Below, piece by piece: positions 1 through 64,000 of a stretch of 64,000 nucleotides of DNA. Made by a program: the position numbers and the translations under genes. Positions within the stretch are counted from its first letter, which is position 1; the number at the start of each line of letters is the position of its first letter. The DNA is from Amoebidium appalachense (Eukaryota; Protista; Ichthyosporea). The notes under the pieces are model-generated. The model was given only the letters and a program-made list of their open reading frames with translations, searched no databases and had not been told where the DNA came from. The stretch is taken from the NCBI GenBank assembly GCA_963693365.1, contig CAVNZM010000003.1:4770472-4834471 (forward strand), given 5' to 3'.

Positions 1-1
1 C

Positions 2-2779
2 GTGCAGCAGCCTCATGGGCACGCTGATGACTTGGACTCTGAGACGAGTAGGGTTTGGCCCCTGGGCAGGTACACTGTCAAGTACCAGTACCCGGAAGAC
101 GTGCATTCAGGCAAGTGGCGGGAGACCACCATTGGGTACTTTGGGACTCCCAAACTTTCACTACTCCGACATAGCTACAAGGCGTTGGTCAGGGGTGGGG
201 TTGAGGCATTTTTCAAGAAGGCCCACACATATCTGGACCCCAACCAGCCACTGGAGCGGTGGGGTGGTCGGTTGCCGGAGGTGGTGAAGGTAGACGTAGC
301 CTACCACCCTGGCTATGAGCACTTTGAGGACAAGTACGGTAGCACGTACGTGTGGAACAGACCTAGGGCACCTCCGCCCCCCTTGCCCGACGTGGCCCCC
401 CTGCCGACCCCACCCCTCCCCCCACCTGTCCCGGCCACACCCCCGGGTCGGGCTCCGGCCATACCGTACCCCCCACCTCCCAAGCCACCTCCACCGCCCA
501 AAACCCCTGCCCCAAACGCACCACGCCGCCGGCCCCATAACGAGCCCGCACCCTCCTTCGGGCCCCTGGCGCCCCATGTGGCCGGCCCCACCATGCCCAC
601 CCCGCCAGAGTCCCTGAAATGGGAGGTGCCTCCCCCGCCCCGTGTCCCCGTGGCCTTCCCCCCAGAGCTTGACCCACAGACTCCCACGGCACCCCACCTG
701 CCGGCCAAGCCCAACGTTCCACCCATACCCTTTCCCCCCTCGACGGGCCGGCCCCTGCAGACGTCCAAGCCGGACCGGTCGAGGCTGCCCGGCAAAGGGA
801 AAGGCACCGGTCTGCCGGTGACACGGACCAGCACAACCCGTTCTGGGTCACTGCCCGGGCCGGTGGCCGTGGCAAGCAAGCACGTCGACGTTGTGGAGCC
901 TGCGGTAGCCCACGGACCCACCATAGCCCCGGTACAACCTCTACACACGCCTCCCGATGACGACGACGACGACGACGAGCCAACGACCAGTGCCTGGCCA
1001 CGTCCACGGCCGGTTACCCTGGCCGGCAACGACCCCAACCGCCCCTCCCCACTCCATGTGGGGGTCTTGGCACCCCATATGACCGGTCCCACCATGCCCA
1101 CCCCGCCAGAGTCCTTGTATTGGAAGGCACCCAAGGAACCAGCCACCCCCATACCCTTCCCCCCGGAGCTCTACCCACAGACCCCCATGGCCCCCCACCT
1201 GCCGGCCAAGCCGGACGGACCACCCATACCCTTCCCGCCGCAGACGGTTCAACCCCCGCCACAGTCGCCCGCCAAAGGGGGGAACGGTACCGGCCTGCCC
1301 ATGGGTCGTAACGGGCCACGGCGGAGGCCGACTGCCCCGGCCATACCCTTCCCCCCACCACTACAACCGGCACCAACGCCGTACCCCCAGTCTCCTGCCT
1401 ACCGTGGACCCGACCCGCCGGCCATGATACCCCCACGGCCGCCAAAGTCTGGCGGGTGGCCGTTGCAAATTTGGGCCGAAGCCTTCCCCCTCGTGCCTGC
1501 GCCCCCAACGCCCGAGTCCCAGGCCCACCCCACAGTCACACCTACACCGACGCCCACCAACGAGCTGGATGTGTGGAAAATGAAACTACCCTTGTCCAAC
1601 GTCACGCTCTTGGACGTCGCAAACGCTCTGGCACCAGCCAATTACGAGTTCCAGGAGCCCATGTGGGACTTTGAGAAAGAGTTGTTGGACAAACACCCCG
1701 AGTATTATCAAGCTCTGCAGGGTTTCGCCCCGTACCAAGCCATCAAATTCGTAGCTTGGGGACTCAAGAAGGAAGAGCCCAAGGCCTCGAGGCAGGCCCT
1801 GTATGAGTACCGTGTGCGAGGGGGGAAGCTTTCAGACCTGCCCCTCGGTATTGACGGCCCCACCACCACCACCACGCCCACCCCCAGCCCCAGCCCCAGC
1901 CCCACCCCAGCAGCCATCGGCTATGACGGTGACGTGACGACGTACCCAAGCACCAAGAGGGCGGTCTCGCAAACAGGGGGTGCTGCCGCTGTGTGGAGAC
2001 CCCCCACGTCCCCCGCCCGACCCGACGAGGAGGGGGTGCTGAGTCCCTTTTGGCAGGGGTTGCGGGAACACCTTGACATGCTCGGGCGGGAGAGCCCGGA
2101 GGAGTTCACAAGGCGGGTGAGGGAGGACCAGACGGGGTGGGACCACCCTGCCGTGGCCTCCTACGTGAGGGGGGTGTTCATGGGGGCAGCACGCCAGCTT
2201 CTGGGCAACGTGGTAAGGGGCCACCATGGTGACGGTGGCCAGCCGGCTATTGCTGACGGCGGTGTTGGTGGCGGTTGCCCGAACCTGCAAGAGGCCGTGT
2301 TGGGGAACCGTGACACCCTCGGAGAACTCCAGAAGGTAGCAAAGGGGGTAGCTCTGCACATGCTGAAGGTTGCTACCAAAGGTAACAACACTGGCGTACC
2401 ACGCCTACCGTACACGCCAACAGCCACGGCTACTGCTCACCCCACCCCCACAGGCACCCCCACGTGGCCACATGGTCCGAGCTTCCCCGTGCCCACCCCC
2501 ACCGGTGCCCCTTCACCCACAGCCACCCCTGGGCTGGCAGCGGCCGTGCACCGTGACCATCATGCCAACTACGGGAGGGGGGACATGCCCAGGCACCCAC
2601 ACCACCCGCACGTGCGTGCACACGTGCACAGGCCAGGGGTTGTGCCGGCCAGCCATGCCGCCGGGTATGTCGAGGGTGGCCCGGTCCCTAAGTCTGCCCG
2701 TGGGGTGTACCGCACCAAGACAGCCAGCAAGGAGAAGAAGAAGAACACGGCCAAGAGGAAGAAGGGTGCCGGCAAATAA
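2..2779 (+). CDS. Large proline-rich protein of the Polinton-like element (5'-truncated), with an internal ~58-aa duplication and a basic C-terminal tail; function unknown
   Basis: 925-aa open frame running off the window start. Duplicated block LAPHxxGPTMPTPPESLxW...FPPELxPQTPxAPHLPAKP...PPIPFPP (~566-738 and ~1067-1238). Ends KTASKEKKKNTAKRKKGAGK. Confidence 0.75.
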   Translation: MQQPHGHADDLDSETSRVWPLGRYTVKYQYPEDVHSGKWRETTIGYFGTPKLSLLRHSYKALVRGGVEAFFKKAHTYLDPNQPLERWGGRLPEVVKVDVAYHPGYEHFEDKYGSTYVWNRPRAPPPPLPDVAPLPTPPLPPPVPATPPGRAPAIPYPPPPKPPPPPKTPAPNAPRRRPHNEPAPSFGPLAPHVAGPTMPTPPESLKWEVPPPPRVPVAFPPELDPQTPTAPHLPAKPNVPPIPFPPSTGRPLQTSKPDRSRLPGKGKGTGLPVTRTSTTRSGSLPGPVAVASKHVDVVEPAVAHGPTIAPVQPLHTPPDDDDDDDEPTTSAWPRPRPVTLAGNDPNRPSPLHVGVLAPHMTGPTMPTPPESLYWKAPKEPATPIPFPPELYPQTPMAPHLPAKPDGPPIPFPPQTVQPPPQSPAKGGNGTGLPMGRNGPRRRPTAPAIPFPPPLQPAPTPYPQSPAYRGPDPPAMIPPRPPKSGGWPLQIWAEAFPLVPAPPTPESQAHPTVTPTPTPTNELDVWKMKLPLSNVTLLDVANALAPANYEFQEPMWDFEKELLDKHPEYYQALQGFAPYQAIKFVAWGLKKEEPKASRQALYEYRVRGGKLSDLPLGIDGPTTTTTPTPSPSPSPTPAAIGYDGDVTTYPSTKRAVSQTGGAAAVWRPPTSPARPDEEGVLSPFWQGLREHLDMLGRESPEEFTRRVREDQTGWDHPAVASYVRGVFMGAARQLLGNVVRGHHGDGGQPAIADGGVGGGCPNLQEAVLGNRDTLGELQKVAKGVALHMLKVATKGNNTGVPRLPYTPTATATAHPTPTGTPTWPHGPSFPVPTPTGAPSPTATPGLAAAVHRDHHANYGRGDMPRHPHHPHVRAHVHRPGVVPASHAAGYVEGGPVPKSARGVYRTKTASKEKKKNTAKRKKGAGK

Positions 2780-2810
2780 TCTACGTCATTAGGCAGCAGC
2801 GGCGGCAGAC

Positions 2811-3032
2811 ATGGCACACAGCACCGAGCACATGCGCATGCACGCTTTGCCCCACACGCTGGCACCCCTCCCCGTACCCCTACCCTACCGCGCCCGACCC
2901 GCACCACAGACCCACCCGTTCTACGGCCCGGGCAACGTCGTCGAGGGGCCAGGGGGGACCATGAGGCCCAGACCCCCCACCTACACACCGTGGCCCGTGG
3001 CCGCCGACCAGAGCTCCTTCCAAAACTTTTAA
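2811..3032 (+). CDS. Small hypothetical viral protein (73 aa)
   Basis: ATG-initiated ORF packed 31 bp after the large ORF, same strand and similar codon style; no recognised motif. Confidence 0.4.
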   Translation: MAHSTEHMRMHALPHTLAPLPVPLPYRARPAPQTHPFYGPGNVVEGPGGTMRPRPPTYTPWPVAADQSSFQNF

Positions 3033-3071
3033 ATATTGTGTGTGCTAGTGTAAACAGCCTGCAGCACCATC

Positions 3072-3263
3072 ATGGAGCTCAACCCCGGCGGGCCCCCCAC
3101 ACGCAAGAGGCCGTTTATCTTCCCGGAACAGAACAACAACCTGAATGTCATGGACGTGTCCACCATACGGGACTTTCGGCAACGTCCCCTGGCCTACACC
3201 GTAAAACTGTCCGGTGTCAACGCCAACAGACCCATTCGTACGGCACCTGTGGTGTTCAAATAA
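3072..3263 (+). CDS. Small hypothetical viral protein (63 aa)
   Basis: ATG in a good context (CATCATGG), tandem with the previous ORFs, non-repetitive composition; no recognised motif. Confidence 0.45.
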   Translation: MELNPGGPPTRKRPFIFPEQNNNLNVMDVSTIRDFRQRPLAYTVKLSGVNANRPIRTAPVVFK

Positions 3264-3395
3264 ACCTGGGCGGGTCGACGGTAGTGTGGGCACGTGCTGG
3301 CACACCCCCACTACCACCCCACGCCTGCCACAACCCCATTCTATTGTGCACAGTGTTGTCTCTAAATGCAGAGCAGGTAGCACCTGGCTACCCGC

Positions 3396-4286
3396 CTACA
3401 GGCAGAACATGTTATGTTCCACTAGCATGTGGTAGTTTTTAAGGTCCCTCTCCAGCCGTGCCCACACCCTATCGCTCTTTACTCTAGTCACTTTGCTTTT
3501 GACCGTGGGCACCAGCCTGGCTATTACTCCCGCGTCCATACCACGCACTAACCCTACCATTTTCACCAACAGGAAGGGGTACCCCACAAAGTTCTTCCGT
3601 GTGTCCTCCTTGTGTCTCCGGTGCCACGACAAGCAAAACTTAAACATGCCCGTCAAGACCTCCAACTGCTCGCACGTAAACCTGGGGAGGGGGTGCCCGT
3701 ACAACCTGTTAAGTATGTAAGGCACGCGTGTGTAGTGTTGGGTGAGTTTGCTCTGTCTCAGCACCCTCCTTGCCTGGTCGGCGTTCTCTATGCCTTGCAC
3801 GCCCCTGAATGCTGCCACCACCCCCTCCTGCATGTCACCCATGCTCGCATTCAGGCCCTGCACCGACTGCAGCAGCTGCTTGAAGTGGTTAATGTGTCTG
3901 TATGGCTGTGACCTCTTTCTGTCCCAGAAGGCCGTGCACCCCTCATACGTCTTCCTCCCCTCCCCGTCGCTGCCCTCCCACCCCCTCCCGTCGTACACCC
4001 AGTCCTCCTCCTCCTCCTCCTCCTCCTCCCCCTCCCCCTCCCCCCTCCCTCCCCCCTCCTCGTACACGTACTCCTGGTCCCCTCCGTCGTGCTCGTATTC
4101 GTCGTGTTCCCCCGTGCACGTCTCCCTCTCCTTGCAGTATGCCCACCAGCACCCTTGTGTCTGTGGCCGTGGCCGTGGCTGTGTGGTGGTGTTGCAGTAC
4201 ATGTCGTAGAGGAAGGGGCACAGGTCTAGCAGCTTCTCAGGGTCCGTGGTGTTGGCCACCATACTTAGCAACGTGTCTTCGTCCAT
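3396..4286 (-). CDS. VLTF3-like (poxvirus A2/NCLDV late transcription factor 3 family) protein
   Basis: Motif series YRHINHFKQLLQSVQG...LRQSKLTQHYTRVPYILNRLYG.PLP...MF...RKNFVGYPFLLVKM...LVPTVKSK...DRVW matches the VLTF3 consensus (Y.R.NHF...L...Q; RKNFL.Y.Y.L.K; PLLKS...D.IW). The N-terminal Cys region is interrupted by an acidic stretch. A-run before the ATG. Confidence 0.85.
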   Translation of the reverse strand: MDEDTLLSMVANTTDPEKLLDLCPFLYDMYCNTTTQPRPRPQTQGCWWAYCKERETCTGEHDEYEHDGGDQEYVYEEGGGRGEGEGEEEEEEEEDWVYDGRGWEGSDGEGRKTYEGCTAFWDRKRSQPYRHINHFKQLLQSVQGLNASMGDMQEGVVAAFRGVQGIENADQARRVLRQSKLTQHYTRVPYILNRLYGHPLPRFTCEQLEVLTGMFKFCLSWHRRHKEDTRKNFVGYPFLLVKMVGLVRGMDAGVIARLVPTVKSKVTRVKSDRVWARLERDLKNYHMLVEHNMFCL

Positions 4287-4299
4287 TTTTTTTCCGTGT

Positions 4300-4333
<34 letters not shown>

Positions 4334-4412
4334 CGGCCGAAGTTCACCTAATTCGTGATGACTGTTTTTGTGTTGGAAAAAAGTGACGTGTCTGTGCACA
4401 CGTGTGTGCCTT

Positions 4413-4649
4413 TTATATGTGCTGGTGCCTGCTCTTTTTGCCAAGCCTCCCGCCCTTGTACACGTGTATGGTTCCGGTGTTGGTGTTGCTTTTGCCGAAG
4501 GGCACATTGGACATGCTTGGTTTTGCATTAAGCTCTGAATTTATTGGCTGCCTCCCCTCGTGCATACGGTGCACGTGGTGTATGCCTAAAAACACCATCT
4601 TTTTCCTCTTCTGCCGGTGACCCCCCTGCCCGTGCACTCTGCACCCCAT
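4413..4649 (-). CDS. Small basic hypothetical protein (78 aa) between PolB and VLTF3
   Basis: ATG at 4649 preceded by an A-run (AAAAATG), as for the VLTF3 gene; K/R/H-rich; no recognised domain. Confidence 0.3.
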   Translation of the reverse strand: MGCRVHGQGGHRQKRKKMVFLGIHHVHRMHEGRQPINSELNAKPSMSNVPFGKSNTNTGTIHVYKGGRLGKKSRHQHI

Positions 4650-4753
4650 TTTTCTTTCTTCTAATGCTAAGTTAACAAACACACCACATAATTTTCCACT
4701 GCTAGACTACCTCCTAACTGACCCCCCTCCCTCCCCCCTACCCCTCCCCCCAC

Positions 4754-7700
4754 TCAAAACTGCAGGTTCCCCTCCGGTGCCGCCCACCCGATGGGGTAGC
4801 TGCGTACACTGCCGTCGGCCGCCTTGAACACCCCCCTCTTGTCGAACGCCCCCGACTGTGTCTTGCGCTGGTCCTTGCTGGCCAGGTGGTAGTTGTGGGG
4901 GACCCCGGGCACGGGCTCCCGCAGCAGCCGGTGGTTGGTGACGCTCACACTCGGCAGCTCGCCGTGCACCAGCATGCGCAGGCTGGGGAGGTTCACCATG
5001 TCGGCCGCCCGGCGGGACAGGGTGATGCCCTTGACCTTCACGTCGGTCTTGCCGTCCTGGGTGCGGTAGGCATACGTCTTGGGGGCCACCCCCACAAACT
5101 CGACGATGGGTGTCGACGTCTCGTTCTTCCAGTTGCCCAGCAAGTCCCCGTTGGTGGAGTCGATGTTGTGGCTGAGGTGGGGCACCCTGCTGTCGAAGTG
5201 GTAGACGATGGAGTCGGTGTCCATGTACACCACCTGCTGGGGGGAGAGGGACCGGAGGGCCCCGTAGAGGTGCAGCCGGGCATGGGCCGTCACGAACGTG
5301 CCGATGGCAATGTTGGCGTAGGAGGGGGGTGGGGCCGTCTCCTTCTTGGGCCGGTACTTGATGGCCACCCTCTGCTCACCGATGGGCTCGACGTCGAGCA
5401 CCAGCAGGTTGGGGTTCGTCACCAGCAGCCTCAGCCTGTCGACGTCGTCGACAAACTCGATGGTGTCCAGCCCTGCCCTCTGCACCAGCTTGCCCCAGAG
5501 GCTGTTCAGAAACAGCTTGCTGATGGTACGCAGGGCCGGGTTGGGCTCGAACTCGTGGGCGGCCACCGTGATGCCGTAGTGTTCCTTGAACAGGTGCACG
5601 AGGGCGGGGATGTCGGCCGGATCTACGGTGGTGCTGGTGAGCTTCACCTTCAGGAACGTCTGCACGTACTTCCGGAAGAGGTTCTTGGTGCGTTTCTTGA
5701 AGTGCACCACGTCGTACACGTCGAGGATGGTGTACCCATCACGCACGGCCACCTTCAGCTCCTCCGTCGTCCACGTGCCCACCAGTGCCCTCTCCTCGTC
5801 CGTGTGTGTGCACAGTGCACAGTGTGTGCTCACGTACCCTGGGGTTGCCGTCCTCGTCCATGCAGGTGGCCCGGGCCTCCTCCTTGCTGCTGCAGGCCCG
5901 GCACAGCACAAAGCCCAGCTTGTCGTACCCCTGGGCACCCGTCATACGCACAGGCAGCACGGGGATGAACAGGTCCTTGGGGGGGAGCACCCTCACACGT
6001 GCAACACCAAAGTACCCCTTGGTCCTGGCCTGGGGGGAGCCGGGGGTCATACGGCACGTCTTGTCGAGCCTCTCCTTCAGCACCTGGGCATCCGTGACGA
6101 TGGCCGTGGGGTGGTCCTCCGTCTTGATGGGCAGTGACGTGAACCACTGTGACTTGCCCACCGGCATGTACTTGTCAATCATCACGTACGGGTAGAGGGA
6201 GGTGACGTCGACGTACTTGAGCCCGGCCTCCGGCCAGTCCTCCTCCTTGACCTCGATGTGACGGGTGATGACCTCCGTACGGCCACCAAAGAAGGCATCA
6301 CGGAACTGCACCGGGCCCGTGGGCACGGGGGCCACCCTGCCGGTGCCCTCCCTCCGTGCCGCCTGTGCTGCAAGGGCAGCCTTGACCTCGGGGCTCTGCC
6401 TCAGCCTGTCCCACCTGCACTCCCACATGCTCTGCACCTTGTGCCCCTGGGCACGGATGTACCTCTCGTGGGCCATGGTGCTGTCGTAGGCCTCCCTGGC
6501 CGGCCTCTTCACCACCCTCATCGTCAGATCCTCGTGCCTGTTGCAGTCGGGGCACCCATGGAACACACACCCGTGGAAGAAGTAGTGGGTGCACGTGCCG
6601 TCGTCGTGGTTGGCCTTGGCATCGGCCGTGGCCCTGCCGTGGGGGTCGTACCCGGTGGCCACGTGCCGTGCAACGTCGTCTGGCCCCACCCCCAGGCCGT
6701 GGGTGACGTAGTCGATGTACTCCTGCTCCTTCTTGCTGCTGTTCACGTTGCCCATGGTCTGGTCACGCATCACGGCCACGTCCTTGGGCATGGCCTGCGT
6801 GATCCAGAAGTGCATGGCGAGGGAAGCAAGGGTGACGCACGTGAAGGGGTCGATGCCCGTCAGCTCGATGAGTTTCGACATGAAGGCCTTGACCACCTGC
6901 TGCAGCAGCACCACATCCTTGACACAGTAGTCCTCGCACTGCTGGGCAATGTCGTAGCACGTGCCCGCCGGTGCCTGCCCCTGCAGCCGTGCCTGCTCCT
7001 CCCGCCACCACTGCATGAAGGCAGCATGCTGCTTGGGCTTCATGTCCTGGGCCCCAAAGTCCTCGGGCCCGGGGAAGGGGATGTGGCCGGCCTTGAAGTT
7101 GGCAAACGTGGCTGCATGGTGGGGGAAGTGGCCCTTCGTCTCCTGGCACCCCATGGCCTTGCCGGCGTCCGACAGCGACATGGTGAGGAAGTTGAGGGTG
7201 TCCACGAACGTCAGCTCCACCACCGTCGTGCGGCTGCCGTCCCCCCTCTGCCCCCCGTGCCTCCTCTTCCGGCCGGTGCCTGCTGCTGCTGCTGCCTACT
7301 GCACATCACCATGGCCATCACCATGGCCATCACCATGGCCATCACCATGGCCATTGCCATCGTGGCCATGGCCATGGCCATCGGCACCATCACCATCACC
7401 ATCACCATCACCATCCACCCGCATGGGCACGGGGGCTGCTGGTGCACCGGCATTCTTGACGTAGTGGCGTATACGGCAGGACTTGATCTTGCTGTTGGCC
7501 ATGATGGGCACGTACACGTAGTCCTGGCTGCCCACCACCCTCTTGGTCACAAAGTGGAAGTCAAAGCCACTGCCGTTGTGGCAGTACACCCGGCCGCCGG
7601 CATGGGCTGGTGTGTCGAACAGCCATGCCACCACCTTGTCAATCACGTGGTGGTGGTCCTCCATCAGCACATCCCACCCGTTCTTGCCGTCGGCCGAGTC

Positions 7701-10409
7701 CTCCGGCCAGAAGACGATGGGGGTTGAGGGCTGGCCGTCCATTGGCTCGACGTACATGGCCACTGCATGGTACACGATGTGGATGAAGTGGGGGTTTTCG
7801 GCCGTGTGGTCGGGGGCGGGCACGGGCATGGTCTCGAAGTCCAGCACAATGTCCCTGATGGGCTGCCGGGTCTGCTTCCACGGCCCCCTGCTGCCATCGT
7901 CGTCGGGCACGTGCCGTTTGCACACGTGTGCACCCACCCTGCCGTCGGCACCATCCACCCTGGCCCTCTGCCGTGCAGGTGACTCTCCCCCCCCTCCCCC
8001 TCCCCCTCCTCCCCCTCCTCCCCCTGCCCATGCTCGTTGGAGTAGCACGCCACCCTGTCGCACGCCGTGCCGTCTGCATCCGTGTGCGTGCACATGTACA
8101 CACGTCGCTGGTCACGCTTGCTGCGTATGAGGCACGTGTGGTTGCCGGGCATGTACCCCCCACACCCCTTGCAGTCGTAGTCGGTGCACAGGTGCTGTGT
8201 CCACGTGTCGTCCTTCTTCTTGCCCCCGTGCTCACCCCCGTCATCCCCCTCCCCCTCAGACATCTGCATGAGGTCGATGCCATCGCTGTTGTCATCATCG
8301 TCACCTTCGTCGTCCGACGAGTCGGCAAGGCCGGGTGGGGGGTCTGAGTCGGCATCCTCGGCATCCGAGTCCTCCTCCGTGTCCGTGCCCCAGCCCCAGT
8401 CCTCCCCCTCGTCGTTGGCTCCCGCATCTGCACCTGCATCGTACCCCCCTTGCTCCTGGGCGGTGTGCAACCGACGTAGCCGGCACACGCTGGCGTACTT
8501 GAACTTGTAGAGGAACCGGCCGGCAGGGTTGCCCGACACACACACCCTACGGGCATCATCCCCACTGCCAAACACCCGGTACCCCTGCAGACCGTGGGTG
8601 CACGTGGCCAGCCGGCACCAGAACACGGTGTCACAGAAGGATTGTTGCCGGCCGTCGGCCCTGGCCCCCACCCCCTTGAGCCTGGTGCTGTGGTTGGCCA
8701 TGCACTTGGCTGAAGGGAAGAGACCACAGCAGTCGTCACAACGGTAAGGCCATGCCTCCTCCCCTGCCTGTGCAAGCTGCAGACGGCGCTCGGGGGTCCA
8801 CACACAGGCGTTGGCCTGGTCGTTGCGGTCCCCCTTTGATCCACAGTTCTCACACCGGTTCACACAACGGTGCACCCCCATGTTCTTGGCTTGCACGGTC
8901 TGGTTGCAGTGGAAGCAGGTGCTGAGGCTCCGACGTGCCTCCCCCGTGTGGTTGTCGTGTCGTAGGCGCTCAACGGTGGTGCTGACACTCGAGGTGATGG
9001 CCGTGAAGTGCCCCAGCTTCTGGGAGTGGGCCAAGTACATGGTGCACAGCTTGGAGGGGGGTAGGGCCGTGCTCAGGTCCCCGTACCGGCGTAGCACCCT
9101 GCCCTTGCTGTCCATGTCCACCACCACCAGCCGCAGGCGGGTCACTGACTCGGGCTGCTCGGCAATGGCCGTGTTGAGGGCATCCACGGCTGCACCCAGC
9201 TCATCCACCGTCAGGCCGTCCTCTGCAGGCACAGGCAGGTCGTACTTGGCCCACAGCACGTGGGTGGCCCTCACCAGTCTCCGCAGGTAACGGTCCTTGA
9301 AGTGGCTACGGTAGTCTGTGGGTGGGAACAGCAGGTTGCACACCCCACAGCCGGCAGATCTGGACCTCCCCAGGGTCGTGTTGCCGACCCCCACCACCTC
9401 CTCCGGGGTCAGCAGGTGGCACAGCACGTGGTGGTCCTTGCGATCCATGAGGTTGCCCCCCTTGCCCAGCACCTTGCGTGTGTGCTCGGTGGGCAGGTTG
9501 GCCTGCTCGTTGCCATTGGCTGCCTTCTTGAGCCACATCACCATGCAGTACACCAGGCACAGCTGGGCACAGTTGGGGCCGTAGGCAAAGCCGTGAAGCT
9601 GCTGATGGTCCTGGCAGGTCTCCCCTGTCACCTGTGGGTCGTCGGTGGTGCAGGCATCCTGCACCAGGGCGGTCACATCCACCACGGCCTTGGCCTCCAC
9701 CAGATCCTGCAGCCATCGTGCATTCACCCCCGTGGTGGTGGACAGGGTGCCGCAGGCCCCCCTCCTCACCATGTCCTTGGGCCGGGCCACTGTCAGATGC
9801 ACGCTGGATCGGCCATCCATGAAGGTCTCGGCTGCACTCTGGGTACGTTGACGTATGTTCTCCATCAGCTTGAGCACCACGGCGTTGACATCACCATTGA
9901 ACACGTCCATGGGGCCGGCCGTAAACACCCTCCGGTTGGTGACATCGGCATTGGGGTTGCCGTCATCCCCCACCTGGTTGTCCACACCGTTGGCCTGCAC
10001 GTGCAGGCTGATGATACGCACAATCAGCATGTCCCCCACCTGCACATCTGCACGGGCAATGGCATCGAACAGCATGGCAGCAAAGAACTGGGGGAACTCG
10101 GTGACGTCAAGGGTGCGCAGGGGTTGGTACTCGAGGGTGTGGCCACGCACACCCAGTCCCCGTGCCTGCATGTCATCGACACGGGAACGCAGCCGCCAGT
10201 TGCCCTCGGCGGGCATGGCAATGATCTGGGGGTCATCGGGGTGGTTGATGGGGGCGGGGGCCGGGGGGAGGCCGGGGAGGGGTGGGGGTGGGGGGTGGTG
10301 GGGCCAACATGGCCTGCAGAAACGGGTGGGCTTGCAGGACCTGTTGCGGGTCGGCATCCAGTGCCCGCAACAGGTCATCTTCAAACTCTTCCTGGCTCTC
10401 TCTGAACAT
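4754..10409 (-). pseudogene. Protein-primed family B DNA polymerase (pPolB), ~1880 codons when reconstructed, interrupted at 4 sites
   Basis: Exo I LDFET (~7830), Exo II HNGSGFDFHF (~7550-7582), FVDTLNFL/KGHFPH, Exo III YCVKDV, motif A YVDVTSLYP (~6190-6216), LCRAC...CTHTDEERALVGTW, motif B KLFLNSLWGK (~5490-5520), motif C YMDTDS (~5212-5228), PKTYAY, KVKGIT. Lesions: extra base in the G6 run 10290-10295, missing base in the C8 run 7987-7994, in-frame TAG at 7296-7298, 7-bp duplication at 5809-5822. Likely start ATG 10409 (MFRESQEEFEDDLL). Confidence 0.93.
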
Positions 10410-10647
10410 CTTGAATGGTAACCTTAGATCTCAGGCTGTAATCTTATAAATCTCAAGTATCAATCTACTTAATAATTACTAGGCTAAGCCTGGCTGTGCC
10501 AGGGCAACGCCTCAATAAAGAACGGTATGCAAAATAACAAGCCTGTGCCTGTGCAATAAATCTCCAAAGCAAACATCTTGCAAAAACAACGTCGGTACGT
10601 GTTTGTTTGTGTGTGTGTGTGTGGTCGCGGCGGCCGCCTGTGTACCT

Positions 10648-10860
10648 AAGGCGTCCAATAAGAGACCCAGATAGACCGATCCGGGCGCTCATTGGACGCC
10701 TTGGGGATGGAATGTGCTGTCCTTAATGCTCATTGGACGCCTTGTGCGGCAATTTGCTTTTTTGAGCCGAATTATCATTGGCCGCCCTGCGCATCCGTAA
10801 TACCATTGGACGCCTTGTACATGGAATTCAGAATTCGAATTCCCATTGGACGCCTTGCGC
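10648..10860. promoter_or_regulatory. Array of CATTGGACGCCTT (CCAAT-box-containing) motifs upstream of pPolB
   Basis: Direct copies at 10690, 10731, 10776 (degenerate), 10804 and 10844, plus one inverted copy AAGGCGTCCAAT at 10648-10659. Confidence 0.6.
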
Positions 10861-11050
10861 AAACCTTCGCATTCCTTTGATCCGCACTTGTGTACATGTA
10901 CGCACCACATGTACGCGTACACGTACGCGTACACGTGACACGCCCTCTCTCTCTTTAATTGTTTAATCATTTAATTAAAACAAAACCACGTGCTCTGCAC
11001 GTGTTTTACACACACACACACACACACACAGTGTGTGCACGTGCTCATGT

Positions 11051-11220
11051 ACATATATCCACCCATATCACATATATCCCATATCGCGATATGTGTACAC
11101 AGATATCACATATCTCATATTCACATATCCCATATCCTAAGGGGTGCGGGACCGCGTGAATGTGACGTCACTTGTGACGTCACCATTCACGGGGTGCCGC
11201 GCCCCTTATTGTAGTGTACT
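11051..11220. repeat. Putative terminal inverted repeat region: CATATC short repeats plus a 71-bp imperfect palindrome with two TGACGTCA motifs
   Basis: Repeated CATAT(A)TC units at 11051-11137. Palindrome TAAGGGGTGCGGGACCGCGTGAATGTGACGTCAC-TT-GTGACGTCACCATTCACGGGGTGCCGCGCCCCTTA at 11138-11208. Confidence 0.65.
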
Positions 11221-12020
11221 TTACCTGTGGCTCAGTGCCATGGCCACCCTTCCACTGACACACCACTAGTACTAGCCAGCCTAATCACCAGTTTCTTAGT
11301 GTAACAGGGAAAAATGAGCGCGGTGGGCTTTCCGTGTGTTGTTTCACAACCCTGTGTGCGCTTTTCGTTCCTCTTGCAGCTACTGGAGGTATACTATTTG
11401 TGTTTGCTCAAACCCCCCCCCCCCCCCCCTCCCCCCTCCACACACACACACACTCACACACATACATACACTGGTGTCCTTTGTCACTTGTCGCTTTATT
11501 TCGTAGCTTTGGCTTTTTCAGTTCTATTGGTGGTTATGTAGCCTGTGGCTGCACGTTGCCTTCATCAACGGATCAATAAACCCGCGTCAAAAGAAAAAAG
11601 AAAAATTAACCCGTGCTCACAAAAAACAGTGGATATAAACTACATCCAATTCCTGTCACATGCGCACATCTAAAAGCATTGAAAGAGAAGAGTGATCCCA
11701 GTCAACATTCTGTCCCACAATCACAGCCAACTCTTTGTTCATTCACTTCCAGCTGCTTTAACTCCTGTTGATCGGGTGACCAGCCACACAAAATGCATGC
11801 CACTATGGTGGATGCACACCTCCTCATTTGCCAGAAATGCCCACAGATCCCTTTGATTATGGGCAAATGGTCACCTGTAACAGTTGCTGAAGAGTCCACT
11901 TGCCTTCTGCAGCCCCCCCCCCCCCCCCCCTCCTCCCCCCCTCCCCTCCACACACACACACACACACTCACCTACCCACCCCACGACTGCTTCTTGAAGT
12001 ACGTTCGGCACCCTTTCGTC

Positions 12021-12062
<42 letters not shown>

Positions 12063-12181
12063 AGAGGGGAAGGAGAAGGGGGGAGAGGAGGAATAGAGTT
12101 CTGAGGAGTTTGGGGTTCATCATGAGGGAGGGGAGTGTGACAAGGGAATTGCAGTGGTGGTGTGTGCGTATTTGTTTTTTT

Positions 12182-12227
<46 letters not shown>

Positions 12228-12983
12228 GCAGATGCCACCCACCTGCCCACCCATCCACCCACCCATGGCCACCCACCCACCCACCACCTTCACCGCATCT
12301 ATATTTATAACCTTTTACACGATTTCTGCATTTTACACACATGATAGCAGGCTACCCCTGGCCTTTTTAACCCCTTTACCGTGTAAATATAGTATTATAT
12401 ATAATAGATCGGTGAAACAGGGTTACATTTTCCACACATACTATGTGTGCACGTTTGATCGCTTGGTCCTACCCCCTGCGGCTTACTTGTGTGGGTGTTT
12501 TCATACGGGAGGGAGAAAGCTGAGGAGCTGCCGTTATGGGATTCTGAAACCCTGTTTGGGGGGGGGGGGGGGGGGGGGGGGGAGGGCCCGATACAATTCT
12601 GGACCAGTAATATGCAGGTAGAGTTAACCACATGGGCAGCACATTGTACATGCACATGAACTCCCCATACCCACCCTTTCACCGTTTATTATCTGATCTA
12701 GGTACCGTTTTTTCCGAAAATTGGCAATGCTGTGTGCAAGTTTGATAAGCAAGTGGGAATAACCCATGCGGTTTGGAAGAATGGGGAGCCACCGTGTTAT
12801 TGTGTTTTTTAAAGCTCTTTTACAAACTCCATTTACTCTCCCTCCCCCTCCCCCCTTTCCCCCTCCCTTCCCCCCATCCTACGGCACCATATCTTTTTGA
12901 AACTCGACATTCTGTCCCACAGTACAGCCACTTTTTTGCGCATTCACCAGCAGCTGACTTCACTCCCGTCCGTTGGTGACCCC

Positions 12984-13623
12984 TGTAGACATGGTTGTGT
13001 ACATTCACGTGCACACCGTGCTGTTCCCCCACAACCAGTCTACGTGCCTTTGTGTCTTCTCGCCAGAGGCTGGAATAGAGCCTCGGAAGCAGCTACCAAT
13101 CGGCTGCATCACTTTTAGCTGTATTCCTTATTAGGGCAGTTGCTCTGCACCTTAAGTATGCAGTTAGGAGCGATGCAAAGAACGTGAACACTTTGCCAGC
13201 ATGTATCTTAGGTGTACGGCACACACTGTGTGCCGTAGACACTTTATTGGGCACTAGACATACACATGTAGCACTGTAGTATAACTTGAAGCTAGATTAT
13301 GATCACCCAGGAGAAGCTCATGTACTCATGTATATGTCATGTACTTTATATTAAGTAGGGCCACATGCCTATTGGCTGTCGCCTTACAAAAGTATGCGAG
13401 CAGTGCTCTCCGGACCGGCGGAAACCAAGGGACTATAAAAGGCTGGTACATTCCAGACTTGGGTCACTTGGGCGGGGCTGCGTGTCCGAGTAAACGTTAC
13501 ACTAGTCGTGCGGTGTCAGACTAGCTGTAGCACCCGCTTTCTTGTCTCTATACTTACGTGCATCTCCTAGCCTGCATATGTTAACTAGGGCATAGTATTA
13601 GTGTATACACACCCTGGTTTTCA
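12984..13623 (+). repeat. 5' LTR (640 bp)
   Basis: TGTAGAC...TTTTCA; TATAAAA at 13434; near-identical to 22146-22785 (one substitution seen, 13562 A vs 22724 T). Confidence 0.98.
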
Positions 13624-13624
13624 C

Positions 13625-13640
13625 TGGCGACCGCAGGCAG
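13625..13640 (+). other. Primer binding site, consistent with a tRNA-Arg 3' end
   Basis: TGGCGACCGCA begins 1 nt after the 5' LTR. It is complementary to a tRNA ending ...UGCGGUCGCCA (a GACCGCA acceptor stem occurs in eukaryotic tRNA-Arg). tRNA identity is inferred. Confidence 0.7.
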
Positions 13641-14067
13641 TCGAAGGTCTAGAGCGTTGGCATTAGCGTTTTTAGGCTTTCGGGTGATCACAATCAAGCG
13701 ATTTTGCACATTCTTTACGGTAAACAGTCCGGAAATTTCTCCTAGTTACAACTTTGTGATTGGTTGGGATTCGCGCTGTGTTCCTGTGATTGGATACCTA
13801 AAATTTGTTGGCCACATTTGGGTGTTTGCGCCATCAACTTGGTATCCGGCGTGCTACTGCGAAGTCCCGACTTTCACCGTGAACGTGGGTGGCTGCCAGC
13901 GTAGCTGGAGCTGCTTGCACTGTGCTTTGCAAGTGCAACCGGTGGTACTTTGTGACAGTGACCACTGGGAGGGTAGGCTGCTGTGTTGGGGCCGTGGGCA
14001 CGACCAGTAGGGAACCCTTTTGACACGTTGGTGTGAGCCACTGTGGTGGCAAGAACGTGCAGCTGAG

Positions 14068-16260
14068 ATGGCTGGCACTGGGGCTGAGAGAGGCGGGCGC
14101 CGTTCCCGCAGTCGCAGCCGTGAGCCTGGCCGGCGTTCGGCCACGCCTGAGGGCGGTCGGGAGAGTTCCCCTTATGATTCTGGTGAGTGTGCTGATGATT
14201 CCCGTGTGTGTATGGCTCCGCCCATGTCTGGGCTGGGTGACGATACAGAGACACGTGGCATACACACACCTGGCCGTCGTGTTATGCCTGCTACTCAGTT
14301 GCGTGGGCGCAGGACTCTTCGGGGCACTAGGCCTATTAATGTTGCTGCTTTCCATGTTGAGCCTGAGTCTGATGATTCTGAATGGGAGCAGAATGGGTCT
14401 AGTGAGAGCTCGGGGTCTGAGAGTGACGAGGGTGGTGACTCAGATTACGAACCCCAGTCACCTGTGCGCTCTCCTGGTGTGTGTGATCGTGTGGGGGATG
14501 GGGATGACGTTAGTGAGAGTGATGGTTCTGAGTCTGAGCCTGATCTGACTGTACCCCCACCTGCACGTGACCCTAGCACACCGGAACGTTCTTTACTTGA
14601 TCATGCCGCTGAGGTTATGGGGGTAGATGCTAGCAGCACGGAAGAAGTGTTGCGCCGGCAGACTGAAGCATTGCGTGCATTCGAAGCCCTGAGAGAAGCT
14701 GGGTGGGTTCCTGCTAAAAAGAGGGGTGCACGTGGTGTTGGCAGTCAGGCTGGTGGGAATAAACAGGCAGTTGGCAGTCAGGGTGAGACCAAGGAGGGTG
14801 ATGTTTACTTACGGAATAACTATTATGGGGTTTTGGCAGATGACCAGCGGGGATACAACTACAACCCGCCCACCCCTGGCCGTGAGTACCGTTCACCATC
14901 ACCTGACCGCGATGCCGACCGTTCCCGCTCCCCTCCCTCGCGGCACCGTTCTCCGTCTCATCGTAGCCGGTCCCCTGATCGTGTGCGTGAGCGCGAGCGC
15001 GGTGGTGAGCGCAGCAAGGAGCGTGGGTGTGTGCACGAGCGCACTCGCTCGCGCAGCCGCTCTCCCCAGCGCAACCGCACTCCAGAACAGGAGTCTTCTC
15101 GCGCACGCACCCGCGACCATTCGCCACGGGGTCGGGACTGTACAACACCATCTAACTGTGGGTGTAACCACCGGGGTTGTGGGCCGGTGCAGCCGTGGCC
15201 TTTTGGTTTCCCGGCCATGCCTGCAGGGGGGCCCAACACTAACATGAGTGGGCCCATGATGACCCCCTTCCCCATGTTAATGTTTGGTTATCCGCAGCCC
15301 AACGTTGGGGCAGCAGGTACCAACACTCAGCCCACAGATAACAAGGTGGAGAAGGAGAGAAAGACCCGTTCATCTAGCAAGCGTAAGTCTTCTGGCCGGC
15401 GTGCACGTACGCCTGTGTCTGAGGAGGACTGCAGCGAGGATGACGGGGCGAGCCAGAGCAGCTTGGAGAGTGAAGATGACAACCACCCGCCAAAGAAGGT
15501 GAAGTCTGCACGTGATTTGCTCCTTGCTTTGATGCCGGAGCATGATATGGCATGGCGTAAACCGTTGGTTGTGCACCCCTCTCGCCACTATGCGCCTCTG
15601 ATCACTGCAGATAAGGTGCCCCAGTTTAAGGGTGATATGAGTGATACGCGCACGGTGGTTGAGTGGCTCTCTGAGCTTGCAAGCTTGTTTTTCAGGGTGG
15701 CTGGTGTGCCTGTGCATGATGCTGTGCCTTTAGTTGTCTCGTGCTTTCCTCCTGCAAGCCCCGCACGCAATTGGTTTTCCAAATTTTGCCGCACGCACCC
15801 TAATGCCACGTTCGAAGCTTTTGCGCAAGAAGTGGTTAAGGAGTTCCATGGTGAGCACGTTTTGGAAAAATGGCAGGGCAAGCTGGACGAGTTGAAGCAG
15901 GGAAACATGGAGGTTTCGGAATTCTATACACAGCACGCTAGCTTGTGGGCGCGAGTGTATCCACATGGCACGGATGAAGCGCGTTTGATTGATTTTTCGC
16001 ACAAGTTGAACGCTGCCGCATTTAGTGATTACCAAAAATGGGCGGTGAAGCAGAGGCGTGCGAAAAAGTGCCTAACCATCCAGGATGCACTCGTTCACTT
16101 ATCGGAAAAAGAGCGCGACCGCAAAAGCACACAGAAACACACAAAGGGTACAGCCGGTGTGTTTAATGTGCAGCAGTCGGCTATGGTGGCTGTGCAGGAG
16201 CAGGCAGCAGCATTGGGCTTGGATGTGCCGTCGTTTATTGCTCTGGTGGGGTCCGGATGA
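14068..16260 (+). CDS. gag: Gag part 1: long acidic and RS-rich N-terminus plus retrotransposon capsid-like domain
   Basis: First ATG 14068. RSRS-rich segment, then VPQFKGD...EWL...SPARNWF...TFEAF...LDELKQGNMEVSEFY (retrotransposon Gag signature). TGA overlaps the next ATG (ATGA 16257-16260). Confidence 0.88.
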   Translation: MAGTGAERGGRRSRSRSREPGRRSATPEGGRESSPYDSGECADDSRVCMAPPMSGLGDDTETRGIHTPGRRVMPATQLRGRRTLRGTRPINVAAFHVEPESDDSEWEQNGSSESSGSESDEGGDSDYEPQSPVRSPGVCDRVGDGDDVSESDGSESEPDLTVPPPARDPSTPERSLLDHAAEVMGVDASSTEEVLRRQTEALRAFEALREAGWVPAKKRGARGVGSQAGGNKQAVGSQGETKEGDVYLRNNYYGVLADDQRGYNYNPPTPGREYRSPSPDRDADRSRSPPSRHRSPSHRSRSPDRVRERERGGERSKERGCVHERTRSRSRSPQRNRTPEQESSRARTRDHSPRGRDCTTPSNCGCNHRGCGPVQPWPFGFPAMPAGGPNTNMSGPMMTPFPMLMFGYPQPNVGAAGTNTQPTDNKVEKERKTRSSSKRKSSGRRARTPVSEEDCSEDDGASQSSLESEDDNHPPKKVKSARDLLLALMPEHDMAWRKPLVVHPSRHYAPLITADKVPQFKGDMSDTRTVVEWLSELASLFFRVAGVPVHDAVPLVVSCFPPASPARNWFSKFCRTHPNATFEAFAQEVVKEFHGEHVLEKWQGKLDELKQGNMEVSEFYTQHASLWARVYPHGTDEARLIDFSHKLNAAAFSDYQKWAVKQRRAKKCLTIQDALVHLSEKERDRKSTQKHTKGTAGVFNVQQSAMVAVQEQAAALGLDVPSFIALVGSG

Positions 16261-16517
16261 CTAAAAATCCGTGGAAAACTCCCCCACAGAAGCCCAGATA
16301 CGGTGCATCGGGCAGCAGTGTCGTTTGCTACGGCTGCGGGAAGCCGGGACATCGCAAAGGTGATGCGGAATGCCCGGCTGCTAATCGCCGCTGCAACGTT
16401 TGCAAGAAAGTAGGCCACTATTCCGATTCCCGGTTGTGCAAGGGAGAGCCCAAGGGTAACGGCAAGCATCAGCAGGGCCGTGACCCAGACAAGAAGAAGC
16501 ATTCACACCGCAAATAG
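16257..16517 (+). CDS. gag: Gag part 2: nucleocapsid with two zinc knuckles
   Basis: CYGCGKPGHRKGDAEC and CNVCKKVGHYSDSRLC; -1 frame relative to Gag part 1; same frame as pol; ends at TAG 16515-16517. Confidence 0.88.
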   Translation: MTKNPWKTPPQKPRYGASGSSVVCYGCGKPGHRKGDAECPAANRRCNVCKKVGHYSDSRLCKGEPKGNGKHQQGRDPDKKKHSHRK

Positions 16518-19500
16518 GAACTCGCGGGGGTAAAAGGCGCGGTGCCGGGGGTAGTTGATGTGCGTAGCGCATTTTTGCACATCGGAGAGGATAGTGTACA
16601 AAGTAGTGAAGTGGTTAACGAGAATTTTGTGCACGACCCTTCTCCCCTGGCGGGAAATTGCAAGGGAAATAAAGCAATCACTCGAAAAACTGTGTCTTTT
16701 GCCCCCACCCATATTGTGATCCCGTCCACCCTAGGTGCAACCACCCCCACAGGTGTTGGGGAGGGGGAGGGTGCACCCGGGAAGGAGGGTGTTATGTCGG
16801 TTCAGGATTTTGCGGATTTGAAGCAGGCACGGGCAGAGGGGTTGGCGGGGCTGGCGGGGCGCGTGCATCCCACCCCCAAAGAACCATCTGTGTGCAAAGT
16901 GTCTGCTAAGGGCTCTACCTCTTGTTTGCTTGCCACTGTGAGGTTGCATGGGCACCTAGTTACGGTGGTTGTGGATACCGGTGCTAGCCATTCATGCTTG
17001 CAATATGATTTTGCGCTGAAATTACCATTTGCTACGCGGAAGCGCATTTCGCCGGTTCACAACTTTAGTGCTGTTGGTGCTAGCGGGGACACCTTGCCAT
17101 GTGCAGGCCGTGTGGGTTTGCACCTGCAGGTGCCCCACACAGAATGGAGCCATGTGCAAAACTTTCATATTTTGCGTGGCCTCCCCTATGCAGCCTTGCT
17201 AGGCATGGATTTCTTGTTGGGTTTCGATGCACAGATTGACCTGTTGTATAAGCACTTGTTGCTCAGGCCTGCCCACGGCCAGGCAGAGTGCTATATGCCT
17301 GTTTGGTGGCTTGGGGCGGGGGTGCGGGGTGGTGAGGTGGCAACACTTATCACCACCACCGGCGTGCATCTCCCTCCTTTCAGGTCGAATGTGGCTTTGT
17401 GCTCGATGAAGGATGGGGGGGAAGGTTTGGAGGCTGGTGTGACGGGTGTTGTCGTACCCAGACCCACCTCTAACACCGATATTCCCTTCCACCCTGCGCA
17501 TAGTGTGCAATCACTCTTGTCTGTAAATGGCAGCCTCGGCTGCAAGGTGCTGTTAACAAATCTGACTGAAAAGCATGTGTATTTGAAGCCTGGTACCCAG
17601 GTGGCAGCACTAGAGCCATTGGTTGAGGGTGATATGCTCACTGTTTTGGTCGATGTGTCCGGGTCCCCAGCTGCAGAGAAGAATGGTGTGGAGGCCGTTG
17701 GGTCAGACTCACCGTCAGGCTCTGTTGGTGGACAAGTGTTTGCTGCTGCTGCGCCGGCGGCTGCAGACAAACCTCCGACGGGTGGAGCCACAGTGGGGGG
17801 ATCAGGGACCACTGGGGCTACTGGGGACAACATTTTTATTGGTGAGGGTGGCCGCGTACACGCTAGTGTGCCTGCACGTGTGTACAGGCAGGGGCGCGCG
17901 CGCACGGAGACTGTGCAGCCGTGGCTGTCAAAGAAGAAGGCCAGAGGCCGACTTGCTTTTGCAGCTAGGGCCAGGCACCCAGGGTCGCAGGCGCCTGGTG
18001 CTCCAGCCCCTACCAGCACTAGTAATGTTGCAGGTACCGGGCAGGGGCACGTTTCCTCTCCTCAAAACGAACATGTGCATTCCGATCGGAATCTCGAGTT
18101 CTCATTGGCTGAGGGTACCTTCGGGCCGGCCGCTTCATCCTCTGAGGGAGGAGTTGGGCCGTGGCATATAAGGGGGGACACTCAGGGGCAGTGTGAGGGA
18201 GTATCTGCCGGGGATACTGAAGCATCTGGCCCAGGGGAAGAGACTGATGTGCAGTGTGCAGGGGCCCGCCATGCACGAGGTCAGTCTGGTGGTAGTCAGC
18301 CGGGCGCACCAGGAGCCAATCAGAGTGCAGCAGGGGTGAGCCACGTGCCCACAGCCTCTGCATCTGATGCCGACTCAGGGGGCACCGAGGATGAATTACC
18401 ACCGGGCGTGGAGGACCCAGAGACTATCCCCCTTCCTGATCTGACACCTGCGGAGAGCAAGAGATTCGCTAAGCGCATTCGGAGGTTGCTTAGCAGATGG
18501 AAGCACGTGTTTTCTGCACACGAGCATGACTATGGCAAGTCCAATGTGGCAACGCTGAAGATAGAGTTAACCACAAATGAACCACAGTATCGGCCTCCAT
18601 ACAAAATTCCACACCATATCCGGGATCAAGTGTGGAAGCAACTTCAAGTATGGTTGGCTGGGGGGGTCATTGAGCCGTCCACCTCTCCCTACTCTGCACC
18701 CATGGTCTTAGTGCGTAAAAAGGATGGGAGCGTAAGAGTGTGCCTGGATTTTCGGAAAATAAATTCATGCACTGTGAGGGATGGCTACCCCCTACCCCGC
18801 ATAGACACTTCTCTCGATGTGTTGCGTGGGGCGCGCTGGTTCAGTGTGTTTGACCTCTATGGCGGCTATCACCAAATTGAGGTGGATCCAGAAACACGGC
18901 CTAAGTTAGCTTTTACTACGCCGTGGGGTCACTATCAGTTTTGTCGCGCACCCTTTGGGGTTACGAATATGCCGTCTGTATTCAGCCGCGCCATGAATAC
19001 CGTATTCGCGGGCATGCTGTGGGTTCATTTGCTTGTGTATATCGATGACCTTCTTCTGTTCACCCCGGATTTGGAAAGTCACTTAACCCTCTTAGAAGAA
19101 GTTTTCAGGCGGCTGTCCGCGGCTGGTCTAAAGCTAAAGGGGTCCAAGTGCCACTTTTTCCGGACAGAGGTGGCGTATTTAGGCCATCGTGTGGGCAGAG
19201 ATGGTCTTAAGGTTGATGACGGGAAAATCGCTGTGATACGCGATAAGCAGGCACCCACTTCTGTGTCCGAATTAAGGAGTGAATTGGGTCTGTTTTCGTA
19301 TTACAGAAGGTTTGTTCCGAATATGAGTGACCTGGCCGAGCCGCTAACGCGCATGTTGGGTGATAGCCCACAGGATAAGCAGTTGCGCAAAAAGATTCAC
19401 GGGAATGAGCCCCCCACATCTAGTGCGCGACGGAAGCGGAATGGCACGGCCAAGGAGAAGGCTAGGCAAGCCCGTACTGCTGCAGCAGATGAAAGCACAG

Positions 19501-22076
19501 AGGTTATTGGGCAAGCCGAATCAGAGGTTGTGGTGAGCGCACCGGGCGAGAATATTCATGCGAATATTCCAGCGAATAATTCGCGCACACGTGCGAATAC
19601 GCGCAAAAATGCCTATTTTGTGTGGGGTGAGGAGCAGCAACGTGCATTTGATGCCCTAAAGCATGCTCTCACACATGCCCCCGTGTTGGCTCATCCAAAC
19701 TTCGACAAGCCTTTCATTGTGGACTCCGATGCTAGCAATGTGGCGCTTGGTGCGGTGCTGTCGCAGGTGGGAGATGACGGGCAGGAGCACCCCGTTGCTT
19801 ATGCCTCCCGCACGCTCAGTAAGAGCGAGCGCAATTATTCCGCCACCAAGAGAGAGGGTTTGGGCATCTATTGGGCTGTGTGCAAAGCCTTTCATCAGTA
19901 TACCTACGGGAAGCCATTTATTTTGCGCACAGACCATTCTTCGCTGACTTCCATATATGGTAATGGGGATGCCCCCGAGCCCATTGTTGCTGGCTGGCAG
20001 ATGGCCCTGTCTGCATACACCTATGACATCCACCATCGTGCTGGGAAGGACCACAGCAATGCAGACGGCATTTCACGGCCTTCCAGCGCGAATTTGGTGC
20101 CCAGCGAAGATGATCCAGATCTGACTTTTCCTTCGCTGATTGGGTGTGTGCACGGAGATGACCACAGTGATTTTGTGCCAGACACCGTTGTGTTTCCTGC
20201 GCTCGTGGTGACGCGTGGGCGGGCACGTGCGGGCGGTGGTGCTGATGCACCCACCCACAAACCCGCGTCAGCGGCGCGCACGCAGAAGCGCAAGCGCACG
20301 TCAGGGGTTAAGGGTGGACCGGGGGAGGGTGCGCATGCCACTGCAGACCCCACCCCCACCCCCCCTCTGGCTGAGCATATCTCTGATGCTGCACGTGATC
20401 ATACCCATGGGTTGAAGGTGAATACTTCCCGCGAGTTACGCGCGCTTACTATCCCACAGTTGCCGGGTATGCCTACTGTGGAGGAAATTAAGGCGGCGCA
20501 AAATGCAGATCCGTTTTTGTGCAGTATTCGTGATTACCTCAGCAACCCCACCGCGCCGGCACAGGTGGATGGAAGTGTTGCTTTAGAGGCAAGCAGATGC
20601 ACGGTTTATAAGGGGGTGGTGTATGTGTGGACACCGGAGCAGCGTGCGACTCGTCGCCCTACGCTGCTGCCACAGGTCTGGGTCCCCGAGTCTTTAAGGG
20701 CACAGATTCTTACGGCTTGCCACGATGCCCCCACAGCCGGGCATCTTGATGCCCAGCGCACGTTTCATCGCATTTGGTCTTCGTTTTGGTGGCCGGGGAT
20801 GTGGCATCAGGTCGTGCGGTATGTGAATTCGTGCGATAGGTGCCAGCGGCGCAAAACGCCACGCTTGCAGGGCCGCTTGCCCGTGCAGCGCGGTTTCGCA
20901 CCGCAGTACCCCTTTCAGTATGTGGCCATGGATGTGACCGTCTTGCCACCAGCGAAGAGCGGGAAGCAGTATATCCTTGTGTTCATAGACATGTTCACAC
21001 GGTGGGCTGAGTTGGTGCTGTTCGATCATCCACCCACCGCAGAGGATATCGCTAATGCTTTCCACGACTATGTTTTCGCGCGACACGGACCACCCGAGTT
21101 TGTGCTGTCGGATAATGGGTCGAATATTTCTGCGCAGCTGGTTAAGGATGTGTTAACCCTCCTAACTAGTCGCCAGATCCTCGCGTCACCCTACTCCCCC
21201 CAGACAAATGGGCTGGTTGAACGGTTCAATCGCACCCTTAAGAGTATTCTTGCGCAAGTGGCTACAGATAAGTTAACGGAGTGGGACACGTTTTTGCCCC
21301 AGGTGCTGTTTGCCTACCACACGGCTATGCACTCCGCACTGGGCGACAGTCCTTTCTTCCTTTTGTATGGCCGGGACCCCCGTGACCCCTTTGTGGAGAA
21401 ACTGGGCCCCGAGTACAGCGGCGCCACTAAGGAGCATCGGTATGCACTCTGGGAGCGATTGACCTATGCGCGCGATGTGGTTCGTGCACGTATGGTTACC
21501 GAGCAAGATCGGCACCGCAAATCAGCCAATCAGAAGGCGCGGCCTGTTCCCGATTTGGCAGATTTGGTGCTCAAGCTCGACAACACCCTTAACAACAAGA
21601 AGGTGGTTGATGGTGATGGTAACCAGCTGTATGAGGCTGCTAGCCTACGGGACAAGTGGGTGGGGCCCTACCGGGTTTTGCGCAAAGTCGCGCCACTTAC
21701 CTACGATATTCAGCGGGTGGGGACACAGGATGTGGAGCGTTCGCACGCTCGTTTCCTTAAACCCTATGTACCCCGCACGGATGGACCTCCTACCCTACTA
21801 CCTGAGTCCCGTGTGGCAGGTGACGCTGTGACCGCGGAAGTGGCCAAGATTATTGACCATAAATGGGAAAATGGTCGCGCCCTCTACAAAGTTCGCTGGA
21901 AGGGGTTTAAGGCCACCGATGATTCGTGGGAGTCACATGCAAACTTGTCTGAGTCGGCCTCGGGTGCCTTAGCTGATTATTTGCAGCAAGTGATTCGGCC
22001 CCCCAGTGAGGAGCCAATCAAAAATCAGCGCAAGGACACCCAACAGCATGTGCGCAAACGCAGACGTAAAGGTTGA
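16518..22076 (+). CDS. pol: Pol polyprotein: aspartic protease, dUTPase-like spacer domain, RT, RNase H, integrase, chromodomain
   Basis: VDTGA (~16974), CLDFRKIN, YPLPRID, GYHQI, PFG, YIDD (19038), DSDAS/YASR/TDH, HHCC (H..PTAGH...CDRCQ), D-D-E (AMD, SDNG, VERFN), GPY, chromodomain KIIDHK...YKVRWKGF...DSWE. Uninterrupted frame continuing from the TAG. Confidence 0.97.
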   Translation, partial: ELAGVKGAVPGVVDVRSAFLHIGEDSVQSSEVVNENFVHDPSPLAGNCKGNKAITRKTVSFAPTHIVIPSTLGATTPTGVGEGEGAPGKEGVMSVQDFADLKQARAEGLAGLAGRVHPTPKEPSVCKVSAKGSTSCLLATVRLHGHLVTVVVDTGASHSCLQYDFALKLPFATRKRISPVHNFSAVGASGDTLPCAGRVGLHLQVPHTEWSHVQNFHILRGLPYAALLGMDFLLGFDAQIDLLYKHLLLRPAHGQAECYMPVWWLGAGVRGGEVATLITTTGVHLPPFRSNVALCSMKDGGEGLEAGVTGVVVPRPTSNTDIPFHPAHSVQSLLSVNGSLGCKVLLTNLTEKHVYLKPGTQVAALEPLVEGDMLTVLVDVSGSPAAEKNGVEAVGSDSPSGSVGGQVFAAAAPAAADKPPTGGATVGGSGTTGATGDNIFIGEGGRVHASVPARVYRQGRARTETVQPWLSKKKARGRLAFAARARHPGSQAPGAPAPTSTSNVAGTGQGHVSSPQNEHVHSDRNLEFSLAEGTFGPAASSSEGGVGPWHIRGDTQGQCEGVSAGDTEASGPGEETDVQCAGARHARGQSGGSQPGAPGANQSAAGVSHVPTASASDADSGGTEDELPPGVEDPETIPLPDLTPAESKRFAKRIRRLLSRWKHVFSAHEHDYGKSNVATLKIELTTNEPQYRPPYKIPHHIRDQVWKQLQVWLAGGVIEPSTSPYSAPMVLVRKKDGSVRVCLDFRKINSCTVRDGYPLPRIDTSLDVLRGARWFSVFDLYGGYHQIEVDPETRPKLAFTTPWGHYQFCRAPFGVTNMPSVFSRAMNTVFAGMLWVHLLVYIDDLLLFTPDLESHLTLLEEVFRRLSAAGLKLKGSKCHFFRTEVAYLGHRVGRDGLKVDDGKIAVIRDKQAPTSVSELRSELGLFSYYRRFVPNMSDLAEPLTRMLGDSPQDKQLRKKIHGNEPPTSSARRKRNGTAKEKARQARTAAADESTEVIGQAESEVVVSAPGENIHANIPANNSRTRANTRKNAYFVWGEEQQRAFDALKHALTHAPVLAHPNFDKPFIVDSDASNVALGAVLSQVGDDGQEHPVAYASRTLSKSERNYSATKREGLGIYWAVCKAFHQYTYGKPFILRTDHSSLTSIYGNGDAPEPIVAGWQMALSAYTYDIHHRAGKDHSNADGISRPSSANLVPSEDDPDLTFPSLIGCVHGDDHSDFVPDTVVFPALVVTRGRARAGGGADAPTHKPASAARTQKRKRTSGVKGGPGEGAHATADPTPTPPLAEHISDAARDHTHGLKVNTSRELRALTIPQLPGMPTVEEIKAAQNADPFLCSIRDYLSNPTAPAQVDGSVALEASRCTVYKGVVYVWTPEQRATRRPTLLPQVWVPESLRAQILTACHDAPTAGHLDAQRTFHRIWSSFWWPGMWHQVVRYVNSCDRCQRRKTPRLQGRLPVQRGFAPQYPFQYVAMDVTVLPPAKSGKQYILVFIDMFTRWAELVLFDHPPTAEDIANAFHDYVFARHGPPEFVLSDNGSNISAQLVKDVLTLLTSRQILASPYSPQTNGLVERFNRTLKSILAQVATDKLTEWDTFLPQVLFAYHTAMHSALGDSPFFLLYGRDPRDPFVEKLGPEYSGATKEHRYALWERLTYARDVVRARMVTEQDRHRKSANQKARPVPDLADLVLKLDNTLNNKKVVDGDGNQLYEAASLRDKWVGPYRVLRKVAPLTYDIQRVGTQDVERSHARFLKPYVPRTDGPPTLLPESRVAGDAVTAEVAKIIDHKWENGRALYKVRWKGFKATDDSWESHANLSESASGALADYLQQVIRPPSEEPIKNQRKDTQQHVRKRRRKG

Positions 22077-22132
22077 TCCCCCTTAAAGGCATGGCATGTG
22101 GGCACTCGGTGCAGTTGCCCTTCGTTGCCCCT

Positions 22133-22145
22133 AGGGAGGGGGGGG
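22133..22145 (+). other. Polypurine tract
   Basis: AGGGAGGGGGGGG immediately before the 3' LTR. Confidence 0.9.
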
Positions 22146-22785
22146 TGTAGACATGGTTGTGTACATTCACGTGCACACCGTGCTGTTCCCCCACAACCAG
22201 TCTACGTGCCTTTGTGTCTTCTCGCCAGAGGCTGGAATAGAGCCTCGGAAGCAGCTACCAATCGGCTGCATCACTTTTAGCTGTATTCCTTATTAGGGCA
22301 GTTGCTCTGCACCTTAAGTATGCAGTTAGGAGCGATGCAAAGAACGTGAACACTTTGCCAGCATGTATCTTAGGTGTACGGCACACACTGTGTGCCGTAG
22401 ACACTTTATTGGGCACTAGACATACACATGTAGCACTGTAGTATAACTTGAAGCTAGATTATGATCACCCAGGAGAAGCTCATGTACTCATGTATATGTC
22501 ATGTACTTTATATTAAGTAGGGCCACATGCCTATTGGCTGTCGCCTTACAAAAGTATGCGAGCAGTGCTCTCCGGACCGGCGGAAACCAAGGGACTATAA
22601 AAGGCTGGTACATTCCAGACTTGGGTCACTTGGGCGGGGCTGCGTGTCCGAGTAAACGTTACACTAGTCGTGCGGTGTCAGACTAGCTGTAGCACCCGCT
22701 TTCTTGTCTCTATACTTACGTGCTTCTCCTAGCCTGCATATGTTAACTAGGGCATAGTATTAGTGTATACACACCCTGGTTTTCA
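22146..22785 (+). repeat. 3' LTR (640 bp)
   Basis: Direct repeat of 12984-13623. Confidence 0.98.
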
Positions 22786-23421
22786 CCCCTCACCACCAAC
22801 CCCCACGGTGACCACAATTTTCACAGCTGATTTATATAGTCGTACTGTACACTGCATCCAGCTGTCATCCAAGTTGTTGATAATTAGCACGTGGCCGCAC
22901 ATCCTTGAGTAGATGTTATAAAGGCCAACCGAATGCGTAATACCCTGTTCCACAATCACAGCCACTTCTTTGTGCATTCACCATTAGCTGATTTCACTCC
23001 CGTCAGTTGGGTGACCGCCTACACAAGTGCATGCCACTATGGTGGTTGCAGCTGCGAGGATGTATTGTACACCACTGCCTAAAGTGACCCCAAAGACTAA
23101 AAGGTCATTCTCAAAAGGTGCTGAATAACCCCCTCACCCCCTCTCCCCACCCCTCCCCGCCTCTTCTCCCCCCCCCCCCCTCCCCCCCTCCCCCCCCCCC
23201 TCCCCCCCCCCCCCCCCCTCCCCCCGGGCTCAGGAAAAGAAAAAATTCTTTTCCCTACCCCTTTCAACCCGCTTTTTTGTTGTTCCACACAGACCACCAT
23301 AACATAAGCACGATTCTTCACACCTCATGTCAATCTACTGCTCAGCACCTATCACTATAAGACCGTGTTTTTTTTTTTTTTTTTTTTGTTTTTTACGGAA
23401 TATTCTTTTTTTTTTTTTTTT

Positions 23422-23468
<47 letters not shown>

Positions 23469-23859
23469 CGATACATTCACTGGTATGTATACCATTATCC
23501 ACACGTACAGATTGTGCATGCACAAGAACGTACACTAAAGAGTTTTTGCGATGATAAGGGTTTGAAGAGGAAAGATAGAAACATAAGCAGCACTTTGCAG
23601 CATATGCCTCTTCGTGTTCTTCCTTTTTCTTCTTTTTAACTTAACTGGGGAGAGGGGGGGAGGGGAGAGGGGGGGAGGGTGGAGGGAGGGAGGGAGGGAG
23701 GGGGAGGGGGGCGGGGTGTTGGGAGGGGGGAGGGGGGGCAGTGGAGGGGCAGTGCAAGAGGCAGAATGGTGACTCCTGTGGGTCTGGTTGGGGTTGGGGT
23801 GGTGGGTCCCGGTATTGGGGGGAGAAGGGGGTGTGGGTGTGGGTGTGGGTGTGGGTGTG

Positions 23860-23890
<31 letters not shown>

Positions 23891-25148
23891 AGGGGGGGGG
23901 GGGGGGGGGGGGGAAGAGGTAATGGGTCTAAGGAAATGGTTTTGTCAAATAATCTGTCCTTTTCATCTCGTTTTCACCCATAGCTGTTAATCTAGGCTGC
24001 CATAGCTGAGGGCTACAGTGATCCACACATTCTGTCCCACAATCACAGCGACATCTTTGTGCATTCACCACCAGCCGATTTTACTCCCGTCAGTTGGGTG
24101 ACCGCCCACACTAATGCATGCCACTATGGTGGTTGCTGCAGCTCCTCTGACCCTGGGAGTTCCGGGTCGCCTATAGTACCAGCTGATCATTATAAGGTTA
24201 GTGAACATACCCTCCCCCCCCAACCCCCCCCCCTCCCCCACCCCCCACCCACCCCACCCCCACTTCCCCCTCCTACCCCCCATCACCATGAGACTTTCCC
24301 CCCATTCCCATGAACCACCACCACCACGCATATCTTGCATTTTTAAGGTCACTTACAAACTCCATTTGTCCCCCCTACCCCCCTTCCCCCCCCACGCCCT
24401 CCCCCCCCCCCCCCCCCCCCCCTTCCCCCCTCTCTTTCCCCATCCTACGGCTCCTATCTACCCTGGCGTGAACATCACGTATTAATGTTGTCCGAAGGGG
24501 CAGGAGGGGGTGAGGAGGTGGGGGAAGGGGGGGGAGGGGGGCGGGGGGGGGGGTTGAAGGTAGACAAAGGTGAGGGCAATACATTTTTTTATCGTTGAAC
24601 CGTTGATATACTCAGAGTACACACGAAACAAATATACTCTCAGTTCATAAAGGTAAGATAACACACTTGACAAACCACAAAATAAACAAAGAAACTATCA
24701 CATAAACTTTTTTTGTTATGGTGCTTTTTTCGCTCACCCACAGGACACACAAAAGTAAGATGTATCCGCACTCTGACCAGCAAGTATATGCAGGACACAG
24801 ACCCCACCCCCCACACACACACTCCCCCCCACCAAAAAATTCAAAAAATAGCAGAGGGATTAAAGCAAGAGGGGACGCAATGAACGTACATGTTGCTGTT
24901 ATCCCCCTCATTTTTTTGTAGTTTAAACTTTATTCAATTGTTTTCATTCATTCTGTCTTCGGACACGTTGCTGCTGACGCATTCAAACAATCACAGATGG
25001 CTCATAAGATGCCACGTGTGGGCATCTACTAGTAGCCCACTTGGAGTAAAACCCACACCCTGAGAAGTGAAGGCTGCTGGGGATAGGGAGACTTTAAAAT
25101 CAAATGCAGACTTTTCTATTTTTTTTTTTTTTTTTTTTTTTTTTTTGG

Positions 25149-25201
<53 letters not shown>

Positions 25202-25314
25202 GGGGGAGGGGGAGGAAGGGATCACAGCTCTGCACACTTTTGGTCCTTTTTTGTGTGTGCATGCGTGCATGTGTGTGTGGGGCAGGTGGGTGGGTGTGTG
25301 GGTGGTGGTGGTGG

Positions 25315-25357
<43 letters not shown>

Positions 25358-25948
25358 GGTCCCTTGAGTTTAGGGCAGGGGAACGGAATGCGGGAGATGC
25401 TTTGGCGGGAACCCATGATAAATAACGATCGAGGAGTTTGAAGTGGTGGATCGGGTCTATGGAAAGCAGTCAATCGGCACAGCCATTCACTGTTAACCTC
25501 TATAAGTGCCCACATCTAAAGGTCACAGTGATCAACACAATCTGTCCCGCAATCACAGCCACATATTTGTGCATTCACCACCAGCTGATTTTACTCCCCT
25601 CAGTTAAGTGACTGCCCACACAAATGCATGCCACTATGGTGGTTGCTGCAGTTGCCCTGCCCGTTGCTTCCAGACGTAGCAATGATTGAGATTGCCGTGG
25701 AGGCAAAAGTCACCCAAAGCAGCCGTTAAATAACAGTTCAAGTAAATGCCCCCCCCCCCCCCCCCCCCCCCCCCACCCACCCACCCACCCACTGCCTCTT
25801 GTCCCCCCCATCACCACGCGATATTTTTTCCATTTCCTCAATAACAGACACCTCCACACACTACATACTTATATTTAAGGTCACTAATGAGATCCCATTG
25901 CCCCCCCCCCCCCCCCACCACCACCACTCCCCCCTCCCCGGCACTCCG

Positions 25949-25995
<47 letters not shown>

Positions 25996-26474
25996 TTCCC
26001 GTCCCCACTCCCCCCCATGTCCCCCCCTCTCACTCCCACGGTTCCCTATCTACCCGGTGTGAAAAACATGTATGAGTGCTGTTTGAAGGGTTGGAAGGAG
26101 GGGGAGGGTTGGGTTCCAATAGGTATTGGGGACTTGTGGTTATGGTTCATGTGTGGTAGTAGTTATCGGCTTTCTTTTCTTTTCTTTTAACGTGACTAGT
26201 TGTTTTTTGTTGTGGTGGTGGTGGTGGTGGTGGTGTTGGTGGTGGTTGTGTGTGTGTGTGTGTGTGGAGGGGGGAGGGGGGGGGGGAGGTTAACGTTGGG
26301 GGGGGATTTGAGCTTTTTTGCTGCCCCCCTCCCCCCCCCCCTCCCCCTTTCCCCCTGAGGCTCCACAAAGTGGGTGTGTTGTCACGGTTAGTTGGTACAT
26401 TTGTGGCTGTGGTGACGCTGGTGGTGCTTGTGGTGGTGTGCACACCCACTATGTTGTGGGTGGGTTGTTGTTGT

Positions 26475-26519
<45 letters not shown>

Positions 26520-26776
26520 GAGGGGGGGGGGGGAGGGGGAGACGGGAGGGGAAAGGGGGGGAAGGGGGAAGTTGGTGAGGGGGGCACTTCTACTCTTTTT
26601 ATTTCTTCTCTCGTTTCTGTATTCTTTTTCTTTTTGCGGATGCCGGTGGTGGTGGTGGTGGTGGTGGGGGGGGGGGGGGGGGGGGGAGGAGGGGGGGAGA
26701 GGGGGGGGGGGGGGGGGGGGGGGGGAAAGGGGCAAAGCGGAGAAGGGCGAGAGTGGAAGTGGGTGGAGGGGGAGAG

Positions 26777-26814
<38 letters not shown>

Positions 26815-27748
26815 GAAGACACGGAAACTGTCAGCAACATCATGCCTTTGCTCAGAAAATAGCAACAGCGGATATGACCTACTTCAATTCATGTCACGTG
26901 CAAACACAGATCGAGAAGATCCCAGCACACATTCTGTCCCACAATCACAGTCAATTCTTTGTGCATTCACCACCAGCTGATTTCACTCCCGTCAGTTGGG
27001 TGACCGCCCACGCAAATGCATGCCACTATGATGTTGCAATCGGCTCTGGTGTCATGCACGGCTGCAAGGGGAAAAACGTTAAGGTCATAATGTCACCCCC
27101 ACATCAGTTTTGCTGAACAACTCAATACTTCACCACCTGTTGTCTTCCCTCCCTCCCCTCCCCCCACATCCACCACCACCACCACCACCACCACCACCAT
27201 CAACCCACCCATCCAGGTACCGTCACATACCACCACCACCACCACCACCAACCCACCCATCCAGATACCGTCAGCTTATACCACCATCACCACCAGAACC
27301 AAAGTTTGCGCACTACCAGACACTCGCACGTTTTTTAAAAATTTCAACAATCTATACCAACTATATTAGACTGAGCCCGGTATAGAGACATGGCAGAACA
27401 ACTCGGCCCCCCAATAAATTCCGGCGTTATATCCATTTGGCAAAACTTTCTAACACATTCCCCCCCCCCCCCCCCCCCCCCTCCCCTTCCCCATATCCCC
27501 CCACACGACAAAATGAAATCCCGCCCTTCTCACCTACTTCTTCTTCCTGCCCACCCTGCTTACATCCACCTGCGTAGAAGTGTGACCCTCCCTCCCCCTC
27601 CCCCCTCCCCTCCTCTCCCCCCACCTCCCCGTCCCCCCCACCAAAAAGGGAAAGAAAAAGAAATACGCAGGCACACATGCACTCACACACGCACACACAC
27701 ACACGCATACACATGTTGGGGGAAAGGAAAGGGGGGCGGCTGCCGGGG

Positions 27749-27788
<40 letters not shown>

Positions 27789-27804
27789 GGGGAGAAGAGG
27801 AAAG

Positions 27805-28560
27805 AGGGGACAAATGGATACTAAAAGAACGGTCAGCATATGCATAAGGCAAACAACTAAGGCTAATAGTCATAATAGTATGATAGTATGGTCTTGTGAT
27901 CGCACGGCCCTCTGAAAAAAGAGTGATAGTATGGTCTTGCAGTTGCACGTCCGGGCCTAAACACTTTCAACTCATGTACAATAGCGTATGCAAACTGTGA
28001 ACATTTTTAGCATCACAGAGGGCCCCCACGTTGCAATCATTTCACTCCCGTCAATGTGTTGGGTGACCGCTTACACAAATGCCTTGCACATCATTGCGGG
28101 GCCATAGTTGACTCATATGATGGTTTGGACATAAACAAGTTGGTCGCCTAAAGCAATTACGGAAAAATTCTTGGCCCAGACTGCGGGGGGAGGGGGGGGG
28201 GGGGGAGAAGAGGAGGGAGGGGACAAATGGATATTAAAAGAACGGTCAGCATATGCATAAGGCAAACAACTAAGGCTAATAGTCATAATAGTATGATAGT
28301 ATGGTCTTGTGATAGTATGGTCTTGCAATTGCACGTCCGGGCCTTAACACTTTTTCAACTCATGTAGCGTATGCAAACTGTGAACATATTTAGCATCACA
28401 GAGGGACCACGTTGCAATCATTTCACTCCCGTCAATGTGTTGGGTGACCGCTTACACCAATGCCTTGTACATCGTTGCGGCCATATTGACTCATGATCAT
28501 TTGGACATAAACAAGTTGGTCGCCTAAAGCAATTACGGAAGAATTCTTGGCCCAGACTGC
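27805..28560 (+). repeat. Tandem duplication of a ~350-380 bp unit
   Basis: GGGGACAAATGGATA...GGCCCAGACTGC at ~27805-28184 and ~28218-28560. Copy 1 has an extra ~28-bp segment between direct GTGATAGTATGGTCTTG-like repeats. Confidence 0.9.
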
Positions 28561-28569
28561 GCCGTGCAG

Positions 28570-28620
<51 letters not shown>

Positions 28621-28775
28621 TTCACCACGACGACCACCACCATCTGGTCCACCACACCACCAATACCACACACATACAGACAACGCACACACACACACAA
28701 AAACACCTCTATAGACAGGGATTTTGCACGAAACAGGGCCGTCCCAGCTATATTAGTTGATACTGAAGTAGGGTG

Positions 28776-28821
<46 letters not shown>

Positions 28822-28822
28822 T

Positions 28823-28855
<33 letters not shown>

Positions 28856-28899
28856 ACATGGGTGTGTAGATAGAGGGGAGCTGGGTGGGTGGGTGTACT

Positions 28900-28934
<35 letters not shown>

Positions 28935-29131
28935 CTGATGAGCGGCTGAGCATACTGGCTGGACTCGCCGTGTTCACGTACACCGCCTTTGGCACATACT
29001 GTGCATGCACATACGCGCATAATTAGTCACTGTGTGCAAGAACTCAGTCTACCTGTTCGAGGGGTGGGGGCTAGAAATTGAGGAAAATGCACACACAAAG
29101 TCTGACTCAGCATACACCCCCCCCCCCCCCC

Positions 29132-29167
<36 letters not shown>

Positions 29168-29293
29168 CCCCACCCCACCTTCCTTCCCTCCCTCCTCAAC
29201 GAACAATGCTGGATGTGAGCATACACACGGCACACACGTAACACATGTATGGGGGTCGAAAGGGTAAATGTAATTGGTGTAATTGTTTTTTTT

Positions 29294-29365
<72 letters not shown>

Positions 29366-29879
29366 GGGGGGGGGGGGGGGGAGAGGGGGGAGAGGGGGGG
29401 GAGGGGGGGAAGGCGGGGGGATTAAGGATGGCCCCAACACCGATAAGGGAATTCCAAACATGGAGGGTCACTGCATGTTCTCTTTTTGAGAAGAGATGGG
29501 GGGGGGGGGGGGGGACTGACTGTGTGATAGAGTGGGCGAATGAAACATACTCCATGCAACCATATGATGACCCTTTTTTTTTGTCTTCCAGAGCAAAATG
29601 TTTTTGTGTCAACACGTTAACTTGAAGGCCTTTCAGGGTCCTATCAAAATTCAAGTCCGCTATATAACGACCGGCAAATCATAAATCATAAAAACCATCG
29701 CACACAACATACACCCACGTCATTCCTATTGAATTCTGCTTCACGGTTCAAACCATTCTAAAATCGGTAGTCATCCCAATGAAACCAACAGGTCCAAACA
29801 CAACCCAAACCCAGATGTTGCAACACAATAAATTCACCTAATATTCATAATGCAGCCTGTCTATTGGGTCTTTAGTTTT

Positions 29880-31149
29880 TTATAGCACCCCTCTCATTGG
29901 CGGTGAGACCAGGATCACACCGTCTCCTCTCACAAACAACATCGGAACAGTTCGTGTCGATGTCTGTACCCACCCAAAAGTGTCAGCATACATCATATAT
30001 CCACCACCCTTCCCCAAACCCCCCTTCTTCCCCCCCCCACCCCCCCCCTCCGTCCCCCCCCCCCCCCCCCCCCCCCTCCGTCCATCCCCCCTCCCCCCCC
30101 CCCCCCCCCCCCCTGCCCCTCCCCTCCCACTACTCCGCCGTCCAAATACACCCACAACCCAATTAGATGCACAATCCCCCCCCTTCCCCCCCCCCCCCCC
30201 CCCCCCCTCCCCCCTCCCCCCCCCCCCCCCCACCCACACCCCCCTGCCCCCTCTCCTCCTGCTTTGTGGTGCTTACATACTCGTTTACCAACAAACGTCA
30301 ACCGACATAGGCCTCTACTTCCCAAACACCCGTATGCGTAACTCGATACAAACACCCCCCCCCCCCCCCCCCCCCCCCCCCCCTTCTCCGTGCCACCATA
30401 CCTACACATTGCACTCTTGCTTGCGAACTAATAGGTCTAACGGTCCCGCCCACACGCAGGGAGACATGCACAAATCCCAGCACCACCACAACCAACATGC
30501 ACAGGCACAGGCATAGACACAGGCGGGCGATGTGCTTGTGCCCGAACACGCATGCACATACGCGCGCACACATACACACAAACACACGCACACACACACA
30601 CACACACACAATGCAAATACCCCTTTCCAACCACTTACCCTCACCTACAACCACCTACACACACCTTGCCCGCGCCACCTTGACACAACCTCTCCCCCCC
30701 CCCCCCCCAAAAAAAAAAACACCCACCCACCACCCACCCACCCACCCACTCACACACACACGCACACCCTACTAGCAGTTTCCTGCCCACAAACAGCCAC
30801 ACTCCCCAATACCTAGATACACCCACCTACCCACGCAAGCGAACGCGCAACCACTTCAACTCTTAACACACACACACACAGATACGACCCCCCCCGCCCC
30901 CGGGGGGACACCCAGATATACCCACACCCACACCCTTACACATAAACAGCCATTCAGCCGCCAGCAACTCCCCTTCCCCCCCCATCTCCCCCTTCGCCCC
31001 TGACACGCACGAGCATGCGCATGTGTGTGTGTGCGCGCCCACACACACACACACCCACCACCACACCTATCCACCCACACCCACACCCACACCCATCCAC
31101 CCACCCACCCACCCACAGCCACACCACACCCCCCCCAACCCACATACCG

Positions 31150-31193
<44 letters not shown>

Positions 31194-31199
31194 CTCACA

Positions 31200-31259
<60 letters not shown>

Positions 31260-31458
31260 CACGCACACGCACACACACACGCACACACGCACGCACGCAC
31301 GCACGCACGCACGCACACGCACACGCACACGCACACACACACACACACACGCACACGCACACGCACACGCACGCACGCACGCACGCACGCACACGCACGC
31401 ACGCACGCACGCACGCACACGCACGCACACACGCACACACGCACACACGCACACGCAC

Positions 31459-31500
<42 letters not shown>

Positions 31501-31961
31501 TGATCATGCCCTCGTTCGTCTCCTCGTCTATCTCCACCGTTGTGATGGTCTCCTCCACATCCGAAAGAATCATGTTCAGATGCTGGTCGTACGCCTGAAG
31601 AATAAAAAACGTAAATGCAACTCGAAAAAGGTCACAGTGTATGCATCATAAGCAGAACCCACCAGGGTGAAGGGGGAGGGGGGCTTTTGGGAAAAAGGAG
31701 TGGTTCAACAAATCATGCATACCATTACTGAAGAGAAGAGAGCGGAAAGGGGGGGGGGGGGGGGGGGGGGGGGGGGGAAGGGGAGGGGCGGGACAAAAAG
31801 AGAGGGAAGGGCAGGAGCGGAGGCATAACAGAAAGCCAGGAAAGCAAAGGCCATAAGGGGAAAAGGAGCAGAGATGGGGGATCAAGGAGAGACACAGTGT
31901 GAGAGACGATCGTGAAGTAAAAAAAAAAAAACGAGTCAAAAGGGGGAGGTGACGTGTGTGT

Positions 31962-31992
<31 letters not shown>

Positions 31993-32257
31993 GGGGGGGG
32001 GAGAGGGGGGAGGAATGCAACAGAGCCCCGTGTACACATTCGTGACCGAAAGCACAATGAAGATTTTGCAAGCAGACAGAAAGAATATGCATCCTAAGCA
32101 ATGGGGGGTGGGGGGTGGGGGTGCGTGGGTGGGTGGGTGGGTGTGGGGGGGGGGGGGGGGGGGGGGGGGGGGAGGGGGGGGGGGGGAGTGAGGGGGGAGG
32201 GAGGGGAAAAAAGATAGCAAGAGAGAGACAGAGCGAGACAGAGCGAGAGAGCGGGAG

Positions 32258-32338
<81 letters not shown>

Positions 32339-33279
32339 CAGGGAGGGAGGGGGGGAAGGGAGGGGGAGGGGGGGGGGGGGGGGGGGGGAGGGGGAGGGGG
32401 CAAAGAGAGAGGGAGAGAGAACTTGTGGGGTGGGAGAAGTGTTTGGGAGGGGGGGGGAGGGGGGGGAGAGGGGGAACGGCAAAGGAAAAGAGAAAGAGAT
32501 AGGGTTATCAGTGAACAATAAGGAAGCAGATGAGTGGTAGCCGTAAAGACATGATAGGGGGGGGGGGGAGGTGAGAGAAAAGAGTTACAAAAAGGATTGG
32601 GGAAGTGGTATGGCAGAATGCCAACGGGGTTGGGTGTTGGGGTGGGGAGGGGGGAAAGGAAGAAGAGACGAAGAGGAGAGAGGGGGAGTGAGAGGGTGTA
32701 CAGAGGGAGGGGGGGGGAGGGGGGGGGGAGGTACTGCAGAGCGCTATGAAGGAAAAGAGAGGGAGGGTTGGCAGGAAAGAATGAGTGGCAAAACAGGATT
32801 CTCATGGGAAGAGAGACGTGGAGATGGAACCATGGGATGCGGAGAGTGAGAAAGTAAGGCAATCTTGAAGAGGAAGAAGAAGCAAATGGGAGAACGTGAG
32901 ACAGGCATAGGGTGAGGGTTGTGGACATCCACTAGAGCGGCCAAGAGGACGGATGCCATTAACAAGACCCAGAAAGGTAGCGGCCGGGGGAGGGGGGGGG
33001 GGGGAGGGGGGAGAGCGAGAGACGGGGCGGGGGGGGGGGGGGGGGGGGGGGAGGGGGGCGGCGGCCGGGGAACGGAGGGCGAGGAGAGAAAGAGAAAAGG
33101 GAGGGTTGAGGGTTGGCATGGGGGTGTGAGAGAAAAGAGAGAAAAGAGATAGAAAGAGAGAAAGAGAGGGAGAAGAGAGTCAGAGAGGGAGAGAGGAAGG
33201 GACGGAAGGGAAAGAGAGGGAGGGAAAGATAGATAGATAGAGAGAGAGAGAGAGCGAGAGAGAGAGAGAGGGGGAGAGA

Positions 33280-33334
<55 letters not shown>

Positions 33335-33611
33335 AGGGGGGGGGGAGGGAGGGAGAAAGACGAGAGAAATAGAGGTGGGCAAGAGAGGAGGCAAAAGATG
33401 CACACGCAACGGCACCTGAACAACTTTGTCAAACAGTCACACACGACACACCCATGACCTAGGTAACTCAAGCTCTCGGTGTATCCTTAATAACCCGTCC
33501 CTTCCCCCCCCCCCCCCCCCCCCCTCCCCCCTTTTCCTCCCCATCCCCAAAAGAACCAACCAACCAACCAAAAAACAAAACAACAACAACAAAAAAGACA
33601 CACAAACACAA

Positions 33612-33671
<60 letters not shown>

Positions 33672-33799
33672 TACAGCAGGTTCCCTACCGCCCTCCCCCC
33701 TCCTCCTCACCCTTCTTCTCTCTCTCTCGCCCTCTTCCTCTCTCTCTCTCCCTGTCTTCCTCCCCCACCCCCCCACCCCCTCTCCCCCTCCACCCCTTG

Positions 33800-33840
<41 letters not shown>

Positions 33841-34065
33841 TCTCTTTCTCTCTCTCGCCCCGTCTCTCTCTCTCTCTCCCCCCTTCCCTCCCCCCTCTCA
33901 CTCCTCTTTCTCTATTCCTTCCTCTGTCTCTCCCTCTCTCTCTGTCCTTCCCTATCCCTCCCCCCCCTCCCCCCCCCCCCCCCCCCTCCCCCCCCCCCCC
34001 TCCCTCCTTCCAATCGCACACACACACAACACACACACACACCCACGCAAACGCAAGTGTGTGCG

Positions 34066-34103
<38 letters not shown>

Positions 34104-34387
34104 CTCGCGCGCGCGCGAGCGCGCGCACACACACGCACACACACGCACGCACGCACGCACACACACACATTTCCCCTCCCGTCCCTCCCCCTCCCTCCCC
34201 TCCCCTCTCTTCCTCCCCTCCCCCCCCTCCCCCCCCCCTCCCCTCCCCCCCCTCCACCTCATTCACTTACGTGCAGGCGTCCCCTCAGCTCCCTATCACT
34301 CCGCAGCTTGACGTATATTCTCTCATCCAGACTAAGACGCACAAGGTCTAGCGGCTCCTCAACCGTGGTTACAGGCTCTGTCTCCAT
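29880..34387 (-). CDS. LSM3: U6 snRNA-associated Sm-like protein LSm3 (98 aa), 3 exons: 34271-34387, 31499-31594, 29880-29963
   Basis: Spliced product [39 protein letters not shown]|[32 protein letters not shown]|[27 protein letters not shown]; GT-AG introns, all phase 0. Confidence 0.96.
30990..31498. repeat. Compound (CA)n/(GCAC)n microsatellite, representative of many simple repeats throughout 11.3-64 kb
   Basis: Directly visible; similar CA/GT, GA/TC, TTG/TTA and G/C homopolymer tracts fill most introns and intergenic DNA. Confidence 0.95.
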
Positions 34388-34869
34388 CTTAGCGAATATG
34401 TAAAAGGGCTGAAACTGAAGAACAGTTACGTGTGTCTGTGTATGGGACGTAAAACGTTGATTTCAAGTGGCCTCCAGCAGTCTGCCAGTCACGGCCCTCT
34501 GTGCGCAGGGGATATTGATACTACCAAAATGTAAGGGTGTTACTAACAATAGAAAGATAAAAATAGAACTTTGTGCTCGAGCCTCCAGTATGTACTGTAG
34601 TCTACATAATGTCGACTCTAGATAGTGGTAAGGGTGGAGTTTTTTGGGCTTAGAGTGACGTCACGGCATGGTGTGGGGCGCCCGCGGGCCCGCGCGGGAG
34701 CCAGGGCCCTAATTACTCAGTTCAGTTATAGCATAGTCAACGTCCGATTACCTTTACTTACACAGAAAATGCTGATTGATAATTTAAGAAGGGAATTTTC
34801 TTACATATTGTAGTACTATGCCCACCTATATTTTAGGTTGTGATATCTACTTAGTACTGATACGTATAG

Positions 34870-35505
34870 GGGCGTGCTACTATACCGCCGGATGAGCCAC
34901 AGTGCGGAGGAGCTCGAGGGCCCGGAGCTCCAGAACGGCGCTGGGCAGTCCACGCTCGTGTGGTTCCCAGGGAGCCGCCAGCAGGACCGGCGGGCGGCGG
35001 GGGGAACAAAGAACCGCACCCCATCTTGCCAGTGGAGCGTGGCAGCATCGGTGGTCACAGTGACGCTGGGGAGAGGTGACAGTTCGTACGGTGGGAGCTG
35101 GGGTATGCGGGTCGGGAGGGAGCCGATGATTCGGAGGAGCCGGCCCAAAAGGCGAAGCTTGTGGCGCCAGGAGCCGGGCCGACCCGAAAGGACGCCATAG
35201 ACAGGTCGGACCAGGGTCAGGACGTGGGGGACCGCGGGCCGAAGACTCACGGCCAGGCCAAGCCAACGGGAGAGGAGCTTGGCAGACACAAAGCGGCGTG
35301 AAACACAGGCATGACCCATCACCAGGCTGTGGCCTCCCTGAGCTTGGAGAGGGAGGCCGAGGTTGGACGGACTCCGAGCTGGCCTTGGAGCAGGTCGACG
35401 GTAACCCCCAGGTGGTCCAGGACATGGGTCGGTTCCCACTGGCAGTGACCCTTGGTGGGCAGGCGCTGCAGACCGTGGGCGGACAACAGCTGGGTCACCA
35501 GATCT
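34870..35505 (-). pseudogene. Decayed DIRS/Ngaro-type (tyrosine-recombinase retrotransposon) RT-RNase H fragment
   Basis: Across frameshifts: LLSAHGL...KG..WEPTHVLDHLGVTVD (RT end), LLSRWLGLAVSLRPAVP...RPVY (thumb), VTTDAAT / WGAVL...W..HE...SAVLELRAL (DIRS-type RNase H). GC-rich island with stops and frameshifts. Confidence 0.75.
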
Positions 35506-36743
35506 CGAACCCTATAGATCTGTTTGCATCCTCGAGTGGGGAGACTTGTGTGCGACGGCCCTATGTGTTAGGACCTCATCTACCGTCACATCAACAGACA
35601 CGAGAACACAAACTTCAACCCCTTGAGTGGGGATGTTGGAATACGTCACTACGTAGGACAGCAAGAGTCTTGAAGTATGTATGTGTCTTAGCTTTTTTTG
35701 TATTCGTGTCTGCTCTCCTTCAGTTTGTACTCTCCCCCATCTCTCCCTTTTTCTCTTTCCCCCTCCCCCCCCTCCCCCCCCCCCCCCCCCCCCCCCCGTA
35801 TCTCTCTCTCTCCCTTGTTTCTGTGTGCACAGATATCTGTAGATCTGTTCACACCTGGCTCTCTTGCCTGATAGAACTTATTGTATTTTATCTGTGTTTG
35901 CTCTCCTCTGTTTATCTGAGAGGTAGCGTGATTGGCTAGCTATATTCGTTGTCTTTGTTTTAGTTCAAAGTTTAGTTTTACTAGTAGTTCACAATAAGAT
36001 AACTCACCAATAGTCGCGAGTGAGTACATCTATAGATCGTGTTGTGCATCCCTATCTATTAATATACGTGTTATGATTGGACACAATAGATATGTATGGA
36101 ATTCGGTTTATCGTAATGTGTCTTCACTTTGAGAGTGTCGACTATTTAGGAAATAAATGTATTTAATTGAGTTTCTTTATAGAGACGAGTATAAATATAT
36201 GATGACATTGTGTATTAATAGTGACAAGATGTGAAATTACTTGAAGTTGTTTAAGAAAGAGTTTCTAAGCTTCAGTCAATGTCGGAAGTTGGAATGCGTA
36301 TGCTCTGTTGGAATGTGTTTTCTATCATCTGATAGAACCGATTGGTTCTGAACCGATTGGTTCTCCTCTCTTAGTTGAGATAAGATGATAAGTTGCAAGT
36401 ACAAAAAGACCTGAGAGCACAATAAAAGGTCAGTTGTTGTTTGAAATCTTTCAAGTGTCGTGAACAACTCCGATTGCCCTCTCTTTATTGTGTTGGTCGT
36501 GTTTTACATGACACCTCTGTGCACTCTGCTCCCTTAGACCCGTACAAAACAACAGAGAGAGACAGAGAGAGAGATAGGGAGAAGAAGAGAATGTCAAGAG
36601 AGAGAGAGGGAGAGATACAGACCAACAGACCGACTGACCAACAGACAGACAAGACAGACACACAGAAGACAGAGAGAGGGGGGGGCGAAGGAAGGGGGGG
36701 GGGGGGGGAGGGGGAGGGAGAGAGGGGGGGGGGGGGGGAGAGG

Positions 36744-36788
<45 letters not shown>

Positions 36789-38276
36789 GTTCGGGGAGAG
36801 AAAAGGTAGTGAAGGAGAGAAGAAGAGGGGGCCCCGGGGGGAGGGAGGGAGGGGGGGGGGGGAGGGAGGGGGGAGGCGGGGAAGAGAGAAAGAGAGAGAA
36901 AAAGAGAGACACTCGAGAAAGAGAGAGAAAGGGAGAGAGACTGTGTGTGTGTGTGTTCGTGTACATGTGTATGTGTGCGCGATGTGTGTGCCGTAATGCT
37001 ATGTGCGCATACCCAGGCGTGCAAGCGTGTGTGTGAGTGTGTGTTGCAGTTGTTGTTTTCAGCCGGTCCGCCAGCTGCAGCCGCTCCAGCAAAAACATAA
37101 CCTTCTCCACTAATTTTTCTTTTATCAGGTTGACATAAGTGTAACAAACGCACTTTCGCTTTTTTTTTCTTGGGTTCGGTGTTATATGCCGAATGAATAC
37201 TGTGTTGTATGGCATGTAAGCTACCCACGTGCCCCGTGTTGGCCGCCGGGGTGCGAAGGTGCACAATGCCCTCAGATGCATGCCACAGAGCACCTTGGGT
37301 ATTCTATAACGAGTACGACTGGGTCATGTTTCTTTTTTTGCCCTGGGACTCGGGGGGCGGGGGGGGGGGGGGGGGGAGAAGGGGGGGGAGGGGGGTGGGG
37401 GCTCAATTGGGTGTGTAGTGGCTGGGGGGAGAAGGGGGGGGAGGGGGGTGGGGGCTCAATTGGGTGTGTAGTGGCTGGGGGGAGGAGGTGGTGGTGGTGG
37501 TGGTGGGGGGGGGGGGGGGGGGGTGAGGGAAGGGAGGGGGGGGCGGGGGGAGGGAGGGAGGGGGGAGCAGTTGGAGGAAGGCAACGGTACAATATTTGTG
37601 CACATGTACTCGGGTGCGTGTGAGTGTGTTGTGAGGGGCCTGGGGGGGAGAGGGGGGGGGGAAGGGGGGGGCCGCGCGGGGGGGGGGGGGGGGGGGGGGG
37701 GGAGGGAGGGGGAGGGGGGGAGGGGGGGGGGGGGGGGGACTCGGAGGGGCCGGTAAAGCCTGCAACAGGCAGGGTATAACCAATGATATGTTTACACAGC
37801 ACCGTGTGATATAAAATTTAAAGCAACACAACTTGAGGATTTGAAGAATACATCTCAAGCTTGATACGTGGGAAGAACTACCACAACGGATCATGATCAT
37901 GGATACAGTAAAGATAGTGTCATGGTACTAGATCGGCTGAATTTACAGGGCTGAACATGGCGGAAGCCACCAAAGGTACCCCAAAGTTTGTACATGCACA
38001 GTCTGGGCAATGCCTGCCAGTAGTCGAATTGAATAATAATAAATGATAAATGATGATCTACTATAGACCAGCTTGTTTGCACTGCAGTTTAATACACGCT
38101 AACAATTTAGGTATACGTAAAGCCATTTAATTCGTGTCTTGCCGCTCTGCAGGCACATCAACAGCTGTTTTCGAACCCAACTTAGTAGCCAGCTTTAGCT
38201 TTAAGTTAGTATTATGCACTGGACTGTATTTATTACTGTTAAAGTTTGGTGGGAGTTGAGGGGCCTCCATGGGCCC

Positions 38277-38307
<31 letters not shown>

Positions 38308-40170
38308 AGGAGGAGGAGGAGGGGGGGGGGGGAGGGGAGTCCGGAGAGAGGAGGGGGGGGAGGGGAGGAGAAGGGGGAGGGGGGTGGGGGGGAGGGGGGA
38401 GGAGCTGATGTGGCCAACCGTAAAAAGCCTTTTGTAGTGCATGTCAGGTACCGTATTAGTAACACAAGGGGAATTAAAAAAAAAGGAACCCGCGGTGGGG
38501 AGGATTTTTTCCACCAAACTTGTCCAAAAAAAAAAATCCTTTTTCTAGTGCTGATCGAGGGATAAGATACTCGTACGGTGCTTTCAAGAATTATAATTCG
38601 TGGATGTCTAGGCATGCAACGTTCGAACTAGGCTCAGATCATTATTCCGCAGCCGAGATACTCGGGGCCTGAAGGGTGGCGGTGGAGGTGCACACGTGTG
38701 TGTGTGCATGTGTGTGTGTGTGTGTGTGTGTCTATGCGTGTGTATGTACGTGCTGTGTGTGGAGAGGGGGGGAGAGGGGGGGGGGGGGGGGAGGGGGGGG
38801 AGAAGAGAGAAGGGGCGAAGGCGCTGGTCTGTGTCGAACCCTGCCAGGCATGCTGGCAGTAGGCACATGTTACCTTATTCATAGTAACTTTTCAAGTGAA
38901 TCACACGTTGAACGTGCACATGCGTCTGTTGCGAGCGGCCACGTTTCTCTGTGTGTGCAAGGAAGGGGGAAAGGGACTCGGGCTCGGAGGGGAGGAGGAG
39001 GTGGTGGTGGTGTTTGGGGGGGGGGGGGGGGGGGGGGGGGGGAGGGGGAGGGGGGGCTGGAATGTGTTGCAGAAGCACAGTGTACATCCACGACCGGAAA
39101 CACCATGCAGAAAGTTGCAGAAAAGAGAACACAAAACATAAAAGCGTAAGCATCACAAGAAGGGTTTGCCGCTGGTATGACTTTGAAACAAAACTTTGCC
39201 AGCACATGTTCTGGTTTATTGCCAGTGGCCAGCACTTTTCACTAAAGACCACGGGGGAATCAACCACCCGTTCGTTTTTTTTGTTTTTCCACAATCGAAA
39301 AACTACATTCGCGAAGTGGCCATTTGGCTCACTTTTATGGCGTTTCAAACTACATTTTTTCACCTTTTTTCTTCTTAGGAATACAAAATTGTATGACGGA
39401 AAGAGAAACAGTAAACCGCCAGCTACGGTGGAGAATTAAGCTTGCATGGCTTTCCAGGTCTGTTTTACATTAGACTACCTAGCTCCCACCCTAATAACCA
39501 GATTCTACTTGCGCGTTTACACCTCCTTAGGACTAGGAATAAGAACGTTGGAATCACGGAGGGACACACAACAAGAATTATATGCATATACACACACATA
39601 AACCATGGCCAACCACATCATTATACATCGAAAGTGTATACGATATACTGGAAGAATATGCCTGTCGGAACCGAGGAAGAACAAAAAACAAATGTTCCAT
39701 CTACACACACTGTTGAAGGAAGTTCCCAAGGTGTACCGAAAATCACACAAGAATGGATCAATCATCAATTGTTGAACATGCAGGAAGAAAGAAAAGAAAA
39801 GTGAAATTAAAGGAAAACAAAGAACTATACACTTGAAGGTTACAATTACACGAAGAAATCCCCATGCATCACATCCTTCTCAATTCCTGTTTATGTTCAA
39901 ATCGGGCAAAAAGCGACCACTCGGTCACAGTTATTGCTGCGTTCTCAATGCAGCTCCTAAAGCACCAGCCTCACTGGTTGACAAAACTACAAAAACATTA
40001 TGAATACTCAGGAAGCATTTTAGAAAATTTCTCGAATTTTCTTTTCACCCTATTGCATCGCTTATTTCCCTTTTTCAATTTAAAAAAATTCGGCCAGGAG
40101 CCAAAATACTGACCGTCCTTCTTGTTTCCGGCGGGCCCGGGGGTGTCGGGGGGAAATTCATTAATATCGT

Positions 40171-40405
40171 CTATGCTGATCGGTACGAGTCCAGATCCAT
40201 GGTGCTTTGAAAGACGTCTTGCGCATCCATGACACTGACGGGAGATGTCCGGTCATCCTGCTGTGGTGGTTTTTGTGTTATTAAGTGCGTGTCCCATGGA
40301 AAAAAAATGCAGAACAAATAACAAAATGACCGAGAAAGCAACCGTGCATAGACACCAAAAGCTACGAAATTTAGCTTTTGAAGGAAATGGGAGGAGGGAG
40401 GAGGG

Positions 40406-40445
<40 letters not shown>

Positions 40446-42409
40446 TTTACCTTTTGTGAGGTCATGGCATAGTTTTTTGCGGCAGTGGCAACCACTGAGC
40501 TATCGCTGGCACCCTGCTCGGCCACCAGCTGCTGGAAGTGCCTCCGCATCAACTCCTGGCACTCCTGGAACCGTGTCTGTGGGGGACAGGCTTGTAAGCA
40601 CACAGAGAACGGTACAAGGAGCCACCCCCCCCCCCCCCAAAAAAAAGGAATACCAATCAAGAGAAAGGCAAAGAGAAGAGGGTAGGGAAGCACGTGCACG
40701 CTTTACGTACCCAGGTAATAGCCATGCGCCGCAAGAGGGCCTCTGCAACAGCTCCAACCTCATGGTAACCGAGCATCTCCAGCCCGAGAAGGAGTGACCC
40801 GGCTGCCATCACAGACGGCTCGTAGCTGAGATATTCATAGCCTGGAAGAAACAACTCAGTGAGTAAGGGGCAAAAAAACACAAAAAAAAAAAAAAACACA
40901 CAAAAAAAACAAAAAAACGAGCACGTGTACCCAAAAATGGGCTTGACCGATTCGTTCCCAAAAATGAATAGCATCACAATGCTCACCTACGTGGCAGATG
41001 TCCAGTAGAGTCAGCGCGTATTCTCTCAGCCTGGCCATTGAAGGGCCCGAGAAGTTGAGGTAGCCCAGAGACTGCTCCAAAAGCTCATCAGCAGTCACTG
41101 CTTGGAGCGTCCACCCGAGCTGTGCAAGGATCAAGTGCTCTTGCGTCTGCGACAGGGAATTTTTGTGAGAACTCTTATATTGTTGCGAATCATACCCTTG
41201 AGTTGCTTCAAAGCAGACCTATGCTGAAGAGGCTCACCACCAAACATCGAAAAAAGGCAACGAGGGAACTTGTTTTTAACCAGCCATAAGTGAACACGTG
41301 GTCACCCGGAAAAGAGCACCCATATTCCGGAAAAGAGCACCCATATAAGGAAAAAAGGGGAGGAAACCGGTAATTTAATTTCTTTGAACACACACCTTAA
41401 CATGCTCTTCGGTGAAGGCCCCGTCCGCACACTCGGCGATAACGGCTGACCGAAGGGGATACTCATCTCTGAGTTTACTGTGGAGGTTTCCAGGTAAGCA
41501 ACTGATAGGACCAGAGCTAAAAAGCACCTTTCACGTGCCAAATCTGACAAACAAAAACGACAACATACACATTTTATTATTATTTGCCCTTAAAACTCAA
41601 AAAAAAAAAAAGAAAAAAAGAACTTACCTAGCAATAAGCATGGCTGCTGCACCAACACATTGCAGCCTATTTGGTGTAACCTTGACGACTGATAGATATC
41701 TATCCAAAAGGTTGACTGCTAGGCTGACACACGTCGATTTGTATGCTGTTGAGACTTCGATAATCCACTCGATAAGCTGTTGCCTCATCCAGGCCTTAAT
41801 GCTGTCGTTTTGCACAGACTGAAGATAGTCTGGTCGTGCCCTAAACTTGTGTTGGTCTGCGTGGAGCGACAGACCATGTTAGTTTTTCTGTTACCTTGCG
41901 TGGTAAGTTACTCCTTCAAGGAGAAGGCAAAGATGCCCTTAACAGCGTAGCTTTACCAGAGGAACATAAATCAGAAGTGCATTGAGCACGTGCTCACGTC
42001 TACTTTTGTTTCTTCATCAGAAACGTACAAAGCTCACCTGCAAGCATATACGTAAGGGTCTCCTCTTGATAGCCGAACGGGGTGTCCAGAAGTGTGTGGT
42101 CATTTACGTCTGGGGGAGAGAGAGAGTTGTTAGGTGTTTTGCTAACGGCACCCAGGAGTGTACCCATGATTCCCATACTTCACAGGGAAAAGCAAGAATT
42201 CAAAACACGAACATCAGTACCTTTTGGAATACTTGCAAAACACAAGAAAAATATGCTTAGCATGATACAAGAAAGCACGAGCGCAATGCTACGGGGGAGA
42301 CATGTAGAGGGTACATACCGTAAGTGTAAGGTGCCGTGTAGAGGTCTTCACATCCGTGGGAAGTAGGGCTGGCAAGGAACGGAGACTCGGAGCAAACTAG
42401 GTGCTGCAT
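40171..42409 (-). CDS. D-type (G1) cyclin, ~326 aa, 8 exons: 42319-42409, 42038-42109, 41628-41856, 41396-41477, 40987-41146, 40711-40841, 40451-40576, 40171-40260
   Basis: All introns GT-AG with consistent phases. MQHLVCSE (LxCxE), PDYLQSVQ..IKAWMRQQLIEWIIEV, LAVNLLDRYLS, LQCVGAAAMLIASKL, ILAQLGWTLQAVT, PSVMAAGS, C-terminal TSPVSV. Confidence 0.92.
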
Positions 42410-43939
42410 TTTCAAGCGTAGGCCGGTAAGAGGAACCGAAGAGTCAAGCGGGAAGAGGGAGGTGGTGGTGGTGGTGGGTAGACGGCGGATGCCTCGTCAA
42501 ATAAACATCACAAAGTAAGAATAAACGCCGTGGGTGTTCTTGCCAAGGGAGAAGGCAAGCGGGAAAGTATAAATAGTAACGTAAAGAAGAAGGGATAAAT
42601 AAAAAAAGGGAGGGGGCGGAAGGGGGGGATAGTTGAGTTTTCTCGCCTTCAAACACACACCCTCACCTAAAAGTGAACAAGCCCTGACTGAGGACCCGCG
42701 ATGTGGACTGGCTTGTTTTTGGCCTAAACCATCTTCATGTGTCGTATTGCAAACCTATCCAGACAAATTTCGAGGGCAAAACCGCACGCATAAAAAAGGC
42801 GGTGATCAAATGATTATGGCGTAGGCCAAACAGAAAGAAACAGTATATCTGATTTTGACTCTTTTATGCCAAAAGGAACATTATAACATAGTAAGTATTT
42901 GTTGCCTTTAGTATGTAGAAGCCGCTATATCTCCTACCGTCAGTGTGCACTCCCACCCGTCTGATGCATGATCTCTAGCTAAACTTGGGCATACTTTGGC
43001 AGTGAATATATCACAGACATCTCAAATTTCTTGATTACCTGTTTCACCACACAAAACAAGCAATATTTTCCTAGACCTTGTTGGCCCTGCTCTCAATTGG
43101 CCTACCGTATAAGGAAAATTTCTAAAGCATTTGATTGGGAGTTGCGATTAACAAACGCAAACGCCCGCAAGCATTCCAATACACGCCCACATGAAGTGAT
43201 GGCCCAATAGGAACGCTTCCGGAAAAGGTGTTCATAAGAGCAGCGACTGGTCGTTCCAAGCTTAACTTAAGGCTGGTGCAAAAAAGCCCAAAAACAAAGG
43301 GATGTCGCACACGTATACTACGCACACGCACAAGCAAATACTGTTAAATTACTTTAGCAGCTTCTTCATTCATTTCACTTTCTTAACACCAATTTTTTCC
43401 CCACAGATACACTCTGGCTGAGGGCGTCATAAAATCTACTGGCAAATGATGCAAGCTCTCAGAGTCATCGCTGTGGCCCCAGATCGGATCGATCGATCGT
43501 GAACTGCAAAAGGGCACGTGGCACTGGCACTGGCACACCGTCACGGTGGTGGGCCGAAGGGTGCGCCGGGGCCGGCGTGACACCTGTTACACGGCGTACC
43601 TGTACAGCTGCTGCCGTGTCTGCAGCGTCAGCGCATTTCAAAAGTATTACAGCAACCAAGCATTTAACTGAAGAATGCGTCTTTAAAGTTCATACAACAG
43701 TCAACCACTTTCGCAAGAGCACATATATATGCGTAAGAACACATATACATAGCATGTTAGCATGCTAATTTTTCTCAAATCGTATGCATACGACATAGGG
43801 CGGCGCACGAAGTTCAGTCTTCACACAACCTCGTTACCACGCGTACCGGATGCCGGACGGGCCCTTGGTAGTGCCGCAGGCCATCTCGTACGTATATATA
43901 CGTCGGCCCGAAAGCCACCCGCTGGTTTTTTTTTTTTTT

Positions 43940-43990
<51 letters not shown>

Positions 43991-46049
43991 CGTGTTTGTG
44001 TGTGGGGGGGTTTCATATCTTGAACACCTCACAAACACGCAATTCTTCTGCTGAACAAAGTATACAGCCATGCTTTTAGCATAGACATTAAAATGCCTTA
44101 TGATGGTGTGTATTCACTGTATGCGCAAACCAGAAATGGCCGGGCTTGTTGAGAGTGTCCACGTGATCAGATGGCTGCAATTTGGCATTTTTGAATTTCT
44201 CATGCGCGAAGGAATTCGGACGTTATCACCCTGAGACTTATGAAGCTAAACCCTACTCCGATAGGCTAAATGTCACATTATTTATTCTCCTAATTCACTT
44301 AGTTGGCTGTCTTTTTCATTGGCTCTCGAGCGTGGAAAGGCCATGTTTTGGTGATATGACTGATATCGATGGCGTGGTAGCTTCATCATTCATGGTCTGT
44401 AAATAAAAACTTTTATAGTCAAAGTATGCTAAACCCAATAATTACAAAAACATGTAGTTGTTTAATAACTATCATTCTAACAGCCACGCGACCTGTCAAC
44501 GGCCTATATTCCTACTTTTTTTTTTTATTGTTTTATAAAAACATATGTTTACTTTCCCACGAGCACAATCTTCAAATTGCTTCCAAACCCATATGATCAG
44601 AGCGGCAATACGCGAAAGCTCTGTACCCCTGTTTCGAACCAATAGGAATGGAGCGTTTTGTGAGGTGCTCCGGCCGGAGCCTCCGAGCTTCGGGGAGTCA
44701 CACAATTGCCTTTTCAGTACACGTGTAGAATAATAATGCTTCATACGGTCCATATGTACGTATATATGTGCAACGTGTCTCAGAAACATTTCCATACATT
44801 TTTATTGTCAATATATATAGCTCCGCAAGTGCAACGATCACGTTTTATTTCATGACATTACCACATTGGCAACGTTTCGGGTGCACGGCAGCTTGAATTC
44901 ACGGGCACGGTAACGAAGACGGGGCCACCAGTGGCCCACCACATGCTAGATTTGGCTGGGAGGTAACGAAACATGTGAATATTCACGTGATGCGGACGAA
45001 TCGGATGGCGTAGGATACGATAGTGAAGCCTTCCAACGAAGCAAAAATACATGTCGACATGTCTTTTTTATGTTTGCATGCAATGCACGGTGGCACCATC
45101 GACGATTCGAACAGTACACATGGCAAGAGTAGTGCTAACAAGCGGAGCAAATATGTACGTGCGTGCCGTCCAAGCCATCATAGATTCTGACATATTATGT
45201 TACACGTGATAGGCCTGGCTGCACGTACTTGTGATTATGAATGATTCAGACGCACCGTACGTCTACATTTTGTAAGTGTTTAGTGGATTGCAAGTGTTGG
45301 CTGCGTTGTAGGAGGTCTTCTTTTAAAGCAGGTATGCAATCTTTATGTTGGTATAGTATTCGTAAATAAATATATTACATATATAGGGGGCACTACTATT
45401 GAATTCGAAGATACTGGCAGGGGGGTTTGATTGAGTTCTGCTGCAACTTCCGCAGTTCACATTTTCTTACCCGATTCACAGCCGAACTGCTTAGCAGGCT
45501 CGCTGCTATCTTTTCCCCTCTTGGCACGTTCTGAGGCCGTCTGTTTAGATCATTATGGTAACTATAGTAAGGCATGGAAAAATCATTCTACATTATTTTA
45601 GTGGTACCAATAGGATGCAGTGCACATGCACATGCACTCCTAATCGACTCGTGCGTGCGTACTATCAATTAGCATGGAGTCATGGATAAGTATACAACGT
45701 CACCTTACGAGCCACCCTTGAGCTCAGAGTGCGCCTGTATGTACTGTATGCATGAGAAATGCTTCTCCATGTGTCACGTGAGCAGTGCACTGTCTGCTAA
45801 CACTATCAAACTCTCTCTGATTGACAATTATTGACTCGAGAGTCACACTGAGTGATGGCATGCATATATGCATATGCACATGGCATCTTCACATGTTATG
45901 TCCACTTTGCATAATATTTTAGGTCATGATTCTTTTACATGCTAGATCTACGTTGAATCTGAATACTTCGTTATATTATGGATGGGGGTCGTGCCACCAG
46001 CTGTGAGGTCCATGTATGTACATGGGGCCACCACCTAAGTGGCACCTAC

Positions 46050-46100
<51 letters not shown>

Positions 46101-46101
46101 G

Positions 46102-46141
<40 letters not shown>

Positions 46142-46213
46142 CTCGAGGAGGGGGAGGGAGGGTGAGAGGAGGGTGAGAGAAACCTTTGGGGGGGGGGGGG
46201 GGGGGGGGGGGGG

Positions 46214-46244
<31 letters not shown>

Positions 46245-46429
46245 GGGAGAGAGAGAGAGAGAAAGGAAAGGAGAGAGGGAGGGACGGAGGGAGGGAGAGA
46301 GAAAGGGAAGGGTAGATCTAGAGAGGAAAGCAGGGACGGATCCGGAGCTCGCGGCTCGAGGGGAGAGAGAGAGGTCCGGGGCCGGAACACACACACACAT
46401 ACACACACACACACACACACACGTACACA

Positions 46430-46464
<35 letters not shown>

Positions 46465-46538
46465 AGAGAGATGATGTGTGTGTGTGTGAGAAGAGAGCTG
46501 AGAGAAGGAGAGGGAGAGGGGAGAGAGAGAGAGACGGG

Positions 46539-46570
<32 letters not shown>

Positions 46571-46602
46571 AGAGCTGCAAGAGCGAGCCAGAGAGAGAGA
46601 TG

Positions 46603-46670
<68 letters not shown>

Positions 46671-46835
46671 AGAGAGAGGGAGGGAGGGAGGGAGGGAGGG
46701 AGGGAGAGAGAGAGAGAGGGGAGGGGGGGAGGGGGGGGGAGGGAGGGAGGGAGGGAGGGAGGGGGGGGGGGGGGGGGAGGGTCGAGAGGGAGGAAGGGGG
46801 AGGGGGGATTGTGGGGGTGGTGTGTGTGTCTGAGT

Positions 46836-46866
<31 letters not shown>

Positions 46867-47008
46867 GGGGTAGGGAAGGAGGGAGGGAAGGGAGGGGGAC
46901 GCGGGGCTCCCGAGAAGGGGGGGGGGGGGGGGGGGGGGAGAGGTAAAATGGACACAAGGGCCCGGGAGGGAAAGTTGAGAGTCCCAGATGTAGGGGCAGG
47001 CAGTCGAG

Positions 47009-47045
<37 letters not shown>

Positions 47046-47059
47046 ACCATTCTTTGGGG

Positions 47060-47099
<40 letters not shown>

Positions 47100-47529
47100 A
47101 TCACCACTTGGGGGCCCTTGCTATGGCAAAAAAACAAAAAACAAAAAAACAAAAGAGAATGTTCGGAGGCCGCTTCAAAAACGTGCAGATAACACCACGA
47201 GCCTTACTAATGCAGGATTTGAAGCCACTCCGCACATGAATCTGAGGCATGCGCGACTTAAATCTGCGATATTGGCTGGCCCATCTACATAATATTTTTT
47301 TATTGAACTTTACGTCATAATGAGTTGGTTACGTCATAATAAACAGGCCATAGGCCATATATGGTGTCTGACGTCACATTCGCACTTGCATCACCACAAT
47401 CAAATCAATCTTGAACTTATGGAGCATGCAAGCGTAGACTATTCTACAGTTTGGGCAATCATTTAGCACAAACCACAAACCATTGTAGTTCTTATACTTG
47501 AGAATACAACTAAAATTTGCTACAAATAT

Positions 47530-61600
<14,071 letters not shown>

Positions 61601-63008
61601 TTATTTTTTTACCCACCTAGCGAGCGATATTTGGTTTTGCGTCTACATTCCACCCAAGAGTACAGTAGAAAACTTTTATTTTATCCGCCTATCTCTAATA
61701 TGGAGAAAGTCAGGCAACACAAGGACTTTGATTGTGCCTTTAAGAAAGTATGCTGATTTGCGGAGAATCTTGTTGTATCTTCACTGCTCTGCCCCCCCCC
61801 CCCCCCCCCCCAAATAAAAAATCAAAATAAACACAAATAAAGAAGTAAAAATAAAAAAGTAAGATAAACTTAAAAATATTGAAATTAGCGCGCCCAGTTG
61901 CCCTCGTCTACAGTAGCTCTTTATGCCCAAACATCCATACGATTTCCCATACACCCATAAACATTCCCACCAACCCACAAGTTATTCACACATCGATACA
62001 CTTACTCCATACTCCATACATATTCCCACCCAACACCACAGATCTCTCACACAAAAAACGTGTTATGCACATACAATTATGTATTCTCCCAACACAGACA
62101 ATTAACACCACACACATACAGTTCCAACACACTATGCCTACATTCTTCCCCCACACATCCCACATGGGTCCCAACACAGAGAAATCACAAATCATCAATC
62201 AGCATGCTCCCCCCCCCCCCCCCCCTCCCCCCCCCCTCCCCCCCCCCCCCCCCCCCTCCCCCCGCCCCTCTCCCACCGGCGAGGCTGGGGTGCAAACCCT
62301 GGGCTATGTGTGTACTAGAATAGTTAGAATTGGTAACGGTGTGTCAGCTTAGCTGATAACACCGTTAGAACCCTAACTAGGGTGCAGTCGGTGCTGTGTG
62401 GAATACGGTAGTTCCCATGAGGCCCCCCTGGGGAGTCAGTCTCTCTGGGAGCAAAACGGGATTCAAAAAAAAACAAAAACAAAAAAAACAAAAAACAAAC
62501 AAACACCGCATCTCCACCAGACTCACATTTGCTCACACACGGCCACTGCATAGTCTGCCAGCACCTCTCCATCCAGCCCCCACCCTTCGAGCTCCGTCTC
62601 AACATGTCGTCGAAGAGCAGACACTGAGAGAGAGAGAGGGCAAAAAAAGTCACTCCCCCTCCCCCCCCCCCCTCGCCCCTGCCCCCCCCCTCTTTCTCTC
62701 TCTTCCGACCCCCCGACTCCCTCTCCCCTTGCCCCCCCCCCCCCCCCCCCCCCTCCGCCCCCAATAATATTAAAGATAATGATAATAGTAGTAATAATAA
62801 TAATAAATAAAAAAACAGAATAAAATAGAAAAAATAGAAAGAAAACACAACTGGAGGTGCCGAAGTTGTAAAGAATGACACAGTGTCTTGGTATACTTAG
62901 GGTTGATAGAAGTACGTTTGGTGTGTTCGATTGGTGCAGATTGTGAAAGTTTGGTAGTTCTAGGTTAGCAGCAAGCCAAGAAGCAAATTTATAGTTTTTC
63001 TTCTCTTA

Positions 63009-63048
<40 letters not shown>

Positions 63049-63939
63049 CTCAAAGAAAACAAACAGCACCAAAAAAATAATAATAAAAATAAAAATAAAA
63101 ATCTATGAGCTGACGGATAAGTAAAAATGTATGAGCTGACGGATATGTAGATGTGATACATCCACAACTGGTCCATTTTATTAGATATGAAGCATTTTAC
63201 TCTCGATTTTGCCCGATGTTGATTGTTGCTTCTACAGCCGGATGTCTAAGATGAAGCACCCAAAAATGAATAAAACATACTGTGTACGAGCGGACAAATC
63301 CCCAAGCAAGATCCGAACATGCACACTTTCTATACCCCTATTCAGCCTACTCTTTCCTTCTCTCCCAATTTCCTGAAGAACATTCTTCACGCCGCATACA
63401 ATCATCAAGCCTCTCCTCCCCCCTTTTTTTGCGAACCACAGCCGGTCCAGCCATAAATCTCATCCTAACAACCATCCAGCACAAAGAGAAAAAACAAAAG
63501 GATGCGTCACTGGGCAAGGCAGATGATATCGCAGGGGCGGGGGGGGAGGGGGGGAAGGGGGGGGGAGAGAGGCACGCACCAAAAGCTTTGTCATGGGATG
63601 TGGCCATGGCAGCAACTTCCCCACCACAGGGGTTCCTTTATTATCGTAGGGATGTAGAAGGTTTACCCAGCTTGCAGACTCAAAGTGGACAAAAACGTGT
63701 CTGTAATGAATTTCTGCGAATTAAAGTTTATGTGCTTACCGTGATCTTCTCACGCAAGGCGTTACTATCTCCTCGTGATCGTGAGTGTGCTGTTTATGGC
63801 TGAGAAGACATACGCTGCCTGCAAGCTCGAATCTATAAAATAAAGAACGACGGATACATGCAGACTCATGGGTCACCCATAGATTACCTTAGTATTCCTG
63901 TGTGTCTAACACAAATACCGGACTCCGAGCTCGATTGGT

Positions 63940-64000
63940 ATTCTCACGAGTGTCACAGGGCGCCACGAATTCTCACGAGTGTCACAGGGCGCCACGAATT
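63940..64000 (+). repeat. 29-bp tandem repeat, at least 2 copies, truncated by the window end
   Basis: ATTCTCACGAGTGTCACAGGGCGCCACGA x2 followed by ATT. Confidence 0.85.

What the first reader, a model, noticed from the sequence alone, without database searches (positions are those of the whole stretch)
1..11220. Endogenous Polinton-like virus combining a giant pPolB, a VLTF3-like transcription factor and unrecognisable ORFs
Seen: an intron-less GC-rich block with pPolB and VLTF3 motifs, a 925+ aa Pro-rich ORF, three small ORFs and terminal-type repeats, set in an intron-rich, low-complexity host genome. Known: pPolB defines Polintons/adintoviruses, and VLTF3 is an NCLDV core gene also found in some Polinton-like elements. 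Inference: this is a divergent, possibly undescribed lineage of endogenous virus in a protist host, with capsid, ATPase and integrase genes expected to the left of the window.
Basis: partly seen in the sequence, partly recalled or inferred. Interest (0 to 1): 0.8.

Follow-up and report, generated by a model that had tools for sequence, protein, structure and literature searches.

The report
Integrated adintovirus avoiding host-methylated CGC/GCG words
This is the right arm of a many-copy integrated DNA virus-like element with a broken polymerase gene, likely one of the already published adintoviruses of the protist Amoebidium, and its genes strongly avoid the three-letter DNA word that this probable host methylates most, which suggests adaptation to escape silencing.

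Summary
The element is real: a protein-primed polymerase (PF03175) broken into four pieces, an intact VLTF3 (PF04947, E 8e-10), a 925+ aa Pro-rich orphan ORF and two small ORFs. Public-run contigs put its end at 11,215 (not 11,220), with at least five other flanks, so it is integrated at many sites. The gene combination is published: Amoebidium adintoviruses carry VLTF3 plus PolB (PMC11244446). The host is inferred, not shown, and the left arm could not be reached.

Two features were not found in the papers searched. (1) CGC/GCG is the most avoided word in the viral genes (159 against 346 expected; odds 0.46), also at synonymous sites. Host DNA (0.98), a neighbouring Gypsy (1.04) and 39 other pPolB loci (0.62-1.59) are all less depleted or not depleted. 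CGC/GCG is the context Amoebidium methylates at about 70%. (2) This VLTF3 keeps a cyclin-box-like core but has lost the four-cysteine zinc ribbon held by 127-134 of 137 aligned rows.

Verdict: a known kind of element with a testable twist.

The parts
2..2779 (+). ORF1, open at the 5' end, 925+ aa. Pro-rich (19.8%), internal duplication at 501-bp spacing, basic C-terminal tail (13 K/R in the last 40 aa). Predicted virion core or accessory protein by analogy only.
   Evidence: no hit in Pfam, PHROGs, the protein database for residues 520-800 (76) or the ESM Atlas (29, 78)
2811..3032 (+). Small ORF, 73 aa, unknown function
   Evidence: in-frame codon score 0.08 against -0.12 to -0.56 in the other five frames
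3072..3263 (+). Small ORF, 63 aa, with AATAAA overlapping its stop (3259)
   Evidence: codon score 0.40 against -0.21 to -0.86; motif position
3396..4286 (-). VLTF3-like transcription factor, 296 aa, intact. Acidic N-terminal part, zinc ribbon lost, cyclin-box-like helical core. TATAAA at 4417(-).
4754..10378 (-). [quoted passage not shown] Order: N-terminal region, candidate OTU Cys/His motifs, Cys-rich zinc fingers, exonuclease, palm.
10421..11215 (.). Non-coding terminal region, presumed right TIR. Four copies of a 13-nt CCAAT-containing repeat (10702-10856) face the polymerase; two TGACGTCA sites at 11163 and 11175. Not CGC/GCG-depleted.
11206..11215 (-). True end of the element; reads 5'-ACTACAAT on the minus strand
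   Evidence: 9 of the 25 listed contig pieces stop at 11,215 and 2 at 11,216; at least five different flanks follow

Best explanation
This is the right arm of a many-copy integrated Polinton/adintovirus-type element with a broken polymerase and an intact VLTF3, likely a member of the published Amoebidium adintoviruses, and its genes avoid CGC/GCG, probably through selection against the host's default methylation. Shown: the gene content of the arm, the end at 11,215, several insertion flanks, the polymerase breaks, the CGC/GCG avoidance and the loss of the VLTF3 zinc ribbon. Inferred from Polinton biology: an intact copy would replicate as linear DNA primed by the terminal-protein domain of pPolB at the ACTAC end, be packaged by capsid and ATPase genes to the left, and integrate through an integrase. 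Inferred from the sequence: CCAAT, CRE-type, TATAAA and AATAAA motifs point to transcription by host RNA polymerase II in the nucleus. VLTF3, taken from a giant virus, would act there as a late-gene switch, binding through its cyclin-box core and recruiting the host machinery through the acidic N-terminus in place of the lost zinc ribbon. A nuclear life would expose the viral DNA to the host's CGC/GCG methylation, which would favour synonymous loss of that word. This copy is a decayed remnant.
For: PF03175 and PF04947. Four pieces colinear with a homologue profile, iE 5e-100 to 6e-9. End and flanks. Element contigs at depth 1,702-2,589 against 26-37 for flank contigs in run X3 (the tool warns that depth is not a copy number). 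Published match of VLTF3 plus PolB in Amoebidium adintoviruses, with the statement that other polinton-like viruses do not normally encode VLTF3. Amoebidium methylates CGC/GCG at about 70% and other CG at about 20%. CGC is the most avoided of the trinucleotides, z -13.1, next -6.3. C at fourfold sites is 17/146 where it would create CGC, against 28/113-54/156 before other G-starting codons; Gypsy shows 23/141 against 15/103-29/167. Odds 0.46 (0.37-0.55) in viral genes, 0.98 (0.90-1.06) in host DNA, 1.04 (0.94-1.16) in Gypsy; 0 of 39 other pPolB loci fall below 0.62. VLTF3 model pLDDT 86.7; its best structural matches are Rb pocket, cyclins and TFIIB, Z 6-7.9; the family profile's zinc ribbon matches archaeal TFIIB, E 7.5e-4.
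Against: The host is not identified by any direct test; LSm3 shows only a eukaryote, with human the best PDB match. Host DNA in the window is not CGC/GCG-depleted (0.98): this argues against passive decay, but it also means the host's methylation context is not visible in host DNA, so the link to Amoebidium is partly circular. The 39 control loci are poor controls: many are distant (about 29% over short stretches) and the closest are AT-rich. The terminal region is not depleted (1.2, 36 CG sites). VLTF3 also occurs in about 30% of two Zephyrvirus PLV clusters, so the gene pair is not unique to Amoebidium. Z under 8 for a helical fold may mean only a common arrangement, and Foldseek found no PDB match at E<=0.001. 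Promoter motifs were not tested against chance. The OTU domain has motif support only; the profile did not align that stretch. No capsid, ATPase, protease, integrase, Dam, left TIR or TSD was seen.
Confidence: 0.7

Rival explanations
1. Same element, but CGC/GCG was lost passively by deamination of methylated C over many cycles of integration, not by selection.
For: The element is CpG-poor overall (0.64). Of 6 transitions private to this copy with T or A in the window, 4 lie at CpG (24 variants typed from the 40 shown of 644), so methylation-type decay seems to act on it.
Against: All 4 are at non-CGC/GCG CpGs. TGC is hardly enriched (1.02-1.10). Host DNA and Gypsy show no CGC/GCG loss.
Confidence: 0.3
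2. The element is a virophage-like parasite of the host's giant viruses; its ribbon-less VLTF3 taps or blocks giant-virus late transcription, and the word avoidance reflects a giant-virus methylase or nuclease.
For: PMC11244446 notes that many polinton relatives are virophages and that giant-virus insertions carry DNMTs. The VLTF3 lacks the zinc ribbon, as a decoy might.
Against: The avoidance is of a trinucleotide, not a restriction-type word: GCGC 18 against 19 expected, CCGG 178 against 171; CGCG is lower (6 against 15). The upstream motifs look like polymerase II elements (untested against chance).
Confidence: 0.2
3. An undescribed lineage in a different protist host that gained VLTF3 independently.
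For: No close relative was found: polymerase pieces at 23-37% identity and on long branches; best VLTF3 44%, unnamed; VLTF3 in some Zephyrvirus PLVs.
Against: The gene pair, the intron- and TE-rich host and the avoided word all fit Amoebidium. The lack of close hits is expected if that genome's proteins are not in the databases; the window's own VLTF3 was not returned.
Confidence: 0.13
4. A fragment of a giant-virus (NCLDV) insertion, a capsid-less linear plasmid, or an assembly artefact.
For: VLTF3 is an NCLDV core gene; no capsid gene is in view; the junction is covered by one contig with only 30 letters on the element side, one short of the tool's bridging rule (run X9).
Against: The polymerase is of the PF03175 protein-primed type with Polinton-like domain order; the end is sharp and has many flanks; the four metagenome VLTF3 loci are only 25-30% identical and hold no match to the pPolB pieces.
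Confidence: 0.05

Closest known systems
Amoebidium adintoviruses (Sarre et al. 2024, PMC11244446; read: parts 1-2 of 9 of the text, passages, all text of the supplementary PDF; figures not seen)
   Same: VLTF3 together with an adintovirus-like family B polymerase; many copies, some degenerate; intron- and TE-rich host.
   Different: Dam, capsids and the 30-kb length could not be checked. CGC/GCG avoidance, the ribbon-less VLTF3 and the exact end motif were not in what I read.
Mavericks/Polintons/adintoviruses, class Polintoviricetes (PMC8502044 sections 7-8 and passages; PMC8097293 passages; 10.1101/2024.03.18.585575 passages)
   Same: PF03175 pPolB (Starrett's Alpha class) with candidate OTU Cys/His motifs, next to a terminal region; intronless; integrated at many sites.
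   Different: Carries VLTF3; longer polymerase; end reads 5'-ACTACA, not (AGT)2 or (AG)3, closest to the rare (AC)3A type of Monopterus; 63% GC.
Zephyrvirus PLV clusters VC123/VC126 (10.64898/2026.06.19.733378, passages and section 5)
   Same: Small viruses with VLTF3 in about 30% of members; some of the group use pPolB.
   Different: The paper found no endogenous examples; assignment rests on capsid and ATPase genes, which could not be reached here.
Mriyaviruses (PMC11253617, passages)
   Same: Small, lack RNA polymerase, keep VLTF3, predicted to be nuclear.
   Different: They lack a DNA polymerase and use a HUH nuclease; this element has pPolB.

Membership tests
Polintoviricetes (Maverick/Polinton/adintovirus) | Protein-primed PolB (PF03175) | tested here: met
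   broken in this copy
Polintoviricetes (Maverick/Polinton/adintovirus) | N-terminal terminal-protein and OTU domains in PolB | tested here: inconclusive
   Cys 274 and His 457 motifs resemble those of homologues; profile match to the N-terminal region is weak, iE 0.014; single-sequence fold failed, pLDDT 35.9
Polintoviricetes (Maverick/Polinton/adintovirus) | Defined end, integrated at many sites | tested here: met
   (end at 11,215, at least five other flanks)
Polintoviricetes (Maverick/Polinton/adintovirus) | Short repeated end motif such as (AGT)2, (AG)3 or (AC)3A | tested here: inconclusive
   end reads ACTACA, an imperfect AC-type repeat
Polintoviricetes (Maverick/Polinton/adintovirus) | [quoted passage not shown] | not testable with these tools
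   left end lies outside the window; no genome held; 0 hits for the end in viral contigs
Polintoviricetes (Maverick/Polinton/adintovirus) | Major and minor capsid, packaging ATPase, adenain, rve integrase | not testable with these tools
   none in the arm; no close relative with flanks retrieved
Amoebidium adintoviruses | VLTF3 together with adintovirus-like PolB | tested here: met
   definition
Amoebidium adintoviruses | Dam methyltransferase, capsid genes, about 30 kb | not testable with these tools
   only 11.2 kb is in the window
Amoebidium adintoviruses | Host is Amoebidium | tested here: inconclusive
   indirect only: gene pair, avoided word, TE- and intron-rich host
Amoebidium adintoviruses | Hypermethylated in non-CGC/GCG contexts | not testable with these tools
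   no methylation data; 4 of 6 private T/A transitions at such CpGs is a weak hint
VLTF3 family (PF04947) | Conserved helical core | tested here: met
VLTF3 family (PF04947) | Four-cysteine zinc ribbon before the core | tested here: not met
   1 of the 4 Cys columns is kept; each column holds Cys in 127-134 of 137 rows
Mriyaviruses | No DNA polymerase | tested here: not met
   pPolB present; definition

The most novel reading that the evidence does not exclude
An integrating nuclear DNA virus has recoded its genes, at synonymous sites, to shed exactly the trinucleotide its host methylates by default, while host DNA and a neighbouring retrotransposon have not. It runs late transcription on host polymerase II with a giant-virus VLTF3 that has swapped its TFIIB-type zinc ribbon for an acidic activation region. 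This would be a sequence-level record of a virus-methylome arms race in a close relative of animals.
Probability: 0.35. Interest if true: 0.7.

Novelty: new member of a known kind. Interest (0 to 1): 0.42.

Why it matters
What remains is useful. The CGC/GCG avoidance can be tested at once with existing assemblies and methylomes: do integrating viruses adapt to a host's particular methylation code, and does word avoidance reveal a virus's host and nuclear lifestyle? The ribbon-less VLTF3 is a natural variant for asking how a giant-virus late factor works without a viral RNA polymerase.

Tried and rejected
No whole genome is held, so the left arm was sought indirectly. Viral contigs: polymerase piece, 0 relatives among 7 pattern matches; VLTF3, 0 of 3 and 0 of 108; end motif, 0 matches; polymerase alignment, 39 loci of 452 matches, all distant, none with a tblastn match to VLTF3, ORF1, the 63-aa ORF or the N-terminal polymerase piece. 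The 73-aa ORF was first searched in a wrong frame; the corrected search of all 43 loci gave no hit. Metagenome contigs: 4 VLTF3 loci of 578 matches, 25-29% identical, no pPolB match. VLTF3 word search: 0 of 4,105 candidates. ORF1: nothing in Pfam, PHROGs, 7,993 scored candidates, two Atlas searches or phage DNA; these blanks show neither absence nor novelty. The single-sequence fold of the polymerase N-terminus failed and was not searched. Foldseek against PDB gave no match at E<=0.001 for VLTF3. Rfam: 0 matches in 1-13,000. No RNA holder was listed, which says nothing about expression. Runs X3 and X2 had no cover at 11,218-11,340; a hole proves nothing. Polymerase trees gave unstable sisters among other long branches and cannot place the lineage (rows over 40% gapped were dropped, leaving 115 and 102 taxa). 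Names for the 10 VLTF3 relatives looked up were uninformative: two 'hypothetical protein', the rest unnamed. Rejected: an end at 11,220; a four-base restriction site as the main cause of the avoidance; ORFs 4268-4528 and 10692-10970 as genes. Earlier-findings look-ups by place, by sequence and by the first word set returned nothing.
Full report
Observation. The window starts inside a GC-rich block (0.56-0.67). It holds a 5'-open 925-aa ORF (2-2779, +), two small ORFs whose codon use fits the element's (2811-3032 and 3072-3263), a 296-aa VLTF3 (3396-4286, -; PF04947 E 8.1e-10) and a family B polymerase on the minus strand. The polymerase is in four pieces, split by two frameshifts and a stop. 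Three pieces hit PF03175 (E 6.5e-24, 5.5e-12 and 0.019), and all four fall in order on a profile of 115 homologues, so they are one gene of 1,875 codons' span. Homologues found among proteins of 908-2,590 residues have a median of 1,315 and a maximum of 1,697, so the gene is long, partly through low-complexity inserts. Contigs of three runs differ from the window at the break near 5,810 (table 4), so that break looks copy-specific; the other two breaks were not among the rows shown.

The end. No genome is held, so I laid public-run contigs on the window. In one search, 9 of the 25 listed pieces stop at 11,215 and 2 at 11,216 (31 more were not shown), and the loose-end table gives at least five different flanks. 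Vertebrate Mavericks end in (AGT)2, (AG)3 or rarely (AC)3A (PMC8097293, passages); this end is an imperfect AC type. One X9 contig covers 11,186-11,340, with 30 letters on the element side, one short of the tool's bridging rule. In run X3, single element contigs have depth 1,702-2,589 against 26-37 for flank contigs; depth is not a copy number, but with the flanks it shows a multi-copy family. The left end, TIR and TSD are untested.

What it is. The best polymerase hits are PF03175 proteins at 31-34% identity; the 8 of 115 that name an organism are from animals. Trees on two separate pieces put the window on a long branch with unstable neighbours. [quoted passage not shown] A later preprint reports VLTF3 in about 30% of two Zephyrvirus clusters with no endogenous examples (10.64898/2026.06.19.733378, passages and section 5). 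I put the chance that the host is Amoebidium at about 0.85. This is inference from the window's own features: the gene pair, an intron- and TE-rich host and the word bias below.

CGC/GCG avoidance. Amoebidium methylates CGC/GCG at about 70% and other CG at about 20%. In the viral genes 150 of 666 CG sites (0.23) lie in CGC/GCG against 0.53 expected; in the Gypsy element 264 of 501 (0.53) against 0.48. CGC is the most avoided trinucleotide (159 against 346, z -13.1; next -6.3). Shuffling synonymous codons within genes shows the same: CGC 18 against 47, 4 against 22 and 9 against 24 in three polymerase pieces, but 112 against 119 in Gypsy pol. At fourfold sites C is used in 17 of 146 cases where it would create CGC, against 0.25-0.35 before other G-starting codons; Gypsy shows no such gap. 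After masking, the odds are 0.46 (0.37-0.55) for viral genes, 0.98 (0.90-1.06) for host DNA, 1.04 (0.94-1.16) for Gypsy and 1.2 for the terminal region. All 39 other pPolB loci lie at 0.62-1.59, though they are distant, imperfect controls. GCGC is at expectation once the trinucleotide bias is allowed for (18 against 19), so a four-base restriction site is not the main cause. TGC is hardly enriched. These results favour selection over passive decay but do not prove it. Against my reading, host DNA itself does not show the bias, so it cannot confirm the host's methylation context. I found no report of this avoidance in the parts of PMC11244446 read, in passages of PMC12344493, or in the listings of searches; unseen figures, the unread 7 of 9 text parts (searched by term only) and closed preprint supplements may bear on this.

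VLTF3. An exhaustive HMMER search found 482 relatives at E<=0.001, the best at 44% and 36% identity, both unnamed. In a tree of 60 of the 150 listed hits these two group with the window (support 0.93 and 0.98) on a long stem. Four Cys columns hold Cys in 127-134 of 137 aligned rows; the window and its closest relative keep one, the next relative none. The model (pLDDT 86.7) matches viral VLTF3s and, more weakly, cyclin-box proteins: Rb pocket, cyclins, TFIIB, Z 6-7.9, rmsd 3.4-5.8, about 90-120 residues (middling Z; Foldseek found none). The family profile's ribbon matches the archaeal TFIIB ribbon at E 7.5e-4. From my own knowledge, the TFIIB ribbon docks on RNA polymerase. A ribbon-less factor with an acidic N-terminus would have to work differently, either as an activator of host polymerase II or as a decoy for a giant virus. 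One search was seen as a listing only, so I cannot say whether the TFIIB likeness of VLTF3 is in print.

Mechanism. Polinton pPolBs have the order terminal protein, vOTU, exonuclease, palm (10.1101/2024.03.18.585575, passages); the window has Cys and His motifs in the expected order but no stronger support. An intact copy would replicate by protein priming at the end, be packaged and integrate. CCAAT repeats face the polymerase, TATAAA precedes VLTF3, and AATAAA follows the 63-aa ORF and the polymerase; these were not tested against chance but fit host polymerase II in the nucleus, where host methylation acts. ORF1's basic tail recalls the pX-like C-terminal domain of adintovirus accessory proteins (PMC8502044 section 8); this is a resemblance only.

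Verdict. A real, decayed arm of a known kind of element, probably of a published family. Interest 0.42, resting on the CGC/GCG avoidance and the altered VLTF3.

Noticed in passing
window 12984-22786 (+): Very young, apparently intact Ty3/Gypsy chromovirus: 641-bp LTRs at 99.8% identity, flanked by CCCC, gag (14011-16260) and pol with a chromodomain (16518-22076).
   Followed up: partly
window 11285-11718: A second, very high-depth repeat just right of the element; a related ~110-bp repeat recurs at 11705, 12904, 22945, 24024, 25535 and 26926. The Gypsy sits inside the 12904/22945-type context.
   Followed up: no
window 10851-11718 and 1-3472, run X15: Run X15 has depth piled on the element's end (2,906) and more on ORF1 than on the polymerase. 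Its library type is not on record; unexplained.
   Followed up: no
window 31499-31609 (-): Exon of host LSm3; best PDB match is the human protein, E 1.5e-11.
   Followed up: partly
window about 48200-55900 (-): Exons that look like a host gene with CCCH zinc finger and Smr domains (recognised from memory, not searched).
   Followed up: no
window about 34800-35900: Overlapping ORFs in a higher-complexity stretch, possibly a decayed retroelement fragment (not searched).
   Followed up: no
window 27772-28561: Tandem duplication of about 400 bp at 86.5% identity.
   Followed up: no
window 1-10420: GATC is somewhat under-represented in the viral genes (20 against 28 expected); of note because the published family encodes a Dam methyltransferase.
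   Followed up: partly
P0116: Unnamed 281-aa VLTF3 at 44% identity with the same ribbon-less layout, on a contig of up to 17.8 kb: probably a second clade of the same virus group, whose gene neighbourhood could not be fetched.
   Followed up: partly
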